This document shows positions 1 through 64,000 of a DNA stretch of 64,000 bases, piece after piece (the stretch's first letter is position 1; each line of letters opens with the position of its first letter). Both the position numbers and the translations under genes were made by a program. A model generated the notes under the pieces. It had not been told where the DNA came from. It saw only the letters and a list, made by a program, of their open reading frames with translations, and made no database searches. Source of the stretch: a bacterium (lineage in GTDB: Bacteria; 4484-113; JAFGCY01). The stretch is taken from assembly GCA_020849855.1 (NCBI GenBank), contig JADZFO010000027.1:2585-66584 (forward strand), in the 5' to 3' direction.

Positions 1-753
1 CCGGAGTACCGCGACATTTCGCCCAACACCTTCCTGCTCAGCCAGATGCAGGAAGGCAGCCTCGCGCCGCAGGATGTCCAGCTTGAGGGCCTGTTTGAGC
101 AGGGCCGCAAGCCGACCCGCCGCCTGGAAGACGCCTGGGAGCTTTTCACCCTGATTGCCCTGATCCTGTGGCTGCTGGATGTGGCTGCCCGGCGCCTGGT
201 GCTGGACGCCCATGAGTGGCAACAGGCCTTTGCTGCCGTCATTGGCGGCACCTCGGGCCGCCGGGCCCAGCGCACGCGTGAAAGCCTGGCCGGCCTGCTG
301 AGCGCCAAGGAGCGGGCTACCGGCCGCGGCGCGCCGCGGGGCAGCACTGGCAGCGAGGGCAGCGAGAGCTGGGATCCATCCGCGCTGGCGGAGGCCCAGC
401 GCCAGCGCAGCCGTCTGGACCAGGCGGCGGACGCCCGCAGCCGGGTTGGCGCTGGCCAGCCACCGGCAGCACGCAAGGCGGGCCAGCCGGAGGGCCAGAT
501 CACCGCGCCGCCGGCTGAGCAGCAGCAGCGCGCCGCGCAGAATGCCGGCGACCTGTCCAGCCTGCGCCGCAAGCTCGACACGCTGGATCAGCGCGCCGGC
601 CCGGCGCAGCCCGGCGGCTTCAAGCCGCTGGATCCGCAGCAGCCCGCACGGCCCGCCGAGACACCCAAGCCCAAGGTGGATGCGCCGATGACTGAGCGCG
701 ACTTCACCAGCCGGCTGCTGGACCGCAAGCGCAAGAAGCAGGACGACGAGTAA
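1..753 (+). CDS. Hypothetical membrane-anchored protein, 5'-truncated at the window edge. It has one hydrophobic segment followed by a long Pro/Gln/Ala-rich low-complexity tail.
   Basis: The open frame runs from position 1 with no upstream stop, so the ORF track start at 46 is internal. It contains the TM-like segment LFTLIALILWLL. Its TAA stop overlaps the ATG of the next gene in a TAATG arrangement. Confidence 0.45.
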   Translation, partial: PEYRDISPNTFLLSQMQEGSLAPQDVQLEGLFEQGRKPTRRLEDAWELFTLIALILWLLDVAARRLVLDAHEWQQAFAAVIGGTSGRRAQRTRESLAGLLSAKERATGRGAPRGSTGSEGSESWDPSALAEAQRQRSRLDQAADARSRVGAGQPPAARKAGQPEGQITAPPAEQQQRAAQNAGDLSSLRRKLDTLDQRAGPAQPGGFKPLDPQQPARPAETPKPKVDAPMTERDFTSRLLDRKRKKQDDE

Positions 754-2309
754 TGCGCTGGCGCATCCGCCTACTGGCCTGCCTGAGCCTGAGCATTGCG
801 GGCCTTCTGGCCGGTATATCCTGCCGTGAAAACAGTATTGAGAACCAGCCGGAAGAAGCGCACGCCGGGGCCAGCCTGCCGCTGCCCAGGACAGAGCAGC
901 ACGGCGCCAGCCAGCGCGCCTGGCTGGGCGGCAAGGGCAATGCCGGCGACAGCGGCTGCTGCAGCGCGCGGCTGAAGCTGCCCCTGAGCCATGAACCGGC
1001 CTGGGAATGGAGCTACAGCGCGGCGGAGTTCTCTGACGCTAACCTCAACAGCCTGCTGCACTATGACGGCCGGCTTTTTACCTCGGCCTATTGCCCGCAG
1101 ATCGCCGTGCTGAACACGACGGACGGCCGCCAGCTGGACAACAGCGTGCGTTATGCCCCGCTTGGCGGCGGGCTTGAGACGGGCCGCGAGTACTTCACCA
1201 GCATGTACCTGAACCCGAACGGGCTGCTGCTGGGCTGTGACAACCTGGGGCGCCGCTACTGCTGGCAGGCCAGCGGCAGCGAGCTGGCCCTGCGCTGGCT
1301 GCGCAGCGGCAAAGCCGACAAGAACTTCCTTGGCGTGCCGGTGCCGGGCCTGAGCATCGCGACCTTCAACGAAGGCCTGGAGGCCATGAAGCTGGAGGAT
1401 GGAAGCCGCGCCTGGGGTGTGCCCGTACTGCTGCGCAACCGCCGCTTCAGGGACAACAGCAATATGGTGGCATCGGACAGCGGCCGCCTTTTGTGGTGCT
1501 CCGGCTATGGCGACATGGAGGCCTTTGACGGCGCCAGCGGCAAGCCGCTCTGGGCCGCGGCCGGCGTGGCGGCAATGCGCAACCTGGCCCTCGACCCGGC
1601 GGGCGAGCACGCCTACATCGCATATCAGAACGAGCTGCTGGAGTGCCGCAGCCTTGAGGATGGCCGGCTGCTCTGGGACTTTGACTGGAGTGCGCAGATC
1701 CCGGAGCAGGAGCGGGCCGCCCTGCAGGCCGAGATGGGGCCTGAAGAGCTTTACCGCGCGCGGGTGGCCGGGCTGTCGGCTTCAGCGGACAGCGTGGTGC
1801 TGAGCCTCTACAACGGCTACTGCTTCAGCCTCAGCAGCGCCGGTACACTGCAGTGGAAGCTGCGCAGCGACAGCATGCTTTATGACGCGCTGCTGCTGGA
1901 GAACGCCGTGCTGCTGACCCAGTTCGCGGCTATACCGCGCTCTGAGCAGCGCCGGCTGGCCCAGGGTGACAAGCCCCTGCTGCTGCCGCCCTGGCCGGGC
2001 CTGCGCTCGCGGCTGAAGGAGGCACAGATTGATGTGCCGGACTACCAGCCCGGGCAGCTTAACTTGACCTATTTCGCCGGCCAGCTCGGCGGCGTGGCCC
2101 TGGCTGTGCGGGTGGCGGCGCTGGATCCGGTGACTGGGGCGGAGCTGGACAGCCACGAATACGACATCGACTTCAGGGTGGGGCCGGTGCCCGCCTACAA
2201 TATGCTGGTGGCCGGAGGCGGCCGCAGACTTGGCGAAACATTCAAGGCGAGCAGCAAGGAGCCGCGGATACTGCAGGCTTTTGACTGGCTGGAGTGGGAG
2301 GGGACCTAG
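753..2309 (+). CDS. PQQ-like beta-propeller repeat lipoprotein (BamB-like fold), function unknown.
   Basis: N-terminal signal peptide with a Cys (LLAGISC). Repeated G-x-LLW / PLWAAAG-type motifs are typical of PQQ/beta-propeller repeats. It is translationally coupled to the flanking genes. Confidence 0.5.
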   Translation: MRWRIRLLACLSLSIAGLLAGISCRENSIENQPEEAHAGASLPLPRTEQHGASQRAWLGGKGNAGDSGCCSARLKLPLSHEPAWEWSYSAAEFSDANLNSLLHYDGRLFTSAYCPQIAVLNTTDGRQLDNSVRYAPLGGGLETGREYFTSMYLNPNGLLLGCDNLGRRYCWQASGSELALRWLRSGKADKNFLGVPVPGLSIATFNEGLEAMKLEDGSRAWGVPVLLRNRRFRDNSNMVASDSGRLLWCSGYGDMEAFDGASGKPLWAAAGVAAMRNLALDPAGEHAYIAYQNELLECRSLEDGRLLWDFDWSAQIPEQERAALQAEMGPEELYRARVAGLSASADSVVLSLYNGYCFSLSSAGTLQWKLRSDSMLYDALLLENAVLLTQFAAIPRSEQRRLAQGDKPLLLPPWPGLRSRLKEAQIDVPDYQPGQLNLTYFAGQLGGVALAVRVAALDPVTGAELDSHEYDIDFRVGPVPAYNMLVAGGGRRLGETFKASSKEPRILQAFDWLEWEGT

Positions 2310-2312
2310 AAA

Positions 2313-3179
2313 ATGTGGTCGATGGTGCTTAAGGAATACCGCCAGCGGGCGCGCGGTGTGGCAACGGTTGGCCTGATCATTGCCTATACCCTGATCCTGG
2401 GCGGCGTTTCGTTCTTTGTCTATCTGGCCATGTATGCCGCGCTCAACGCCCAGAGCGCGCAGGCCTCGGCCGCCGGGCGGGCGCTCTGCGTGGCCACCTT
2501 CATCGCGCAGATGATCATGGCGCTGATGCTTTCGCTTTCGCTGAACGCCAGCACCATCGCGGCGGAGAAGGACCAGGAGACTTTTGACCTGCTGAACCTG
2601 ACGCTCTTTAAGAGCTGGGAGATTGTGCTGGGCAAGTTCTTCTCCTCCACCGGCTTCCTCTTCATCCTGGTCTTCACGGCGGTGCCGATCTATACCCTGG
2701 CATTCACCTTCGGCGGCATCGACGTTGGCGCCATGTACCGCCTGGCGGCGGTAGTGACCGGCACCACGCTGCTGATCTCTTCCATCGGCCTGTTCTTCTC
2801 GCTGGTCAGCGACGACCTGCGCACGGCGCTTGGCCGCAGCTTCCTGGTGATGATCGTCATCGGAGCGGTGACCCTCTTCCTGGGCCTGGCGCTGGGCGGC
2901 AGCCTGAACTCCAGCCAGCCCAACCCGCTGACTTACTACGGCGGCCTTCTGTCCTTCTTCATCAACCCGCTCTGGGCCGCCATCGACGTTCTGGGCACGC
3001 CGCTGAGCGGACAGCTGGCCTGGGGCAGCAACGGCGGAGCGGTGCCATATGTGATCAACTCAGGCATGCTCTGGGCTTTCACGGCCGGCTTCCAGACCCT
3101 CTGCGCCGCCGGGCTGCTGGCCGTGACCTCCATGATCTATCCGCGTTACCGCGCCAGCCGTCAGGGAGGTGTGGCATGA
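2313..3179 (+). CDS. ABC-2-type transporter permease-like integral membrane protein.
   Basis: 288 aa with about six hydrophobic helices. The N-terminal region resembles ABC-2 / GldF / NosY-family permeases. It overlaps the next gene by 4 nt. Confidence 0.5.
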   Translation: MWSMVLKEYRQRARGVATVGLIIAYTLILGGVSFFVYLAMYAALNAQSAQASAAGRALCVATFIAQMIMALMLSLSLNASTIAAEKDQETFDLLNLTLFKSWEIVLGKFFSSTGFLFILVFTAVPIYTLAFTFGGIDVGAMYRLAAVVTGTTLLISSIGLFFSLVSDDLRTALGRSFLVMIVIGAVTLFLGLALGGSLNSSQPNPLTYYGGLLSFFINPLWAAIDVLGTPLSGQLAWGSNGGAVPYVINSGMLWAFTAGFQTLCAAGLLAVTSMIYPRYRASRQGGVA

Positions 3180-5602
3180 GCAGCACACTGCGGCAAATGC
3201 TGGCCCGCTCTGGTGCAGGCCTGGCCCTGCTGGTGCTGGCCTTGTGCAGCTTCAGCGCGCCGGCGCAGGCCAAGCCGCCCAAGGGCATCACCTGGGATGT
3301 CCAGCTTGGCTACAACAAGCTGGCCCAGAAAGGCCGGGTCAACCCGGTCATCGTCGATATGGCCAACAATTCCGCCGGGACCAACCTCTCCGGTGATCTG
3401 GTGCTGGAGTACGGCGGCATCGAGTACTCGACGCGCCTGGAGCTGCCTACTCCTTCCAAGAAGCGCTTTTACCTCTATTTCCCCTGCGAGGACTACCCGC
3501 CGACCCTGACTGTGCGGGTGCGCACGAAGGCCTATACCGAAGAGAAGATGATCTCGGCCTTCAACTCCACCATCGAGGCCTCGGACCTTAACGTGCTGGT
3601 TCTCTCCAACCAGAAAGGCAGCCTTGGCGTGGTGAATCAGCAGGTTTCGGCGCGCATGCTGCGCGATATCTTCAACGCGGAGCATGCGGAAGTCGGTGCG
3701 GCGACGGTCTTTGTGTCTTATCTGCGCCTGGATGAGTGCGAGGCGAACCCCAAGTTCTTCTCGACCGCTGATGTGATCGTGCTGGCGGATGTGGACTACC
3801 AGCAGATGAACACTGAGATGGCGGAGGCGCTGAAGGCCGTGCTGGCCGGTGGCAAAACCCTTGTCTTCTCGCTGGGCCTTAACGGCCCGGCGGTCTCGGC
3901 CAGCCCGCTGCGGGATATCTGCCCGCTGCAGGTGGAGTCCACCGCGTCGGTCAGCAGCCTGGGCCAGTTCGGCCAGAACTACGGCATCTCCGCCGAGCGC
4001 TCGCCGGCGATCCTGGCCGCGGGCAGCTATGGCGCGGGCGTGGAAGTGCTGGACTGGGCCGGGCAGCGACCGGTCATCCTGCGCAGCAGCATGGGTTCCG
4101 GCACGGCGATTGCGCTGGCCTTCGACTTCACACAGGTGCCCTTCAAGCAGAACCCCAGGGTCGCGGACATCTTCAACGACTATGTCTTCCGGGTCGACGA
4201 GACGGTGCAGCTGAACAACATGTTCCTGCACCCGCAGCCCCTGGGCAACATCCTCAGCACCCTTGGCGCCGCCAAGCCGATGGAGCCGCAGTTTGTGCTG
4301 CTCTTCCTTCTGGCCTATGTGGTACTGATTGGCCCGCTGAACTTCTTCATCCTCGACCGCTTCAAGCGCCGTACTCTGGTCTGGACCACCATTCCGCTGA
4401 TCGTCGCCGGCTTCAGCTACCTGGGCCTGATGACCGGCTATCTGCGCCGAGGCGCCAACAACATCACGGCCTACTTCCAGGAGATGCACGTCTTCCCCGG
4501 CGCGGCCTATACGCCCTACCAGACAGTGATGCTGGTCTTCACCGCCGAGCGGACAAAGTATGAGCTGAAAGTGCCGGACCAGAGCGCCTTCCTGTACCCG
4601 ACGATCCCGAGCCCCGACCCGATGAACATCCCGGCTCAGCCGGGCCTCGGCGTGTTTACCGGCGGCCGCATCGACAACAGCTCCGAGCCGCTGCTCAAGA
4701 TGACCCAGGGCAAGTGGGACCCCAAGGTTTACTACTACCAGGGCTATGTGGCACAGCAGGTTGGCGCGACCAGCAGCCTGACCGGCGTGCGCGGTGAAGG
4801 CGGCCTGGTGGACCTGCAGGGCAGCTTCAGCCTGAGCCTGCCCTTTGACCTGCACAACGCCTACATCACCGGGCCGGGCTATCAGAAGTCCATCGGCAAC
4901 CTGGCCGGCAGCGGCAACTTCGATATTGACAGCCTGAGCGGAGAAAGCGGCGGCACGCAGGCCGGCCTGTCCGGGGATAACTACATCGCCCAGCGGGTCA
5001 GCGAGATTGCCTCGCGCCAGCAGCAGAGCGCCAAGCTGCCGCTCTCATACCGCGACGAGGTGCTGCTGGTCGGCTTCAGCGAGGACATCGAGTCCCTGGC
5101 GAAGTTCGACCGCGCCCATAAGGAGCACCGCCTGAACATGGTGGTCGTGCACCTGCCTTACGGCGCCACGGTGCAGCAGCAGGGCGACCTGTCGATCGCC
5201 CGCGGACTCCTGATCGGCGGAAAGGACTTCAGCAATGACGACCAGCGCTGGGGCAACTTCGCACCCGAGAGCGGGCAGGGTATCGAGAAGGTACGCTTCA
5301 AGCCCGAGGGCTTTGTGGATGTCGAGTATGAAATTGCCGGCGACCTGAGCCGTGACAGCGCGATCCATGTCTCGCTGGCCGTCAGCGACAAGAACGACAA
5401 CCCGGTGGACGACGCTTCCAACTTCATGAAGGTGGAGATCCGCAGCGCCGGTGACTGGCAGCCCCTGGCGATTGCCGACGGCACTTCTGTTGATGTGCCG
5501 GTGTCAATGATTGGCGGGGACAGGCGCCTGACCCTGCGCTTCTCTTCGCTGGCCGACGAGATCACCTTCAAGCTGCCTGACGATCGCCAGAGCGTGTATT
5601 AG
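3176..5602 (+). CDS. Large (808 aa) secreted, membrane-anchored protein of unknown function, possibly an auxiliary component of the upstream permease.
   Basis: Signal peptide (LALLVLALCSFSAPAQA). A central pair of TM helices (FVLLFLLAYVVLIGPLNFFIL ... IPLIVAGFSYLGL). Its start overlaps the stop of the permease gene. Confidence 0.5.
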   Translation: MSSTLRQMLARSGAGLALLVLALCSFSAPAQAKPPKGITWDVQLGYNKLAQKGRVNPVIVDMANNSAGTNLSGDLVLEYGGIEYSTRLELPTPSKKRFYLYFPCEDYPPTLTVRVRTKAYTEEKMISAFNSTIEASDLNVLVLSNQKGSLGVVNQQVSARMLRDIFNAEHAEVGAATVFVSYLRLDECEANPKFFSTADVIVLADVDYQQMNTEMAEALKAVLAGGKTLVFSLGLNGPAVSASPLRDICPLQVESTASVSSLGQFGQNYGISAERSPAILAAGSYGAGVEVLDWAGQRPVILRSSMGSGTAIALAFDFTQVPFKQNPRVADIFNDYVFRVDETVQLNNMFLHPQPLGNILSTLGAAKPMEPQFVLLFLLAYVVLIGPLNFFILDRFKRRTLVWTTIPLIVAGFSYLGLMTGYLRRGANNITAYFQEMHVFPGAAYTPYQTVMLVFTAERTKYELKVPDQSAFLYPTIPSPDPMNIPAQPGLGVFTGGRIDNSSEPLLKMTQGKWDPKVYYYQGYVAQQVGATSSLTGVRGEGGLVDLQGSFSLSLPFDLHNAYITGPGYQKSIGNLAGSGNFDIDSLSGESGGTQAGLSGDNYIAQRVSEIASRQQQSAKLPLSYRDEVLLVGFSEDIESLAKFDRAHKEHRLNMVVVHLPYGATVQQQGDLSIARGLLIGGKDFSNDDQRWGNFAPESGQGIEKVRFKPEGFVDVEYEIAGDLSRDSAIHVSLAVSDKNDNPVDDASNFMKVEIRSAGDWQPLAIADGTSVDVPVSMIGGDRRLTLRFSSLADEITFKLPDDRQSVY

Positions 5603-5620
5603 ACAGCGGCCGCGGCCGGC

Positions 5621-6466
5621 TTACTGCGACTGTCCGATCCAGTCGCCGCCGAAGGGCGCGGCCTCCCAGTCGTCGATCCACCAGCAGCCGCGCATGGTCT
5701 TGTTGTCCTCAGACACCAGGAAGGTGGCGAAGCCGCCGGCCTTCTCGCTTTCCCAGCGCATGGCCAGGATGCCGCTGTTGTAGAAGCCGGAGACGATCAG
5801 CGGAGTCTCGCCGCTGACCTGGCCTTCAAAGGAGCTGCCGACATAGCGGCTGATTTCCATGTAGCCGCGGCTGGTGCCGAACTTGTTGGCCAGCAGTCGC
5901 GGGCTGGCGCGCTCCGGCAGGCGGACGAACCAGAAGCCGGTGCGATTCTCATAGCTCCAGAGGTACAGGAAGTCCTGCTGGTAAAGCTGGCCATACATCT
6001 CGACTGAGCCGCCGCCAAAGGCCAGCTCCAGCGCTCCGGGCTTCGACTTTTTCCAGCTGCCGTCGTCGACCTTTGTTGTGCCGTCGTTCACGCCGGTCCA
6101 GGTGGCATAGCCATTGGGCTGCAGGTTCAGGATGTCCTGCTGGTCGACGGGGATCAGATTCATCTTCTCCTGCACGACCTGGCAGACCTGCAGATAGCGG
6201 CCGAGGATGGCCGGCTCGGTCAGGGTGTCCTCGGTGGGCAGGGACGGGCCGCGGTCCGCCGGCGTGCTGACAGCAGCAGACTCATCCGGACGCGCGGCGC
6301 GGCTGGGCATCTCCGGCACGGGAGACTTGTACTCCGGACTGTCCCAGGGATGGGTGCCGCGCACCATCTGCGCCCGGCGCTCAACCGCCTCGCCCTCCCG
6401 GCGGCAGGCGGCCGCGATCAGGGGCAGGCTCAGGACCAGGGCCAGCAAAATGCGCTGCAGCTGCAT
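5621..6466 (-). CDS. Secreted hypothetical protein.
   Basis: N-terminal signal peptide (LLALVLSLPLIAAACRR). Coherent ORF running convergent to the upstream operon. Confidence 0.45.
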   Translation of the reverse strand: MQLQRILLALVLSLPLIAAACRREGEAVERRAQMVRGTHPWDSPEYKSPVPEMPSRAARPDESAAVSTPADRGPSLPTEDTLTEPAILGRYLQVCQVVQEKMNLIPVDQQDILNLQPNGYATWTGVNDGTTKVDDGSWKKSKPGALELAFGGGSVEMYGQLYQQDFLYLWSYENRTGFWFVRLPERASPRLLANKFGTSRGYMEISRYVGSSFEGQVSGETPLIVSGFYNSGILAMRWESEKAGGFATFLVSEDNKTMRGCWWIDDWEAAPFGGDWIGQSQ

Positions 6467-6505
6467 GCTTCTATTCTAGACGGGGCCGGCCGGGCCGGGT
6501 TTCAT

Positions 6506-8134
6506 TCAGGCCTGCCAGTCCCAGGCCTCGACAAACTGCCGCAGGAAGTAGTCCGGGTTCAGCTTCTCACCGCTCAGGTGCTCCAGGGCCTCGTTCCAGG
6601 GCCGCAGCGCCCCTTGCTCAAAAAGGCCTTCGCGCAGCCAGGCGCCTGTGCCGGGCTGGCGGATCAGTGCAGCGCTGCCGAGCTTGTTCTCAATGTAGTG
6701 CTGCATCTGGCTGGCGGTCAGCTCGCCCAGAATGTAGTTGTGGTAATAGACCGGCGACTGGGCGATGTGCGACTTGGTGGCCCAGTCCGGCATGTCGCGG
6801 CCTTCCGGCCGCTGCACAAGCTGGTAACGCTCGACCAGATCCCACCACAGGCGGTTCAGGTCCTGGCCCGGGTCGGCGTAGAGCGCGCGCTCAAAGCTGG
6901 TCATGACCATCATCCAGCGGGTAAAGACCAGCATCTGGAAGGCCAGCTGCTTGCCCGCGGCGCTGGACAGCTCCTGCGCTGTCGCTGCATCCAGGCCCAG
7001 TATGTCAGTCAGCCAGGCCGCGTCGTAGGTCAGGCGGCCAAAGAGCATCGCGATGGCTTCCGTGCTGCAGATATGCGCGATGGAGCGCAGGAAGTAGGGC
7101 TGCCGGGGCAGAAGGTACTGGTCATAGGCCGCATGGCCGAACTCGTGCAACATGGTGCTGGCCCAGTCTGCATTGTCGCGGCAGTTGCACAGCACATGCA
7201 CCTGCTGCGGGTCGCGGCCGATGACGAGGCAGAAGGCGCCCTGGTCCTTGCCGTCGCGCTCATACAGATCGCTGTTGGCGAGGCTTATGTCGATGTTCAG
7301 GCCCACGCGCTCGAAGGTCAGCGCAGTCAGCCGTTCCAGGTTCTGGTCCTTGAAGTAGCTGTCCAGGTCCAGGTCCTGAAGCTGGGGCGCCTCCTGGAAG
7401 AAAGGGTCTTCATAGTGCCAGGGGCGCAGATCCGCCGGGCCGCTAAGGCCAAAGCGCCGGCACAGGCGCTGGTCCAGCCTGGCCTTGGCTGCGGCAAAGG
7501 GCGCGCGGGTGGCCTCTTCCAGCCTGTCCAGCAGGCGGTAGAGCTCTGCCTCGTCGATCTCCTGGGTCTGCATCTGGCGGTCGTAGTAGTCGCGGAAGCC
7601 GTGCTCCCGCGCGCCGGCGTTGCGCAGGGCCACCAGTTCCAGCAGTAGGGGCTGCACCTCGGGACCGATCTGCTTGCTGGCTTCCCAGTAGGACTGCCGC
7701 TGCCCGGAGTCATCGCAGTCCCGCAGGCAGTCGCGGATGTCGTTGGAGCTCACCTTGTGCCCCTCGACCTCGCCGCGGAAGTTTGTATATAGGGCGCCGA
7801 TCTCTGCTTCCAGCTCGTTGCTGCGTTTGGCCGCGGCCTCGCTCTCCTGGTTGCGGATGAACTCATTGCGCAGGAGCTGGGCGGTGCGGGCCAGCTCGCC
7901 GTCCAGCCCGGCGGATTCAGCCTCTTCAATGAGCAACTTGAACTGCTGGAAGCGCTCCGGGCTGCCGAAGACCGCGTGGTACTGCATGCCAAGCTCCACC
8001 ATGCGGGGCAGCAGGGACTCATCGCCAGTATTGGCGAAGCGCCACTCGGTATCGCTGAGCCCGATCTCCAGCAGCTCGGTTTCCTGCGCCAGCTGATCCA
8101 CAAAGTCCAGCAGCTGCTTCATATAGCTCCTCAC
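6506..8134 (-). CDS. M3-family oligoendopeptidase (PepF-like zinc metallopeptidase).
   Basis: 542 aa with an HEFGHA zinc-binding motif plus a downstream Glu. Length and overall layout match M3B oligoendopeptidases. Confidence 0.75.
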   Translation of the reverse strand: MRSYMKQLLDFVDQLAQETELLEIGLSDTEWRFANTGDESLLPRMVELGMQYHAVFGSPERFQQFKLLIEEAESAGLDGELARTAQLLRNEFIRNQESEAAAKRSNELEAEIGALYTNFRGEVEGHKVSSNDIRDCLRDCDDSGQRQSYWEASKQIGPEVQPLLLELVALRNAGAREHGFRDYYDRQMQTQEIDEAELYRLLDRLEEATRAPFAAAKARLDQRLCRRFGLSGPADLRPWHYEDPFFQEAPQLQDLDLDSYFKDQNLERLTALTFERVGLNIDISLANSDLYERDGKDQGAFCLVIGRDPQQVHVLCNCRDNADWASTMLHEFGHAAYDQYLLPRQPYFLRSIAHICSTEAIAMLFGRLTYDAAWLTDILGLDAATAQELSSAAGKQLAFQMLVFTRWMMVMTSFERALYADPGQDLNRLWWDLVERYQLVQRPEGRDMPDWATKSHIAQSPVYYHNYILGELTASQMQHYIENKLGSAALIRQPGTGAWLREGLFEQGALRPWNEALEHLSGEKLNPDYFLRQFVEAWDWQA

Positions 8135-8159
8135 ATTTCATGCCGTTATCAGGGGCCGG

Positions 8160-9614
8160 CTAGCCGTCGGTCATCAGGCCCTCGGCCTTCAGCCAGAGGC
8201 CGTAGGCCTGGCCAAGCATCACATTCTCGCTGTTTGGTGATGTCAGCAGCTGGCGCCTCACATCAGAGTCCAGCACCGGTGCCTTTCCGCCCCAGTCCAG
8301 GACCAGATAATAAGAGAGGCTGCGGTTCCCCAGCCGCGACAGCATGGCCAGCTCTTCATCCCCGGCCAGATCCCGGCCAAAGCGCGAGACAGTGCTCAGC
8401 ACCGCCCCGGCTGCAGCCTCCGGCAGGAAGGGCGCCTGCTGCAGGGCATAGGCAACGGCGGCCTTGTCGCGGCGCATACAGGCCAGCGACAGCTCCAGGC
8501 CCATTTCGGCAATGACGCCCTGCGACAGCTCCTGCAGCTCCTGGATACGTTTCAATGCCGCGCTCTTGGCATCCTCGTCGCCGCTCTCTCCCTTGTCGTC
8601 CTCCGCCTTGGCCTTCTTATGGCTGGCGTCAATTTCGCTCTGGTACTGCTTGAGCGTCTCGATCTGCTTCAGCGGGAAGCGCTCAATCTGCTTGTCGGCA
8701 TACAGCAGGGCCAGCTCCGCTGCGCCGGCGCTGCCGGCATCCGCCTTGCGCAGCTTGCCGGGATAGCTCAGGCCAGGCGGGGCAATCTGCGCCGCCGCCG
8801 TAAGCAGCAGGCTGCGCTGAACATCTGGCAGGTCAGTGCGGCTGAGGATACTGTTCCAGGTCTCGATCGGCGCGTGCCTCAGCAGGCCAGCCCACTGCGA
8901 AGGCGCGGTATTGATGAGCGCCGGCTGGCTGAGATAGGCCTCAAAGTCGATACTGCGGCCACCATCGGTTCCCAGCAGCGAATCGATGGCAAAACGGCGC
9001 AGCACATCGCTGGGCTGGGCCGCGCTGTAATGCTGCTCCAGTAGCGCTGCCAGTTCAGGGCTGCGCTGCAGCGGCCCGCCGGGCTCATAGTCCAGCCGGG
9101 CCATGCCCATGCAGAAGTTGGTCACATCTTTTTCTTCATTCAGTTTCAGAGCGCCAAACCAGAAGTCCGCTGGGAACTCGCTGGCGTTTTCGAAGCCATA
9201 CACGGCCCCGAACCAGCGCGCCTGGGCCTGCGGCCCGGCATAGCGGTCCTGCCAGGCCAGGCTGGCCTTGCCGTCTCCACTCAGGCTGTCCAGCACCACG
9301 GCCGCCAGGTGGTCATCCACGGCCTGCGGTTCCAGCAGACTGCGGAACTCCTGCAACTTGAAGCGCAAGATGAACAGCAGCGCGAACTGGCGCTCGTCCT
9401 CATTGCTGCCGCTCAGCGCATCCTTGATCAGCTCGCGCTTGGCCAGGGGCTGCTCGCCGGCCGGATCAGCTTCGCTGCTGGCCTGCCCCGCAGCATCGGT
9501 CGGGGCGCTGCGCGGGTTGCTCTTCCCCGGGCAGGCTGCCAGGCCCAGGAGGGCGATCAGGCTGCAGAGCGCCGGCAGAAGGCCGCGCAAAGCGTGCTTA
9601 AGGCTCAAAGTCAT
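8160..9614 (-). CDS. Hypothetical lipoprotein / secreted protein.
   Basis: The internal M of MTLSLKHALRGLLPALCSLIALLGLAAC gives a signal peptide with a lipobox. The longer ORF-track start at 9746 would overlap deoB. A charged Lys/Glu-rich segment sits near the middle. Confidence 0.45.
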   Translation of the reverse strand: MTLSLKHALRGLLPALCSLIALLGLAACPGKSNPRSAPTDAAGQASSEADPAGEQPLAKRELIKDALSGSNEDERQFALLFILRFKLQEFRSLLEPQAVDDHLAAVVLDSLSGDGKASLAWQDRYAGPQAQARWFGAVYGFENASEFPADFWFGALKLNEEKDVTNFCMGMARLDYEPGGPLQRSPELAALLEQHYSAAQPSDVLRRFAIDSLLGTDGGRSIDFEAYLSQPALINTAPSQWAGLLRHAPIETWNSILSRTDLPDVQRSLLLTAAAQIAPPGLSYPGKLRKADAGSAGAAELALLYADKQIERFPLKQIETLKQYQSEIDASHKKAKAEDDKGESGDEDAKSAALKRIQELQELSQGVIAEMGLELSLACMRRDKAAVAYALQQAPFLPEAAAGAVLSTVSRFGRDLAGDEELAMLSRLGNRSLSYYLVLDWGGKAPVLDSDVRRQLLTSPNSENVMLGQAYGLWLKAEGLMTDG

Positions 9615-10821
9615 GATCCTCCAGTAGTGAGACACCCGGAAGGCTGCTGGTGACACCCAGCGCGGCCGCGACAGTGGCTCCGATGTGGTGAAGGCCGACT
9701 GGCGGGGCAAGCAGCCGGCCTTTGCCACCGACCGTGCTTTGGGCATAGATCAGCAGCGGCACCTGCTCCCGGGAGTGGTCGGTGCTGCTGGTTGTGGGGT
9801 CATTACCGTGGTCGGCGGTGATAAGCAGCAGGTCGGCGGGGCCCAGCAGCGGCAGGCTGCTCTCCAGCCAGCGGTCAAAGGCCTCCAGCGCCCGGCCGAA
9901 GCCCTGCGGGTCATTGCGATGGCCGTAGAGCTGGTCAAAGTCCACCAGGTTGCAGAACAGCAGGCCTTCCCAGCTCTGGTCGCGCAGCAGCTCTCCGGTC
10001 TGGAGCAGCTGCTCCGGCGTAGTGTGAAAGGGAAAACTCTGGCTCAGGCCGCGGCCGCTGCGCGGATAACAGAAGAGGTCAGCAATCTTACCCACCCCGA
10101 TTACGTCCAAACCCTCGCCATGCAGAATATCCAGCAGTGTGGGGGCAGGCGGCTCCAGCGAGAAATCACGCCGGTCGGGGGTCCGGACAAAACCGCTTTC
10201 CGCGGAGCCGGCAAAGGGCCTTGCGATCACGCGGTCCACGGCCAGCGGCCCGCTTAGCAGGTCCCGCGCCAGCTCGCAGCAACGGTAGAGCTCTTGCAGC
10301 GGCACTTTGTCCACATGGGCGGCAATCTGAAAGACGCTGTCCGCGCTGGTATAGACGATCAGCTTGCCTGTGGCGAGATGCTCGCTGCCCAGCTCCTGGA
10401 TGATCTGCGTCCCGCTGGCCACTTTGTTGCCCAGCACAGCATGTCCGCAGGCGGCCTCAAACTGGCGGATCAAGGCAGCCGGGAAGCCTGCCGGGAAAGT
10501 GGGGGCGGCGATCAGCCGCGGCAGACAGCAGATCTCCCAGTGGCCGGTGGTTGAGTCCTTGCCCGCGGAGACCTCCGTCATGCGCCCATGGTGGGCGTCA
10601 AAGGGGCCGCCCGGCGGCAGGCCTGGCAGCTGGTCAGGGTAGAGCGCGCCCAGCCCAAGTCGCGTAAGGGTAGGGAGGCGCAGATCCTGGCCCTGGGCGC
10701 TGCAGGCTTCCAGCACGTGCCGCAGGGTATCGCTGCCGCTGTCGCCATAAAAGGCACTGTCGGGCGCGGAGCCGCAGCCCACGCCGTCCAGTACAAGCAC
10801 AGTCACGCGCCGGAAGTGCAC
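9598..10821 (-). CDS. deoB: Phosphopentomutase.
   Basis: Residues from VTVLVLDGVGCG onward match the DeoB N-terminus, with conserved metal-binding motifs (DHGND, TADHG). The likely GTG start is near 10821. The ORF-track N-terminal extension to 11064 would overlap the next gene. Confidence 0.75.
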   Translation of the reverse strand: MHFRRVTVLVLDGVGCGSAPDSAFYGDSGSDTLRHVLEACSAQGQDLRLPTLTRLGLGALYPDQLPGLPPGGPFDAHHGRMTEVSAGKDSTTGHWEICCLPRLIAAPTFPAGFPAALIRQFEAACGHAVLGNKVASGTQIIQELGSEHLATGKLIVYTSADSVFQIAAHVDKVPLQELYRCCELARDLLSGPLAVDRVIARPFAGSAESGFVRTPDRRDFSLEPPAPTLLDILHGEGLDVIGVGKIADLFCYPRSGRGLSQSFPFHTTPEQLLQTGELLRDQSWEGLLFCNLVDFDQLYGHRNDPQGFGRALEAFDRWLESSLPLLGPADLLLITADHGNDPTTSSTDHSREQVPLLIYAQSTVGGKGRLLAPPVGLHHIGATVAAALGVTSSLPGVSLLEDHDFEP

Positions 10822-10915
10822 ATTGCGATTGTAGGGCAGGCGCGGTGTAAGATGCTGGGGCGGAGGAAGCGTGGACGCTGCTGCGTCGTATCCAGCCGGA
10901 CTGCTTGCGGGCCTG

Positions 10916-12568
10916 ATGGCGCTGGCCCTGCTCGGCTCCGCGCTGCCGGCGCGGGCTGAAGAACCGCGCGACGCCATCAAGCGCCTGCCCGACCTGACAC
11001 ACCAGAGCACCTTTGAGACCTTTGCGGCGGACGGCAGCCAGGGCCAGAGCCGCCAGGAGGACAACTACCTTGGCAGCTGGGACCTGGACTGGTATCCAGG
11101 CACGGTTGCCCTGGCCGGCGGCGTGCGGGTGACCCCGAGCATCAGCTATACCCAGTACCTGAACGACAGGCACGACCGTCTGAGCCGTGGCGGTACTGAC
11201 AGCCGGGCCGACAGCTTCGACTTCCAGCTGCGCCTGGAGCAGGACCAGCGCCTGCAAAGCAGCTTCGCCTGGCATCGCGAGGACCGCTTCAGCGGCAACC
11301 CCGGCAGCAGCCTGCGGCCGGATATGCAGGTGGCCGACTCGCGCAGCTTCAACATCGCGATCAATCAGCTGAACCTGCCCGCGCTGAGCATCTCGGGCGT
11401 GAGCAGCTCCAACTACAGCAGTGCGCTGGACGGCCAGACCGGCAGCGACTACGACAAGCTGCGCTATGGCCTCGATTTCGGCCGCGACTGGCAGACAGCG
11501 GCGATGCGCGCCCGGATGGAAGCCGAGTCATGGCGCAGCCGGATCTATCGCGACGGCTCGGTGAACAGCGGTGATCGCAGCTTTGCCGAGGCCAGTCAGC
11601 GCCTGCGCCTGGGCGCCATCGGCGATCTGAACATGAACTACTACTTCGAGGAAGTCTCGCAGATCAGCAGCGGCTCCATCGAACCATCGCGGGTGGCCTC
11701 CAGCCGCTTCAGCCTGAACCTGCAGGGTTCGCTGAACATCAGCCGCGGGAAGTACGCCTCACCTCTCAGCTATGGCACAAGCTATGCCAATTACACGAAC
11801 CAGACTGTCTCGGGCGCGGCCAACACAACCCTTGGCCGCGTTGAGCGCAGTTTCAACTTCAGGCTGAATGCTCCTGTGCCGGAGGGCAAGCTGGCGCAGT
11901 TCAGTTATGCCACGGCCTTTGGCGAGGACCAGCAGACTGACCGGCGCAACACCAGTGTCAACCAGGACATGCGCTGGGACTTCAAGCCCAACAAGCTGAC
12001 GGACGCTGGTGCCTCTTACTATCAGCAGCGCGATACCGATGAGCTCCAGCGCCTGCGCAACAAGGAATACGACCGGGTGCAGACTTACCTGACCTACCGC
12101 ATCCCGGGCAACCGGGGCAGCGTGAGCTCGGTGTATACCCTGGCCAGTGAGCGTTATCCCTCGACCCTGCGCGAGATCAACAGCACGGAGCTGCGCCTGA
12201 CCAACAGCCTCACCTTCGGCCCGCGCGCCAGCCTGCTGTTCAGCTATACGCAGAACTACAGCGACACGGAGAACAGCCTCTTCCGCGAGACCGGCAACGA
12301 CTACTCCCGGGCGGCGGTGCAGTACCGTCTGAGCACGCCGGACCGGATCAACCTGGACGCGACCTGGAGCCAGCAGACCAACCGCTACTTCCCCGGCACG
12401 ACCAAGCGCGACATCCAGGGCATTGCCCTGGGGCTGAGCTACAGTGCGGCCAACAACTGGAGCTATGCCCTGCGCCTGGACAGCAGCGATGAGCACGAGC
12501 AGAGCGACAGCAGCGGGATCTACCGTTCCGGCGAGCAGATGCAGGCGATTGTGACCTACACTTTCTGA
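10916..12568 (+). CDS. Putative outer-membrane beta-barrel protein.
   Basis: Signal peptide (MALALLGSALPARAEE; the alternative start at 10871 is also possible). Rich in alternating Ser/Thr/Tyr/Asn beta-strand-like segments. It ends in the aromatic C-terminus ...IVTYTF typical of OM barrels. Confidence 0.5.
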   Translation: MALALLGSALPARAEEPRDAIKRLPDLTHQSTFETFAADGSQGQSRQEDNYLGSWDLDWYPGTVALAGGVRVTPSISYTQYLNDRHDRLSRGGTDSRADSFDFQLRLEQDQRLQSSFAWHREDRFSGNPGSSLRPDMQVADSRSFNIAINQLNLPALSISGVSSSNYSSALDGQTGSDYDKLRYGLDFGRDWQTAAMRARMEAESWRSRIYRDGSVNSGDRSFAEASQRLRLGAIGDLNMNYYFEEVSQISSGSIEPSRVASSRFSLNLQGSLNISRGKYASPLSYGTSYANYTNQTVSGAANTTLGRVERSFNFRLNAPVPEGKLAQFSYATAFGEDQQTDRRNTSVNQDMRWDFKPNKLTDAGASYYQQRDTDELQRLRNKEYDRVQTYLTYRIPGNRGSVSSVYTLASERYPSTLREINSTELRLTNSLTFGPRASLLFSYTQNYSDTENSLFRETGNDYSRAAVQYRLSTPDRINLDATWSQQTNRYFPGTTKRDIQGIALGLSYSAANNWSYALRLDSSDEHEQSDSSGIYRSGEQMQAIVTYTF

Positions 12569-12581
12569 GACCGAGCAAGCA

Positions 12582-13130
12582 GTGAAAGACCAAGCAAAAT
12601 CCGGAATCACATCAGTGCTGGCAGCGCTGCCGCTGCTGGCGCTTTGCGCCTGCGGCTCAAGCACAGCGCCGCTGGACGACAGCGGGGTGCAGGTGCTGCT
12701 GGAGCGGCAGATCAGCATCGTGGCGGAAGGGATCGAGCGCGAGGATGCGATCCTGGCCAGCCAGCCGGTGGGCGCGCTGTTCAGCATGGGCGGGAACGTG
12801 GCGCTGCGCTATGGCACTGCGACCTTCCCGCCGGCCGGCATTTCTGAAACCCGCGGCCTGCGGCCTTTCCGGACCTTCTTTGCCGAAGCCTTCAAGCAGA
12901 ATGCCAACATCACCCAGAGCTTTGAGGTCAGCGACTTTGAGCTGAACGGCGATGTCGCCACGCTGACGGTCACCAGCACCTTCAACGCGACGCGCGTGGA
13001 CCTGGTGCCGCCGCAGAACACGACTGCCGAACTGGAGGATTTCATGGTCTTTCAGCGCGAAGGCGGGACCTGGCGGCTGGTGAACTGGGACCAGGTGCCG
13101 GAAGAGACTCCGGAGACCCCGCCGGCCTGA
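12582..13130 (+). CDS. Small lipoprotein, unknown function.
   Basis: Signal peptide with lipobox LLALCACGSS. 13 bp downstream of the OMP gene. Confidence 0.5.
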   Translation: MKDQAKSGITSVLAALPLLALCACGSSTAPLDDSGVQVLLERQISIVAEGIEREDAILASQPVGALFSMGGNVALRYGTATFPPAGISETRGLRPFRTFFAEAFKQNANITQSFEVSDFELNGDVATLTVTSTFNATRVDLVPPQNTTAELEDFMVFQREGGTWRLVNWDQVPEETPETPPA

Positions 13131-13138
13131 GCCGGAAA

Positions 13139-14188
13139 CTAGTCCGGCTGCTCTCCGAAGAGACTGGCCTCTTCTGAACGCGCCAGCTCGCGTGGCGCCG
13201 CCAGGCCAAAGTACTCATAGGCCCGCGATGTGACCATGCGTCCCCGCGGCGTCTTTTGCAGCAGGCCCAGCTTCAGCAGGTAGGGCTCGTGCACCTCGGC
13301 CAGCACATCGCGCTCCTCGTGGAATACCGCGGCCAGGGTGTCCAGGCCGACCGGTCCGCCGGCGAAGCGGTCCATGATGGCGCGCAGAATCTCGCGGTCC
13401 ATGCGGTCCAGGCCCAGGGCGCTGATCCCCAGCGAGGCCAGTCCATCGACGCAGCAGCGCAGGTCAATCTCGTCCTTGCCCTGCACCTGGGCGAAGTCGC
13501 GCATACGGCGCAGCAGGCGCAGCGCAATTCGCGGGGTGCCGCGGCTGTGTGAGGCCAGATGCTGGCGGGCTTCATCGTCAATGCTCATCCCGAGGGCGGG
13601 CGCAGCCCGCAGGATGATGCGGGAGAGCTCTTCGGGTGTATAGAACTCGAGATGGAAGAGCACGCCAAAACGGTCGCGCAGCGGGGCGCTGAGCAGGCCC
13701 GAGCGGGTAGTGGCGCCCAGCAGCGTGAAGGGCTCAAGGGGCAGGCTGATGGTCCGCGCGCCCGGCCCGGTGCCGGTGACAATATCAACGCGGAAGTCCT
13801 CCATCGCGCTGTACAGCGTCTCTTCGACGCCGCGCGGCAGGCGGTGGATCTCATCGATGAACAGGGCCTGGCCTGGTGCGAGGCCGCTGAGGATCGCCAC
13901 CAGATCGCCGGGCCGCTCCAGCAGGGGGCCGGCGCTCACCGCCAGGCTGGTGTCCATCTCACCGGCGATCAGATGCGCCAGCGTGGTCTTGCCGAGGCCG
14001 GGGGGTCCGCTGAAGAGGATATGCTCCAGTGCTTCACCGCGCAGACGCGCGGCGGAGATCATGATGCGCAGGTTGCTGACCAGGCCTTCCTGGCCGATGA
14101 AGTCATCCAGGCGGCGGGGGCGCAGCGAGACGAACTCGGCATCCTCACGGCGAGCCTGGTAGCGCAGAACATTGTCGGCGTTATCCAA
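13139..14188 (-). CDS. ruvB: Holliday junction branch-migration helicase RuvB.
   Basis: Walker A GPPGLGKTTLA, Walker B ALFIDEIHRL, sensor motifs, and the RuvB-type C-terminal winged helix. TTG start immediately after the def stop. Confidence 0.9.
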   Translation of the reverse strand: MDNADNVLRYQARREDAEFVSLRPRRLDDFIGQEGLVSNLRIMISAARLRGEALEHILFSGPPGLGKTTLAHLIAGEMDTSLAVSAGPLLERPGDLVAILSGLAPGQALFIDEIHRLPRGVEETLYSAMEDFRVDIVTGTGPGARTISLPLEPFTLLGATTRSGLLSAPLRDRFGVLFHLEFYTPEELSRIILRAAPALGMSIDDEARQHLASHSRGTPRIALRLLRRMRDFAQVQGKDEIDLRCCVDGLASLGISALGLDRMDREILRAIMDRFAGGPVGLDTLAAVFHEERDVLAEVHEPYLLKLGLLQKTPRGRMVTSRAYEYFGLAAPRELARSEEASLFGEQPD

Positions 14189-14189
14189 C

Positions 14190-14825
14190 TCAGGCTCCGC
14201 TCTGGGGCTCCGGCCCCGGGACAGGTCCGGCGGGCTGCGTCGGTTCGCCCGGGTGCAGCTGGGCCTGCATCGCCCCCAGACGCTCGCGGCGCTTGCGCCT
14301 GCGCTCGGCGGCCGGGCTGAGCTCGCCCTCCTCGCCCACCTCTTCGGGCTCGTCCTCTTCCGGAATCATGCCGTTAACCGCGCGCTCAAAGAGCAGCACG
14401 CCATTGAGGTGGTCGAATTCATGCTGCAACACCCGGGCCATGAAGCCGTCGAAACGCTGCTCATGCTCCTGGAAGTCCAGGTCCTGGTACTTGAGGATGA
14501 TCGCCAGATGCCGTTCCACATCAGCCACCCAGCCGGGAATGCTGAGGCAGCCTTCGCGGGCCACATGCGTCTCGGATGACACTGCGGTGATCTGCGGGTT
14601 GATGTAGCCGCGCACTTCCTCAGTTTCGGGGTTCATTGCGATGAAGAAACGGATGCCCTTGCCCACCTGGGGCGCGGCCAGACCAACGCCAATGTCCTGC
14701 ATGGTCTCGCGCATCTGCTCGAACAGGTGGCGGATTTCTCCGAGCTCTCTCTTTTCAACCCTCCGGCAGGGCCGGGTGAGGATCCGGTTGGGTGCGATAA
14801 CGATTGGCAGGGCCATACTCTGCAA
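14190..14825 (-). CDS. def: Peptide deformylase with an extended acidic/Pro-rich C-terminal tail.
   Basis: Contains the GVGLAAPQVG, EGCLS and HEFDHLNG motifs. It runs about 40-60 aa longer than typical Def. Confidence 0.85.
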   Translation of the reverse strand: MQSMALPIVIAPNRILTRPCRRVEKRELGEIRHLFEQMRETMQDIGVGLAAPQVGKGIRFFIAMNPETEEVRGYINPQITAVSSETHVAREGCLSIPGWVADVERHLAIILKYQDLDFQEHEQRFDGFMARVLQHEFDHLNGVLLFERAVNGMIPEEDEPEEVGEEGELSPAAERRRKRRERLGAMQAQLHPGEPTQPAGPVPGPEPQSGA

Positions 14826-14900
14826 TTATAACCTAGCCATATGTAAAGTATCGCGGCCTCAGGTTAGTATGGAGTGTTGAGGAATACAGGGCCGACCCGT
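14826..14900. promoter_or_regulatory. AT-rich divergent promoter region between def (-) and the first PaaK-like ligase gene (+).
   Basis: A locally low-GC stretch (tgcaattataacctagccatatgtaaagta) lies between divergently oriented gene starts. No defined -35/-10 boxes were resolved. Confidence 0.3.
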
Positions 14901-16247
14901 ATGCCGCTGCGGGGCTGGCGCTGGACTGCGCTTGGCCTGCTGGGTAAGCACGGTGGGAATGCCGCCCGCCGCCGCCTGGCTGAGCTGGAGCGCAGCCAGT
15001 GGCTCGATCCCGGTGCAATGGAGGAGTACTGCCGGACGCAGGTCGCCCGGCAGCTCAGCTTTGCCGCGCGCTTAGTACCCTTCTATCAGCGGCGCTACGG
15101 GGAAACGGAGAGCCTGAGTGATTACAGGCCGCTGACCAGACTGGATCTGCAATCCGGGTTTCAGGAACTGCAGTCTCCCCTGGCGCAGCAGCGCGGGGCC
15201 TGGAAGCTGAGCAGTTCAGGCTCCAGCGGCCAGGTTGTGACCGTGCTGCGCGACCGCCAGACCCAGGCCTGGGCCACGGCCTGCACCTGGCGCGGGGACT
15301 GTTGGGGGGCGCCGATACTGCCCGAGTCACGGCAGCTCAGCCTGTTGAGCAATGTGGGCAACATCGTGGGCAGCCGCCGGGCTCTCAGCCCCCTGGGCAC
15401 CTGGCTGCACAACCGCTATGTTCTGGATGCCATGCGCCTGACACCGCAGCGGGTGAAGGAGCTGCTGGAACGCATCGCGGAACTGCGGCCGCAGGTGCTT
15501 TCAGGCTATCCCAGCGTGCTGCTGCCAGTTGCGAGGATCGCCAGCAGCCATGGCATGCTGGCGCCTGTTCTGCAGAAAGTGATACCTACGGCCGAAAGCT
15601 GCAGTCCTGAGGAGGCGGCAGAGCTGGAGCAGTTCTTCCGCGTCCCAGTGCGGCAGCGCTATGGTTCGCACGAATTCAGCGCGATGGCCCACCAGTGCGA
15701 AGCCGGCCGCTGGCACTGGCACAGCGAGGTAATCTGGCCTGAGGTTGTGCGACAGGACGGCAGTATTGGCCAAAGTGGTCGCGGAAGCCTGCTTTGCACA
15801 TCCCTGGTGAACCAGTCCATGCCGTTGATCCGCTATGAGATCGGTGATGTGGTGGATCTGGACTCTGCCGCCTGTTCCTGCGGGAGAGGGTTGGGGAGTT
15901 TCAGCAGCATCGAAGGCCGGACCCAGGAGCATGTCTACTGCCCGGACGGAAGCTGGATCAGCAGCCATGCATTCCTGGCACCGCTGCGCAGCCTGCCGCT
16001 GCTGCAGTTCCAGCTGGTGCAGGAAATGCCGGATGAGCTGCTGCTGCGTGTAGTGGCACAGGGACCGCTGGAACCCCGGCAGGCGGAGTGGATTCAGGAG
16101 ACCTACCGCCAGATCCATGGCGGGGCCTTCAGGCTGCGCATTGAACAGACTGATGAGCTGGAGCGCAGTCCAAGCGGCAAGCTGCTGCGCTGCATAAACC
16201 GGCTGAAGCGACCTGAGCTGCCAAGCAGCTCGAATTCCACTACGTGA
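14901..16247 (+). CDS. PaaK/CapK/coenzyme-F390-synthetase-family adenylate-forming enzyme, paralog 1.
   Basis: SSGSSGQVVT P-loop (compare PaaK TSGTTGKP). Also RYGSHEF (YGxTE-like), PLIRYEIGD, CSCGRGL and a C-terminal SGK. The ATG at 14901 gives MPLRGWRW, matching the MDWRW N-termini of the other paralogs. A GTG at 14874 is an alternative start. Confidence 0.75.
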   Translation: MPLRGWRWTALGLLGKHGGNAARRRLAELERSQWLDPGAMEEYCRTQVARQLSFAARLVPFYQRRYGETESLSDYRPLTRLDLQSGFQELQSPLAQQRGAWKLSSSGSSGQVVTVLRDRQTQAWATACTWRGDCWGAPILPESRQLSLLSNVGNIVGSRRALSPLGTWLHNRYVLDAMRLTPQRVKELLERIAELRPQVLSGYPSVLLPVARIASSHGMLAPVLQKVIPTAESCSPEEAAELEQFFRVPVRQRYGSHEFSAMAHQCEAGRWHWHSEVIWPEVVRQDGSIGQSGRGSLLCTSLVNQSMPLIRYEIGDVVDLDSAACSCGRGLGSFSSIEGRTQEHVYCPDGSWISSHAFLAPLRSLPLLQFQLVQEMPDELLLRVVAQGPLEPRQAEWIQETYRQIHGGAFRLRIEQTDELERSPSGKLLRCINRLKRPELPSSSNSTT

Positions 16248-16276
16248 GCAAAGTGCACTACGGGGACTAGGCGATA

Positions 16277-17620
16277 ATGACTGCGCTAGTGGGGTTTAGA
16301 ACGGCACTGTGGAAGCTGAAGGCCGGAGTGGATGGCAACCCGGTTTTCCAGCGCTATGAACACCTGATGCAGTCCCAGTGGTTCCTGCCTGCGGAGTTGC
16401 AGGCCCGGACCGCTGAGGCGCTTCAGCGTGTGCTTCTGCACAGTGCGCGCTCTGTGCCCTTTTACCGCAGGCGCAACGCAAAGGCAGATTCGCTGGAGAG
16501 CTTCGGCACCATCAGCCGTGATGAGTTGATCAACGGCTTTGGCCAGCTTCAGTCGACAGACCCCGGACCGCTGCCGCACTGGCAGACCAGCTCCAGCGGT
16601 TCCTCCGGCCAGCCAGTTACGGTCGTGCTGGACAAGGAGTGCAACAGCTGGCGCACCGCGAGCGCCTGGCGCGGCGACACCTTCGGTACCGGCCTCGGCC
16701 CGGATGCCAGGCAGCTGGCCATCTGGGGCAACCCGATGGAGCTGAAGCTGACGCGGCGCATGTTCCAGCGCGCGCTGAACTTCTACCACAACCGCTTCAT
16801 CGTCGACGGCTTCACCATAACCCCCGAGAGCGTCCGCGAGATCCACCGCGTGATGTGGAAGCTGCGGCCCAAGATTCTGTATGGCTATCCCGCTTCCCTG
16901 CACGGCTTTGTGCTCAGCGCCCTGGAGCAGGGCCTGGAGCCGATACCGGTCTGGCGCCTGATGACCACCGGCGAGCAGCTAAACGAAACCCAGAAGGAAG
17001 CCATCGCGCAGTACTTCGGGGTGACGGTCTGCGAGCGTTATGGCAGCCGGGAGTTCGGCTCCATGGCGCACCAGTGCGAGCACGGCGTCTGGCATATCCA
17101 CCAGGAGCACCTGCACTTTGAAGTCCGCCTGCCTGACGGCAGGATCAGCGACAGCGGAACCGGCGACCTGCTGGTGACTTCACTGCACAACTTCACCATG
17201 CCCCTGATCCGCTATGAGATCGGCGACATGGCCAACCTGACGCCGGCGGACTGCCAGTGCGGCCGCGGACTGCGCACCTTCCACAGCCTGCTGGGCCGGC
17301 CCAGCGAGTTTATCTACACGCCAAGCGGGGCCTGGATCAACGCCAATCACTATCACGTCCTGCTGCGGGATGAGCCGGTCCGGCATTTCCGCTTCATCCA
17401 GGACACACCCGGTGAGCTGCGCATGCTGATCGTCCCTCTGGCGGAGATGACGCCGGAGCGGCTGGAGCTGCTGCGCAAGCAGGGCGAAGCCATCGCCAGG
17501 CATGAGCTGAAGCTGCATCTGGAAGTTGTTGACCATATCGACCCGCTGCCCAATGGCAAAAGCCCGGGGGTGCTGAACCTGCTGCCCCGGCCGGAGCTGC
17601 CGGGCCGGCTGGATGTCTGA
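16277..17620 (+). CDS. PaaK/CapK-family adenylate-forming enzyme, paralog 2.
   Basis: SSGSSGQPVT, RYGSREFGSMAHQCE, PLIRYEIGD, CQCGRGL and NGKSP motifs. ATG start. Ends 7 bp before the convergent paralog 3. Confidence 0.75.
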   Translation: MTALVGFRTALWKLKAGVDGNPVFQRYEHLMQSQWFLPAELQARTAEALQRVLLHSARSVPFYRRRNAKADSLESFGTISRDELINGFGQLQSTDPGPLPHWQTSSSGSSGQPVTVVLDKECNSWRTASAWRGDTFGTGLGPDARQLAIWGNPMELKLTRRMFQRALNFYHNRFIVDGFTITPESVREIHRVMWKLRPKILYGYPASLHGFVLSALEQGLEPIPVWRLMTTGEQLNETQKEAIAQYFGVTVCERYGSREFGSMAHQCEHGVWHIHQEHLHFEVRLPDGRISDSGTGDLLVTSLHNFTMPLIRYEIGDMANLTPADCQCGRGLRTFHSLLGRPSEFIYTPSGAWINANHYHVLLRDEPVRHFRFIQDTPGELRMLIVPLAEMTPERLELLRKQGEAIARHELKLHLEVVDHIDPLPNGKSPGVLNLLPRPELPGRLDV

Positions 17621-17627
17621 GTGGCGG

Positions 17628-18938
17628 CTAGGAGCGCAGGGTCAGATTGACCACATGCGGATTCTTGCCGCTGGGCAGGGGCTCAATTCGCTCAACCAGT
17701 TTCAGGTCCACCTTCATGAGCCCGAGCAGCACACCATCAAAGTCCTTGTGCAGCCCGCTGAGCAGCGCCTCATCCTCTGGCGCGAGGCCCTGCAGCAGCA
17801 CCTCAAGGTGGTCCGCGGAGTCCTGGACAATCCTGAAACGCTTCAGGCTCAGGCGACGCAGGAAATTGGTGAAGGCCAGTGAACTGATCAGCCGCCCGTC
17901 GGGGCTGGTGATGTGCTCAGCGACCCGGCCCTCGATGCCGCGGAAGGCCGGCAGACCCCGCCCGCAGTTGCACGGAACCGCTGTTGCATCGACCACATCG
18001 CCTATGTCGTAGCGCAGCAGTGGCATCACACGGTTGCTCAGCGTAGTGCAAACGGCGCGGCCGCAGCCATGGCGGGCGAAGCTGCCATCCGTGAGCTGGA
18101 CCTCGAGCAGGAAGTTCTCACTGTGCCAGTGCCAGTTACCCTGCTCGCACTGATGCGCCATCGAGCCGATCTCCCGGCTGCCATAGCGGCCCAGTACCGG
18201 ACAGCCGAAGTACTCTTCAAAATCGAGGCGCTGCAGTTCGCTGCAGTACTCCGCGGTCGGGATGACTTTACTCACGGCTGGCGCGCGCAGTCCGAGCCGG
18301 CGCGAAATTGACACGAAAGCGCTTAGCGCGGTCACATAACCGTAGATGATCCCCGGGCGCAGCCGCCGGATGCGCTGATGCAGTGCACGGACCTTTGCAT
18401 CGTCAAGGACAAAGCAGTCCAGCAGGAAGCGGTTGCGATAGAGGCTGGATGCGGCTTCAAGCAGCGGGTGCCGGCTTTTAAGGTCCCTGGAGTTGCCCCA
18501 CAGCGCGACCTGCCGCGCCGTCGGCCCTAGCTGGCTGCCCCAGCAGTCTCCCCGCAGGGCGGCTGCATGGCGCCAGGCTGCGCTTGAGCCGTCGTAAACA
18601 ATGCTCACCGGCTCACCGGTTGAACCACTGCTGGTTACGCGGTGCATGGTGCCGCCGGCTTCCAGGTTCATGAGCGAATGCCCAAGGCGCTTGAGGTCAA
18701 CTCGACCTATCAGCGGCAGCTGATCGATTGTAATTACCTCAGAGTCCAGTGGCAGGCTTTGGTAGAAGGGAATGGACTGCCGGGCGTAATCCAGGATCTG
18801 CGCCAGGCGGGAGGCCTGGTAGTTCTCTAGCTGGGCAGGCGTCCACCACTGGGTTTCCAGAAGCAGGTCATATGCAGCAGCCGCCTGGCGTCCTTCATCG
18901 CCGCCAAGCACCTGCCATGCCAGCCAGCGCCAGTCCAC
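17628..18938 (-). CDS. PaaK/CapK-family adenylate-forming enzyme, paralog 3.
   Basis: GTG start giving MDWRWLAWQ. Contains SSGSTGEPVS, RYGSREIGSMAHQCE, PLLRYDIGD, CNCGRGL and SGKNP. Confidence 0.75.
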   Translation of the reverse strand: MDWRWLAWQVLGGDEGRQAAAAYDLLLETQWWTPAQLENYQASRLAQILDYARQSIPFYQSLPLDSEVITIDQLPLIGRVDLKRLGHSLMNLEAGGTMHRVTSSGSTGEPVSIVYDGSSAAWRHAAALRGDCWGSQLGPTARQVALWGNSRDLKSRHPLLEAASSLYRNRFLLDCFVLDDAKVRALHQRIRRLRPGIIYGYVTALSAFVSISRRLGLRAPAVSKVIPTAEYCSELQRLDFEEYFGCPVLGRYGSREIGSMAHQCEQGNWHWHSENFLLEVQLTDGSFARHGCGRAVCTTLSNRVMPLLRYDIGDVVDATAVPCNCGRGLPAFRGIEGRVAEHITSPDGRLISSLAFTNFLRRLSLKRFRIVQDSADHLEVLLQGLAPEDEALLSGLHKDFDGVLLGLMKVDLKLVERIEPLPSGKNPHVVNLTLRS

Positions 18939-18978
18939 ACTTGAATGATAACGCTAGTGTGTCAGTGGATCTTCCTGC

Positions 18979-19005
18979 CACTGCGAGGCATTTTTATTCG
19001 CAGTG
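18979..19005. other. Perfect 8-bp inverted repeat (CACTGCGA ... TCGCAGTG) with a T-rich loop, in the 90-bp spacer between paralogs 4 and 3.
   Basis: Read directly from the sequence (ccactgcgaggcatttttattcgcagtg). No U-tract follows on either strand, so it is not a canonical terminator. Confidence 0.3.
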
Positions 19006-19028
19006 TCAGTCTGAGGCAGAGTGCCGGA

Positions 19029-20309
19029 TTACATAGGGGTTCTTGCCGCTGGCAGGCTGGGTATTTCTGCAACCTGGCGCACGGTGAAGCGGAAGGGCTC
19101 GCCAAGCAGAGTTTCGAAGTGAGCGCGCAGTGAGTCGAGATCGCCCGTTGGCAGGTCCTGATCTGCCTGCAGGAGGAAGCTGATCCTGTGCTGCGCCTCG
19201 ATGACGAAGCGGTATTTGCGTAGCGGCAGATGCTGAAAGTAGCTGTTGAAAGTGCAGAGGTTCACCCAGCGCTGGTCAGGGCAGCGGATATGGTCCGTGA
19301 TTCTTCCTTCAAGGCTGCTGAAAGTCTGCAGGCCACGGCCGCAGGGGCAGGCCAGCGGGCTGAGGTCGGCGAAGTCCCCCAGCTCATAGCGGATCAGCGG
19401 CATGGCGCGGTTGCACAGACTGGTCAAAAGCAGCCTGCCGCGCCCTGCGGTGCTGATGCTGCCATCGTCCAAAAGGACCTCGGCCGCCAGTAGCTCGCTG
19501 TTGAGATGCCAGTTGCGGTATTCGCAGCGGCTGGCGATGGGGCCAAACTCATTGCTGGCGTAGCGGTCCACGGCGAAGCCGCCAAAGAAGGCGCTCATCT
19601 CCAGCGCGTCCTCAGCGCTGCAGTGCTCGCCGCAGGGGATCACCTTTTCAAACTGCCAGGGCTCAATCCCGGCCTCTCGAGCAAAGTGCATGAAGGCCAG
19701 GACAGCGGAGCTGGGGCCATACAGCAGGCGTGCGCCGCAGTCGGCAAAGTCCTGGTTCACTTCACGGGCCCGCGCCGGTGTCATCTCAAAGCAGTTGAAG
19801 ACGAAGCGGTTGAAGAAACGGTCGTAGAGCCTGGCGCGCAGGCTGCGCAGCTTGCCCGAGTCACGGCTGGAAGCCCACAGCCCGGCCTGCGGATCTGTCG
19901 GACGCAGCCTGCTGCCCCAGAGGTCACCGCGCAGCAGGGCCGCCCTGCGGGTGGCCTGGGCCTCGATGTCCACGCTGACAGTCACCGGCTCGCCCGTCGA
20001 ACCGCCGGTTTGCCAGCGGCTGATCCGGCCGGGCGGCGCATGCTCGGGCTGCAGCGCCGCAGCCTGATCGCGCAGGGTCTGGCGCGTGATGACGGGGAAG
20101 CTCTCCAGGCGCGCCGGCAGCCCTGAACCGCGGTAGTAAGGCACGGTCTCCAGGGCGTAGCGCAGGATCAGCTCCAGGCGCTCAGCGCGCAGCGCGGCGA
20201 GCTCAGCCGGGCTGGCCCACTGGCTTTGCAGCAGCGCGTCATAGGCCGCTGCCGTGGGCCGCCAGATTTCGCCGTCATAGAGCTGCCAGCCCAGCCAGCG
20301 CCAGTCCAT
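19029..20309 (-). CDS. PaaK/CapK-family adenylate-forming enzyme, paralog 4.
   Basis: An in-frame ATG gives MDWRWLGWQ; a TTG 18 nt upstream at 20327 is an alternative start. Contains TGGSTGEPVT, RYASNEFGPIASRCE, PLIRYELGD and CPCGRGL. Confidence 0.75.
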   Translation of the reverse strand: MDWRWLGWQLYDGEIWRPTAAAYDALLQSQWASPAELAALRAERLELILRYALETVPYYRGSGLPARLESFPVITRQTLRDQAAALQPEHAPPGRISRWQTGGSTGEPVTVSVDIEAQATRRAALLRGDLWGSRLRPTDPQAGLWASSRDSGKLRSLRARLYDRFFNRFVFNCFEMTPARAREVNQDFADCGARLLYGPSSAVLAFMHFAREAGIEPWQFEKVIPCGEHCSAEDALEMSAFFGGFAVDRYASNEFGPIASRCEYRNWHLNSELLAAEVLLDDGSISTAGRGRLLLTSLCNRAMPLIRYELGDFADLSPLACPCGRGLQTFSSLEGRITDHIRCPDQRWVNLCTFNSYFQHLPLRKYRFVIEAQHRISFLLQADQDLPTGDLDSLRAHFETLLGEPFRFTVRQVAEIPSLPAARTPM

Positions 20310-20354
20310 GACTGCATCATAGCGCAACCATAAGGCGCTGTTGCCTGCCTCCGA

Positions 20355-21683
20355 TCAGTCGCTCTGGGCCGCGTCGCGCTCCTTGCGCAGCAGGTTCACG
20401 ATATGCGGGCTTTTGCCGCTGCGCAGGGGCGGGATGAGTTCAAGCTGCTCAATATCCACCCGGATCTGGCCCTCGAAAAGACGCTCGAAGCCGACCAGCA
20501 CCTGGGCCCGCAGCTCGCTGCTGATCTCGCCGCGGTACTCCACCTGCAGGGTCACATGCTCCAGGGCATCCTGCACGATGCGGAACTTGGCAAAGGGCGT
20601 CAGGCGCAGGAAGCGCGTGAAGGCCATGGAGCTGATCCAGCGGCCGTCGGGGCAGTAGACATGCTCCGCCACGCGGCCCTCGATGCTGCGGAAGGTTGGC
20701 AGGCCGCGGCCACAGGGGCAGGGCGGCCCGTCGAGGTCCAGCAGGTCGCGGATGTCGTAGCGGATGGTGGGCATCAGGCGGTTGCTGAGGCTGGTGCAAA
20801 GCAGGCTGCCCCGGCCGTCCTCGCTGATGCTGCCGTCCGGGTGCTGTACCTCCAGATACAGGTGCTCGCAGCTGATATGCCAGGAGCCCGCCTCGCACTG
20901 GTGGCCCATCGGGCCCATCTCGCGCGAGGCATAGCGCTCCAGAATCACCGCACCTTCGAAGAACTCCCGGATCTCGGCCCTGGCCTCGGGCGTGCACTGC
21001 TCTGCTGTGGGCATGACCTTCTCTATGAAGGGCGGGCGCAGTCCAAGCTCCCTGGCGAAACGAATGTAGCCCAGCAGCGATGAAACATAGCCGTACAAAA
21101 ATCGCGGCCGCCGCTGGTGCAGTTCCCGGTGAATGCGCTGCACCTGCTGGCAGTCCATTACCCAGCAGTGGATGATCCAGCGGTTGTAGAGCCAGTCATA
21201 GGCCCGGCTGCGCAGGCTCTGGCTCTGCCGCGAGTCGCGCGGGTTGCCCCAGAGGCTGACGGTTGGCGCGGTGGGCTCGAAGCTGGCGCCCCAGCTGTCA
21301 CCGCGGTAGAGCGCCGCGCGGCGCCAGGCGAAGGTCAGTTCGTCGAAGTGAATCGTCGCCGGCTCACCGGTGCTGCCGCTGCTGGTGCCCTCAAAGCGCT
21401 TGCCGGGCGGGGCCTCATCCGAGAGCAGTCGGCTCTGCTCACGCATGATGAGCTGGCGGGACAGGACCGGGTAATCCGTGAGCCTTGTGCCAAGGCCCAG
21501 TTCGCGGTAGTAGGGGACAGTGCGGCTGGCATGTTCAAGCACTTCTTCGAGCCGCTCGCGCTGGTAGCGCTGCAGCTCCCGGGTGGGCCACCACTGGCTT
21601 TGCAGGCACCAGTCATAACGCTGAGCGACAGCGCGGCCGAGATCCCCGCCATAAACCTGCCAAGCCAGCCAGCGCCAGTCCAA
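20355..21683 (-). CDS. PaaK/CapK-family adenylate-forming enzyme, paralog 5.
   Basis: The TTG at 21683 gives MDWRWLAWQ. The longer ORF-track start would overlap paralog 6. Contains SSGSTGEPAT, RYASREMGPMGHQCE, CPCGRGL and SGKSP. Confidence 0.7.
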   Translation of the reverse strand: MDWRWLAWQVYGGDLGRAVAQRYDWCLQSQWWPTRELQRYQRERLEEVLEHASRTVPYYRELGLGTRLTDYPVLSRQLIMREQSRLLSDEAPPGKRFEGTSSGSTGEPATIHFDELTFAWRRAALYRGDSWGASFEPTAPTVSLWGNPRDSRQSQSLRSRAYDWLYNRWIIHCWVMDCQQVQRIHRELHQRRPRFLYGYVSSLLGYIRFARELGLRPPFIEKVMPTAEQCTPEARAEIREFFEGAVILERYASREMGPMGHQCEAGSWHISCEHLYLEVQHPDGSISEDGRGSLLCTSLSNRLMPTIRYDIRDLLDLDGPPCPCGRGLPTFRSIEGRVAEHVYCPDGRWISSMAFTRFLRLTPFAKFRIVQDALEHVTLQVEYRGEISSELRAQVLVGFERLFEGQIRVDIEQLELIPPLRSGKSPHIVNLLRKERDAAQSD

Positions 21684-21720
21684 GCCTGCATCATAGCGCG
21701 GCCCGGCTGTCTGCCCGGCA

Positions 21721-23055
21721 CTAAGGCTCCTGCGGAACTGGCAGACCGGCGGCCCGCCGGTGCAGCTTGTTGATGACAATCGGGTCCTTGCCGTTTGAGA
21801 GCGGCAGTATCTTCTCGACCAGCCGGATACGAAGCTGCATCTGCTCGCCAAGGTAGGCATGGAAGAGGCGTTCCACCTCTGCGCGCATCTCTGCCGGTAC
21901 CGGCTCGCTGCCCTGGACCTGCACCTCAATCGTGCGCTCGTCTTCCTGCACCACCCGGTATTTGCTGAAGGCCATCCTCCGCAGCGGCATGATGAAGCCC
22001 CAGGGACTGAGCCAGCCGCCGTCCGGCCGAAACAGCTGCTCCGAGAGCCTGCCGTCCAGCAGGCTCATGGTGGGCAGGCCGCGGCCGCAGGTGCAGGGGA
22101 CAGGGGTCAGGTCCACCATGTCTCCGATCTCGTAGCGGATCAGCGGCATGGCCCGGTTGTCCAGGCTTGTGGCCAGCAGGCTGCCATAGCCGCTGGGGCT
22201 GATGCTGCCGTCAGCCTGGCGGACCTCCAGCAGCAGGTTCTCGCTGTGCAGGTGCCAGGTGCCTTGTTCGCAGCGGTGGGCGATAGGGCCCAGTTCCGCC
22301 GCGCCATAGCGGTCCATGACACTGCAGCCAAAGAAGTCCCGCAGTTCCTGCTGGGCAGGCTCCAGGCAGGTCTCGGAGGTAAGCATCACCTTTTCCATGG
22401 GCGGCGGCTGCAGCCCGGCCGCGCTGGCAAAGCGGGCGTAGGCTTCCACCACCGAGGCATAGCCGACCAGCATCCGCGGCCGCAGGCGGTGCAGGGCGCG
22501 GTTGAGCTTCAGCGCCTGCTCGGCATTCATGTCCACGCGGTTGAAGACATAGCGGTTGTAGACATAGTCATACAGACGGGCGCGCCAATTCTGCTGCGAC
22601 CCTGCGTCCCGGCTGCTGACCCACAGCACGACCTGACGGTCGGTGGCGCGCAGGCTGCAGCCCCAGGCATCGCCGCGCAGCATGGCGGCCCGGCGCCAGG
22701 CCTGGGCCAAGGAATCCACCTGTGCACTGACCGGCTCGCCGGAGGATCCGGCGCTCTGCCAGTTGTAGATCTTGCCTGGCGGGGCTGGCGTGGCCAGGTG
22801 CCGCGGGTAGTCCGGCCGGAAGCTCTGACGGTCGACGACCGGAAAGGCGCTCAGGCGCGCCGGCAAGCCCAGGTCGCGATAGAAGGGCACGCTGTCCAGG
22901 GCACAGGCCAGCAGGCGTTCCAGCTTCTGCTGCTGCAGCTCAGCCAGCTTCTCCGGTGCGGCCCACTGGCTTTCCAGCAGAAAGTCATAGCAGGCAGCGG
23001 TCTGGCGCCATGTCTCGCCGCCATGCACCTGCCATAAGGTCCATCTCCAGTCCAA
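21721..23055 (-). CDS. PaaK/CapK-family adenylate-forming enzyme, paralog 6.
   Basis: The TTG at 23055 gives MDWRWTLWQ. The ORF-track extension to 23199 would overlap the polA-like gene. Contains SAGSSGEPVS, RYGAAELGPIAHRCE, PLIRYEIGD, CTCGRGL and NGKDP. Confidence 0.7.
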   Translation of the reverse strand: MDWRWTLWQVHGGETWRQTAACYDFLLESQWAAPEKLAELQQQKLERLLACALDSVPFYRDLGLPARLSAFPVVDRQSFRPDYPRHLATPAPPGKIYNWQSAGSSGEPVSAQVDSLAQAWRRAAMLRGDAWGCSLRATDRQVVLWVSSRDAGSQQNWRARLYDYVYNRYVFNRVDMNAEQALKLNRALHRLRPRMLVGYASVVEAYARFASAAGLQPPPMEKVMLTSETCLEPAQQELRDFFGCSVMDRYGAAELGPIAHRCEQGTWHLHSENLLLEVRQADGSISPSGYGSLLATSLDNRAMPLIRYEIGDMVDLTPVPCTCGRGLPTMSLLDGRLSEQLFRPDGGWLSPWGFIMPLRRMAFSKYRVVQEDERTIEVQVQGSEPVPAEMRAEVERLFHAYLGEQMQLRIRLVEKILPLSNGKDPIVINKLHRRAAGLPVPQEP

Positions 23056-23100
23056 GGGCAGAGATGATAGGGCCTGCGCCCCATGCGCTATAAACAGGGC

Positions 23101-23988
23101 ATGGCGGACCGTATCCTCCTCATCGACTCCACCGGCCTGATCTTCCGGGCCTACTGGACCATCAAGCCGCTCTCCGCGCCCGACGGCACCCCGGTGCACG
23201 CGGTCTTTGGCATGCTGCGGATCATGATGAAAGTCTTCAAGGACCGCCCGGCAACCGCCAGCGCGATGATCTTCGACGCGGGCATGGACACCTTCCGCCG
23301 CGAGATGTACGCAGACTACAAGGCCAACCGCCCGCCGCCGCCCGACGACCTGCGGCCGCAGTTCGGCCTGTCAATTGAAGCCTGCCGCTGCACCGGCGCG
23401 CCGGTCTTTGCCGAAAAGGGCTTCGAGGCCGATGACATCATCGCCACCCTGCGCGACCGCGCGGTGGAGCGCGGCATGGCGGTGACCATCATCACCGGCG
23501 ACCGCGACATCCTGCAGCTGCTGGCGCCGAATGTGGAAGTGCTGATCATGAAGGGCGCCGGCGAGTTCGACCCTTACACGCCGGAGCGCTTCCTTGAGGA
23601 GTACGGCTTCCCGGTCGACCGCTTTGTTGACTACAAGGCTCTGATGGGCGACACCAGTGACAACATTCCCGGCCTGCCCGGCGTGGGTCCTAAGACGGCG
23701 CAGAAGCTGATCCAGACCTATGGCAAGCTTGAGCACATCTATGCCAACCTGGAGTTCGTCAAGCCGGATAAGCTGCGCGGCCTGCTCAAGGAGAACCAGG
23801 AAAAGGTCTTCATGTACCGCGAGCTCTGTACCCTGCATCACACTGTGCCTGTTGAGTACGACTTCAGCTCACGGGTGATGCCAAACTTCGGCAGCGAAGA
23901 ACTGGCGGCCAAGCTGAGCGGCATGGGCTTTACCCGCATCGGCGAGGATGCGAAGAAGCTGGGGGATCTGCAGGCGGCTTCTTCGTAG
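23101..23988 (+). CDS. Standalone 5'-3' exonuclease (Pol I N-terminal domain / FEN-like).
   Basis: Contains the LLIDSTGLIFRAY and GFEADD motifs, an H3TH motif (GDTSDNIPGLPGVGPKTAQKLI), and no polymerase domain. An alternative ATG lies at 23083. Confidence 0.8.
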   Translation: MADRILLIDSTGLIFRAYWTIKPLSAPDGTPVHAVFGMLRIMMKVFKDRPATASAMIFDAGMDTFRREMYADYKANRPPPPDDLRPQFGLSIEACRCTGAPVFAEKGFEADDIIATLRDRAVERGMAVTIITGDRDILQLLAPNVEVLIMKGAGEFDPYTPERFLEEYGFPVDRFVDYKALMGDTSDNIPGLPGVGPKTAQKLIQTYGKLEHIYANLEFVKPDKLRGLLKENQEKVFMYRELCTLHHTVPVEYDFSSRVMPNFGSEELAAKLSGMGFTRIGEDAKKLGDLQAASS

Positions 23989-23989
23989 G

Positions 23990-24039
23990 GGCGGACCTTG
24001 TGTCCGCCTGGCCTCGTAGGGTGCACGCGTGCGTGCACC
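23990..24039. terminator. Two adjacent GC-rich perfect hairpins between convergent genes, a putative bidirectional terminator.
   Basis: GGCGGAC-cttgt-GTCCGCC (23990-24008) and GGTGCACG-cgtg-CGTGCACC (24020-24039). There are no U-tracts. Confidence 0.3.
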
Positions 24040-24073
24040 TTCCGGATGGTGCAGGCAGGCCTGCGCTTTGCCG

Positions 24074-24982
24074 TTAGCCCCCGCTGATGGCCAGGCGCTT
24101 CATACCGCCGCGCTGCAGCAGCTGGGCGCCCAGGCCCAGCAGGACCACCCAGACCAGAGCGCGCAGCACCATCAGCCAGGCCTCAGCGCCGCTGATATGG
24201 CCCAGGTAGATCTGCATGGGCTGGTAGAACATGTGCTGTGTCGGCAGCAGCTTGAAAGCCCGCTCCACACCCTCTGGAAACTGGCTCAGCGGGATGACCA
24301 TGCCGCCGGCGATGTTCATCACCATGCGGATACCCATGCGGATGCCGTTGTTGTATTCCAGGTAGAAACTGAGCAGGCCGATGCTGTAGTCAAGGATGAA
24401 GTTGATGCTGTAGCCCAGCACGATGGCCAGGAAGAAGGGCAGCACCGCGGCGGCGCTGGGCGGCTTGATATCCCCGAAAAGGTTGAAGACCAGCAGCAGC
24501 GGCAGGGTGGCGAAACAGAGGCGGAAGAAGGTGCGGCCGATGCCCTGGCCCAGGTAGTTCGCCATCAGGTTCAGGGGCTTAAGCAGGTCCATCGCCACCT
24601 GGCCCTCGCGGACCGCCGCGCCTAGGTTGCGCCCTGTGGGGGTCATATAGAAGGTGTTAAGCGACCAGGAGATGGTGACGTAGGTGATTGCGCCCTGCAT
24701 GTCCATCCCGCCGATGCTGGCGCCGGAGGCGTAGACGGCGCCATAGACATAGCGGTACATCACGATGATGATCGGGTAGGACAGGAAGACGAAGACCACG
24801 CCGGCGGGGTAGGCCAGATAGGAGTTGAAGCCGACCTGCGCCAGAGCGAAGATGCTGGCCAGCAGGCTGCGCAGGCCGTGGCGCGCGGGGCGCTGCGGCG
24901 GCTGGATCGTCAGCCCGGTGGCGGACAGGCTGGGACCCTGGCCTCCGGAGGCAGACACGCTGGCTCGGGCAGCAACACTCAC
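24074..24982 (-). CDS. ABC-2-family transporter permease-like membrane protein.
   Basis: About six hydrophobic helices. The overall layout resembles the ABC-2 permease family. No ATPase partner gene is adjacent. Confidence 0.45.
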   Translation of the reverse strand: MSVAARASVSASGGQGPSLSATGLTIQPPQRPARHGLRSLLASIFALAQVGFNSYLAYPAGVVFVFLSYPIIIVMYRYVYGAVYASGASIGGMDMQGAITYVTISWSLNTFYMTPTGRNLGAAVREGQVAMDLLKPLNLMANYLGQGIGRTFFRLCFATLPLLLVFNLFGDIKPPSAAAVLPFFLAIVLGYSINFILDYSIGLLSFYLEYNNGIRMGIRMVMNIAGGMVIPLSQFPEGVERAFKLLPTQHMFYQPMQIYLGHISGAEAWLMVLRALVWVVLLGLGAQLLQRGGMKRLAISGG

Positions 24983-25058
24983 AGCTAGAGCATAGCAGTG
25001 TTATTGGGGGCCGGGGCTTGTCCCTTTGCAGGGGCGTGAAGCGCGCCCGCAGCTCAGC

Positions 25059-25946
25059 TCAGCGGTTCGCCATGGCCTCAATCAGCTTGATAATCAGCAG
25101 CGGCAACGTCAAGGTCGAGATGCCAAGCAGGGTTCCACCGATAAAGGCCCCCCGATACCGGGCGGATAGCACGTCCAGCATTAGAAAGTGCCGGCATTCA
25201 CTGTCATATCGTGCTTCAACGTCGCAGAGTATTCCTGGTTTGGAAGATGCAGGCATTGCCTGGAGCACGCGCAGGATGAATAAACGCCGGAAGTCATTGA
25301 TCCGCATGAAGTGATAAACCAGGGCGACAAGTCCTGTCAGATACGCTGACCATAGTGCCACCACAAAAATGCTGATTCCGATCAGACCAAGCCATTCTGA
25401 GGCAGAGCGAGCGGGGTCAGGCGTGCCTTTTGGTGCGCCAATCAGAGCACCGCATATGGCGCACACTACTAGAATAATTGTCAGGATGATGCCTGCCCAC
25501 CAATGATTGGTACGGCCGCTCGCGTGAAAGTCCAGGTTACGTCCCAGTTTGAACAGGGCCTCGCGGGCTTCACGCTCTGCAGCAGGACTGTCCGGATTAG
25601 AAATCGGCGCAGCAAAGCGCCGTTTGTCCGGGCTTTCGAACACGAGCATCTGCATCAGGTCGTGTTGCTTCGGACCTTCGGCCCTGCGCCGGGCCCACCA
25701 GGAGATACCGTAAAGAACCACAATTCCGAAGACTCCAAAGAAGACCGCCAGCCAGAATTCCACCAAATCTGGCGCGCCGAGCTTTGTTAGGGGGAAAGCC
25801 GTCATAACACCAACGGCCCAGCCGGAAAAGAAAGCAAACCAGCCAGCGCCCGGTAATCTCCCGGTACGCGCAAGGTCGACAAGCAAGGCAACAAGGTCCG
25901 GGTTCACATCCCGCCGCTGCGCAGGATCCTCGACCAGGATGCTCAC
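25059..25946 (-). CDS. Hypothetical integral membrane protein, from a locally lower-GC gene.
   Basis: Multiple hydrophobic helices. Its stop overlaps the start region of the upstream gene by 4 nt. Confidence 0.4.
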   Translation of the reverse strand: MSILVEDPAQRRDVNPDLVALLVDLARTGRLPGAGWFAFFSGWAVGVMTAFPLTKLGAPDLVEFWLAVFFGVFGIVVLYGISWWARRRAEGPKQHDLMQMLVFESPDKRRFAAPISNPDSPAAEREAREALFKLGRNLDFHASGRTNHWWAGIILTIILVVCAICGALIGAPKGTPDPARSASEWLGLIGISIFVVALWSAYLTGLVALVYHFMRINDFRRLFILRVLQAMPASSKPGILCDVEARYDSECRHFLMLDVLSARYRGAFIGGTLLGISTLTLPLLIIKLIEAMANR

Positions 25947-27310
25947 GGCTTTGCGCCTTCCTTGCTAACCTTCACCACATAGAGGCCCGCATAGGTCGGT
26001 TCGCGGACAAGGAAGCCGCTGCCATCGCGCAGGGCCTGCCAGTCATGCACTATCTCTGGCACTTCAATGTCGCGCACCAGTGGTTCGCCAAGGGCGCTGA
26101 GCTCCGGGCGCTCAACACTCCAGTCGACGCTGAAGCTGCTCCAGTCCACCTTGCCGTACTCGATGCTCACGCCGCCGTCGCGGCTGAACAGGCAAGCGCC
26201 GTCCGGGAAACTGCAGAAGCAGCGCCAGTAGCCGCCGGCCGGCACGTCAGCGCTGCTGCCGTCAACGCGCACCAGCAGCTGCCGTGGCCCTGCAAGCGCC
26301 AGCAGCAGCGCGTCAGGCAATACCCACTCGCTGAAAATGGTCAGATCGGTCTCGCTCGCCGGAGTGAAGCGGCCAAGTTCGCCGCCCTCAGCGAAGTTGC
26401 TGAACATAGTCGCGTGGTTGTCCAGTTCCTGATACCAGAAGTTGTCGCTCAGCGGGCTCCTGTCAAAGAACTCAGCATTGTCCAGCCCCGGCAGCAGTCC
26501 GCGCTCACCGCCCGGCAGATCGACATAATTGTAGAGACCTTCCTGCCATATATCGGCTTCACTGCTGGAGACCAGACTGGCATAGTGCTCCGCAGTCGGC
26601 TCGCCAGGAATGTAAAGCAGTGCGTTCAGGCGACTGCCGCCCTTGCTGAAGGCCAGCTGTGGGCCGCCGTCGGTTTCTTCGGCCAGGGCGACGCAGCGTC
26701 CGTCGCCGCCGGCGCTGCTGCAGATCACAACCGCGTTGCAGCGTGCGGGATAGTCCTGCCCTGGCACGGGGGTGGTCACCAGGCGGCTGATGGCGACCCA
26801 TTTGCCATCGGGGCTGACCAGCAGACCGTTACCGTCAAGGGAGTACTCATCTTCGCTGAGGCACCAGCCCTCTGCTGCATGGTCCCAGCCACTGGACCAC
26901 TGCCGAGGGTCTGTCCCGTCAAGCGCCACACTGAAGAAGCGGCCGTATATGTCGCGGCAGAGTACGCGGTCGTCAGCAGTCTGGCCAAAGCTCAGTACAT
27001 CTGAGGCGATCAAGAGAGCTGAACCACTGGCCTCCAGCTCCAGCAGGCCTTTGCTTATGGCCTGCAACTCTCCCGGGGCCGTGTCATTAAGAGCTGCATC
27101 AGCCTGCAACTGAGCCTGTCGATCCTGTCGTGACTGCACCTGGCCGGCGCCGGCGTCACTGCCACCCGGCGGAGGTGGTGGCGGTGTGCTGGGTCGCGTG
27201 CTCTGCTCGCCAAAGAGGTACTCGCAGGAACCCGTCAGCGCGGTTGCGACGAACAGCCAGGGCAGGCAGACCAGCAGCAGCAGATAGAGCAGGATGCGGC
27301 GCAGACGCAT
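25943..27310 (-). CDS. Secreted hypothetical protein, possibly a beta-propeller (PD40-like).
   Basis: The internal M gives the signal peptide MRLRRILLYLLLLVCLPWLFVA. A poly-Pro linker follows. The motif VSPDGKWVAIS resembles TolB/PD40 repeats. Confidence 0.4.
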   Translation of the reverse strand: MRLRRILLYLLLLVCLPWLFVATALTGSCEYLFGEQSTRPSTPPPPPPGGSDAGAGQVQSRQDRQAQLQADAALNDTAPGELQAISKGLLELEASGSALLIASDVLSFGQTADDRVLCRDIYGRFFSVALDGTDPRQWSSGWDHAAEGWCLSEDEYSLDGNGLLVSPDGKWVAISRLVTTPVPGQDYPARCNAVVICSSAGGDGRCVALAEETDGGPQLAFSKGGSRLNALLYIPGEPTAEHYASLVSSSEADIWQEGLYNYVDLPGGERGLLPGLDNAEFFDRSPLSDNFWYQELDNHATMFSNFAEGGELGRFTPASETDLTIFSEWVLPDALLLALAGPRQLLVRVDGSSADVPAGGYWRCFCSFPDGACLFSRDGGVSIEYGKVDWSSFSVDWSVERPELSALGEPLVRDIEVPEIVHDWQALRDGSGFLVREPTYAGLYVVKVSKEGAKP

Positions 27311-27375
27311 GCGCGGATTATAGCGATGCTGCAGGGCCCGCAAATGTGCGGGCCTGGGCCGCATTTATGGGGCTT

Positions 27376-28692
27376 CTACGGCGCTACTTCAGCCGCCGCA
27401 ATCTCCACCGGCTGCAGCACCTCACGCAGCTCGCTGTACAGCGGGAACTCGGCGGCCAGCGCGGCCACGCCGGCCCTGACCTTCAACTGCTGCTCCTCGC
27501 TGAACTCGCCCTTCAGTGCCGCTCCGATCAGGGCACCCACGCGCTTGAACTCAGGCTCCTTGAAGCCGCGGGTAGTCAGCGCCGGGGTGCCGAAACGCAG
27601 CCCCGAGGCGATGAAGGGCTTTTCAGTGTCGTAGGGAATCGTGTTCTTGTTGCAGGTGATGTCCACGCTGTCGAGGCGCTCTTCGGCAGCCTTGCCGGTC
27701 AGGCCCAGGCTGCCCTTCACATCCACCAGCATCAGGTGGTTGTCGGTGCCGCCGGAGACGATGCGCAGGCCTTCCTCCTGCAGTGCCAGGGCGAGGGTCT
27801 GGGCGTTCTTGACGATCTGGCGCTGGTAACCCTGGAACTCGTCTTCCATGGCCAGCTTGAAGCAGACGGCCTTGGCGGCAATGACGTGCTCAAGGGGGCC
27901 GCCCTGCTGGCCCGGGAAAACGGCTGAGTCAATCGCCTTGGCGTGGTCCTTGCGGCAGAGGATCAGACCGCTGCGCGGGCCGCGCAGGGTCTTGTGGACG
28001 GTGGTGGTTACCACATCGGCGTAAGGCACCGGGCTGGGGTGCAGACCTGCGGCCACCAGGCCGGCGATGTGAGCCATGTCCACCATCAGGAGCGCGCCGA
28101 TCTCATCGGCCGTCTCGCGGAAGAAGGCGAAGTCCAGCAGGCGCGGATAGGCGCTGGCGCCCACTACGATCAGCTTGGGCTTATGTTCACGGGCGACCTG
28201 GCGTACCTGCTCGTAATCGATCTGCTCAGGGCCCTCAGGCGCGTCCGCGGGGCGCACGCCATAGGCCACGACGTTGTAGAGCTTGCCGGAGAGGTTCAGG
28301 GGATGTCCGTGGGTCAGGTGGCCGCCGTGGGCCAGCTCCATGCCCATGATCGTGTCGCCCGGCTGCAGAAAAGCCATGTAAGCCGAGGCGTTGGCCTGGG
28401 CGCCGGAGTGCGGCTGCACGTTGGCATGCTCAGCGCCAAAGAGCTGCTTGGCTCGCTTGATGGCCAGGCTTTCGGCGATATCAACGAACTCGCAGCCGCC
28501 GTAGTAGCGCTTGCGGGGATAGCCCTCGGCGTACTTGTTCTGCATCGGCTGGCCGAGGGCTTCGAGGACGCTGTAGTCCACGAAGTTCTCGCTGGCGATC
28601 AGCTCCAGCTTCGCGTGCTGGCGCTGTGTCTCAGCGCAGATGGCGTTGTAAATCTCGGGGTCGACATCGCGGAGATGGGAAAACCACTGCAT
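27376..28692 (-). CDS. glyA: Serine hydroxymethyltransferase.
   Basis: Has the full-length SHMT signature, including the HGGHLTHG and PLP-lysine regions ([14 protein letters not shown]). Confidence 0.9.
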
Positions 28693-28798
28693 GCCAATAA
28701 GGATAGCGGATAGCGCAGCTCAGCCAAAAGTGCAAGGCGGGGTGCGGCCTGATCCTCCAGCAGTTTTTGCCCGGTTTCGGGTATACTGTTTTCCCCAC

Positions 28799-28884
28799 GC
28801 GGAAGTGGTGGAATGGCAGACACGCCAGGTTGAGGGCCTGGTGGCCGCAAGGCCGTGCGGGTTCAAGTCCCGCCTTCCGCACCA
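28799..28884 (+). tRNA. tRNA-Leu (anticodon GAG) with a long variable arm and encoded CCA.
   Basis: Hand-folded. Acceptor stem GCGGAAG / CTTCCGC. Anticodon stem CCAGG / CCTGG with loop TTGAGGG. Variable-arm stem GGCC / GGCC. T-arm GCGGG-TTCAAGT-CCCGC. Confidence 0.8.
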
Positions 28885-29070
28885 CTGCTCATTCAGACTC
28901 ACCCCTCAGCCCAAACCCTGCCTTTTACTCGTGGCGATGCTTTTCGTCGGGAGCTTGGCACAGCTGGCCGAAACGACAATTGCTGGCAGGAAACCAGTTC
29001 AGAAGTGCCTGAGTATCTTCCCTGTATCAGGTGCGTTAACCGCCAATTGTCACCATAAAACCGACAATCT

Positions 29071-29101
29071 GCACCAGCTCAGGTGCAGCCTGGTGTTTTT
29101 T
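29071..29101 (+). terminator. Rho-independent terminator-like hairpin followed by T6.
   Basis: gCACCAG-ctcaggtgcagc-CTGGTG followed by tttttt, about 190 nt downstream of tRNA-Leu. Confidence 0.4.
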
Positions 29102-29147
29102 CGCACTGACGCCGCAGGCCTTTGTCCTGTCAAGTTAGAATCGAAAA

Positions 29148-29597
29148 GTGATCAGTGATGGTGTCACAAAGGCAATCCGAGATGCTGTAATGCGCGGCAT
29201 TGGCCTCTTCGGTTCGCAGGACAGGCTGGCCGAAGCATCCGGCCTGCACCGCAACACCATTTCCCGCTGGTCACGCGGCGATCTGAAGGAACCTGAGCTG
29301 ATCAAGATCATCAGGCTCTTTGAAGTCACTGACAGCGACCTGAATGATCTGAAGACGAAGGCAGAGCCTGCGCCGGCTGCAAGCCCGGAGCTTCGGCTGC
29401 TGGAGGAGATCCGCAGCGGCCTGATAGCCCTGCTTGATGAAAGGCGCAGTTCCGCCGCTGCCGGCAGGGAGACCGAAAGCGGAAATGACGAAGGGGCCTT
29501 CAGTCTGCCGAAGCTGAGTGAGTGGATAAGCAGTTTCGAAGAAAGGTCGAGGGCATCCGGCACTGAGACCACACGCAGGGGAGGACAGGAGGGCTGA
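29148..29597 (+). CDS. Helix-turn-helix (XRE-like) DNA-binding protein in a low-GC islet.
   Basis: The segment LAEASGLHRNTISRWSRGD is a typical HTH_XRE turn-recognition helix. GTG start at 29148, with an alternative ATG at 29190. GC is about 50% against about 68% genome-wide. Confidence 0.45.
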   Translation: MISDGVTKAIRDAVMRGIGLFGSQDRLAEASGLHRNTISRWSRGDLKEPELIKIIRLFEVTDSDLNDLKTKAEPAPAASPELRLLEEIRSGLIALLDERRSSAAAGRETESGNDEGAFSLPKLSEWISSFEERSRASGTETTRRGGQEG

Positions 29598-30541
29598 TGG
29601 ACTCCAGACTTGAGGATGCACTCACCCATTCGATGCAGAGCCCCGAGGACCTGATTGCCTTCGGAGCTGAGCTGAACGTTGTCTTCTTCAAACTGATGTA
29701 TGCCTGCAAGGTGGAGGAAGCCTGGGCCGTGGCAGCTCGTTACGGCCGGCTCTTCCGCGAGGCCCCAGAGCGCTTCCGTGCCGATCCATGGAATACACGC
29801 CTGGCCTTTCAGCTCTGCCTGATGGAGTCTGTCGGAGCTTACTTCATGGCCAGACTGAACATGTACGAACGCGCTTTGCAGTCGAGCGAGAAGGCTCTGG
29901 ATCTGGTCAGACTGCGTTTCGACTATGCCGCAGCCAGGGGTGAGCGGCCCGGCTGGAGCCAGCCGCGCTGCTACATCCTCGGGGCGCTGGGGACCGTGAA
30001 GTGGCTGAAGCCTGAATTGCGGGATGAGGTGCTTGAACCTGCCCAGATACTGCAGGAGTGGGATGAATGCCTCGAAGCCTACGCTGGGCACAGTAACGAG
30101 ATCTTGAAGCAGTCCCAGCGTACCCTGATGGTGCTTGCCTTCAACTCAGTGATGCGCTCAGCCGTGTTTCACAAGGTGCTCAGCCTGGAGCAGTACAACG
30201 AGAAGGCACTCGAAGCCCGCAGGGTACTGCTGATCGACTTTCCCAGCTATCCGCCGCCGGACCCTGACAAGCTGGGACTCTCCATGCTGCATCACTACTA
30301 CTACTACGACAGCTGTTTCATGCTGGAGGCCTGCTCTCCGGAACCTTGTCACAGAAGGCTGCGTGGGTATATGGACCTGAACTTCCGTACCTGCAAGGCG
30401 CTCGGCGCGGCCATGGGCCAGCCAGAGATGGGTGATTTTGTTAAGCGCGACTGCAATAACGAGTATCGGGTGGTCCTTGGACGCCTAGGTCTGAAGACCG
30501 GCGAAGCCAGGGAAATGGAAGAACTCAGCCTGGCAAGCTGA
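29597..30541 (+). CDS. Hypothetical 314-aa protein, alpha-helical with no recognisable motif, translationally coupled to the HTH gene.
   Basis: Its ATG overlaps the HTH gene stop (TGATGG). Low-GC composition. Contains Cys/His/Tyr-rich patches (HHYYYYDSCFMLEACSPEPCH). Confidence 0.4.
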   Translation: MDSRLEDALTHSMQSPEDLIAFGAELNVVFFKLMYACKVEEAWAVAARYGRLFREAPERFRADPWNTRLAFQLCLMESVGAYFMARLNMYERALQSSEKALDLVRLRFDYAAARGERPGWSQPRCYILGALGTVKWLKPELRDEVLEPAQILQEWDECLEAYAGHSNEILKQSQRTLMVLAFNSVMRSAVFHKVLSLEQYNEKALEARRVLLIDFPSYPPPDPDKLGLSMLHHYYYYDSCFMLEACSPEPCHRRLRGYMDLNFRTCKALGAAMGQPEMGDFVKRDCNNEYRVVLGRLGLKTGEAREMEELSLAS

Positions 30542-30762
30542 ACTGACTAAGTGCTTACCTTGGCAGGTTAGCAGACCGGAACAGAGCCGGTAGGCGGCTA
30601 TAGTCGCAGTCTGAATGCTCTGTCAAGGGCGTCAAGTCCTTGGCAGCTGCAGCATGGGTGGGGTGGGCCTTACTGGCTTGCCCCGCCCGTGTGCAGGCCT
30701 GATCCACAGCCACCATAAAGCGCTCGCGCAAAGCCGGATTCGACTTGCAGGGGGGGATAAAG

Positions 30763-30835
30763 TGGGCCGCGAAGGATTCGAACCCTCGACCAAGTGATTA
30801 AGAGTCACCTGCTCTACCAGCTGAGCTAGCGGCCC
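30763..30835 (-). tRNA. tRNA-Lys (anticodon CTT).
   Basis: The reverse complement folds as GGGCCGC acceptor, AGCTCAGCTGGTAGAGC D-arm, anticodon stem GGTGA / TCACT with loop CTCTTAA, and T-arm GAGGG-TTCGAAT-CCTTC. No encoded CCA. Confidence 0.8.
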
Positions 30836-30901
30836 GCAGGACGGAGATTGTACGGCGCAGGGCGAGCTAAGTCAAGCCGGTTCTGCTAAACTCACTGGTT
30901 C

Positions 30902-33900
30902 TTGTTCACAGCTTGGAAAAACCTCGCCGCTCGATTTGATGTGGCACTCGATGCCCTGGGCTCTGACTACCCCGCCCGGGTCACGGATCTGCGCGCCAGC
31001 AGCCTCTTCTTCTTCGCGCTCCATTTGCAGCAGCGCTCCGGCCTGCCGCTGCTGCTGGTGACCGAAACCACAGCCCGCGCAGCCCGGATGCAGCAGTTCC
31101 TGGTGGCGGCTGAGCGCCTGATCAATGAACGCGAGCCGGCCGGGTATGAGTTCGCCGTCTTCCCGGATTTCGAGCCGCAGAACCTCTTTGAGTACTTCGA
31201 CCCGCCGCTGGAACTGCTGGAGGCCCGTGGCGCAGTGCTGGACTCGCTGCGGCCCGGCAGCCCGCGGCCGCCGCGCGTAATTGTCACCAGCTACAAGGCC
31301 CTGTTCCGGATGGTGCCGGAGCCGGAGGCCTTTTTCCGCCAGCACCTGGATCTGGCGCCCAGCGCCGGTCCGGCGCCAGCCGGCTCCCAGCGCCGCATCA
31401 GCCGCGATGAGCTGGCGCGCCAGCTGGAGCTGCTGGGCTACCGCCAGGTCTCCACGGTTACCGCACTGGGCGAGTACGCCCTGCGCGGCGGCCTGGTGGA
31501 TGTCTTCCCGGTGGGCGAAGAGCTGCCCCTGCGCGTGGATCTCTTTGGCGACGAAATTGAGAGCATCCAGCGCTTCAGCCCCGAGACGCAGCGCAGCACC
31601 GAGCCGGCCGAGAGCCTGCGCATCCTGCCAATCGCGCTTGAGACCGCGCATCTGCGCCAGCGCGAAGTGCAGGAGTGGCTGCGCGAACGCTGGGACGATT
31701 ACCGACAGAACTACCGCGAGCAGCTCAGCCGCAGCGCCTATGACCGCCTGATCGAGGTGGTTGAGCAGGACCTCGAGCTGCTGGCTGCCGGTGGCAGCAC
31801 CCCGCGGGCCGGCTGGTATTACCAGGCGACCTGCAGCAACGGCGCCACCCTCTGGGACTACCTGCCGGAAGGCGCGCCGGTGCTGGTGCATGAAGACGGC
31901 TTTGTGGACAGCGAGACCAGCAGCTACTTCCGCTTCTGGCAGAACCGCTTCAGCGACTGGCTGTCCTCCGGCCTCAGCTTCCTGCGCCTGGAGGACAACT
32001 ATGTCCTGCCGGCGGCGGGCATTGTGGAGACCATGCAGGAGCTGGCCCGCGGCCGCTTTACTTCCGCAGGCCTTGAGGGCGAGGAAGAAATCCAGGTGCC
32101 CGCAGTGCATGCGCTTTTCAGCCACGCCTTTGGCCTGACCGTGCAGGATGGCCTGCCGCACGCCAGCGTGGGCCTGGACAATCCCCCTGCAGCAAAGTGG
32201 GGCACGGCCAGGATCGTTGAAACTGTGCGGGCCTTCCCCAGGCTTACGGCCGCACCGGGCGGACTGGGCCATGGCGCGCAGGCCGCGCGGATCACCCGCA
32301 TCGACCGCCCGCTGACGGTACTGACGCAGTTCAGCGCCCGCCTGCGCGAGCTGCTGCATGATGAGCAGCTCTATCCCGAGATCGACAACGCCATCCTTCC
32401 CGGCGGCTTTGTGGTGCCAGGTGCAGGTGCCGGAGCAGACCGGGCCGGACACGGCGCCACCCTGGCCGATGCAGAGGGCCTGTCAGCCGCCGCCCGGATG
32501 GACTGGACCGTTATCACCGATGTTGAGATCTTCGGCGAAATAGCGGAAGTGGCCGAGGCGCCGCCAATTAAGCGCTACCGCGGCGAGTCCGTACGCCGGC
32601 CGGATGAGCTGAACCCCGGCGACTATGTTGTGCACATCGACTATGGCATCGGCCGCTTTGCCCAGCTCACCGACCGCAACCAGAGCGGTGTCACCAAGAG
32701 CTATGTCGAAGTGGAGTATGCCGGCCGCGACCGCCTTTTTGTGCCGGTTGAGCAGCTCGACCGCCTGCGGCGCTACAGCTTTGACGGCAGCACGCCGCAG
32801 CTTAACAACCTCGGCCGCGAGCAGTGGAAGAAAACCAAGGAGAAAGTAGCAGCCGAGACACTCGAGCTGGCCAAGAAGCTGCTGGCCCTGTATAAGACCC
32901 GCCAGGTGCGCTCCGGCCACGCTTATGTCCAGCACACCACCTGGGAGGACGAGTTCGCCGAAGGCTTCCCCTATGAGCTGACCGGCGACCAGATGTCGGC
33001 CTGGCGGGATGTCGAGCAGGACATGGAGAGCCCGCGACCGATGGACCGCCTGCTCTGCGGAGATGTGGGCTTCGGTAAGACTGAGATTGCTATGCGCGCG
33101 GCCTTCAAGGCCTGTGTGGACGAGCGTCAGGTGCTGGTGCTCTGCCCAACCACGGTCCTGGCCGACCAGCACTTCCATACCTTCACCCAGCGTTTCAGGC
33201 CCTTCCCCTTCCGCGTTGGTATCCTCAGCCGCTTCCAGGGGCCCAAGGAGCAGAAGGAAACTGTGGAGATGGTGAAGGACGGCCGCCTTGATGTGCTGAT
33301 CGCCACCCACCGCGGCCTGAGCAAGGATGTCGAGTTCAAGCGCCTGGGCCTGATGGTGATCGACGAAGAGCAGCGCTTTGGCGTCAAGCAGAAGGAAAAG
33401 CTGAAGATGCGCTTCCCGCTGGTCGACGTGCTGGCGATGAGCGCCACACCGATCCCGCGCACCCTTCATATGAGCCTGATCGGCCTGCGCGATATCAGCC
33501 TGATCGAGACCGCCCCGGTGCAGCGCAAGCCGGTCAAGACATATGTTGGCGAGTACGACAACATGCTGGTGCGCGAGGCCCTGCTGCGCGAGCTGGGCCG
33601 CGGCGGCCAGGTTTACTACCTGCATAACCGCGTCCAGGACATCGAGCGGGTTAAGGCACACCTTGAGTACCTCGTGCCCGGCGAGAAGATCATCATCGCC
33701 CACGGCCAGATGAAGGACGAGCGCCTGGAAGAGGTGATGCACGCCTTCAGCCTTGGCGCCTACAAGATCATGCTGGCCACCACGATCATCGAGAACGGCC
33801 TGGACATCCCCAGTGTGAATACGATCATCCTCGACCACGCCGAGAACCTCGGCCTGGCCCAGATGCATCAGCTCCGCGGCCGCGTGGGCCGCTCCAGCCT

Positions 33901-34636
33901 GCAGGCCTATGCCTACTTCTTCCACGACCCGCAGCGGGTGCTGACGGAGGAAAGCCAGAGCCGCCTGCACGCCATTTACAACTATGCCTATCTCGGCGCG
34001 GGCTATGAGATCGCCCAGAGCGACCTGCGCATCCGTGGCGCGGGCAACCTGCTGGGCGCGGAGCAGAGCGGTCTCGCCAAGGCGGTCGGTTTCGAGTATT
34101 ACTGCGAGATGCTGGCGCGCACCATCCGCGACATCAAGGAGCTCTCGGACGCCGGCCTTGATGCGATGGAGGAGCTGCCTACGATGGAGGAGCGGCCCGG
34201 CACGCAGATCGACCTGCCACTGCCCTGCTTCATTCCGGCGGATTACATCGACGACCCGGTGCTGCGCCTTGAGGTGCTGCGTGACCTGGCGGCGCTGGAG
34301 AGTGACCAGGCGGCCGAGGACTTTGAGCTCTCGCTGCTGGATCGCTTCGGCGAGCTGCCACAGCAGGTCGGCAACCTGCTGCTGGTGATCCGGCTGCGCA
34401 ACCTGGGCAGCCAGCTGGCCCTCGAGCGCGTGGCCTACAACCGCGCCAAGGACAGCTTCACGCTGAAGTTCTTCGACAGCGAGCGCGACTGGTTCAAGCG
34501 TTCAGTGCTGCTGGACAGCCGCTTCTCACCGGCGGGCCCGCAGCTGCTTGAGCTTAAGCTGGAGTTCAAGGGCATCAAGAGCGCAGAGGAACTGCACGAG
34601 ACCCTCAGCGGCCTGCTGCAGCTGCGGCCGAAGTAG
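30902..34636 (+). CDS. mfd: Transcription-repair coupling factor.
   Basis: 1244 aa. Contains the GDYVVHIDYGIGRF motif, DEAD-box helicase motifs (GDVGFGKTEIAMRAAF, DEEQRFG) and the TRCF C-terminal domain. The start codon (TTG at 30902) is uncertain. Confidence 0.9.
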   Translation: MFTAWKNLAARFDVALDALGSDYPARVTDLRASSLFFFALHLQQRSGLPLLLVTETTARAARMQQFLVAAERLINEREPAGYEFAVFPDFEPQNLFEYFDPPLELLEARGAVLDSLRPGSPRPPRVIVTSYKALFRMVPEPEAFFRQHLDLAPSAGPAPAGSQRRISRDELARQLELLGYRQVSTVTALGEYALRGGLVDVFPVGEELPLRVDLFGDEIESIQRFSPETQRSTEPAESLRILPIALETAHLRQREVQEWLRERWDDYRQNYREQLSRSAYDRLIEVVEQDLELLAAGGSTPRAGWYYQATCSNGATLWDYLPEGAPVLVHEDGFVDSETSSYFRFWQNRFSDWLSSGLSFLRLEDNYVLPAAGIVETMQELARGRFTSAGLEGEEEIQVPAVHALFSHAFGLTVQDGLPHASVGLDNPPAAKWGTARIVETVRAFPRLTAAPGGLGHGAQAARITRIDRPLTVLTQFSARLRELLHDEQLYPEIDNAILPGGFVVPGAGAGADRAGHGATLADAEGLSAAARMDWTVITDVEIFGEIAEVAEAPPIKRYRGESVRRPDELNPGDYVVHIDYGIGRFAQLTDRNQSGVTKSYVEVEYAGRDRLFVPVEQLDRLRRYSFDGSTPQLNNLGREQWKKTKEKVAAETLELAKKLLALYKTRQVRSGHAYVQHTTWEDEFAEGFPYELTGDQMSAWRDVEQDMESPRPMDRLLCGDVGFGKTEIAMRAAFKACVDERQVLVLCPTTVLADQHFHTFTQRFRPFPFRVGILSRFQGPKEQKETVEMVKDGRLDVLIATHRGLSKDVEFKRLGLMVIDEEQRFGVKQKEKLKMRFPLVDVLAMSATPIPRTLHMSLIGLRDISLIETAPVQRKPVKTYVGEYDNMLVREALLRELGRGGQVYYLHNRVQDIERVKAHLEYLVPGEKIIIAHGQMKDERLEEVMHAFSLGAYKIMLATTIIENGLDIPSVNTIILDHAENLGLAQMHQLRGRVGRSSLQAYAYFFHDPQRVLTEESQSRLHAIYNYAYLGAGYEIAQSDLRIRGAGNLLGAEQSGLAKAVGFEYYCEMLARTIRDIKELSDAGLDAMEELPTMEERPGTQIDLPLPCFIPADYIDDPVLRLEVLRDLAALESDQAAEDFELSLLDRFGELPQQVGNLLLVIRLRNLGSQLALERVAYNRAKDSFTLKFFDSERDWFKRSVLLDSRFSPAGPQLLELKLEFKGIKSAEELHETLSGLLQLRPK

Positions 34637-34678
34637 GGCGTCGGATCTTCAGGCTGTGCAGATACCACGAGGCAGCCC

Positions 34679-35716
34679 CTAGCGGCTGACGAAGCGCTGC
34701 ATCTGCATAGGCGTGAAGGGCTCGATGTACGCCGCCTGCTCGCCCTTGAAGATCTCCTCGATCAGGTCCATGGCGCCCTTGGCATGCTCAAAGGGCACCA
34801 GTCGCAGCGAGAGGGCACCAGTGTCATCCAGCAGCGATGGCCCCAGCAGGACGATGGTCTTTCCCACGCCGTCCAGGATGCCCGCAGGGCAGGGTGTGCT
34901 GCTCAGTCCGGGCGGGGCACTATCGGGCTGGAAGCCGCAGACAACAATCGCCTCGGCCTCCTTTTGCTCGCGCAGCTGCTTGTGCAGCATCTGCCAGCTG
35001 TCGATCGCCGGCGGGGGTTCGAGGCTGCCCGAGCCGGGCTTAAGCAACTCAAGCTGATCGCGGAACTGCTCACGCTGGGCCTGGCCCGCCGTGCTGGCGT
35101 CGGACAGCAGGGCCAGTGAGGCCGCCTCCGGGTGGTCGCGCCAGATTTCCGAGATGATGTTGGGCAGGCTGTAGCGTTGATAGACGCCAGTCACCTGGCG
35201 CTTGCCGTCGTAGTAGAAGTCCCGCTCGCCGACCGTTCCGCTGAAGACAATCGGCAGCTCTGCCGGCAGTTCTCGGCCGATCATGAACTGGGCCTGGTCG
35301 CCGTCCAGCCAGACGATATCCGGCTTGAGTGCGACTATCCAATTGCGGGCTTCTTCACCCAAGACCTGCTGGCTCAGCAGGTCGGCCACGCCGCTCAGGC
35401 CGCACAGGGCAATGGAGAGCTTCACACGCTGGCCCCGGAACATGGCCTCGTAGGGCCCGTAGACATCCAGATGGCCCGATTGGCTGTAACTCTTCCAGGG
35501 GTCAATGCCCAGCTCGTTGCCAATGCTGCCGATCATCTCGCTGGCCCAGGGGTCGCTTTCCGTCGCGTCGAAGACCACGGCAATATTGCGCAGCTTCGTA
35601 CTGGTTCCGGCAGGGCTGTCCTTGCTGCTTCCTGCTGTGCTGTCCTGTGCTTTGTTACAGGCACCGAGCAGAAGCAGCGCCGGCAGGACGAAGGTGAGGA
35701 TGAAACGGCATGGCAT
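34679..35716 (-). CDS. Lipoprotein of unknown function.
   Basis: Signal peptide with lipobox (LLLLGACNK). 345 aa. Confidence 0.45.
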   Translation of the reverse strand: MPCRFILTFVLPALLLLGACNKAQDSTAGSSKDSPAGTSTKLRNIAVVFDATESDPWASEMIGSIGNELGIDPWKSYSQSGHLDVYGPYEAMFRGQRVKLSIALCGLSGVADLLSQQVLGEEARNWIVALKPDIVWLDGDQAQFMIGRELPAELPIVFSGTVGERDFYYDGKRQVTGVYQRYSLPNIISEIWRDHPEAASLALLSDASTAGQAQREQFRDQLELLKPGSGSLEPPPAIDSWQMLHKQLREQKEAEAIVVCGFQPDSAPPGLSSTPCPAGILDGVGKTIVLLGPSLLDDTGALSLRLVPFEHAKGAMDLIEEIFKGEQAAYIEPFTPMQMQRFVSR

Positions 35717-35747
35717 AAGGCGCGGATTGTAGCGGCTGGCGGACGCC

Positions 35748-37037
35748 TCAGCCAGTGCCGGTCAGCTCCCGCAGCTCGGCGAGGCTGGCCGAGCGCGGCC
35801 GCATGATCGGACTGCCCAGCGCGCGGTTCAGCACCAGCTGGGCCAGCATGCCTATCGACAGGCCCAGCCCGAACATCACGGTGTAGTAGCGCAGCTCTGT
35901 CAGGCCATAGTGGTGCAGCAGCGGCCCGGTGATGGCGTCCACGTTCGGGTGGATGCTCTTCGCCTTGCCTGCGCTGGCCAGCACTGCCGGGCCGATGCGG
36001 TAGTAGTGGTCGGCTGTCGCATAGAGGGGGTCAACGCTGATGTGCTCGGCCGCAAAGCTGTGCAGGGCGACGAAGCGCGGGTCGGCGGCGCGCAGCACTG
36101 CATGGCCAAAGCCCGGCAGCACCCGGCCGGCGGCCAGGGTCTGCTGGCAGTAGTCCTCGATCTGCCCTTCGCTGGGTGCCGAGCCGTAATGCTTGTGCAT
36201 GGCCAGCACAAAGCGCAGGGTCATCTCCGAGGCCAGGCCGTGAATAGGGCCAGCCAGGGCATTCAGGCCGGCGCTGATGCTGTAGCAGGCGTCGCTATGC
36301 GCGCTGCCCACTGTGTGGCAGGCCAATGCGCAGGCGTTGGAGCCTTCGTGGTCGCAGTGGAGAACGAAGTACAGGCGCAGCAGATCGGCAAAGGCTGCTG
36401 CGGCCGGCGGGCTGTGGGTCAGGCTCAGCATGGCCGCGAAGCGCTCGCTCCAGGATCCCTCCGCGGGGCTGTCGGCCCAGGCCTGGGCGCGGCCCTGGTC
36501 GCGGTGCCAGACGGCGGCGGCCAGTACCGGCAGGCGCGCCAGCAGGTCCAGCGCGTCCTCCAGCGTGGCGCGCCAGAGGCTCTCCTTGCCCAGCTCGTGA
36601 TAGTCGCGCGCTTGGCGCGAGCTGCGCTGCAGGCTCAGGGTCAGCAGGCTGAAAAGCACCATCGGATGGGAGTCGGGTGGTGCACTGGCCAGCACCGACC
36701 AGGCATAATCCGGCACCCGCGCCCGGCTGGCCAGCTCGGCGCGCAGCCACTCCTTCTGCGCCTTATCCGGGTACTCGCCGCAGAGCAGCAGCCAGAAGAC
36801 CTCCTCCACGCCCAGCCCGGTCAGCTCACGCACCGGCCGGCCGCGAATGATCAGGCCGCGCTGCGGGTCCACCACCGAGGTATCGCAGATCACACCGATG
36901 ACGCCGCGCAGGCCGCCATAAACCTGGCCCAGGCTGACCGCGCAAAGCTCAAGCTCGGCATGCTGCGCCAGCATGGCGCTGCGTTCGCTGCGCAGCCCTG
37001 GCAGCAACTGGGCCAGTCTGTCGTGCAGAAGAGTCAC
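35748..37037 (-). CDS. Citrate synthase family protein.
   Basis: Has the citrate-synthase signature residues LHCDHEGSNAC and GFGHAVLRAADPRF. GTG start. Confidence 0.75.
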   Translation of the reverse strand: MTLLHDRLAQLLPGLRSERSAMLAQHAELELCAVSLGQVYGGLRGVIGVICDTSVVDPQRGLIIRGRPVRELTGLGVEEVFWLLLCGEYPDKAQKEWLRAELASRARVPDYAWSVLASAPPDSHPMVLFSLLTLSLQRSSRQARDYHELGKESLWRATLEDALDLLARLPVLAAAVWHRDQGRAQAWADSPAEGSWSERFAAMLSLTHSPPAAAAFADLLRLYFVLHCDHEGSNACALACHTVGSAHSDACYSISAGLNALAGPIHGLASEMTLRFVLAMHKHYGSAPSEGQIEDYCQQTLAAGRVLPGFGHAVLRAADPRFVALHSFAAEHISVDPLYATADHYYRIGPAVLASAGKAKSIHPNVDAITGPLLHHYGLTELRYYTVMFGLGLSIGMLAQLVLNRALGSPIMRPRSASLAELRELTGTG

Positions 37038-37110
37038 GGCAAGATTGTACGGCGCAGGCTGGGGACGCTATCTCGCGATTCGCATGTCTGCCGCGCGGGC
37101 GAAGGCCGCG

Positions 37111-37608
37111 CTAAGTACTGGCTTCGAAATCCACCAGCAGGTCGCCAGGCATCACCCGGTCGCCCTGGGCCTTGCGAAACGCGCTCACCACGCCGTCAGC
37201 GGGAGCGAGGATCTCATGCTCCATCTTCATTGCTTCAAGGATCAGCAGGGGCTGGCCCTTGTGTACCTGCGCTCCGGGCTCAACCAGCAGCGCCAGCACC
37301 TTGCCGGGCATGCGGCTCACCAGATCCCCGCCGCGCTCAGCGCCGGCCTCTGATCCATCCGCGCCGGGCTCGATGCTGCGAAAGACCATGCGCCGGCCCT
37401 CGATCCAGAGCTCAAAGCCGCCGGCGTTGCTGAGCACAAAGGCGCTGACCCGCCGGCCCTCCCAGATGAAGCTCAGCTCTCCTGCTTCCTGCTGCAGCTC
37501 TGCCAGCTTCAGTTCGCGGCCGTCCAGGCTGAGCAGCATACTGCCGTCAGTGCTGCGGCGCAGGGACAGCTCCCGCTCTTCGCTTCCGTGCGCGTATCTG
37601 CGGCTCAT
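37111..37608 (-). CDS. Biotin carboxyl carrier / BT-BCCP C-terminal module of a biotin-dependent acyl-CoA carboxylase alpha subunit.
   Basis: Biotinyl-lysine motif EAMKMEH inside a PMPGKVLALLV...GDLLVDF lipoyl/biotinyl fold. The N-terminal ~90 aa resemble the BT domain of MCC/PCC alpha. Its ATG overlaps the stop of the biotin carboxylase gene (ATGA). Confidence 0.7.
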   Translation of the reverse strand: MSRRYAHGSEERELSLRRSTDGSMLLSLDGRELKLAELQQEAGELSFIWEGRRVSAFVLSNAGGFELWIEGRRMVFRSIEPGADGSEAGAERGGDLVSRMPGKVLALLVEPGAQVHKGQPLLILEAMKMEHEILAPADGVVSAFRKAQGDRVMPGDLLVDFEAST

Positions 37609-39194
37609 ACGTTGCTCCAGGCGCCCAGGCTTTGCCAGGGATTGTGCAGGGCAGTGGACGCAGCTGAGCTTGCCTGTTGTGCAGTGCCGCGAGGCACTGC
37701 TGCCGCCACTGCTGCGGCAGCCCAGTGCAGTTCCGTCGCCGGAGCCGGGGCCCAGCCTTCCATGTGCTGGGTGATGAAGCCCGTGCTCAGCTCACCGGCC
37801 AGGAATGCCGGATGGGCCAGGATGGCCTGCAGATACTCGGAGTTCGTGGTCAGGCCTAGCACTGCATAGTCACGCAGGGCTTGCGCCGCCCGCTGGATAG
37901 CGGTATCGCGGTCCGGGCCGTGCACAATCAGCTTGGCCAGCAGGGGGTCATAGTCAGCGCCGACTTCCCAGCCTTCATAAAGTGCGGTGTCAACACGTAC
38001 ACCGGGGCTCTGGGGCTCGCGGTAGACGCCAATGCGCCCCACCTGGGGCAGAAAGCCCGCGGCGGGGTCCTCAGCGCAGAGGCGGCATTCGATGGCGTGT
38101 CCCCTCGGCTTCAGATCCTCCTGGCGCAGAGTCAGCTCCTCGCCGGCTGCGATACGCAGCTGCCAGTGCAGCAGATCCAGGCCGTAGGCCAGCTCGGTGA
38201 CGGGATGCTCCACCTGCAGACGCGTATTCATCTCGAGGAAGTAGTAATGCTGGCCCAGGGCGTCCTGGCCCACAATGAACTCAACAGTCCCGGCGCCTTC
38301 ATAGCCCACTGCCCGGGCGAGGGCCACAGCCCCGCTGCCCATCTTCTCGCGCAGCTCGGCGCTGACCGCCGGGCTCGGCGCTTCCTCGATGATCTTCTGG
38401 TAGCGCCGCTGGATACTGCATTCGCGCTCGCCAAGGTGGACGATGTTGCCGTGCTTGTCAGCCAGCAGCTGGATCTCGATGTGCCGCGGGTTGCGGATGT
38501 ACTTCTCAAGGTAGACCGTGGGGTTGCCAAAGGCCGCCTGAGCCTCGCGCCGTGCCGCAGCCAGTGCTTCATCCAGGCGCTCGGGGTCCTCCACCAGGCG
38601 CATGCCCTTGCCGCCTCCGCCAGCGCTGGCCTTGACCAGCACCGGGTAGCCGATCGCCATTGCCGCCTCGGCCAGCCGCAGGTCAGCCTCGCTGTCGCTG
38701 AGGCCGTGCTCAGACGGCAGCTCGAAGCCCGGCACCACCGGCACACCGGCCGCGATGGCGGTAGCGCGGCTTTCCACCTTCAGGCCCATGCCGCGGATGG
38801 CCGGCGGCGGCGGGCCGATCCAGGCCAGACCGGCGTCATTTACTGCCTGGGCGAAAGCATCGTTCTCCGAAAGGAAGCCGTAACCCGGATGCACAGCATC
38901 GCAGCCGGTCTCCGCCGCGACGGCCAGCAGCTTGTCCGCCCGGAGGTAGCTTTCACGAGGCGGGGCAGGGCCTATCAGGCGCGCCTGGTCGGCCAGGCGC
39001 ACGTGCAGGGCCCGCGCATCCGGCTCGCTGTAGACGGCCACGCTGGCAATGCCAAGCTCGCGGCAGGCGCGGATGATGCGGACCGCGATCTCGCCGCGGT
39101 TGGCGATAAGGACTCGTGTGATCCTGGCGCTGATATGGGTATTGTAAGTCGGGGACGCCGGCGGCGTCCGAACCAGAGGTGGGGATTCAAGCAA
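37605..39194 (-). CDS. Biotin carboxylase (BC domain of a biotin-dependent carboxylase alpha subunit).
   Basis: N-terminal VLIANRGEIAVRIIRA plus the ATP-grasp motifs. The true start is probably downstream of the ORF-track start, which adds about 25 extra N-terminal residues. Confidence 0.8.
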   Translation of the reverse strand: MLESPPLVRTPPASPTYNTHISARITRVLIANRGEIAVRIIRACRELGIASVAVYSEPDARALHVRLADQARLIGPAPPRESYLRADKLLAVAAETGCDAVHPGYGFLSENDAFAQAVNDAGLAWIGPPPPAIRGMGLKVESRATAIAAGVPVVPGFELPSEHGLSDSEADLRLAEAAMAIGYPVLVKASAGGGGKGMRLVEDPERLDEALAAARREAQAAFGNPTVYLEKYIRNPRHIEIQLLADKHGNIVHLGERECSIQRRYQKIIEEAPSPAVSAELREKMGSGAVALARAVGYEGAGTVEFIVGQDALGQHYYFLEMNTRLQVEHPVTELAYGLDLLHWQLRIAAGEELTLRQEDLKPRGHAIECRLCAEDPAAGFLPQVGRIGVYREPQSPGVRVDTALYEGWEVGADYDPLLAKLIVHGPDRDTAIQRAAQALRDYAVLGLTTNSEYLQAILAHPAFLAGELSTGFITQHMEGWAPAPATELHWAAAAVAAAVPRGTAQQASSAASTALHNPWQSLGAWSNV

Positions 39195-39400
39195 ATTGAG
39201 CTCTCAGCCCCTGCGCGCAGGTGTGGACCGTAATTTCTGCCCAAGTGATGCTCTTCACGCCTGCGCGCAGGGGCCACCTCTCCGCACGGCCGGGCGCCGT
39301 CGCGTCCCTGCCACTGTGCTTCAAGACGAAGGTTATGGATAGCTGTTTCCAGGCTGCAGAGAGAAGCCTGAAAATCCGCCCGGTTGAAACCGGATCAAAT

Positions 39401-39472
39401 GGGCCCGGCAGGATTCGAACCCGCGACCAAGAGATTATGAGTCTCCTGCTCTAACCGCTGAGCTACAGGCCC
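39401..39472 (-). tRNA. tRNA-Met/Ile2 (anticodon CAT), not an obvious initiator.
   Basis: The reverse complement folds as GGGCCTG acceptor, AGCTCAGCGGTTAGAGC D-arm, anticodon stem GGAGA / TCTCT with loop CTCATAA, and T-arm CGCGGG-TTCGAAT-CCTGCC. It has a G1-C72 pair and lacks the three G-C pairs expected in the anticodon stem of initiator tRNA. Confidence 0.75.
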
Positions 39473-39516
39473 TGATGTGGGTCAGGTACTCGCTGAATTT
39501 ACCATAGCCGGGGGGC

Positions 39517-40110
39517 TTAAGATCCGCCCTTCTCGCCGGCTTCGGCATCGCCGCTGTCTTCCGCGCCGTCCTTGCTGCCCTTGCCCTTGGGCAGGGTCGC
39601 GGGCTTGCGCTCCTTCTCGTGAAGGGCCTCAAACTCCGCCAGCGGCGGGGGCGCCAGTTCCGCGGGGAAGCTGCCATAAGCTTCTATCTCCGCCTGGCTG
39701 CCAGTGTACAGATACCAGTTAAGGCCGGACTTCACCCAGCGCTGCGGCTGCAGCACGGCGAAGGCGTCGCCAAGCTCCGGGTCGACAACGGTATAGGCAA
39801 AGCGGTCCTGGCTAGAAACCAGCACGTGCTTGCCTTTGGCGAGCGGATAGCGCGTGTTGGGCTTGCTGGCCTTGCGCCGCGTCTCATCCAGCTGCCGCAG
39901 GCCATCGCGCGTGAACTTCTTCTTATAAGCTGGGCTGAGGTAAGACGAATAGGCCTGCTTTGGATAGCGGCCGATCATGTAGTTGTAGTACTGCGCCGCG
40001 CGGCCCTCGATACCGCCGACGGCCCCGCAGGCGGCCAGCCAGATGGCGCAGGCCAGCGTAAGGGCCAGCACTGCTGCTCGAAGGGTCAAAGGCTGCCAGC
40101 GCGTTTCCAC
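39517..40110 (-). CDS. Secreted protein / lipoprotein of unknown function.
   Basis: Signal peptide with Cys (LTLACAIWLAACG). Lys-rich C-terminus. Confidence 0.4.
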   Translation of the reverse strand: METRWQPLTLRAAVLALTLACAIWLAACGAVGGIEGRAAQYYNYMIGRYPKQAYSSYLSPAYKKKFTRDGLRQLDETRRKASKPNTRYPLAKGKHVLVSSQDRFAYTVVDPELGDAFAVLQPQRWVKSGLNWYLYTGSQAEIEAYGSFPAELAPPPLAEFEALHEKERKPATLPKGKGSKDGAEDSGDAEAGEKGGS

Positions 40111-40146
40111 GGCCTCATTATATCCACGCTGGCGCCGGCTTATAGG

Positions 40147-40818
40147 CTAGTGCGGTTCCAGGGCCCGCTGCTCGATCATCCAGCGGAAGGCTTCGCTGCC
40201 ACTCATGACGGCGATTGTGACCAGGGCGGCGGCGATGATCTGGCCGATGATGACCGCCATCAGGTAGTGCCGCAGGTTGATGCCCAGCAGGTAAGCGCCT
40301 ATGGTGGCGGTATACAGTCCGCTGCCGGGGCCTGGTATCGCCACCAGTACCAGCAGGCCCCAGTGGCCCCAGCGCTCCATTGGCTTGTGCAGCTTCTCCC
40401 TGACCCGGGCTTCATACCAGTCCCAGAGCTTCTCAAACCAGCGCATCCTGCGCAGCAGGCTGACGCCGCCGCTCATAAACAGGTATGCCAGGGGAGATAC
40501 AAGCCAGTTGGCCAGCAGCGCAGCACTGACCACCTGCCAGGCCTGCAGCTTGGTGGCCAGCAGGCCGTAAGGGATCGAGCCGCTCAGCTCCAGTGTGGGC
40601 GTGATGCTGATCAGCGCGATGCGCAGCAGTGGGGGTACGCCCTCCAGCCAGTTAAGGAATGCCTCCAAGGCGCCGGATTGTAACAAAAAGCCGGCGGGGA
40701 CTGGGCCCCCGCCGGCATATGCCTTCCTTCCTTGCTTAAGCTGCGTCCTGCTTCTGGGCCGCCGGAGCTTCGTAGTCCAGCAGTTCAACCCGGCCGCTTT
40801 CCAGGTAGTAGTAGGCAC
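40147..40818 (-). CDS. Small integral membrane protein (COG2426-like, small-multidrug-export-like fold). The true start is probably downstream of 40736.
   Basis: Four or more hydrophobic helices. The ORF-track start overlaps the carbonic anhydrase gene by 83 nt, so a later non-ATG start is likely. Confidence 0.35.
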   Translation of the reverse strand: MPTTTWKAAGLNCWTTKLRRPRSRTQLKQGRKAYAGGGPVPAGFLLQSGALEAFLNWLEGVPPLLRIALISITPTLELSGSIPYGLLATKLQAWQVVSAALLANWLVSPLAYLFMSGGVSLLRRMRWFEKLWDWYEARVREKLHKPMERWGHWGLLVLVAIPGPGSGLYTATIGAYLLGINLRHYLMAVIIGQIIAAALVTIAVMSGSEAFRWMIEQRALEPH

Positions 40819-41371
40819 CCACCACCTTGAGCTTGCCTTCCTTGACCATATGGGCCAGGATCGGCTCGCTCTCGCGCAGGCGGTTCACGACCTGGCGGAC
40901 GTTTTCACGAACAGCGTTCTCCACGAGGTCGCCGGGCTGGTTGCTGCTGGCCTTGACCGCCGGGCGGATCTGCTCCACCAGGCTCAGGATGTGGCCGGGG
41001 GCCCCAGCGCTCTTGCAGGCGGCGCCCACGGCTCCGCAGCGCTCATGGCCCATCACCACGATCACGCTGGAGCCCAGGTGCTCCGCCGCATACTCCAGAC
41101 TGCCAATCACCGCGGTGTCAGCAATGTTGCCGGCCACGCGGCAGACGAAGAGATCGCCCAGGCGGCAGTCGAAAATCTCGCTGAGCATGATCCGCGAGTC
41201 GGAGCAGCTCAGGACTGCCGCGAAGGGATGCTGCTCATAGGCTGTCGCCGTCCTGCGGTCCTGGTCATTGCCATTGCGACGGACCTTGCCTTCGCAGTAG
41301 CGCTGATTGCCGCCCAGCAGGTGCTGGATTACAAAGTCTGGATTCCCGGGTTCCCACTTGCGCTTGTTCAT
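40736..41371 (-). CDS. Beta-class carbonic anhydrase.
   Basis: Contains the CSDSR and HERCGAV zinc-ligand motifs. 211 aa. Confidence 0.8.
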   Translation of the reverse strand: MNKRKWEPGNPDFVIQHLLGGNQRYCEGKVRRNGNDQDRRTATAYEQHPFAAVLSCSDSRIMLSEIFDCRLGDLFVCRVAGNIADTAVIGSLEYAAEHLGSSVIVVMGHERCGAVGAACKSAGAPGHILSLVEQIRPAVKASSNQPGDLVENAVRENVRQVVNRLRESEPILAHMVKEGKLKVVGAYYYLESGRVELLDYEAPAAQKQDAA

Positions 41372-41383
41372 AGCTGCCTTCCT

Positions 41384-43297
41384 TTAGACCTTGAACTTCG
41401 ACACGATGTCCTGCAGCTCAGTGCTGAGCTTGGCCAGGCTGGAGGCGCTGGAAGCGATCTCCTCGGTGCTGGCGGTCTGCTCTTCCATCGCGCTGCTGAC
41501 TTCCTCAGAGGCGGCGGCGTTCTGTTCGGCGACTGCAGCCACTGCCTGCATGGAGTTGACAACTTCAGTTGTGCTGGCGTTGATCTCTTCCGCGGCGGCG
41601 CTGATGCTCTGGACCTTCTCGCTGAGGGCTTCCACACCCTTGACGATCTCGCCAAGGACGCGGGAGGCTTCAGTGACGGTCTGGGCGCCGGCGCTGACTT
41701 CGTGGTCGCTCTTCTCCATCGCGGAGAGAGCCGCCTGCATCTCATTCTCGATACCCTTGACCAGCTGAGTGATGTTGCCGGCAGCGGTATTGCTCTCCTC
41801 GGCCAGCTTGCGCACCTCTTCGGCGACCACCGCGAATCCACGTCCGGCTTCACCGGCACGTGCAGCTTCGATTGCGGCGTTCAGGGCCAGCAGGTTGGTC
41901 TGGTCCGCGATGCCGGTGATGATGCTGATGAAGTCGCCAATCTGCTTGGTCTTCGTACCGAGGGACTCCACAACCGCGGCGGTCTGCTGGACGCTGCCGG
42001 CGGCGTGGTTGATGATGGTCATGGCTTCATCTGCGCTGCGCTTGCCTTCGGTGCCGTGGGTCGCGGCCTGGGTGGCATAGGCGGCAACTTCCTCGATATC
42101 GCGCGAGACCATCTCAATCGCCTGGGCGTTCTGGCGCAGGTTCTCCTGGGCCATCGTCACATTGCTGGTGGTGTCCTGGCTGCCGCGCGAGACTTCCTGG
42201 ACGGTGTAGCTCACCGACTGGGCAGCCTTGCCCGTCTCCTCGGCGCTGGCCGAGAGTTCCTCGCTGGCGGCCGCGACGTGCGTGGCGGCTTCGCTGACCT
42301 GCTGGATGAGGTGCTTGGTGTTGTTCTTCATTTCAATGAAGGCTTCGGTCATCACACCAATCTCGTCCTGGGCCTTGCTATGCTGCAGAACGATGCTGAA
42401 ATCACCATTGGCCATCGTATGCGCCGCACCGCTCAGCATGCGCAGCGGCTTGCCCACCATTGCGGAGATGCCCAGGCTGAGCAGAATCACAAAGGCAACC
42501 ACAATGCCGGAGGCCGTCATGATGGAGCCCTTGTTGGCATCATTGACCGCGTTGGTGATGGTGCTGGACTCCTGGATCACCTCAAATGCGCCGTGGGCCA
42601 TGCCAGGCGTCCAGTTCTCCATCTGGTAGCCCAGCGGATCCTTGCCGTCGCCGGTCTTGGAAGTGGCCGGGTCGCCATGGCAGAGCATGCACTCCTGGGT
42701 GAGCACAATAGCGCGGGCCAGCCGCAGCTTGCCGTCATGAGCGCCGTTATAGCCAGGGATCTCCTTGCCCTTGACCCAGGTGCCCTTTTCGGCCACGCTC
42801 TCATAGAGCTTGCCGTTCTCGGCGAAGACTGTCGCGGCTTCCTTGCCCTGCTTGTTAATCTGATCCTCGAGATAGGCCAGGATGGCCTTTTCGGTCTCAT
42901 CTGGAGCGTTGTCCGGGTTGCGGGGATCGTTGGCCGGCACCCTGAATTCATAACCGGATTCTTCGGCCTTGGTCTGGCCCACTGTCCAGCCGGCAACCAC
43001 CGGGACTGTCCAGTAATAACGTTCCAGGATGTCCTCCTTGGTCGCCAGGAGTTCTTCTTCCTTGAAAACGTCGTGCTTGCCGCGCAGCTCGGCAACATAG
43101 TTGCGGGCATTCTCGGCTTCCTGCGTGATGGCCACGCCCTTGGCCACCATCTGGTTGCAGATCCTGCGTCTTACGCCGCCTGCGTTAATCAGTGCGTTGA
43201 CCGCGAAGGCCAGCGTAACCAGAACGCAGACAGCGACGATGATCTTCGCTGCAATACTCTTCATTTTCTGCTCCGATGTGCCGGACGGCAATATCAA
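41384..43297 (-). CDS. Methyl-accepting chemotaxis protein with a periplasmic c-type-heme (CxxCH) sensor domain.
   Basis: N-terminal TM, a ~220-aa periplasmic domain containing [11 protein letters not shown] (CxxCH), a second TM, HAMP, and a canonical MCP signalling domain with the highly conserved [13 protein letters not shown] core. Confidence 0.8.
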
Positions 43298-43330
43298 CCG
43301 TTTTTATCGACCTTGCACAGGGAAACAACA

Positions 43331-43382
43331 GTCGCCGCCGGTTAACTTTTCGAAGCTCAACTCGGCGGCGACCGGGTACGGG
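43331..43382 (-). terminator. Putative terminator hairpin between the two MCP genes.
   Basis: 10-bp stem GTCGCCGCCG / CGGCGGCGAC with a large loop. On the - strand it is followed by UGUUGUUUCC. The large loop lowers confidence. Confidence 0.3.
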
Positions 43383-43389
43383 TCCGCGC

Positions 43390-45072
43390 CTAGCTGACCT
43401 TGAATCCGCCAACCAGAACCTGCAGCTCAGTGCTCAGCTGGGCCAGGCTGCCGGCACTGCTGGAGATCTCCTCAGTGCTTGCGCTCTGCTCTTCCATGGC
43501 GCTGCTGACTTCCTCAGAAGCTGCGGCATTCTGCTCCGCCACTGCGGCGACAGCCTGCATGGAGTTCACTACTTCTGAGGTCGAGGCGTTGATCTGCTGG
43601 GCGGCGGCGGAGATGCTCTGCACCTTTTCGCTCAAAGCCTCTACGCCCTTGACAATCTCGGCCAGGACCGCTGAGGCCTGGGTCACAGTGATGGCTCCGC
43701 TGCTTACCTCACGCTCGCTCTTCTGCATTGCAGCCAGCGCGGCCTGCATCTCCTGCTCAATGCTCTTGACCAGGGAGGTGATGTTGCCGGCGGCGGTGTT
43801 GCTTTCCTCAGCCAGCTTGCGCACTTCCTCAGCGACCACGGCGAAGCCGCGGCCCGCATCTCCGGCTCGGGCCGCTTCGATAGCTGCATTAAGAGCCAGC
43901 AGGTTGGTCTGGTCGGCGATGCCCGTGATGATGCTGATGAAGTCGCCGATCTGCTTTGTCTTGTCGCCAAGCGATCCGACTACCTGGGCAGTCTGCTTTA
44001 CACTGCCGGAAGCGTGGTTGATGATCTCCATCGCTTCGTCCGCGTTGCGTTTGCCGTCGCTGCCGTGTGTAGCCGCCTGGGTGGCATATGCCGCAACCTC
44101 TTCAATGTCGCGCGACACCATCTCGATGGCCTTGGCGTTCTGGCGCAGGTTCTCCTGAGCCATGGTCACATTGCTGGTTGTGTCCTGGCTGCCGCGGGCA
44201 ACTTCCTGGACGGTATGGCTCACGGACTGCACTGCCTTGCCACTCTCCTCCGCACTGGCGGACAGCTCCTGGCTGGCCGCAGCTACGTGAGAAGCCGCAT
44301 CGCTGACCCGCTGGATCAGGCGCCGCGTGTTGTTCTTCATCTCAATAAAGGACTCGGTCATGGTTCCGATCTCGTCCCTGATCTTGCTGTGCTCGAGTAC
44401 GATAGTGAAGTCACCTTCGCTCATGACGCGGGCCGCATTGCTCAGGATGCGCAGTGGCCGTTTGATGCTGCTAAGTAGCAGGAAGGCAATGATCACCGCG
44501 AAGAGCGCGGCCAAACCACCGCTGATGGCACTGGTGGCAATTGAGTTGCGCATGATCATCCGGCGCTCTTCGCGCGATTCCTCGACCAGCTTCGCCGCCA
44601 TGTCCGCCGTAAGCACGGAGGTCTCATCAACACTGGCGCCAAAGACCTTCAGCTTGTCTCCGCGGATCTGCTGGGCTGTCTCCCAGTCCTGGACGTGGCA
44701 GGCTTGCTCAAACTCTTCGAGGGCGGAAAGGTAGCCGGAGATGGCCTCCGTGAAGGGCTTGTACTCCTCCTGAAGTGCCGGGCTTACCGTCGTGCTGACG
44801 GCCTCCAGCTCGGTGTTCAGCGCAGCTTCAGCCTCATTCAGCTTGATGGACGCCTCCTCGTTGCGATCCAGAAGCAGGCGCAGGGAGCCCATGCGGACAT
44901 CCCAGAGCAGGAACTTTATGCGGTTGATGTCACTCTCGTTCTTGGCAGCGGTTGCGGCGATCACAGAAACAGCCTGGATTCTGTTCAGACTGATGATGGA
45001 AAGCACAGCCGAAGCCACCAGAAGTGCGGTTAGTAACGCGAAACCCAACACCATCTTGGTAGTCAGGGTCAT
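43390..45072 (-). CDS. Methyl-accepting chemotaxis protein (helical N-terminal sensor, HAMP, MCP signalling domain).
   Basis: Same architecture as the downstream MCP but with an all-helical periplasmic domain. Its signalling domain is about 85% nucleotide-identical to the neighbouring MCP. Confidence 0.8.
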
Positions 45073-45237
45073 AGCGGAGCCTCCGTGCAGGGCAAATGCC
45101 TGTTTTCGCAGTGCCGAATGGCTAATCTGCGATCATTACATCGGTACGCGGACCATTGCACTTTGGCATACTAACAATCAATACCGTTGAAATTTGTCTA
45201 ATAAATTTGTTGCCGGCGAGGCTGCAAAGACTTTGGA
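45073..45237. promoter_or_regulatory. AT-rich upstream region of the MCP gene (- strand), a probable promoter.
   Basis: A locally low-GC stretch (tcaataccgttgaaatttgtctaataaatttgttgcc) lies immediately upstream of the MCP start. No confident -35/-10 assignment. Confidence 0.3.
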
Positions 45238-45774
45238 CTAGTCGCCAAGAAAGATCAGATCCGAGCGGCCGGGCGGCTCGATTCCCTGAGAGCGCAGCAT
45301 GTGCGCCACCCCGCCAAGATGCCAGACGCAGTGCGTAGCCGCATGGGTCAGGGCCAGACCCCGGCTCTTGTGCAGGATACCGGCCGAGCGGGTCTTGAAC
45401 TCCACCATCCGGCTGAAGTCTTCTGGCTGCTGGGAGCTGCAGACTTCGCGGTGCCTGTCGATACAGGCCTTGGCGTGCGCAATGAGGACATGCCAGTCGT
45501 CCGTCGCAACAGTGCTGTCGTCCAGCGGGTCGCTGCCCGCGATTTGGTCGCTGTAGCGGTGCAGCGGTGTAAACGCGTGGCGCATGAAGTGGCCCATGGT
45601 GGGAAAGGCAGGGTTGCCGCTTGGGAGACCGAGCCAGCTGTTGTCACGCTCCCTGGCCCACAGCTCCCAGCGCCCAAGCTGGTAATCCAGCCAGGCGTTC
45701 AGCGCGGAAAGGTGGTCACCGCTGCTAAAGAAGCGGCTCGGGCTGCCTGCGCCAGCATTCGGACTGTCACTCAT
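45238..45774 (-). CDS. DinB/YfiT-like (DinB_2 superfamily) protein.
   Basis: His-rich motifs (HFMRHAFTPLHRY ... HCVWHLGGVAHMLR) are typical of the DinB metal-binding four-helix bundle. The start is placed at MSDSP, since the longer ORF overlaps the upstream gene. Confidence 0.45.
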   Translation of the reverse strand: MSDSPNAGAGSPSRFFSSGDHLSALNAWLDYQLGRWELWARERDNSWLGLPSGNPAFPTMGHFMRHAFTPLHRYSDQIAGSDPLDDSTVATDDWHVLIAHAKACIDRHREVCSSQQPEDFSRMVEFKTRSAGILHKSRGLALTHAATHCVWHLGGVAHMLRSQGIEPPGRSDLIFLGD

Positions 45775-48112
45775 GCTGCGATTGTACCGTTCCCGCTGCG
45801 GGCGCAGTCCTGCGGCCGCTGGTCTCAAAACACGGAATACCTAGGGCACGGCACCAGGCTACAGTCACTGCATTAAACAGGCCGCCTTCACCACGCAGCC
45901 GGCCGCTCATTTCCTGCAGGACCTTGCGGTCAGCCACCTTCATCTGCGAACGGTAGCGCCGCCGCATCTGTGCCACCGTTGGCAGGTGGAACAACACCCA
46001 CAGGTGGGCGAGCATCAGACCCGGCCACTCCAGTGGCTGGCGCAACAGGGTCCAGAAGTAGCCCAGCATATGCTGCAGAAGCACGATCGGCCACAGGCGC
46101 AGCAGCACGCTGGCCGGCTGCCAGATCAGCATCCGCATCAGGCGGTTGCGTTCCTGGTAGAAACGCAGGCGCACCTTGCCCAGGCTGCGCGAGGTGGCGT
46201 TATGCAGGTGCACCGCGGCCGCCCGAGGTTCCTTGACGATGCTGCGGCCGGTCGCCCGCAGATGGTTGCCCAGGAAATTGTCTTCGTGATAAGCAAAGAA
46301 GAGGGTGGGGAAGAGCTCCGGCGCCAGGTCATCCACCACCTCCCGCGTGATCAGGCACAGGCCGCCGCTGGGGTAGAAGGCCGGCTTCAGGCTGGCCGTT
46401 CCCGGGCCAAGCTGGGCCGGATCGGTTGGCGGATAGAGGTCGCCGGCGCGGTAGCCGAAGAGGGTGGTTCCGTGGTTGCGGTAGGACTCCTGGATAGCCT
46501 GGGCCAGGCGGGCCGGCATGTCCCAGACCACGTCCTCGGGGTCTTCCTCCAATTCCAGGCGCAGGGCCCGGACGGCCGGAGCGATCAGCTCTACATCGCC
46601 AATGTTGACCAGACGGCCGCTGATGGCGTCGGCACCGCTGCTGCGAGCGGCATACACAAGGCGCTTGATGCAGTCCTGGTCCAGCACGCAGTCGTTATTC
46701 ACCAGAACGATGTACTCGCCCTGGGTCTGGGGCAGCCCCCAGTTCACCCCGCCGGCAAAGCCCTGGTTGCGCGGCAGGCGCAGAACCCTGACTCTGCGCC
46801 GGCCGATCTGGGCTGTTTCGCCGGGGCGGATTCCCAGATCCATGCGCAGCACTTCTGCCTCGTCGGCGTCGCTGCCGTTGTCCACGACGACGATCTCAAT
46901 GTCTTCGTAGCTCTGCGCCAGGATCGAATCAAGGCAGCGCCGCGTCATGCTAAGGCCGTTCCAGTTGAGGACGACGATGGACACCAGTCCGCCGTCGCCC
47001 GCTGCCCCGCCAGGCTCAGCGCTGCCAGGGCTGCCATCCGGCCTGCGGGCCTCCGGGGGCGGGCGCAAACCATATGGCCTGAACTGCGCTTCAACCCTGG
47101 CCGGCGCAACACTGCGATGCGGCCCGGCTGTGAAGCGCGCCGCCAAGGCGCCCGGCAGGTGCCATAGATACAGCACTGCCGCGGGCCAGAGATAAGGTGT
47201 GGCCAGCACCCGCAGCGCGTGCAGGCATTCATAGGCAAACAGCGGCAGCGCGGCGCGCAGCTGGCCAGCAAGCGTATCGTTTTTGGCCAGCATCAGATAG
47301 CGGTTCTTCTCCGCCAGCATGCGGATCTTCCAGCGCTTGCGGCCGCCGCTGCCATGGACTTTGTGCCAGGCGATGCAGCCCGGCTCGTAGTAGGCGAGCC
47401 AGCCGCAGAGCTGCGCGCGCCAGTCGAGGTCCACATCCTCAAAGTAGGCAAAGAAGCTCTCATCGAAGACCTCAGCGCGCTGTGTGGCCAGGCCGCTGTC
47501 CACCGTGCGCTGGGCCAGCTGATCCAGCATTTCGCGTCGGTAGGCGATGGCCGCTGCGTTGCCGCCGAAGACAAAACCGCCCTGGTCGTACTGCCCCTGG
47601 TCCAGTTCGCCCCGGCCGCGGTTCACCGCCGTGCGGCCGGTGTACATGATGTGGCCGGTGCTTTCCAGAATGCCGCTCTCGTCATCCACAAACTGCTTGC
47701 AGACTACGCTGCCGATGCGCGGGTTTGCGGCCAGCACCTTGAGCGCATTGCGGGTGAAGTCGGGATGCAGACGGGCGTCACAGTTCAGCAGGATGATCAC
47801 ATCGCCGCTGGCGGCAGCGATGCCCTGGTTATTGGCTGCGGCGAAACCAATGTTCTGCCGGTTGTTGATGTAGACATCCGGCTTGACCGGCAGCGCTGTG
47901 GGCCTGAAACCCTGGCCGTCAGGGCCGGGGCTGGCGTTGTTGATCAGGATGATCTCATTCTGCTTGTGGGTCTGATCCAGAATGCTTCTGAGCGCCTCGC
48001 TCAGAAAGGCTTCGGTGTTCCAGTTGACCAGAATGTAGCTGACCAGATTCAGCCCAGCGCCGGGCCGCGTGCCTGCCTGCGGCTTCTGTCCTGCGCCTGG
48101 CTGGTCCATCAA
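45767..48112 (-). CDS. Bifunctional-looking glycosyltransferase with two tandem GT2 domains.
   Basis: Two separate GT-A signatures: VSYILVNWNT...DQTH / IILINNAS and VSIVVLNWNGLSMTRRCLDSILAQSYEDIEIVVVDNGSDADEA. Each is followed by DxD-type segments. Confidence 0.7.
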   Translation of the reverse strand: MMDQPGAGQKPQAGTRPGAGLNLVSYILVNWNTEAFLSEALRSILDQTHKQNEIILINNASPGPDGQGFRPTALPVKPDVYINNRQNIGFAAANNQGIAAASGDVIILLNCDARLHPDFTRNALKVLAANPRIGSVVCKQFVDDESGILESTGHIMYTGRTAVNRGRGELDQGQYDQGGFVFGGNAAAIAYRREMLDQLAQRTVDSGLATQRAEVFDESFFAYFEDVDLDWRAQLCGWLAYYEPGCIAWHKVHGSGGRKRWKIRMLAEKNRYLMLAKNDTLAGQLRAALPLFAYECLHALRVLATPYLWPAAVLYLWHLPGALAARFTAGPHRSVAPARVEAQFRPYGLRPPPEARRPDGSPGSAEPGGAAGDGGLVSIVVLNWNGLSMTRRCLDSILAQSYEDIEIVVVDNGSDADEAEVLRMDLGIRPGETAQIGRRRVRVLRLPRNQGFAGGVNWGLPQTQGEYIVLVNNDCVLDQDCIKRLVYAARSSGADAISGRLVNIGDVELIAPAVRALRLELEEDPEDVVWDMPARLAQAIQESYRNHGTTLFGYRAGDLYPPTDPAQLGPGTASLKPAFYPSGGLCLITREVVDDLAPELFPTLFFAYHEDNFLGNHLRATGRSIVKEPRAAAVHLHNATSRSLGKVRLRFYQERNRLMRMLIWQPASVLLRLWPIVLLQHMLGYFWTLLRQPLEWPGLMLAHLWVLFHLPTVAQMRRRYRSQMKVADRKVLQEMSGRLRGEGGLFNAVTVAWCRALGIPCFETSGRRTAPAAGTVQSQHE

Positions 48113-48227
48113 GCTTGATTATATGCGTTACATCCGCGCCCAAAGCGGTCTCAGCATTGCTGTGAGGCCAGCTGAACAGCCGGCTGAAGCCCGCTGTCAC
48201 TGCTGTAGACAAGACTGGAGGTAGGAA

Positions 48228-49532
48228 ATGGAGTTTTCACGCAACGTGGCGCCGGCATTGCTGGGCGCACTGCTGCTCAGCACGGCTGCTGTGGCCGAGG
48301 ATGCGCCGCAGCCGGCGGCGCCTGCGGATACCGCTGATGCAGCTGCACCGGTCGCCGATGTGGCTGATCCTGTTGCACCTGCAGCGGAGGCGGATGCCCC
48401 GGAGGCACCCTCACTTCCAGCGCTTGTTATTGCAGCGGCCGCGGCGCCGGAGGCCGAGTCGCTCAGCGAGCGCCTTAGCGCCCGGCTGGATGAACTGGTA
48501 GCCTCGGGCGAACTGAGTACGGAAACAGCAGCGAAGGTCAGGGCGCTGGTCCTTGAGCTTGCGGCTGCCTCGCCGGTGGCCGCAGCACCGAGCCCGGCAC
48601 TCCTCGAACTTGAGGCCTTGAATTCCACCGCGGCAGCCCCTGAGCTGCTCGAACTGCGAATCCTGGAAAGCGGCAGCCCGCTTGCCCTGGCCGCACCGGA
48701 CGCACACATTGTCTATGGTCAGCAACTGGCGCCTGAAGCGCTGGCGCAGCTTGAGCTTGAGCTGCAGGGCCACGCTCTGGCTCTGTCAGATACAGCGCTT
48801 GCCGAGGCTGAACTTGAAAAGCTGAACATCGAGCTGCAGGAAGTACAGGGCCAGGAGCTGTCGGAAGAAGCCTTGCTGGAACTACAGAATCTCTACCAGC
48901 TGCCGGCCCTGGTTGAGGGGCAGAAGCTGGATGCCGCTGCCTCCAATCTGGCTGAGCTGGCCGCAAAGGAACTGCTTGAGCTCCATATTCAGCCGCTGGC
49001 GCCCGAGGCCCTGGCTGAGCTGGAGAGCCTGAGTGTCTATGCCCTGCCGGGTGCTGCGGTGGCCGCGCCCGCGCTTGCTGAACAGGCAGCCCGCGAGCTG
49101 GAAATCTATGCCAGGGGTCATCTTGCCGGGGCGGCTGGCCTTCCGGAAGGCCTGGCCGTCGTGCAGGGCTTCCCGCTGGGCGATGACCAGGCGCTGAAGA
49201 TTGAGCTGGAACGGGCCGCTGGCCTCCCGGCCGCGAGCGCAGGTTCGCTGGAAAGCGCACTCACGCCGGGAATCCTGCTGGGCATTCAGGGCCTGCAGAA
49301 CGGCGATGAGGACAAGACTCGCGCCGCGGCCCTGCTGCTGGCCATGCAGCTGCTGGCAGCCGAGGACGACAGCCTGCGCGAGCTGCTGCCGGAAGACCTG
49401 CGCAAACTGAGCTCTGACGATCTGGTTGGCCGGCTGAAGCTGAAGGACGGCTGGGAGAACGACCTGCAGCGCCTGGGAGACCGCCTGAGCGTGATGCTCA
49501 AGGGCTTCCTGCGCAACAACAGCAAGAAGTAA
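48228..49532 (+). CDS. Secreted Ala/Leu/Glu-rich repeat protein.
   Basis: Signal peptide (LLGALLLSTAAVAED). Reiterated LAPEALA(E/Q)LE(L/S) and ELLEL units. Predicted largely helical or coiled. Confidence 0.45.
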   Translation: MEFSRNVAPALLGALLLSTAAVAEDAPQPAAPADTADAAAPVADVADPVAPAAEADAPEAPSLPALVIAAAAAPEAESLSERLSARLDELVASGELSTETAAKVRALVLELAAASPVAAAPSPALLELEALNSTAAAPELLELRILESGSPLALAAPDAHIVYGQQLAPEALAQLELELQGHALALSDTALAEAELEKLNIELQEVQGQELSEEALLELQNLYQLPALVEGQKLDAAASNLAELAAKELLELHIQPLAPEALAELESLSVYALPGAAVAAPALAEQAARELEIYARGHLAGAAGLPEGLAVVQGFPLGDDQALKIELERAAGLPAASAGSLESALTPGILLGIQGLQNGDEDKTRAAALLLAMQLLAAEDDSLRELLPEDLRKLSSDDLVGRLKLKDGWENDLQRLGDRLSVMLKGFLRNNSKK

Positions 49533-49662
49533 GCAGATAAAGGCAAGCCGCTTCTTGCCTCCGGCTGCGATAAGAAAGCTGGCACATCGGTAATGAAAGT
49601 ACTGCTGGACATTGAACAGTTCCAGTATGCAGTCGTCCTGATTTGTGTCAGAGGAGGCAGCC

Positions 49663-49698
49663 ATGTTCTGGTGGAAGACTATTACCGTCCCGAAGTAG
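49663..49698 (+). other. Mini-ORF MFWWKTITVPK with a near-perfect Shine-Dalgarno, a candidate leader peptide.
   Basis: GAGGAGG, then a 5-nt spacer, then ATG TTC TGG TGG AAG ... TAG. The stop codon is embedded in hairpin ACCGTCC-cgaagta-GGACGGT (49684-49704). Confidence 0.25.
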
Positions 49699-49725
49699 GA
49701 CGGTTAAGAAAGGTAGGAAAACTGC

Positions 49726-49750
49726 AAGGGGACGGCACAGCCGTCCCCTT
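49726..49750 (-). terminator. Intrinsic terminator candidate for the ADP-ribosylglycohydrolase gene.
   Basis: 10-bp stem AAGGGGACGG-cacag-CCGTCCCCTT. On the - strand it is followed by GCAGUUUUCC. Confidence 0.4.
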
Positions 49751-49823
49751 GCGCACTTCAGGGTCCAGTTCTATGTTACAGCCCAATGGTCGGCCCGCAC
49801 TTTATTTGGTAACTGCTTGAGTT

Positions 49824-50852
49824 CTATTCTTCGTCCTCGGCGCTGGCCAGCTCATAGAGCCGCCGACTAAGCCTGTCAATCTGCTCTCTCCCGTTCAGCG
49901 CCTGCAGCCACAGCGGCGGAATGGCCCCCACGCCAAAGCGCGCGCCCAGGAGGGCTCCAGCCACCGCTCCAACCTGGGAACTGGCGGTGCCGCGGTTCAC
50001 CAGCAAAAGGACGCCCTCTTCAAAGGTGCTGCAGTTTATGACCGCCCAGAGCCCCGCCTGCAGCGTGTGCAGCACGTCGCCATCGGTTTGCAGTTCCTCG
50101 CCCGTGCGGTCCGGGATGTTGCGCAGGGCATAGCCCAGCACTGTATTGCGGGGCTCAATGAAGTCCAGCACTTCCTCCAGCAGCCCGTCCGTACCGACCA
50201 GCAGCAGGTGCGCGATGGCGAGGTTCAGCGCCACGCAGGCCAGCTTGCAGCGCTCGTCATAGTGCGTAATACCGCTGATCACCCGGGATTCGCCGATCAA
50301 ATGGACGTTGTCGTGATAGCGGCGCAGGCCCGTGGGCGCCGCCCGCACCAGGCTTCCGGAGCCCATGCGCATGCTCTCCGGCATGCTCTGCCAGGCCTCA
50401 AAACCGGCGCGCTCAAAGTTGTAGCCAAAGACAAGGTTCTCGCAGGCTTCGCGCGTGGTTTCTCCAAGGTCCCGGGGGCCCTGGCGGTACCACTCCCGGA
50501 AACGCTCGGCGACATCGACAGCATTGAAGACCCCGGTCTCGCAGTAGCTTTCCAGCACGCAGAGCATCATCTGGGCGTCGCCGGTCATGCTGCCCGCGGG
50601 CTTGTCGCGCCAGCCGCCCGGCTGCATCTGGCGCACGTTGCCAAAGCGCTGGTCGATCTCGGCCATGCTCAGCCGGTCCAGCGGCGCGCCGATAGCATTG
50701 CCGCAGGCCAGGCCCAGCAGGCAACCGCGGAACTGTTCAGCCAGGTCTCGCACTGGCGGAACGATAACACAGCCTGCCGCGCGGCCAGTCTCAAGCGCGG
50801 CAAACTGTATTGAGTTGCCCTGACTATGCCCACGCAGCCTGGACGCAGGCAC
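49824..50852 (-). CDS. ADP-ribosylglycohydrolase family protein (DraG/ARH-like).
   Basis: Contains the GCLLGLACGNAIGAPLD and SMTGDAQM motifs, the family's metal-binding Asp/Thr-containing signatures. Confidence 0.7.
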   Translation of the reverse strand: MPASRLRGHSQGNSIQFAALETGRAAGCVIVPPVRDLAEQFRGCLLGLACGNAIGAPLDRLSMAEIDQRFGNVRQMQPGGWRDKPAGSMTGDAQMMLCVLESYCETGVFNAVDVAERFREWYRQGPRDLGETTREACENLVFGYNFERAGFEAWQSMPESMRMGSGSLVRAAPTGLRRYHDNVHLIGESRVISGITHYDERCKLACVALNLAIAHLLLVGTDGLLEEVLDFIEPRNTVLGYALRNIPDRTGEELQTDGDVLHTLQAGLWAVINCSTFEEGVLLLVNRGTASSQVGAVAGALLGARFGVGAIPPLWLQALNGREQIDRLSRRLYELASAEDEE

Positions 50853-50868
50853 GGGGTAGAATCAGCCC

Positions 50869-51522
50869 GTGTATACAGGGCTTATCCGGCATCAGGGCCT
50901 GCTGGCGGCGCGCGGCGCTGCCAGTCTGCTCGTCGATTGCCCTGGCCTGCGCTCAAGTCTGAATTTCGGTGACAGCGTTTCGGTCAACGGCGTCTGCCTG
51001 ACCGTGGCCCGTCTGAGCGAAACGGGTTTCGGGGCGGATCTGCTTCCGGCCACGCTTGAGGTAACAACTCTGGGCACACTGGCCATCGGCAGCCGTCTGA
51101 ACCTGGAGCTGCCGCTGGGGACCGGCGAGCTCTTTGGCGGCCATCTGGTGCGCGGCGTCGTGGACGGGACAGTTGAACTGCTTGCCCGCGAGGAGCTGCC
51201 CGGAGGAGCCCTGCGGCTCAGCTTCAGGCTGGAGGACTGGCTCAAGCAGTGGCTGGTTCCAAAGGGCGCGGTCTGCCTGGATGGTGTCAGCCTGACCGTT
51301 CAGCGCCTGGATGAAGCTGTCTTCACGACAGAGCTGATCCCAACCACGCAGGCTGAGACAAACCTTGGAACTATTTTGCCCTCGGCAAGGGTAAATGTTG
51401 AAGCCGACCTGATCGTTAAGTCCGTGCGCACGGTGCTTGAAGGCATGGGCTATGCGGATCGGGTACCAGAGCTGGCGGCAGCCGTAAACGGACTGCCTGC
51501 TTCAAAGGGAACTGGAGATTGA
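50869..51522 (+). CDS. ribE: Riboflavin synthase (alpha chain).
   Basis: Starts MYTGLI (compare MFTGII). The two lumazine-binding repeats are internally duplicated ([11 protein letters not shown] and GVSLTV). Confidence 0.8.
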
Positions 51523-52928
51523 TGTCTGATACAAACAACGGAAACGGTCCAGGCGCTGCCAAGCCGGCTGGCAACGGCGGTCTGACCCCCAGCTGCAGCG
51601 GTAACACGGTCTATACGGCCCTGCTCGCGCGCAGCGGCATGCGCCTGATCGAGTCGGTCACCGCGCCCGCGGCTCCGCAGGAAGATGCCGCCACGTGTTA
51701 TGTCAGCCGCGTCGAAGCGGCGGTCGAGGCCCTGCGCCGCGGCGGCATGGTGATCCTGATGGATGACAAACAGCGCGAGAACGAGGGCGATCTTGTCTGC
51801 GCCGCTCAGTTCGCCAGCCCGGAGAACGTTAACTTCATGAAGGCTCACGGCCGCGGCCTGATCTGCGTGCCGATGACCAGCGAGGCCCTCGAGCGCCTGG
51901 AGCTGCCGTTGATGGCCCAGCGCAACACCAGCCTGCACGGCACCGCCTTCACCATGAGCGTCGATGCCCTGCACGGCACCAGCACAGGCATCAGTGCCGA
52001 GGACATGTCCATCACGATCCGCGCGCTGGCCGACCCCGCGACGCGGCCCGAGGACCTCGGCCGCCCCGGCCATGTCTTCCCGCTGCTCTACCACTCCGGC
52101 GGCGTGCTCAAGCGCCCCGGCCAGACAGAAGGCAGCGTGGACCTGCTGCGCATTGCCGGCCTGCAGCCGGCCGCAGTGGTCTGCGAGATCTGTAACGAGG
52201 ATGGCAGCATGGCCCGTGAACCCCAGCTTGTCGAATACAGCCGGCAGCATCAGATTCCCCTGGTACATATCCAGGACATCGTGCGCTACCGCCTGGTCAA
52301 GGACAAGATCATCCGCTTTGCTGACAAGGCCGTCCTGCCCACGGAGTACGGTGAGTTCGCCATTCATGGCTACGAAGTGCCGGCCACTGGCGAGCACCAC
52401 GTCGCCCTGGTCTGCGGAGATGTCTCGACAGACGAGCCGGTGTTGATCCGCGTGCACAGCGAATGCCTGACCGGCGATGTCTTCCATAGCCGCCGCTGCG
52501 ACTGCGGTCCGCAGCTTGACTGGGCCATGCGGGCCATCGCCAAGGAAGGCCGCGGTGTGCTGCTTTACCTGCGCCAGGAGGGCCGCGGCATCGGCCTGAT
52601 CAACAAGATCCGCGCCTATGCCCTGCAGGACAACGGCATGGATACCGTCGAGGCCAACCTCGCGCTGGGCCTGCCGGCCGACAACCGCGACTACGATGCC
52701 GGGGCGCAGATCCTGCTCGACCTCGGCCTAAAGGACCTGCGCCTGATCACCAACAACCCCTCCAAGCTGGTGGGCCTGGAAGCGCATGGACTGCGAATCG
52801 TCGAGCGTGTACCGATTCCTCTGGAGATCATGTATCACCGCCACAGCGCTGGCTACATCGAAACCAAGGTGGCCAAGATGGGGCACCTGATCGATCTGCA
52901 GGGGGCGGAGGTCCAGGCCGGCGGCTAA
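51519..52928 (+). CDS. ribBA: Bifunctional 3,4-dihydroxy-2-butanone-4-phosphate synthase / GTP cyclohydrolase II.
   Basis: DHBP synthase motifs ([31 protein letters not shown]) and GTP cyclohydrolase II motifs ([20 protein letters not shown]). Its ATG overlaps the ribE stop. Confidence 0.9.
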
Positions 52929-54922
52929 GCAGCAGCCTGCGCCCCGCCGCGATAAGGCTGCACCAGCAGCAGCATTCCGCTGAGGATTGTCAGCACTGTG
53001 CTGCCTTCATGCAGGATCACCGCCAGCCACAGCGGCAGCCAGCCCGTGGCCGCGCCGGCCAGCAGCAGGATGATCACGCCAAATGCCAGCACCAGCCCGC
53101 GGGTAATCGCCGCCTGGGTCTGGCGGGCCAGCCAGACCGCGAAGGGCAGGGCGGACAGGTCATCGCGCATCAGCACTATGTCCGCCGTTTCCAGCGCCAC
53201 ATCAGTGCCGCGGCTGCCCATGGCGAGGCCGATGTCGGCCGCGGCCAGCGCCGGGCCGTCGTTGACACCGTCGCCCACAAAAGCCAGCGCGCCGTACTGC
53301 TGCTGCAGACGCCGAACCTCGTCCACCTTGTTCTCGGGCAGCAGCTCCGCCCGCACTTCGTCCGCGCCCACACTGGCGGCCACTGCCTCGCCAACCAGAT
53401 GGTGGTCGCCGGTGAGGATCACCACATGCTGGATCCCCTGGCGTCGCAGCTGCTGGATTGCCGGCTCAGCGCTGGCGCGAATCCGGTCGGCGATGCCCAG
53501 CACCTCATGCCCGCCGTCAGAGCTCACCACCACAGCCGTCAGGCCGCGCCGGCGGATCGCGCTGACCTCCTCAAACACGCTGTCGGGCACATCCACGCCA
53601 TGCGATTCGAAGAGGCTGCGGTTGCCCACGCCGACCCAGCGCTGGTCCACCTCTCCATGCACGCCCTCGCCCACATGCGTGTCGAAGTCCTGCACTTTGC
53701 GCAGCTCCAGGCCCTGCTCCAGGGCAGCCTGCACCACGGCCTGGGCCAGTGGGTGCTCGCTGACTGCCTCAACCGAGGCGGCAAGCTGCAGCAGCCGCGC
53801 CTTCTCCTCGGCCGTGCCGACCGGGTTGCCCAGATACAGCACGGCCGGGGCGCCTTCGGTCAGGGTGCCGGTCTTGTCCAGTGCGATGCTGCGCACCTGG
53901 GCCAGGCGCTCCAGATAGACGCCGCCTTTGATCAGTACGCCCTGCCGGGCAGCGCGGGTCAGGCCGGAGAGTACAGCAGCCGGCACGCTCATGATCACCG
54001 CGCATGGTGAGGCCGCCACCAGGAAGACCATACCGTGATAGAGGGCGTCAGACAGGGGCCGCTGGCCCCAGAGGTAATCCCATGCCGCTACAGAAGTGGC
54101 CAGGGCCAGGACGGCAATCACATAGGCGTTCTGCCAGCGCTCAAAGCGTGCCTGGGTTGCCACCTTCTGTTCCTGGGCTTCCTGCACCAGGCGCACAATG
54201 CGCGCCAGCATGGTGTCGCCGGCGCGGTGGGTCACCTCAATCAGCAGGCTGCCGCGCAGGTTGATGGTCCCGGCGAAGACTTCCTGTCCGGCTGACTTGC
54301 TCACCGGCAGGCCTTCTCCGGTGAGGGTGCTTTCATCCAGGCTGCCGTGCCCTTCGCGGATGACGCCGTCCAGGGCCAGACGCTCGCCGGCGGCGATGCG
54401 CAGCAATTCGCCGGGCTGGATGCTGTCCACCGGCACCTGCTGCTCGCGGCCCTCACGCAGGACGGTGGCGAAGTCCGGCCGCAGCTCCATCAGGCCGGCG
54501 ATGGAGCGCTTGGTGCGCTCGAGGGTGTAGTACTCCAGCGCGCCGCTCAGCGTAAACAGGAACAGCAGGCCGATGCCTTCCGCCGGCTGGCGCAGGGCCG
54601 CAGCACCGTAGGCGGCCAGCAGCATCAGGAAGTTGATGTCCAGCCTGCGCTCGCGAAGAGATTCGACGGCGGCCTTAAGCGGCAGCCATGAGCCGGCGAG
54701 GAAGGCTGGCGCGAAGAAAAGCCAGGCCGGGCCCGGCAGCCCCCCGCGCTGCAATAGCAGACCGCCGACTCCGCCGGCTGCACAGGCCAGGGTCAGGAAG
54801 ACCGGAACCCAGTTGAATTTCTTGACAGGCCTGTGCACGTGACAGCTATTGTATTCAGGCTCAGAGCCTCTGCGTCTGTTTTGTCCACAATGGGCCTGGA
54901 TCTCAGCCTGCGCTAAGAACAT
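52925..54922 (-). CDS. P1B-4-type heavy-metal (Co/Fe/Zn-type) translocating P-type ATPase.
   Basis: Contains [23 protein letters not shown], an SPC motif in TM4 (AASPCAV) and HEGST in the last TM. There is no N-terminal HMA metal-binding domain, consistent with the P1B-4 subclass. The start codon is uncertain. Confidence 0.8.
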
Positions 54923-54965
54923 CGCGGCCCTGCGGCGGGTAATATGGGCAGCCGGGAGGAATGAA

Positions 54966-55772
54966 ATGGCAACTCAGCAGGAAATCCGCGAACTGGTGCA
55001 GCGCGCCTATGGACAGGTGGCTGCCGGGCAGTTGAACGAGAAGAAAGAGGGCAGCTGCTGCTCAAGCGATCCAGGCTGCTGCGTGAGCGAGACTGATGCC
55101 TCCTACCGCGTTGGCGAAGAGCACCCGCTGCCACAGTCGGACCTTGGCCTTTCCTGCGGCAATCCCGTCGCCTTCAGCATGATCAAGCCCGGGGACGTTG
55201 TCCTTGACCTGGGCTCCGGCGCCGGCAGGGATGTGTTCATGGCCGCCGCCCGCGTGGGTCCTGAGGGTCGCGCAATCGGCGTGGACATGACCCCGCACAT
55301 GCTTGAGCTGGCCCGCAAGAACGCCGCCCGCTTCGCCGCAACCTCAGGCATGAGCAATGTCGAGTTCCGCGAGGGCTTTATTGAGGCCCTGCCGGTAGCG
55401 GATGCCGAGGTCGATCTGGTCATCTCCAACTGCGTAATCAACCTCTCCGTCGACAAGCCGCAGGTCTTCCGCGAGGCCTTCCGCGTGCTGAAGCCAGGCG
55501 GGCGCATCGTCGTCAGCGACATCGTGCTGAACCACGAGCTCTCGGCGGAGCTGGCCAATGATCCGCGGGTCTACGCCAACTGCATCTCCGGCGCGCTGCT
55601 GCGGGAGGATTACCTCGGCGCGATCAGTGCGGCCGGCTTTGCGGCGGTCGAGATCCTGGATGACCATCTCTACAACTCCAGCAGCTGCTGCGGTGATCCA
55701 ATCACCGGTGAGATGTCAGCCGAGCTGGAGGGCTGTGCCAGCAGTATCACCGTGCTGGCCCGCAAGGACTGA
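54966..55772 (+). CDS. ArsM-like SAM-dependent (arsenite) methyltransferase.
   Basis: Contains VLDLGSGAGRD (SAM motif I), VISNCVINL, and conserved Cys clusters at the N-terminus (CCSS, CC) and C-terminus (CC). A GGGAGG RBS precedes the ATG at 54966. Confidence 0.65.
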   Translation: MATQQEIRELVQRAYGQVAAGQLNEKKEGSCCSSDPGCCVSETDASYRVGEEHPLPQSDLGLSCGNPVAFSMIKPGDVVLDLGSGAGRDVFMAAARVGPEGRAIGVDMTPHMLELARKNAARFAATSGMSNVEFREGFIEALPVADAEVDLVISNCVINLSVDKPQVFREAFRVLKPGGRIVVSDIVLNHELSAELANDPRVYANCISGALLREDYLGAISAAGFAAVEILDDHLYNSSSCCGDPITGEMSAELEGCASSITVLARKD

Positions 55773-55850
55773 GCCGCCGCTTCCATGCCCTTGCAGGTCC
55801 TATACTGCTGGTGCGGCAGGGCTGCCGCAACTACCAGTTAGGACAGGAAT

Positions 55851-57671
55851 TTGAAGAACACCCGCCTGCCTCTGCTCGCCAGGCTGCTGCTTCCGTGCCT
55901 GGCGTTCATCCTCAGCCTCAGCTCAGGCGCACTGGCCGATGGCGCGCTGCCGGGCTATCGCTCTCCGGACGAGATCAATGCCAGGCTGCGCGCACTGGAA
56001 AGCCCGGGTTTGGCCAGCGTGATCAGCCTGGGCCGCACGGCGCAGGGCCGCGAGATCCTCTGCCTGCGCATCGGCAGTGGCGATGCTGACAGCAAGCCGG
56101 CCATCGCTGTGCTGGGCTCCGTACAGGCGCAGCAGCGTGTGGGCGCCGAGCTGGTTGTACGACTGGCCGAAGGCCTGATCCAGTCCGCGGCAAGCGATAG
56201 GACCGCCGGCGTTCTGGCCGGGCATACCTATTACCTGATACCGGAGCCAAGCCCCGATGCGGCCAGCGCCTGCTTCACGTCCCCGCTGACAGACCGCGCT
56301 GGCAACAGCCGTCCCTGGGACGACGACAAGGACGGCGGCGTGGATGAGGACGGGCCTGATGACCTGGACGGCGACGGCTGGATCACTCAGCTGCGCGTCA
56401 AGGATCCGGCGGGCCGGTTGATGCCGCACCCCCTGGATCCGCGCGTCCTGATCGAAGCCGACGCCAGCAAGGGCGAGCGCGGTGTTTACAGCATCTACAC
56501 CGAGGGCCTGGATGACGACGTGGACGGCAGCTTCAATGAGGATGGCCGCGGCGGTGTGGACTTCAACCGCAACTGGAGCTTCGACTACCCGGCCTATCAG
56601 GCCGACGCGGGACTCAACGCGGTCAGCGAGCCAGAGTGTCGCGCCCTGGCCGATTTTCTGTTTGCCCGCAGCAACGTAGCCCTGGTTTTCAGCTTCAGCC
56701 CGCAGGATAACCTCAGCGACGCCTGGAAGGCCGGCCAGAGCCAGCCCTACAGCATCATGAACAGCATCCTCGGCGGCGATGCGCCGGCTTATGAGCTGCT
56801 GAGCAAGCGCTACAAGGAGCTGCTGGACCCCAAGGACGCGCCAGCGGCGCGGGGCTGGAGTGGCAGTTTCAGCGCCTGGGCCTACTTCCACTTCGGCCGC
56901 TGGTCGCTCAGCAGCGCTGGCTGGTGGCCGCGCGTCCCGGCGGCAGAGGCGGCGGAAGTGGCCCCTGTGGTCGTCAGCGATAGCAGCGCAGCCGCGCCGG
57001 TCGCTGCGGCTGAGCCAGCGCCGGCTGCCGGTGCGGATGCCCATTCGGAGCAGCCTGCCGCAGCAACAAGCGCGGCCGGATCGGAGTGGGACAAGGATGA
57101 CAAGCGCGGTGATCGCGAGCTGAACTGGCTGAAGTGGATGGACAGCCAGGGCCTTGAGGGCTTTGCGGCATGGCAGCCATACAGCGGAGACACAAGGAAG
57201 CTGCCGGAGGGCGAGGTCGAGGTCGGAGGTATGAGGATGCTGCGCATGCAGAACCCGCCTGCGGCCGAGCTTGACGCTCTTGCAGGCAGCTTCGCTCCCT
57301 TCCTCGAGGCTCTTCCCGGACTGCTGCCGCGCCTGGAGCTCGGCGGTGTGAAGTGCGAGGCGCTGGGCGATGGCCTGTACCGCGCCAGCGCGACTCTGGT
57401 CAACAGCGGCCAGCTGCCGACGATGCCGCAGCTGGCAGAGAACACAGCGCTTAACAACCCGCTGCAGGCGGAAGTGCTGCTCCCCGGCGGCTCCAGCCTG
57501 CTGACCGGAACACCGCGGCGCCGTGTTGGCCGCCTGCTGCCGGGTGCCAGCACTGAACTCAACTGGCTGATCTATGCCCCCCAGGGAGGCAGCATCACGC
57601 TGCGTGCCTGGAGTCCTTCTGTCGGCAGTGTCGAAGCCAGTGTCGAACTCAGTTCCGGGGGTAGCAAGTGA
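55851..57671 (+). CDS. M14 carboxypeptidase-like secreted protein, a probable catalytically inactive paralog.
   Basis: Signal peptide. It is colinear with the downstream M14 protein, including the Asp-rich DxDGDG calcium-binding-like repeats. The zinc-ligand position reads VQAQQ instead of HxxE. Confidence 0.5.
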   Translation: MKNTRLPLLARLLLPCLAFILSLSSGALADGALPGYRSPDEINARLRALESPGLASVISLGRTAQGREILCLRIGSGDADSKPAIAVLGSVQAQQRVGAELVVRLAEGLIQSAASDRTAGVLAGHTYYLIPEPSPDAASACFTSPLTDRAGNSRPWDDDKDGGVDEDGPDDLDGDGWITQLRVKDPAGRLMPHPLDPRVLIEADASKGERGVYSIYTEGLDDDVDGSFNEDGRGGVDFNRNWSFDYPAYQADAGLNAVSEPECRALADFLFARSNVALVFSFSPQDNLSDAWKAGQSQPYSIMNSILGGDAPAYELLSKRYKELLDPKDAPAARGWSGSFSAWAYFHFGRWSLSSAGWWPRVPAAEAAEVAPVVVSDSSAAAPVAAAEPAPAAGADAHSEQPAAATSAAGSEWDKDDKRGDRELNWLKWMDSQGLEGFAAWQPYSGDTRKLPEGEVEVGGMRMLRMQNPPAAELDALAGSFAPFLEALPGLLPRLELGGVKCEALGDGLYRASATLVNSGQLPTMPQLAENTALNNPLQAEVLLPGGSSLLTGTPRRRVGRLLPGASTELNWLIYAPQGGSITLRAWSPSVGSVEASVELSSGGSK

Positions 57672-59518
57672 TGAGAAGTCCCAGTTGCATCGAATGGCTC
57701 TTTGGCCCCCTGGCCTTCATCCTATGCATTGGCCTGCTGATCCTCTGTGTCAGCCCTGCGCATGCCGCCAGCGGGCAGGTCGCAAACCCTGCAGCCAGGC
57801 TCGAAACACTGCCGGCGAATGCCGCTGAGCAGCAGCCCTATCCCCAGATGGGCGCGCCTGCCAACCCCAGGGTCGACGCACGCTTTAACGCCTATCACGA
57901 CTATCAGCAGGCGACGCAGCTCATGCAGGAGCTGGTGCGCGCCTTCCCCGAGTACGCCAGCCTGCAGTCGCTGGGTCAGAGCTATGGCGGGCGGGAAATG
58001 TGGGTGCTGACCATCAGTGACCCGGCCACCGGCCCGGCCGAAAGCAAGCCGGCGATGTGGATCGACGGCTGCATCCATGCCAACGAGATACAGGCCACTG
58101 AGGTGGTCCTTTACACCGCCTGGTTCCTGCTGGAAACCCGCGCCAGCAACAGCTTCATCCAGCAGCTGCTGCGCGAGCGGACTTTCTATCTGATGCCGAT
58201 CATGAGCCCGGACAGCCGCGACAGCCACTTCTATGACGCCAACACGACCCATTCGCCTCGCACCGGCATGCGGCCGGTCGATGAAGACCGCGATGGACTG
58301 GTGGATGAAGACGGCCCGGAGGATATGGACGGCGACGGCCACATCGCCCAGATCCGGGTCGCCGACCCCAATGGCCGCTGGCTGGCGGACAAGGACTACC
58401 CCCAGCGCATGACGCGGGCCAAGCCGGAGGAGCGCGGCACGCACACGCTGCTGGGCGAGGAAGGCTATGACAACGACGGCGACGGCCTGGTTAATGAAGA
58501 CGGGCCCGGCGGCTATGACCCCAACCGCAACTGGGGCTACAACTGGCAGCCCGAGTACATCCAGGGCGGCGCGCACCAGTACCCCTTCAGCATCCTGGAG
58601 AACCGCATGGTCGCGGACTTCATGGCGGCGCACCCCAACATCGCCGGCGCGCAGAGCTACCACAACAGCGGCGGCATGATCCTGCACGGGCCCGGCGCGC
58701 AGAACACGCCTTACCCCGGCCAGGATGATCAGCTCTACCGCGCCATCGCCGAGAAGGGCGCCCAGATGCTGCCCGGCTACAAGCCGATGGTGATCTGGGA
58801 AGACCTTTACACGGTCTATGGCGGCGAGGTTGACTTCATCTATGCCTGCCTCGGCGCCTTCACATACACCAACGAGCTATTCACCACTCACGACTTTTTC
58901 CATAGCGACACCAGCCAGGAAGACTGGCAGGGCAGCCGCAGCGAGCCGCGCAAGTTCGACGACCTGCTGCTCTTCGACCAGGGCTTCGTCGACTGGCACC
59001 CGGCCGAGCACCCCACCTATGGTGCGATTGAAATTGGCGGCCAGAAGAAGGGCTGGGGCCGCCAGCCCCCCAGCTTCATGCTGGAGGAAGAATGCCACCG
59101 CAACATGGCCTTCAGCCTCTACCACGCCGACATGCTGCCACTGGTCGAGGTGCAGAGTGTGTCCAGCCGCGAGCTGCCGGGCGGGCTGCTTGAAGTGACC
59201 GCGGTTGTGGGCAACCGCCGCATGATCCCTACGCGTCTGGCCATAGATGTCAGCAAGGGCATCAGCCGGCCGGACTGGATCAGCATCGATATTGCGCCGA
59301 ACCGCGAGCGCAATGCGGCGGTGCTGGCGGGCTACATCGGCAGCGACCAGTTCTTCAGCACCGCCAGCGAACAGGCGGACAAGCCCTGGCGCCTGAATAT
59401 CAGCAGCATCCCGGGCAACGGCGCGGTGTACTGCCGCTGGATCGTGCGCAGTGGCAAAGGGCCGATCACGGTGACAGTGGACAGTGTGAAGGGCGGGAGG
59501 GCGAGTGCCAGCTTGTAA
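57668..59518 (+). CDS. M14-family zinc carboxypeptidase-like secreted protein.
   Basis: Signal peptide. Zinc-binding motif IDGCIHANEIQ (HxxE). Repeated DEDGPEDMDGDG / DNDGDGLVNEDGPGGYDPNRNW Asp-rich motifs. Its start overlaps the stop of the upstream paralog. Confidence 0.6.
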   Translation: MMRSPSCIEWLFGPLAFILCIGLLILCVSPAHAASGQVANPAARLETLPANAAEQQPYPQMGAPANPRVDARFNAYHDYQQATQLMQELVRAFPEYASLQSLGQSYGGREMWVLTISDPATGPAESKPAMWIDGCIHANEIQATEVVLYTAWFLLETRASNSFIQQLLRERTFYLMPIMSPDSRDSHFYDANTTHSPRTGMRPVDEDRDGLVDEDGPEDMDGDGHIAQIRVADPNGRWLADKDYPQRMTRAKPEERGTHTLLGEEGYDNDGDGLVNEDGPGGYDPNRNWGYNWQPEYIQGGAHQYPFSILENRMVADFMAAHPNIAGAQSYHNSGGMILHGPGAQNTPYPGQDDQLYRAIAEKGAQMLPGYKPMVIWEDLYTVYGGEVDFIYACLGAFTYTNELFTTHDFFHSDTSQEDWQGSRSEPRKFDDLLLFDQGFVDWHPAEHPTYGAIEIGGQKKGWGRQPPSFMLEEECHRNMAFSLYHADMLPLVEVQSVSSRELPGGLLEVTAVVGNRRMIPTRLAIDVSKGISRPDWISIDIAPNRERNAAVLAGYIGSDQFFSTASEQADKPWRLNISSIPGNGAVYCRWIVRSGKGPITVTVDSVKGGRASASL

Positions 59519-59600
59519 CTGACAGCAACCCAAAGGTGGCATATGTGTTAGATCCTGGTCTGACGAGTGCAGAAATGCGTGTTACCATCAGGCCGTGGTG

Positions 59601-60146
59601 AGCATGCGTTATGCACTGGCGATTGCTGTGTGTATCTGTCTGGCAGTTCTGTCGTGCGGCAGAAGTGGTTCGGATCCGGAAGAAACGACCTTTCCACTTC
59701 AAAGGCCGGTGACCCTGGCGGGTTTGAACGTGCTTCACCCTCTGACCGAAGCTGACCGCTTTAGCTTTCCAGCGTTTATCAACAGGGTCAATCAGGGCGA
59801 ACGCTTGCAAGACGGGTTGTCGGCATTTTCCGAGGAGCAGAAGCGCTTTATGCTGCTGGAGATGCTGGCCTATTCCGCGGAAACGCCACAGACACTGGTG
59901 ATCGAGGCGCCGCAGGTTGCGGTTAATGAAAGGGGAAGTTTCAAGCAGGATCTGGTCAGGCATGGCGGCCTGGAGATCCTGGAAGAACACGCAGGACATT
60001 CCTACTACGCCCTGGTTCTTGGCAGGTCCAATGGCAATAAGCCGGACGCCGGTGAGCTGGCACAGTCCGGCATAGCGATACTGGACCGGCTTGGCGAGAA
60101 GATCAGGCTTATTACCAACGGTATTGATGTCATCAACCCGCTGTAA
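59601..60146 (+). CDS. Small lipoprotein of unknown function, from a locally low-GC gene.
   Basis: ATG at 59601 gives MRYALAIAVCICLAVLSCGRSG (lipobox). GC is roughly 53% against about 68% in the flanks. Confidence 0.4.
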   Translation, partial: SMRYALAIAVCICLAVLSCGRSGSDPEETTFPLQRPVTLAGLNVLHPLTEADRFSFPAFINRVNQGERLQDGLSAFSEEQKRFMLLEMLAYSAETPQTLVIEAPQVAVNERGSFKQDLVRHGGLEILEEHAGHSYYALVLGRSNGNKPDAGELAQSGIAILDRLGEKIRLITNGIDVINPL

Positions 60147-60155
60147 ACTAGTCGC

Positions 60156-61805
60156 ATGTCCAACTCCCTCCCGTCCATCCCCCTGCCGGTGAATGAGCCT
60201 GTGCGCGCCTATGCCCCGGGCTCCAGCGAGCGCGCCAGCCTGAAGGCCCGCCTGGAGAGCATGTACAGCTCTCCGCCGGTCGAGATCCCCTGCGTCATCG
60301 GCGGCAAGCGCGTCTTCACCGGCGACACCGAGGACGTGGTCTGCCCGCATGACCACCGGCATGTATTGGCCCGCATCCACAAGGCCGGCAAGAAGGAAGT
60401 CGCGGCGGCGATTGCCGCGGCGGCCAGGGCCTTCCATGACTGGAGCAACATGCCCTGGGACCAGCGTGCCGCCATCCTGCTGCGCGCGGCGGACATTCTG
60501 GCACTCAACGGCCAGGCCGGCTGGCGTGACGTGATCAACGGCGCCACCATGCTGGGCCAGAGCAAGAGCGTCTTCCAGGCCGAGATCGACTCCGCCTGCG
60601 AGATGATCGACTTCTGGCGCTTCAACGCCTATTACTGCAACGAGATCTATAGCCAGCAGCCCCCGGCGCTCAGCCCCGGCATCTGGAACCAGCTGGAGCA
60701 GCGTCCGCTGGAGGGCTTTGTGCTGGCGGTCAGCCCCTTTAACTTCACGGCCATCGGTGGCAACCTGCCGACCAGCCCGGCCTTGATGGGCAATGTGGTG
60801 ATCTGGAAGCCGGCCGAGAACCAGAGCTACAGCGCCTGGTTCACCTTCCAGCTGCTGGAAGAGGCCGGCCTGCCGCCCGGCGTGATCAACTTCCTGCCCG
60901 GCGACGGCTCGGTCGTCGGTCCGCTGGCAATGGCAAGCCCGGAGCTGGCCGGCATCCATTTCACCGGCTCCACGGCGGTCTTCCAGCGCATGTGGGAGAC
61001 GGTTGGCACGAATATCAGCAAGTACCGCTCCTATCCGCGCATCGTCGGCGAAACCGGCGGCAAGGACTTCGTGCTGGCCCATAGCAGCGCGGAAGCCGAT
61101 GTTACCGCGACCGCCCTGGTCCGCGGCGCCTTCGAGTACCAGGGCCAGAAGTGCTCCGCGGCCAGCCGCGCCTATATCCCAAAGAGCCTGTGGCCCAAGG
61201 TCAAGAAGAGCATGCTGAGCATGCTGGAAAGCATCAAGGTCGGCGACACCCGCGACTTCTCCTGCTTCATGAATGCAGTTATCAACCAGCGGGCCTATGA
61301 CAAGATCACCGGCTATATCAAAAGCGCCAAAAAGGCCAGCGGTGTTGAAGTGCTGCACGGCGGCAGCTTCAGCGACAAGGTTGGCTACTTCATCGACCCG
61401 ACGGTGCTACTTGTCGACAACCCGAAGTACAAGACCATGTGCGAGGAGATCTTCGGCCCGGTACTGAGCGTGCATGTTTATGAGGACCGCCAGTGGGAGA
61501 GCACTCTGGGTCTGGTCAATGGCACCTCGCCCTATGCCCTGACCGGCGCGGTGATCGCCAACGACCGCCAGGCCATCGTGCAGGCCAGCCGTTCCCTGAC
61601 CCATGCCGCGGGCAACTTCTACATCAACGATAAGCCCACCGGCGCGGTGGTCGGCCAGCAGCCCTTTGGCGGCGGCCGCGCCTCCGGCACCAACGACAAG
61701 GCCGGCGCGCCGATCAACCTGCTGCGCTGGATCAGCCCGCGGACGATCAAGGAGAACTTCATCCCGCCGCGGGACTACCGGTATCCCGTCCTGGCAGAGG
61801 AGTAA
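60156..61805 (+). CDS. pruA: L-glutamate gamma-semialdehyde (1-pyrroline-5-carboxylate) dehydrogenase, ALDH superfamily.
   Basis: 549 aa. ALDH catalytic motifs (FNFTAIGGNL, VGETGGKDF, catalytic Cys in GQKCSAASR). The length matches the ALDH4-type P5C dehydrogenase. Confidence 0.8.
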   Translation: MSNSLPSIPLPVNEPVRAYAPGSSERASLKARLESMYSSPPVEIPCVIGGKRVFTGDTEDVVCPHDHRHVLARIHKAGKKEVAAAIAAAARAFHDWSNMPWDQRAAILLRAADILALNGQAGWRDVINGATMLGQSKSVFQAEIDSACEMIDFWRFNAYYCNEIYSQQPPALSPGIWNQLEQRPLEGFVLAVSPFNFTAIGGNLPTSPALMGNVVIWKPAENQSYSAWFTFQLLEEAGLPPGVINFLPGDGSVVGPLAMASPELAGIHFTGSTAVFQRMWETVGTNISKYRSYPRIVGETGGKDFVLAHSSAEADVTATALVRGAFEYQGQKCSAASRAYIPKSLWPKVKKSMLSMLESIKVGDTRDFSCFMNAVINQRAYDKITGYIKSAKKASGVEVLHGGSFSDKVGYFIDPTVLLVDNPKYKTMCEEIFGPVLSVHVYEDRQWESTLGLVNGTSPYALTGAVIANDRQAIVQASRSLTHAAGNFYINDKPTGAVVGQQPFGGGRASGTNDKAGAPINLLRWISPRTIKENFIPPRDYRYPVLAEE

Positions 61806-61829
61806 TGGCAGGCAGGCCGCGGGGCAGGG

Positions 61830-62675
61830 TCAGTTCCTTAGCCGGGGCACCGAGACCCGCAGCGGCGCCAGCAGGCGGCGCAGGTAGCGGTCGTCCCGTG
61901 GCAGCTCCGGCAGCAGAGCCGGGTCTGTTGCAGGTTCGTCAAAGTAGTTGTCTATCAGCGCCGCAAGGCGCGCTGAGCTGATCAGGTGCTGCGGGCTGGC
62001 CGCGGCATAGATGATCGAGCTGTGGATCAGGAACACGCCCCCGGTCAGCAGGCTCAGGGCCAGGATCAGGCCGGTGGCCCAGCTCCAGCGATACAGCACA
62101 TCCAGCGAGACCTGGCGGCTGGGGTTGCGGTAGCGTCCCATGGCCCGCATCCAGCGCTGGTGCCGCGAGTACAGCAGGATGGACTCGAAGCAGTGCGCGC
62201 TGCTGTAAAGGTGCTGCTCGATTGTCAGCAGCTTGCCGCGCAGCGGCATCCCCAGGAAGCGCTCGCGCCAGCTTGCGTCCATCTCTCTTTGGATGTCCTC
62301 GCCGCTCATCAGCAGCGCATAGTCAGAGCTGTGGATCCCTTTGAGCATCTGGCAGTAGTAGTAGGGATACAGCCGGTGTAAACCAAAAGCCAGGCTGATG
62401 CTGGAAAGAAGGGGGAACAGAGCCAGCAGGGTTTGTACGGTGAGGACGGTGTATACCACCGTGCTGGTGGGAGCCGTTGTCTGCGAACGGTAGCTGACCT
62501 GAAAGAAGATGAAGCCGATGCCGTAGAGCACCAGCAGGCTGAGCAGCGCGCAGATGACCGCCCCGATGCGGCCAAACAGCACCGCCCGCGGCACCTGGCG
62601 CCGGATGCGCTCGCGGATTGCCCACAGCCGCTCGGGCAGCGGCAGATAGGCGCTCTTGCGGTCCAGCACACTCAA
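61830..62675 (-). CDS. Hypothetical integral membrane protein.
   Basis: Several hydrophobic helices (VLFGRIGAVICALLSLLVLYGIGFIFF and others). No recognisable catalytic motif. Confidence 0.35.
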   Translation of the reverse strand: MSVLDRKSAYLPLPERLWAIRERIRRQVPRAVLFGRIGAVICALLSLLVLYGIGFIFFQVSYRSQTTAPTSTVVYTVLTVQTLLALFPLLSSISLAFGLHRLYPYYYCQMLKGIHSSDYALLMSGEDIQREMDASWRERFLGMPLRGKLLTIEQHLYSSAHCFESILLYSRHQRWMRAMGRYRNPSRQVSLDVLYRWSWATGLILALSLLTGGVFLIHSSIIYAAASPQHLISSARLAALIDNYFDEPATDPALLPELPRDDRYLRRLLAPLRVSVPRLRN

Positions 62676-62725
62676 GCTGCAGATTCTAAAGGAAAACCTG
62701 GCCGGCCAGAACGACTGGCCCGGCT

Positions 62726-63994
62726 ATGGGGTATGTTAGGTCCTTGGGCGAAGAGACAAAAACCTTATGGAGTCCGCCGCGACTGCGGACGGATGACCCT
62801 GACGGCCATCGCAATTCCACCTGGACAGAGCTCTTCTTTGATCTGATCTTCGTGGTCTGCATCGCCGAGCTGACCCACAGCCTGCTGGCACATCTGGACT
62901 GGATGGGCCTGCTGGGCTACTTTGGCCTCTTTATCCCGGTCTGGTGGTCCTGGGCCGGCGGAACCTTCTACAGTGACCGCTTCGACGCTGACGACGTCAG
63001 CCACCGCCTGCTGACAGCGCTGCAGATGCTCTTCGTCGCCGCAATGGCGACCACCATCCATGGCGCCTGGGGCGAACAGGCAGCGGCCTTTGCGGTCTGC
63101 TACGCCCTGGTGCGTGGAATTGTCATCTTCAACTATCTGCGGGTCGGCTGGCACCACCCCCGCGCACGCGACTTCGCCTGGCGCTACGCCGCCGGCTTCA
63201 GCCTCGCCATGCTGATGTGGCTGGCCTCGATCTGGATCCCTGCGCCGCTGCGCTACTGGTGGCTGGGTCTGGCTATGCTGCTCGACCTGCTGACGCCTTT
63301 CTATGCCCGCCGCTTCAACCACCTGTTCCCCCTGCACCGCAGCCACCTGCCGGAGCGCTTTGGCCTCTTCACCATAATTGTCCTGGGCGAAAGTGTGCTG
63401 AGCATTGTCACGGCCTTTGCCCAGAACCATCCCAGCCTGCTCAGCGCCATGGTGGGCGCGATGGGTTTCGCGGTGATCTTCGCCTTCTGGTGGGTCTATT
63501 TCAACTCGCTGGAGGGCAGCGGCCTGAACCAGCGCTTTGGCAACCGCATCGTTTGGATCTACTCGCATCTGCCCATGCTGGCTGCCCTGGCTGCTGTTTC
63601 GGTCGGCGTGCGCAGCGCAGTGCTCAGCGCTTCTTCCACCCTGGCTGACCCCCAGCGCTGGCTGCTCTGCGGCTCTGTCGGCCTGGCCTACCTGCTGCTG
63701 GGCCTGCAGCACCTCAACGCCATGGGCGAGCGCTGCCCGGACTGCCTGCGCCGGCGGGCCTATGTGCGCATCGGCAGCGCGGCCGTGCTGGCGGCACTGG
63801 CCCTCTTTGGCTCAGCCACAGCGGTGCCGGTGCTTTGCTTCATGGTCCTGCTTGTCGCAGCCTTCAATGTGGTCTTCGACCTCAACGCCCACGCGCTCTG
63901 GCAGCGCGAACTGGCCCTGTATCGCCAGAATAACCCCGGCCCGGACGGTCAGCCCCTGCCGGATGACAGCGGGCTCGACCTTGATACGGTTTGA
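62726..63994 (+). CDS. Low-temperature-requirement A (LtrA)-family membrane protein.
   Basis: The N-terminal WTELFFDLIFVVCIAEL motif and the ~10-TM layout are characteristic of the LtrA family. Confidence 0.55.
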   Translation: MGYVRSLGEETKTLWSPPRLRTDDPDGHRNSTWTELFFDLIFVVCIAELTHSLLAHLDWMGLLGYFGLFIPVWWSWAGGTFYSDRFDADDVSHRLLTALQMLFVAAMATTIHGAWGEQAAAFAVCYALVRGIVIFNYLRVGWHHPRARDFAWRYAAGFSLAMLMWLASIWIPAPLRYWWLGLAMLLDLLTPFYARRFNHLFPLHRSHLPERFGLFTIIVLGESVLSIVTAFAQNHPSLLSAMVGAMGFAVIFAFWWVYFNSLEGSGLNQRFGNRIVWIYSHLPMLAALAAVSVGVRSAVLSASSTLADPQRWLLCGSVGLAYLLLGLQHLNAMGERCPDCLRRRAYVRIGSAAVLAALALFGSATAVPVLCFMVLLVAAFNVVFDLNAHALWQRELALYRQNNPGPDGQPLPDDSGLDLDTV

Positions 63995-64000
63995 TACTAA

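Follow-up and report, generated by a model that had tools for sequence, protein, structure and literature searches.

Organization of the locus

The window analysed here, a 64-kb stretch of DNA from an uncultured bacterium, contains six consecutive open reading frames of about 426–457 aa, which NCBI names 'phenylacetate--CoA ligase family protein'. As the sequence-only reading had described, two of the genes lie on the plus strand and four on the minus strand, the pair and the quartet converging at 17620/17628, and no further gene lies between p1 and p6. The pairwise identity of the six paralogues is 33–48%, in keeping with the moderate identity claimed for them. The first plus-strand gene, p1 (14874/14901–16247), is an ORF with sub-threshold NCBIfam matches to the PaaK branch and encodes a CapK/NatL2-type adenylate-forming ligase; its true start is likely the ATG at 14901 (MPLRGWRW...), which matches the start of its orthologue. 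It is followed by p2 (16277/16289–17620, plus strand; ORF, NCBIfam, P0248), the most conserved of the paralogues, whose database form of 443 aa begins with a GTG at 16289. The minus-strand operon opens with p6 (21721–23055; A type, MCC7478126.1) and continues with p5 (20355–21683; B type, MCC7478125.1), both with TTG starts. The next gene is p4 (A' type, MCC7478124.1), which spans 19029–20309 as assembled and 19006–20309, with its stop at 19006–19008, once a missing C is restored. The final gene is p3 (17628–18938; B' type, MCC7478123.1).

The flanking genes were correctly recognised from the sequence. On the left lies def (14190–14825, minus strand), a peptide deformylase gene (Pfam Pep_deformylase, 2.7e-44), and on the right a 5'-3' exonuclease gene (23083–23988, plus strand; Pfam 5_3_exonuc_N and 5_3_exonuc). 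Both mark the boundaries of an insertion, as discussed below, and stand outside the system. A promoter and terminator scan of 14000–24200 gave no signals above those of shuffled sequence, and Rfam models run over the whole window found three tRNAs and nothing else.

Pfam and NCBIfam searches of the neighbours to about 12 kb and of the remaining window detected only housekeeping and unknown proteins and no partner genes within or adjoining the array, again in agreement with the sequence-only reading. Neither in the window nor around the orthologous array of a second genome does a glycosyltransferase (GT), deacetylase, flippase or sugar-nucleotide gene lie within 10 kb, and the sole GT of the window is 23 kb from the array. 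Genes for paa functions, beta-oxidation, ring attack or thioesterases are absent from the whole 64 kb, as are NatAM/BomN-type amidohydrolase and aromatic amino-acid precursor genes, and genes for supplying precursors, for tailoring (a NatAM-like amidohydrolase) or for dedicated export do not lie next to the array either. When every ORF of the loci of a sister lineage was compared with the window by tblastn, matches were confined to the array.

A frameshift in p4

All six genes had been described as full length, free of frameshifts and equipped with the SGK lysine motif, and p4 in the window departs from this description. Three-frame translation and comparison with an independent assembly, a Logan contig 96.5% identical to the window (L176), place a 1-nt deletion on the minus strand at 19048–19052, where CC stands in place of the expected CCC; relative to the Logan contig, one C of the run is missing at about 19051–19052. 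The deletion falls roughly ten codons before the end of the gene and thereby puts SGKNP, the catalytic A10 lysine motif, out of frame, so that p4 in the window ends in ...IPSLPAARTPM and stop, and SGKNPYVIRHSASD, followed by a stop, is found in a different frame. The Logan contig shows a single gap against the window and an intact p4, open in one frame through ...IPSLPSGKNPYVIRHSASD to its stop. The p4 orthologue of the second genome (r_c in L001) is likewise intact with its lysine in frame, and the NCBI entry MCC7478124.1 corresponds to the truncated 426-aa form. Judged from the sequence alone, the deletion could be either an assembly error or a genuine mutation of the strain.

Family, fold and conserved motifs

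All six proteins are PaaK-fold adenylate-forming enzymes of the PaaK/CapK/F390-related branch, as proposed at the outset, and the evidence comes from profile and fold searches alike. The NCBIfam matches are sub-threshold and distributed over DVU_1553-family, BagE/FevW, FlxY, DdaG, PaaK and F390-related models, and no paralogue reaches a curated equivalog cut-off. Scores are 21–46 bits against a cut-off of 646.3 for TIGR02155 (PaaK), 43–65 bits against 700 for NF041878 (PaaK) and 62–83 bits against 800 for the BagE/FevW model, and TIGR03335 (coenzyme F390 synthetase; cut-off 458.7) matches only p2 and p3, at about 20–22 bits. None of the six has a Pfam match at E<=0.01 in a set that apparently lacked PF27533 (CapK_C), a precomputed label, marked weak, that is carried by four of the six orthologues in the second genome and by most family matches. 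A profile search of the PDB returned AjiA1 (8.8e-34), NatL2 (1.3e-33) and PaaK (2.5e-18). The AF2 model of p2 (pLDDT 92.3, pTM 0.90) adopts the two-domain PaaK fold, and in Foldseek PaaK1/2, AjiA1, NatL2, BT_0428 and ClxA lead its matches at about 1e-23, with PaaK1/2 narrowly at the top.

The hallmark motifs listed by the sequence-only reading are present, although they vary more than it stated. The P-loops read SSGSSGQV, SSGSSGQP, SSGSTGEP, TGGSTGEP, SSGSTGEP and SAGSSGEP, the second motif is RY(G/A)(S/A)xE and the third P(L/T)(I/L)RY(E/D)(I/L)(G/R)D. The C-terminal catalytic lysine (A10), in frame in every paralogue of the window except p4, is at least 90% conserved among 53 family members, and the tail of 13–20 residues that follows it is comparable in length to those of NatL2 and PaaK.

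NatL2 contains a structural zinc site (Cys248/His254/Cys308/Cys310) that is described as unique relative to PaaK (PMC7204872). These ligands align to C267, H273, C326 and C328 of p2, and the four predicted zinc ligands are invariant across the six paralogues and the 53 family members; by this sequence criterion, the paralogues fall with NatL2 into a subgroup of the PaaK family that is predicted to contain zinc. Among enzymes of solved structure, the benzoxazole-pathway PaaK-type ligases NatL2, AjiA1, BomJ and ClxA (PDB 6SIW, 6WUQ, 9S3L) are the best sequence matches, sharing the two-domain fold, the P-loop, the C-terminal lysine and all four zinc ligands (Cys/His/Cys-x-Cys). They show that this subgroup can use the acyl-adenylate directly, with no need of CoA, to make esters or amides. 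However, their identity to the array enzymes is only about 23–25%, they occur as one copy rather than six, and the array has no NatAM-type amidohydrolase or 3-hydroxyanthranilate supply genes nearby. A purely functional parallel also exists in OlsH, the GH3-like N-acyl-ornithine synthetase of planctomycetes (PMC12493201), an ATP-dependent, adenylate-forming and CoA-independent amide ligase from an environmental bacterial lineage. OlsH, however, is a member of the GH3 family (PF03321), membership of which was ruled out for the array because none of the six has a PF03321 match at E<=0.01, and the array lacks OlsI/OlsG partners. A role in defence was also considered and dropped, as PADLOC models gave no match.

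Orthologues and history of the array

Each paralogue has a 1:1 orthologue of 63–83% identity in one other metagenome-assembled genome (L001), in the same order and orientation. Identity and dN/dS are 64% and 0.20 for p1 (r_f), 83% and 0.11 for p2 (r_e), 81% and 0.12 for p5 (r_b) and 75% and 0.15 for p6 (r_a), and the identity of p3 to r_d is 64%. Across all six pairs dN/dS is 0.11–0.21, the signature in these coding sequences of purifying selection maintaining the paralogues, and the suggestion of old duplications under selection thus stands. In neighbour-joining trees p4 groups with p6 (100% bootstrap) and p3 with p5 (84%), other pairings receiving 0%. The order p6-p5-p4-p3 is therefore A-B-A'-B', which implies that a two-gene unit was duplicated, and the array was built from the single genes p1 and p2 together with this duplicated unit (p6-p5 giving rise to p4-p3).

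In a more distant relative (L172), the exonuclease gene and def are directly adjacent and the array is absent. The array is therefore an insertion, which took place between the two genes in the common ancestor of this genome and GCA_964512635.1, and the flanks mark an insertion site and carry no information on function. A functional link to def, ruvB and the exonuclease gene, which conserved synteny had brought up, was rejected on the same evidence. Within the CapK-like family p1–p6 form one clade, and those copies of the sister lineage that lie near a Wzx flippase gene cluster with p2 in the tree. A scan of JGI metagenomes added a single in-clade fragment (L092).

CapK-like ligases in other genomes

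The family to which the paralogues belong is very large; at E<=1e-30 it comprises 8,046 representative clusters. Tandem arrays of two to four genes are common, and at least two CapK-like copies are present at 20 of the 69 other loci sampled; the six copies found here are the maximum among the 70 loci, the runner-up having four. Such arrays mostly lie amid genes for glycosyltransferases, Wzx flippases and enzymes that deacetylate polysaccharides. In 48 of 69 independent family loci, at least one homologue of a deacetylase, GT4, GT2 or Wzx occurs within 10 kb, a count that has no background control. Examples include four tandem copies beside two GT4 genes and a PEP-CTERM protein (L031), three tandem copies beside a DUF3473 deacetylase and a GT2 (L063), a PanD-CapK fusion directly downstream of a GT4 and a polysaccharide deacetylase, and a GT2-CapK fusion within a Wzm/methyltransferase/GT2 locus. 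CapK-CapK didomain fusions with both halves intact are also common in the family. In the nearest sister lineage, genes for a Wzx-type flippase and a hexapeptide acyltransferase are interspersed among the CapK-like copies, and the unassigned genes at these loci gave a weak HfsF-like flippase match in NCBIfam and nothing more. At one sister-lineage locus (L085), kynureninase and tryptophan dioxygenase genes lie 3 kb from the cluster.

The earlier statement that such a battery corresponds to no nameable pathway thus overstates its oddity, since CapK-like arrays of two to four genes are frequent and usually reside in polysaccharide loci. The array represents an expansion of unusual size within a common, biochemically uncharacterised family; it is not a new kind of system and by itself adds no new mechanism. 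Searches of the literature on CapK, F390 synthetase, PaaK-like enzymes and PEP-CTERM turned up no member of the CapK-like clade that has been characterised biochemically.

Proposed function and alternatives

We tentatively read the locus, with confidence a little short of even, as a tandem array of CapK-type ligases, expanded specifically in this lineage, that would decorate a surface glycan. Each enzyme would activate a small carboxylic acid to the acyl-AMP and transfer its acyl moiety to an amine or hydroxyl, forming an amide or ester either directly, as NatL2 does and probably independently of CoA, or possibly through a thioester. The acceptor would most likely be a glycan of the cell surface or its lipid-linked repeat unit; an amino sugar released by a deacetylase is one example. 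The six paralogues may differ in their acid and acceptor specificities. A glycan is suggested as the acceptor by analogy, because the family sits in glycan loci of other bacteria. The array enzymes belong to the same protein family as the CapK-like ligases of polysaccharide and PEP-CTERM loci, where tandem paralogues are typical, and their sister-lineage relatives lie beside a Wzx flippase; in contrast to those ligases, the array numbers six copies and is isolated between housekeeping genes. Counting against the glycan reading, the closest solved enzymes use free aromatic acids of natural-product pathways, the array itself is devoid of glycan genes within 10 kb, and p4 lacks an in-frame catalytic lysine in this assembly.

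CapK-like ligases recur in bacterial surface-polysaccharide loci, and if the proposed role is correct, they would provide a general means, driven by ATP, of linking acyl groups other than acetyl, or aminoacyl groups, to glycans, and a battery of six would encode an unusually elaborate glycan decoration. Six diverged, co-evolving paralogues with clear orthologues also offer material for specificity mapping.

An unlikely alternative is carrier-free small-molecule assembly, wherein the six ligases would process free substrates, either one after another or side by side, much as NatL2/BomJ, BagE/FevW, DdaG or the GH3-like OlsH do. The product would be N-acyl amino acids or aminolipids, a siderophore-like compound, or a natural product of the oligo-amide or ester type. 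Such enzymes provide the best solved matches (AjiA1/NatL2) and figure among the NCBIfam matches (BagE/FevW, FlxY, DdaG), and the NatL2-type zinc site is conserved. The chemistry requires neither a carrier protein nor a CoA-using partner (PMC7204872), and a planctomycete ANL-related enzyme makes N-acyl ornithine directly (PMC12493201). The kynureninase and tryptophan dioxygenase genes near the sister-lineage cluster also fit such a role. However, the array is not adjoined by precursor-supply, tailoring or dedicated export genes, its scores fall far under the equivalog cut-offs (that for BagE/FevW included), GH3 Pfam matches are missing and the genomic context of the family is mostly glycan-related.

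It is improbable that the six are classical aryl- or alkyl-acid:CoA ligases channelling different acids into catabolism. PaaK is the CoA ligase for phenylacetate, and the NCBI product name, the PaaK fold (PDB 2Y27/2Y4N/2Y4O), the shared adenylation motifs and the narrow lead of PaaK1/2 in Foldseek all point in its direction. In sequence, however, the paralogues are much nearer to NatL2/AjiA1 than to PaaK (1e-33 versus 1e-18) and score far below the PaaK equivalog thresholds (TIGR02155, 21–46 bits versus 646). The predicted zinc site conserved in the array is reported to be lacking in PaaK (PMC7204872), no paa operon or other catabolic gene of the kinds listed above accompanies the ligases in the 64 kb, and the family context is that of glycan loci.

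It is quite improbable that the genes act not as six independent enzymes but as heterodimer pairs (p6/p5, p4/p3 and perhaps p1/p2) forming a carrier-protein-free assembly line, which would load several different acyl or aminoacyl units in fixed order onto one acceptor, either a free scaffold or the repeat unit of a glycan. Three observations prompt this idea: the duplication involved two genes together, CapK-CapK fusions with two intact halves are common, and the NatL2 lysine works in trans, each catalytic lysine entering the active site of the partner subunit (PMC7204872). In this respect the locus hints at a possible paired mode of action.

It is very improbable that the genes lack distinct roles and are redundant or decaying duplicates: the p4 frameshift removes the catalytic lysine in this assembly, but all six genes have 1:1 orthologues in conserved order under low dN/dS, with invariant motifs and zinc ligands, and p4 is intact both in the Logan contig and in the second genome.

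Array layout and the p4 reading frame

Six consecutive CapK/PaaK-type ligase paralogs (p1–p6) occupy long open reading frames (ORFs) in succession, and the ORF listing holds no other plausible gene between them. Two lie on the forward strand, p1 (ORF 14874-16247, likely start ~14901) and p2 (ORF 16277-17620, start 16277 or 16289), and four on the reverse strand, p3 (17628-18938), p4 (ORF 19029-20327, start 20309), p5 (ORF 20355-21929, start 21683, TTG) and p6 (ORF 21721-23199, start 23055, TTG); the p3 coordinates are those of the ORF listing, and the other starts come from ortholog homology and exact NCBI protein matches. The sequence-only reading had placed a six-gene array here, ending at 23055, between def and a 5'-3' exonuclease gene. 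The ORF listing and flank annotation bear this out, with def at 14190-14825 (reverse), the exonuclease gene at 23083-23988 (forward) and 23055 as the true p6 start. The two strands converge with stop codons 7 bp apart (17620/17628); in the array locus of the sister MAG GCA_964512635.1, the convergent operon stops overlap by 4 bp (13989-13992). As no terminator-like hairpin was found at the convergent junction, transcripts from either side should read antisense into the opposite operon. The paralogs can be aligned end to end with 55 invariant columns and a pairwise identity of 33-48%, the moderate level previously noted.

The earlier claim that all six genes are full length without frameshifts does not hold for p4, which is frameshifted near its C-terminus in the window. 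Here, the protein terminates in IPSLPAARTPM, whereas the expected ending, SGKNPYVIRHSASD followed by a stop, sits in a different frame; the p4 ortholog in the related MAG has LPSGKSPYVV in frame. An independent Logan contig (L176, SRR30605902) with 96.5% identity across 2,739 bp and one gap reads p4 to IPSLPSGKNPYVIRHSASD and a stop in a single frame (about 610-625 of that contig). By this comparison, a CCC run at ~19051-19052 (site 19048-19052, reverse strand) is one C short in the p4 of the window. The one-base deletion truncates p4 and removes the catalytic lysine, and restoring the C in silico places the stop at 19006-19008. The deletion stems either from a misassembled homopolymer or from a lesion peculiar to this strain; whichever the cause, the gene is normally intact. 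NCBI annotates the shortened 426-aa product (MCC7478124.1) as a normal protein all the same.

Enzyme family and predicted zinc site

A scan of p1–p6 with the Pfam copy used gave no match. In NCBIfam, all six showed sub-threshold matches to the DVU_1553-family ligase, BagE/FevW, FlxY, PaaK and an F390-synthetase-related family, and only some of them to F390 synthetase and DdaG, again sub-threshold. These matches place the paralogs in the PaaK branch but outside every curated equivalog. As a statement about the superfamily, the initial PaaK/CapK/F390-type assignment is correct. Searching PDB sequences with a profile built from p1–p6 retrieved AjiA1 (6WUQ, 8.8e-34), NatL2 (6SIW, 1.3e-33), ClxA (1.7e-25), BT_0428 (9.3e-20) and PaaK1/2 (2.5e-18), and the confident AlphaFold model of p2 (pLDDT 92.3, pTM 0.90) matches the structures of the same proteins at ~1e-23.

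NatL2 is an ATP-dependent ligase which adenylates 3-hydroxyanthranilate and esterifies a second molecule without CoA; its structural zinc is bound by Cys248, His254, Cys308 and Cys310, a site the authors call unique relative to PaaK (PMC7204872). These ligands align with C267/H273/C326/C328 of p2, and the four residues are invariant in all of p1–p6 and in 53 diverse family members, so that p1–p6 belong to a NatL2-like/CapK-like PaaK subgroup with a predicted zinc site, labelled PF27533 (CapK_C) in the database. That the six are ordinary CoA ligases serving catabolism is quite improbable.

Conservation and duplication history

Among 185,579 species-representative genomes, close relatives occur only in GCA_964512635.1, all others reaching at most 35% identity in the best aligned segment. 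There, all six genes keep their order and orientation and are flanked by the exonuclease gene and def-ruvB. Orthology is clean and 1:1, at 63-83% identity versus 33-48% between paralogs: p1 64%, p2 83%, p3 64%, p4 63%, p5 81% and p6 75%, with dN/dS of 0.20, 0.11, 0.21, 0.21, 0.12 and 0.15, respectively, ratios that are rough because dS (1.2-1.8) is near saturation. Both results agree with the proposed old duplications under selection, and decaying redundancy is hardly credible.

In neighbour-joining trees, the phylogeny check put p1–p6 and a few metagenomic relatives in one clade within the family. Bootstrapping (500 replicates) supports p4+p6 (100%), p3+p5 (84%) and p3–p6 together (90%), and gives 0% to the alternative pairings p5+p6 and p3+p4. 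The transcription order p6-p5-p4-p3 therefore reads A-B-A'-B', on these trees the signature of tandem duplication of a two-gene unit.

In more distant genomes of the wider lineage, the exonuclease gene directly adjoins def with no ligase gene between (L172, a 2.38-Mb contig; RuvB 70%), or a TilS-like gene lies upstream of def (L173; RuvB 74%). The array has thus been inserted among conserved housekeeping genes, and neither its flanks nor the wider synteny shared with the sister MAG tells anything about its function. Insertions seem to recur around def-ruvB in the lineage. A HicB/HicA toxin-antitoxin pair sits just after ruvB in L173 (3130-3578), where the window has none. Kept beside ruvB in the sister MAG and L173 are a 565-aa secreted protein (10871-12568, forward), whose C-terminus (YTF) resembles that of outer-membrane beta-barrels, and, directly after it, a 182-aa lipoprotein (12582-13130, forward); no family match was found for either.

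Copy number and glycan context across the family

Genome and metagenome scans supplied 70 family loci spanning 15 kb or more, at which copies within 10 kb were counted: 49 loci have one copy, 16 two, three three, one four and one, the sister MAG, six. Independent expansions include four tandem copies in Rhodospirillaceae (L031), forming their own clade, and three in Acidobacteria. An exhaustive profile search yielded 8,046 representative clusters at E<=1e-30, only about a dozen of them in-clade, and a JGI scan added one in-clade fragment. The CapK-like family is very large, and tandem arrays are nothing unusual in it. The p1–p6 clade is rare, and no locus sampled has more than six copies.

Glycan genes recur around these ligases. 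In the nearest sister lineage, 2-3 CapK copies, grouping with p2, the most conserved paralog, are interleaved with a Wzx-type flippase (PF01943, weak HfsF match), and the locus also has a hexapeptide acyltransferase and a MocR-type regulator. The neighbours of the four L031 copies are two GT4 genes and one for a PEP-CTERM protein; at another locus (L063), three copies lie next to genes for a DUF3473 polysaccharide deacetylase, for a GT2 and for sigma-54 activators. Ligases are also fused to GT2, within a Wzm/methyltransferase/RmlD-like/GT2 locus, or to aspartate 1-decarboxylase (PanD), immediately after GT4 and polysaccharide deacetylase genes. Using ad hoc HMMs, a deacetylase, GT4, GT2 or Wzx homolog was found within 10 kb in 48/69 independent loci, and two or more of these kinds in 36/69, counts that have no background control. 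Both in the window and in the sister MAG, such genes are absent within 10 kb of the array. The sole glycan-synthesis gene detected across the 64 kb encodes a 781-aa protein with two GT2 domains (45767-48112, reverse) and is 23 kb from the array. At a sister-lineage locus (L085), genes for kynureninase and tryptophan 2,3-dioxygenase (13790-15676) occur ~3 kb from the CapK/Wzx cluster, of interest because NatL2 and AjiA1 use 3-hydroxyanthranilate; the proximity may be coincidence.

The array had been said to fit no nameable pathway. Its size is indeed unusual, but the oddity is softened by the common glycan-locus association and frequent smaller arrays; it is an unusually large instance of a known, biochemically uncharacterised kind of ligase.

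Proposed function

We tentatively infer that the array enzymes are acyl-adenylate ligases acylating an amine or hydroxyl, perhaps on a glycan repeat unit. Each paralog would bind ATP and a small carboxylic acid, form the acyl-adenylate and move the acyl group onto the acceptor. That deacetylase and ligase genes repeatedly adjoin, and that a ligase is fused to PanD, suggests deacetylation followed by reacylation: in a lipid-linked repeat unit, an amino sugar would be freed and then acylated with another acid, e.g. beta-alanine. The six diverged paralogs would then either have six different acid/acceptor specificities or make additions one after another. For a small molecule or aminolipid assembled without a carrier, NatL2, BagE, DdaG and OlsH are precedents, but this is the unlikelier reading here.

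For the acyl-adenylate ligases, many family proteins of 830-1490 aa (P0254-P0270) are two complete CapK-like ligases fused head-to-tail, each half with its P-loop, CxCG zinc motif and C-terminal lysine intact, which suggests that the dimer is the working unit. P0261 has an additional N-terminal extension of approximately 590 residues. The NatL2 catalytic lysine acts in trans across the dimer (PMC7204872). Together with the paired duplication and the abundant didomains, this hints at ligase genes acting as heterodimeric pairs, a very doubtful proposition.

Other features of the window

Rfam detected nothing besides three tRNA genes (28799-28881, forward; 30763-30835 and 39400-39472, reverse). 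Tandem methyl-accepting chemotaxis protein genes (41384-43297 and 43390-45072, reverse) differ in their sensors (Tll0287-like and 4HB_MCP), and two neighbouring M14 zinc-carboxypeptidase paralogs (55851-57671 and 57668-59518, forward) have frames overlapping by 4 bp.

Follow-up and report, generated by a model that had tools for sequence, protein, structure and literature searches.

Within the window, the 64,000-nucleotide stretch of DNA that was analysed, six neighbouring genes at 14.9–23.1 kb encode PaaK/CapK-like adenylate-forming ligases with pairwise identities of 33-48%. The positions reported for these open reading frames in an initial annotation were confirmed, and the genes, here P1 to P6, are as follows:

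14901..16247, + strand: P1, PaaK/CapK-like ligase, ATG start giving MPLRGWRW
16277..17620, + strand: P2, PaaK/CapK-like ligase, ATG start, no -10 box
17628..18938, - strand: P3, PaaK/CapK-like ligase, GTG start
19029..20309, - strand: P4, PaaK/CapK-like ligase, ATG start, with a TTG 18 nt farther out at 20327
20355..21683, - strand: P5, PaaK/CapK-like ligase, TTG start
21721..23055, - strand: P6, PaaK/CapK-like ligase, TTG start

The stop codon of P1 is separated from the ATG of P2 by 29 nt, and the two genes are probably co-transcribed. The neighbouring genes have housekeeping functions (def, ruvB, a 5'-3' exonuclease and glyA) and give no clue to the ligase substrates.

The family assignment was evaluated using profile and structure comparisons. 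A six-paralog profile matched AjiA1 (6WUQ) and NatL2 (6SIW) with E-values of about 1e-33, ClxA (9S3L) with 1.6e-25, BT_0428 (4R1L) with 8e-20 and PaaK1/2 with about 2e-18. The AF2 model of P3 (pLDDT 93.5, pTM 0.89) returned AjiA1, BT_0428, NatL2 and PaaK1 as its top Foldseek matches, with 405-440 aligned columns and TM-scores of 0.6-0.7. Motifs A3, A5, A7 and A8 of the ANL superfamily were present in all six paralogs and A10 in five, P4 lacking it as assembled. The six genes are anciently duplicated adenylate-forming ligases of the PaaK-like/CapK-like branch of this superfamily. Each enzyme would convert a carboxylate to an acyl-AMP, then pass it to a nucleophile, possibly CoA or an amine/hydroxyl acceptor.

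A syntenic relative carries six genes that are 1:1 orthologs of P1 to P6, with identities of 63-83% vs 33-48% between paralogs. Specifically, R1 is 63% identical to P1, R2 is 83% identical to P2, R5 is 81% identical to P5 and has CTG at its start position, and R6 is 75% identical to P6 and has GTG. The A5 pocket motifs differ from paralog to paralog and are conserved between orthologs; the six enzymes may act on diverse substrates.

The best matches in both sequence and fold, NatL2 (PDB 6SIW-6SIZ, 6TM4), AjiA1 (6WUQ) and ClxA (9S3L/9S45), are PaaK-like ligases of benzoxazole biosynthesis. They share the ANL adenylation motifs and an identical Cys-x5-His...Cys-x-Cys-Gly pattern with the paralogs, but overall identity is only about 20-23%, and the paralogs have approximately 20 extra N-terminal residues ahead of the Q-W/D-W motif. 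The paralogs also differ from NatL2 at its substrate contacts (E235-T239), scored 62-83 bits against the NCBIfam BagE/FevW models (cutoff 800), and lie among genes that include no amidohydrolase or other benzoxazole-pathway member. Canonical PaaK1 and PaaK2 (2Y27, 2Y4O; TIGR02155) share the two-domain fold, the adenylation motifs and a helical N-terminal microdomain with the paralogs, which nevertheless scored only 21-46 bits against TIGR02155 (cutoff 646).

The nearest homologs carry the label PF27533 (CapK_C) in precomputed annotation. Members of this CapK-like family are annotated as 'phenylacetate--CoA ligase family protein' or 'capsule biosynthesis protein CapK', and resemble the paralogs in N-terminal motif, zinc ligands and length (about 430-470 aa). 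Using a Pfam set that lacked the PF27533 model, no Pfam match was recorded for the six proteins of the window. Elsewhere, some members carry a fused GT2 glycosyltransferase or aspartate 1-decarboxylase domain, and some lie beside a Wzx-type flippase; we found no biochemically characterised member. The ligase gene is single-copy in 68 of the 87 sequences compared, in contrast to the six tandem copies lying here amid housekeeping genes. Across the window and 86 loci, some of them redundant, no more than three copies were found outside this lineage.

The four minus-strand paralogs begin with closely similar segments:

18912..18938, - strand: P3 N-terminus, (M)DWRWLAWQ, residues 3-11 predicted to be helical
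20283..20309, - strand: P4 N-terminus, MDWRWLGWQ
21657..21683, - strand: P5 N-terminus, (M)DWRWLAWQ
23029..23055, - strand: P6 N-terminus, (M)DWRWTLWQ

The pattern first proposed for all four, M-D-W-R-W-L-(A/G)-W-Q, fits P3, P4 and P5; P6, with DWRWTLWQ, departs from it. The AF2 model of P3 has helices at residues 3-11 and 13-29, with pLDDT values of 92-94. The segment aligns to a family-wide N-terminal pattern, [WVF]-R-x-[LV]-[LV]-[YFW]-P, and independent homologs from other metagenomes also start with MDWRW. As judged from these alignments, MDWRW is a real, clade-restricted variant of a family-wide helix motif, and not the separate Trp-rich cap originally described. MDWRWLAWQ would form the first helix of a segment of approximately 30 residues that precedes the conserved Q-W of CapK-like proteins; in the MDWRW clade, the protein would begin right at the motif, and Trp occupies its aromatic positions. 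The segment may extend the helical microdomain of about 70 residues described at the N-terminus of PaaK (PMC8388817).

The cysteines and histidine highlighted in the initial annotation lie in the following segments, in each of which the four residues align with the NatL2 ligands:

15696..15881, + strand: P1 Zn-site segment, C266, H272, C325, C327
17075..17260, + strand: P2 Zn-site segment, C267, H273, C326, C328
17964..18149, - strand: P3 Zn-site segment, C264, H270, C323, C325
19341..19526, - strand: P4 Zn-site segment, C262, H268, C321, C323
20712..20897, - strand: P5 Zn-site segment, C263, H269, C322, C324
22087..22272, - strand: P6 Zn-site segment, C262, H268, C321, C323

The ligands are spread over 62 residues, and the first Cys, W-H and C-x-C-G-R-G-L are invariant in all six paralogs. 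The A-H-(Q/R)-C-E motif ascribed to all six keeps its Cys throughout, but reads A-S-R-C-E in P4 and G-H-Q-C-E in P5. In the P3 model, the 10-residue blocks at the ligands have pLDDT values of 95-98. In the HMM alignment, the C/H/C/C columns correspond one for one to Cys248, His254, Cys308 and Cys310 of NatL2, the numbering of which was verified against the published Ala212-Pro214 and Tyr236. In crystals of NatL2, these four residues hold a structural Zn2+ in tetrahedral coordination, more than 20 Å away from AMP; the zinc is essential for activity, which is abolished by EDTA and restored by Zn2+ (PMC7204872). The exact alignment with these crystallographic ligands supports the earlier suggestion of a structural zinc site, here of the NatL2 type. 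By homology to NatL2, the four ligands would converge in the folded paralogs and bind metal; the site would be part of the N-terminal domain, well away from the active site, and would hold a beta-hairpin/loop region together. Not every protein with these residues need bind zinc.

The site is a hallmark of the whole CapK-like/PaaK-like branch, which comprises about 30,000 cluster representatives, rather than of these paralogs in particular. Of 126 aligned sequences (the six paralogs and 120 homologs), 125 keep the four ligand columns, as do 134 of another 139 cluster representatives, contrary to the description of the cluster as subfamily-specific. Nor is it new: a 2020 study of NatL2 already covered its structure and biochemistry (PMC7204872), and the sequences of the solved proteins AjiA1, ClxA and BT_0428 share the pattern. 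The NatL2 authors considered zinc 'a unique feature of NatL2' in comparison with PaaK and BT_0428 (PMC7204872), yet the BT_0428 sequence has all four residues. Canonical PaaK1 and PaaK2 lack the His and the CxC in the alignment, as first proposed. The motif had been said to become uninformative if it occurred in ordinary characterised PaaK enzymes; it occurs in characterised PaaK-like enzymes but not in canonical PaaK.

Cys-rich zinc sites can serve as redox switches, and the invariance of the cluster is compatible with any essential role. A redox-sensing, Fe-S/regulatory or catalytic-cysteine site is nonetheless very unlikely: the NatL2 counterparts bind zinc tetrahedrally at a distance from AMP, Zn2+ alone rescues activity after EDTA, and three Cys and one His at these spacings are classic structural zinc geometry. 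For a 4Fe-4S site, there is no extra conserved Cys to complete it. The redox or regulatory role initially entertained found no support.

The non-ATG starts at 18938 (GTG), 21683 (TTG) and 23055 (TTG) were judged genuine. An in-frame TAG lies six codons upstream of the P3 GTG with no other start codon in between, and P6 has no Met ahead of the P-loop. The in-frame ATG upstream of P5 sits within the P6 coding region, where the relative has an in-frame stop. It is extremely unlikely that the MDWRW segment is untranslated, or that translation truly starts at other sites and the apparent N-terminus is an artefact of ORF calling. Gene callers did shorten some orthologs (P0006 starts MARHIAQRYDW, P0010 has 373 aa and P0122 starts MHGGETW), and stop-to-stop ORFs reach upstream of P5 and P6. 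However, the segment is kept in frame between orthologs with mostly synonymous or conservative changes, matches the family-wide motif and is modelled as an ordered helix (pLDDT about 92). Moreover, P3, L004 and the relative's orthologs of P5 and P6 have in-frame stops 1-13 codons upstream, and starting at downstream Met codons would remove conserved core elements.

Upstream of the starts, we identified the following -10-like boxes:

14865..14870, + strand: TAGTAT, 6 nt before the TTG at 14877, upstream of P1
18945..18950, - strand: TATCAT, 6 nt before the P3 GTG
20316..20321, - strand: TATGAT, 6 nt before the P4 ATG
21690..21695, - strand: TATGAT, 6 nt before the P5 TTG
23064..23069, - strand: TATCAT, 8 nt before the P6 TTG

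All four minus-strand ligase starts have a TANNNT box 6-8 nt ahead of them, an arrangement expected at 0.7% per position, and the relative's four orthologs of P3-P6 each have one 6-9 nt upstream. The TTG at 14877 is an alternative leaderless start eight codons upstream of the P1 ATG; at this position the relative has TAATAT, 6 nt and TTG. In the window, 16 of 44 genes (about a third) have a box ahead of an early start codon, and boxes precede 11.3% of early starts vs 0.59% of interior starts (Fisher p = 1.8e-10), with a sharp peak in offset at -12. Leaderless genes of high-GC bacteria are reported to have their box at the same offset (PMC3160421; PMC12340547). By inspection, the four upstream sequences of P3-P6 contain no Shine-Dalgarno motif of the GGAG/AGGA type. 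The start codon at homologous positions varies between ATG, GTG, TTG and even CTG.

The recurrence of the boxes at P3-P6, in the relative and in about a third of the window's genes, together with the -12 peak, indicates from sequence that P3-P6 are expressed from leaderless mRNAs. Transcription would start at or beside the start codon, with initiation at UUG or CUG in some genes, and roughly one in three genes of the window would be organised in this way. The GTG and TTG starts are then accounted for by a separate -10 box 6-8 nt upstream of each of P3, P4, P5 and P6, and probably of P1 too. A genome-wide leaderless architecture, which the initial annotation had missed, is the better explanation of the odd start codons. 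The observations on the Cys/His cluster and the unusual starts hold, yet are largely ordinary.

P6-P5-P4-P3 could instead form an ordinary operon, with TANNNT an A/U-rich S1 landing element or a duplication relic and the GTG and TTG codons initiated internally. The short gaps between these same-strand genes (37-90 nt) make read-through transcription also possible, and the box sites of P3-P6 were not picked up by a sigma-70 consensus scan that required a -35 element. Leaderless translation from UUG or CUG is considered inefficient in those model organisms in which it has been studied. Planctomycete-type genomes reportedly have few SD genes, and their upstream signal is attributed to 'leaderless mRNA and/or RPS1' (PMC5397173). 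Against such an operon, the motif is specifically TANNNT with its sharp -12 offset, and it also precedes first or divergent genes with almost no intergenic space (for example exo/P6, 45 nt; def/P1, 60 nt). In P6, the box stands in a different frame with respect to its ORF than in P3-P5, which means that conservation at the protein level does not explain it, and orthologs keep it despite differing flanking bases. We consider the operon unlikely. The full account, combining the ligases, the structural zinc site, the N-terminal helix and the leaderless starts, is likely to hold as a whole.

Reports on leaderless Deinococcus-Thermus and Actinobacteria genes, in which the -10 box adjoins the ORF, describe features that the window shares: a TANNNT whose first T precedes the start codon by approximately 12 nt, the lack of an SD motif and a large share of genes (PMC12340547, PMC4007540, PMC3160421). 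The window, unlike these groups, comes from a MAG, and the nearest relative of this MAG carries the label Planctomycetales. The boxes here precede TTG, and CTG in relatives, whereas the leaderless studies report AUG and GUG (PMC4007540).

Finally, the 3' end of P4 differs from that of its ortholog:

19051..19055, - strand: P4 1-nt deletion site, CTGCC-AGC in the window vs CTGCCCAGC in the ortholog

The deletion shifts the frame just ahead of the SGK motif and, as assembled, removes the A10 lysine. The shifted frame reads SGKNPYVIRHSASD, with a stop at 19006-19008.

The six neighbouring PaaK/CapK-like adenylate-forming ligase paralogs, P1 to P6, occupy the following positions in the ORF list.

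14901-16247, plus strand: P1
16277-17620, plus strand: P2
17628-18938, minus strand: P3, GTG start at 18938
19029-20309, minus strand: P4, ATG start at 20309, 18 nt inside a TTG at 20327
20355-21683, minus strand: P5, TTG start at 21683
21721-23055, minus strand: P6, TTG start at 23055

Identity among the paralogs is about 33-48%. The same six genes, with matching surroundings from glyA through to ruvB, occur in a relative, CAZEJB010000004.1 ('uncultured Planctomycetales bacterium'; locus L001), where orthology to the window is one-to-one at 63-83% identity. The six-fold array is syntenic and has been retained since ancient times. Six-gene arrays of CapK-like ligases are unusual: a comparison of 87 sequences (the window and 86 loci, some redundant) found a single copy in 68, and no locus in that set outside the window's lineage contained more than three. 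An Rfam scan of the window returned three tRNAs only, with no match inside the ligase array.

Motif searches revealed the conserved ANL-superfamily adenylation motifs A3 ([ST][SG]G[ST][ST]GxP), A5 (YGxxE), A7 (RYxxGD), and A8 (GRxx[DE]) in all six paralogs, A7 reading RYDIRD in P5. The catalytic lysine of A10 (SGK, near the C-terminus) was present in P1, P2, P3, P5, and P6, as well as in all six orthologs. An AF2 model of P3, computed from a 106-sequence alignment, had a pLDDT of 93.5 and a pTM of 0.89. Foldseek matched this model to the two-domain PaaK-type fold of AjiA1, BT_0428, NatL2, and PaaK1 over 405-440 aligned columns (E about 1e-25, TM 0.6-0.7). Similarly, a profile of the six paralogs searched against PDB sequences matched AjiA1 (6WUQ) and NatL2 (6SIW) at E about 1e-33, ClxA (9S3L) at 1.6e-25, BT_0428 (4R1L) at 8e-20, and PaaK1/2 at about 2e-18. 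Motifs and model together point to the PaaK-like branch of the ANL superfamily, and the six proteins are predicted to form acyl-adenylates in an ATP-dependent manner.

P1-P6 are further members of an already known enzyme family. The public labels of their nearest homologs are PF27533 (CapK_C), 'phenylacetate--CoA ligase family protein', and 'capsule biosynthesis protein CapK'. In the precomputed annotation, PF27533 was listed, often as 'weak', for the orthologs and most homologs, and was given as '-' for P3 and P5 of the window. A Pfam-A scan of the six proteins, using a local release older than PF27533, yielded no match. Querying the public collection with the exact P3 sequence of the window returned no recorded contig. 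Scores against models of characterized branches fell below the cutoffs: 21-46 bits vs 646 for TIGR02155 (phenylacetate-CoA ligase PaaK equivalog), 62-83 vs 800 for NF041217 (BagE/FevW and NatL2-type benzoxazole/ester ligases), and 73-102 vs 300 for NF045666 (DVU_1553 family AMP-dependent CoA ligase). Matches to the FlxY and F390-synthetase-related NCBIfam models were likewise far under cutoff, and no benzoxazole-pathway neighbours (amidohydrolase or aminohydroxybenzoate genes) were found near the array. A profile search for the family returned 30,639 cluster representatives (50% identity) at E <= 1e-3 and 9,461 at E <= 1e-30. Among the best 150 representatives, 24 exceed 800 aa (e.g., P0125, P0129, P0131, and P0136 of the public collection). 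Many of these long proteins consist of two tandem CapK-like ligases in one chain, and the Zn motif described below occurs twice in 12 of them; paralog pairs thus exist as single polypeptides in other organisms.

The Cys/His cluster C...W-H...C-x-C-G-R-G-L is invariant in all six paralogs. In high-confidence blocks of an HMM alignment, its four residues fall on Cys248, His254, Cys308, and Cys310 of NatL2, the numbering having been checked against Ala212-Pro214 and Tyr236 of the published enzyme (PMC7204872). EDTA abolishes the activity of NatL2 and Zn2+ restores it, so the metal has a structural and essential role in that enzyme (PMC7204872). The initial annotation had proposed a Zn site for the cluster, and this reading is supported because the aligned NatL2 site is experimentally defined. 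It had also correctly set the cluster apart from canonical PaaK: the aerobic enzymes PaaK1 and PaaK2 keep the first Cys only and lack the His and the CxC. The suggestion that the cluster is specific to a subfamily did not hold. When the six paralogs are aligned with 120 homologs, 125 of the 126 sequences read C/H/C/C in the four columns, the pattern recurs in 134 of 139 further cluster representatives, and AjiA1, ClxA, and BT_0428 also contain the residues. As to the flanking A-H-(Q/R)-C-E proposed for all six paralogs, the Cys, W-H, and CxCGRGL elements are shared, and the flanks vary (ASRCE in P4, GHQCE in P5). The alignments therefore support annotating the cluster as a predicted NatL2-type structural Zn site, already known and family-wide. 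Zn was described as 'a unique feature of NatL2' in a comparison with BT_0428 (PMC7204872). The cluster would widen it to a hallmark of the very large CapK-like family, with about 30,000 cluster representatives. In BT_0428 itself (PDB 4R1L/4RVN), the same Cys...His...CxCGR residues stand at positions aligned to NatL2; a Zn site may have been overlooked in that structure or may be unoccupied there.

As assembled, P4 ends in '...LPAARTPM*', reading AAR and then a stop, and is without the A10 lysine (19006-19055, minus strand). The adjacent frame of its 3' end encodes SGKNPYVIRHSASD*, including SGK, and matches SGKSPYVVNRLHS of the ortholog. The lysine is lost because of a 1-nt deletion in a CCC run, where P4 has CTGCC-AGC and the relative has CTGCCCAGC. 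This difference would reflect either a mistake in the assembly or a genuine frameshift that inactivates the gene.

The N-termini are (M)DWRWLAWQ in P3 and P5, MDWRWLGWQ in P4, and (M)DWRWTLWQ in P6. The consensus M-D-W-R-W-L-(A/G)-W-Q given earlier for these four proteins accordingly fits P3, P4, and P5, and departs from P6. Independent metagenomic homologs from the public collection also start with MDWRW (P0002, P0003, P0009, and P0011-14) or MDLRW (P0004). The MDWRW version is rare: among 139 further representatives, a DWRW-type search found only P0169 (MNWRA), plus an internal GWRWRLWQ in P0124. In the 106-sequence alignment, the segment aligns with a general family motif, [WVF]-R-x-[LV]-[LV]-[YFW]-P-[LA]-Y, which most members precede with 3-15 extra residues; Arg4 is Arg in 64 and Trp8 aromatic in 82 of the 106 sequences. 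By this alignment, MDWRW is a clade variant of a family-wide N-terminal feature. The 5' ends of P3-P5 are nearly identical; gene conversion was considered as the cause and judged needless, Trp having one codon and GAC, CGC, and CTG being expected at 64% GC.

In the AF2 model of P3, helices are predicted at residues 3-11 and 13-29 (pLDDT 92-94). The chains of NatL2, AjiA1, and BT_0428 have no more than about 10-14 residues ahead of the conserved Q/D-W, and the first ~20 residues of the paralogs thus represent an extension of the CapK family. In PaaK, some 70 N-terminal residues form a helical microdomain (PMC8388817). We infer that the extension adds to a PaaK-type helical bundle; it may be involved in membrane or oligomer contact.

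The start codons initially proposed, GTG at 18938, TTG at 21683, TTG at 23055, and, for P4, ATG 20309 inside TTG 20327, were borne out. Each of these four minus-strand starts is preceded by a -10-like TANNNT hexamer, hereafter the box.

P3, minus strand: TATCAT, 6-nt spacer, GTG start
P4, minus strand: TATGAT, 6-nt spacer, ATG start
P5, minus strand: TATGAT, 6-nt spacer, TTG start
P6, minus strand: TATCAT, 8-nt spacer, TTG start

The frame of the box in P6 differs from that in P3-P5, and the element is thus conserved as DNA, not as protein. Inspection by eye of the four upstream sequences found no Shine-Dalgarno motif of the GGAG/AGGA type. In the relative, the four orthologs have boxes 6-9 nt upstream, and ATG, GTG, CTG, and GTG stand where the window genes have their starts. 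In the ortholog with CTG, the DWRWTAWQIYGGD codons differ from those of the window mostly by synonymous changes. Upstream of the CTG, an in-frame stop lies 13 codons away with no ATG, GTG, or TTG between, and this CTG is a well-supported candidate start. A second case occurs at the more distant homolog locus L004, which reads TAGAAT, 6 nt, CTG-GAT-TGG-CGC-TGG, with stops immediately upstream. The upstream-extended ORFs of P5 and P6 were rejected, as they run into adjacent genes and, in the relative, contain stops.

The two MDWRW-clade genes with CTG at the start position lie at L001 8648 and L004 8282, each with a -10-like box directly ahead; at both, in-frame stops lie upstream with no ATG, GTG, or TTG between the stop and the CTG. 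Gene callers shortened both proteins (P0006, 426 aa; P0010, 373 aa), and P0122 was likewise cut back, so that it begins 'MHGGETW'. The N-termini recorded in databases for this clade are thus systematically wrong, often truncated because gene callers miss TTG and CTG starts directly behind a -10 box.

Together, these features suggest that P3-P6 would each be transcribed from their own promoter into leaderless mRNAs. P1 probably follows the same scheme. Upstream of its ATG (14865-14901), TAGTAT is followed after 6 nt by a TTG at 14877, eight codons ahead, and the ortholog in L001 has TAATAT, 6 nt, and a TTG at equal distance from the ATG. The eight codons from TTG to ATG are not conserved as protein (RNTGPTR vs PEGTNTL). 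P1 would be either leaderless from TTG 14877 or preceded by a 24-nt leader without an SD motif. P2 has no box upstream and is probably on the P1 transcript.

A sigma-70 consensus scan did not flag the start-adjacent boxes; because that scan demands a -35 element, a custom TANNNT analysis was used. A box was found 6-8 nt ahead of an early start codon in 16 of 44 window genes. Its frequency was 11.3% at early starts vs 0.59% at interior starts (Fisher p = 1.8e-10), and the offset histogram had one sharp peak at -12, where the box of leaderless genes is reported to lie in high-GC bacteria (PMC3160421; PMC12340547). Examples in the window are at 6466, 14816, 24982, 27310, 28692, 37037, 40110, 45774, 48109, 60156, 62675, and 62744. 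Many window boxes have CGC or GCGC just ahead. In both the window and the relative, boxes also precede glyA, the ABC-2 permease gene, def, and the exonuclease gene. The pattern thus reads as genome-wide, not specific to the ligases: leaderless mRNAs, several of them beginning with GTG or TTG, seem to be in heavy use in this organism. The non-ATG starts of the ligases would reflect this already described mode of expression, in which, as read from the sequence, only the choice of TTG and CTG as start codons would stand out. The TTG/CTG leaderless candidates and the array are targets for testing non-AUG leaderless initiation and for substrate discovery.

Within 23056-23103, the start of the divergent 5'-3' exonuclease gene is most likely ATG 23101 (MADRILLID) rather than 23083, given the GCGCTATAAA found 6 nt ahead of it. 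Only 45 nt separate this start from that of P6, placing two putative back-to-back promoters in a common space; the arrangement is also present in the relative.

The genomic context of the array (ruvB, def, 5'-3' exonuclease, ABC-2 permease, glyA, mfd, and citrate synthase) is housekeeping and gave no functional clue, and a literature search for a characterized CapK-type ligase found none. Some homologs are fused to GT2 glycosyltransferases (P0051, P0064, P0065, P0073, and P0108) or to aspartate 1-decarboxylase (P0089 and P0103). At L004, MDWRW-clade genes flank a Wzx-type flippase gene (6791-8269), and at L006, another locus, one adjoins a hexapeptide acyltransferase. There are weak leads that the CapK-like family modifies glycans or other polymers, perhaps amide-linking beta-alanine-like amines to glycans.

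The A5 region reads RYGSHE in P1, RYGSRE in P2 and P3, RYASNE in P4, RYASRE in P5, and RYGAAE in P6. These residues are paralog-specific, yet conserved between orthologs. The equivalent residues of NatL2 contact the substrate (PMC7204872); by analogy, the differences would be compatible with six distinct specificities. A joint reading, which we consider improbable as a whole, would make UUG/CUG leaderless initiation routine in this little-known lineage (its nearest relative bears the label Planctomycetales), and would let the start codon tune, in an evolvable way, the expression of each of the six Zn-ligases retained together. Having a common Trp-rich helix and paralog-specific pockets, the enzymes would act together, possibly as hetero-oligomers via the helix, to decorate a single envelope glycan, or another polymer, with several carboxylates or amines.

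Among the window ORFs scanned, the only glycan-synthesis gene noted lies 23 kb from the array (45767-48109, minus strand). Its 780-aa product carries two GT2 glycosyltransferase domains, and a TATAAT stands right ahead of the start of the gene.
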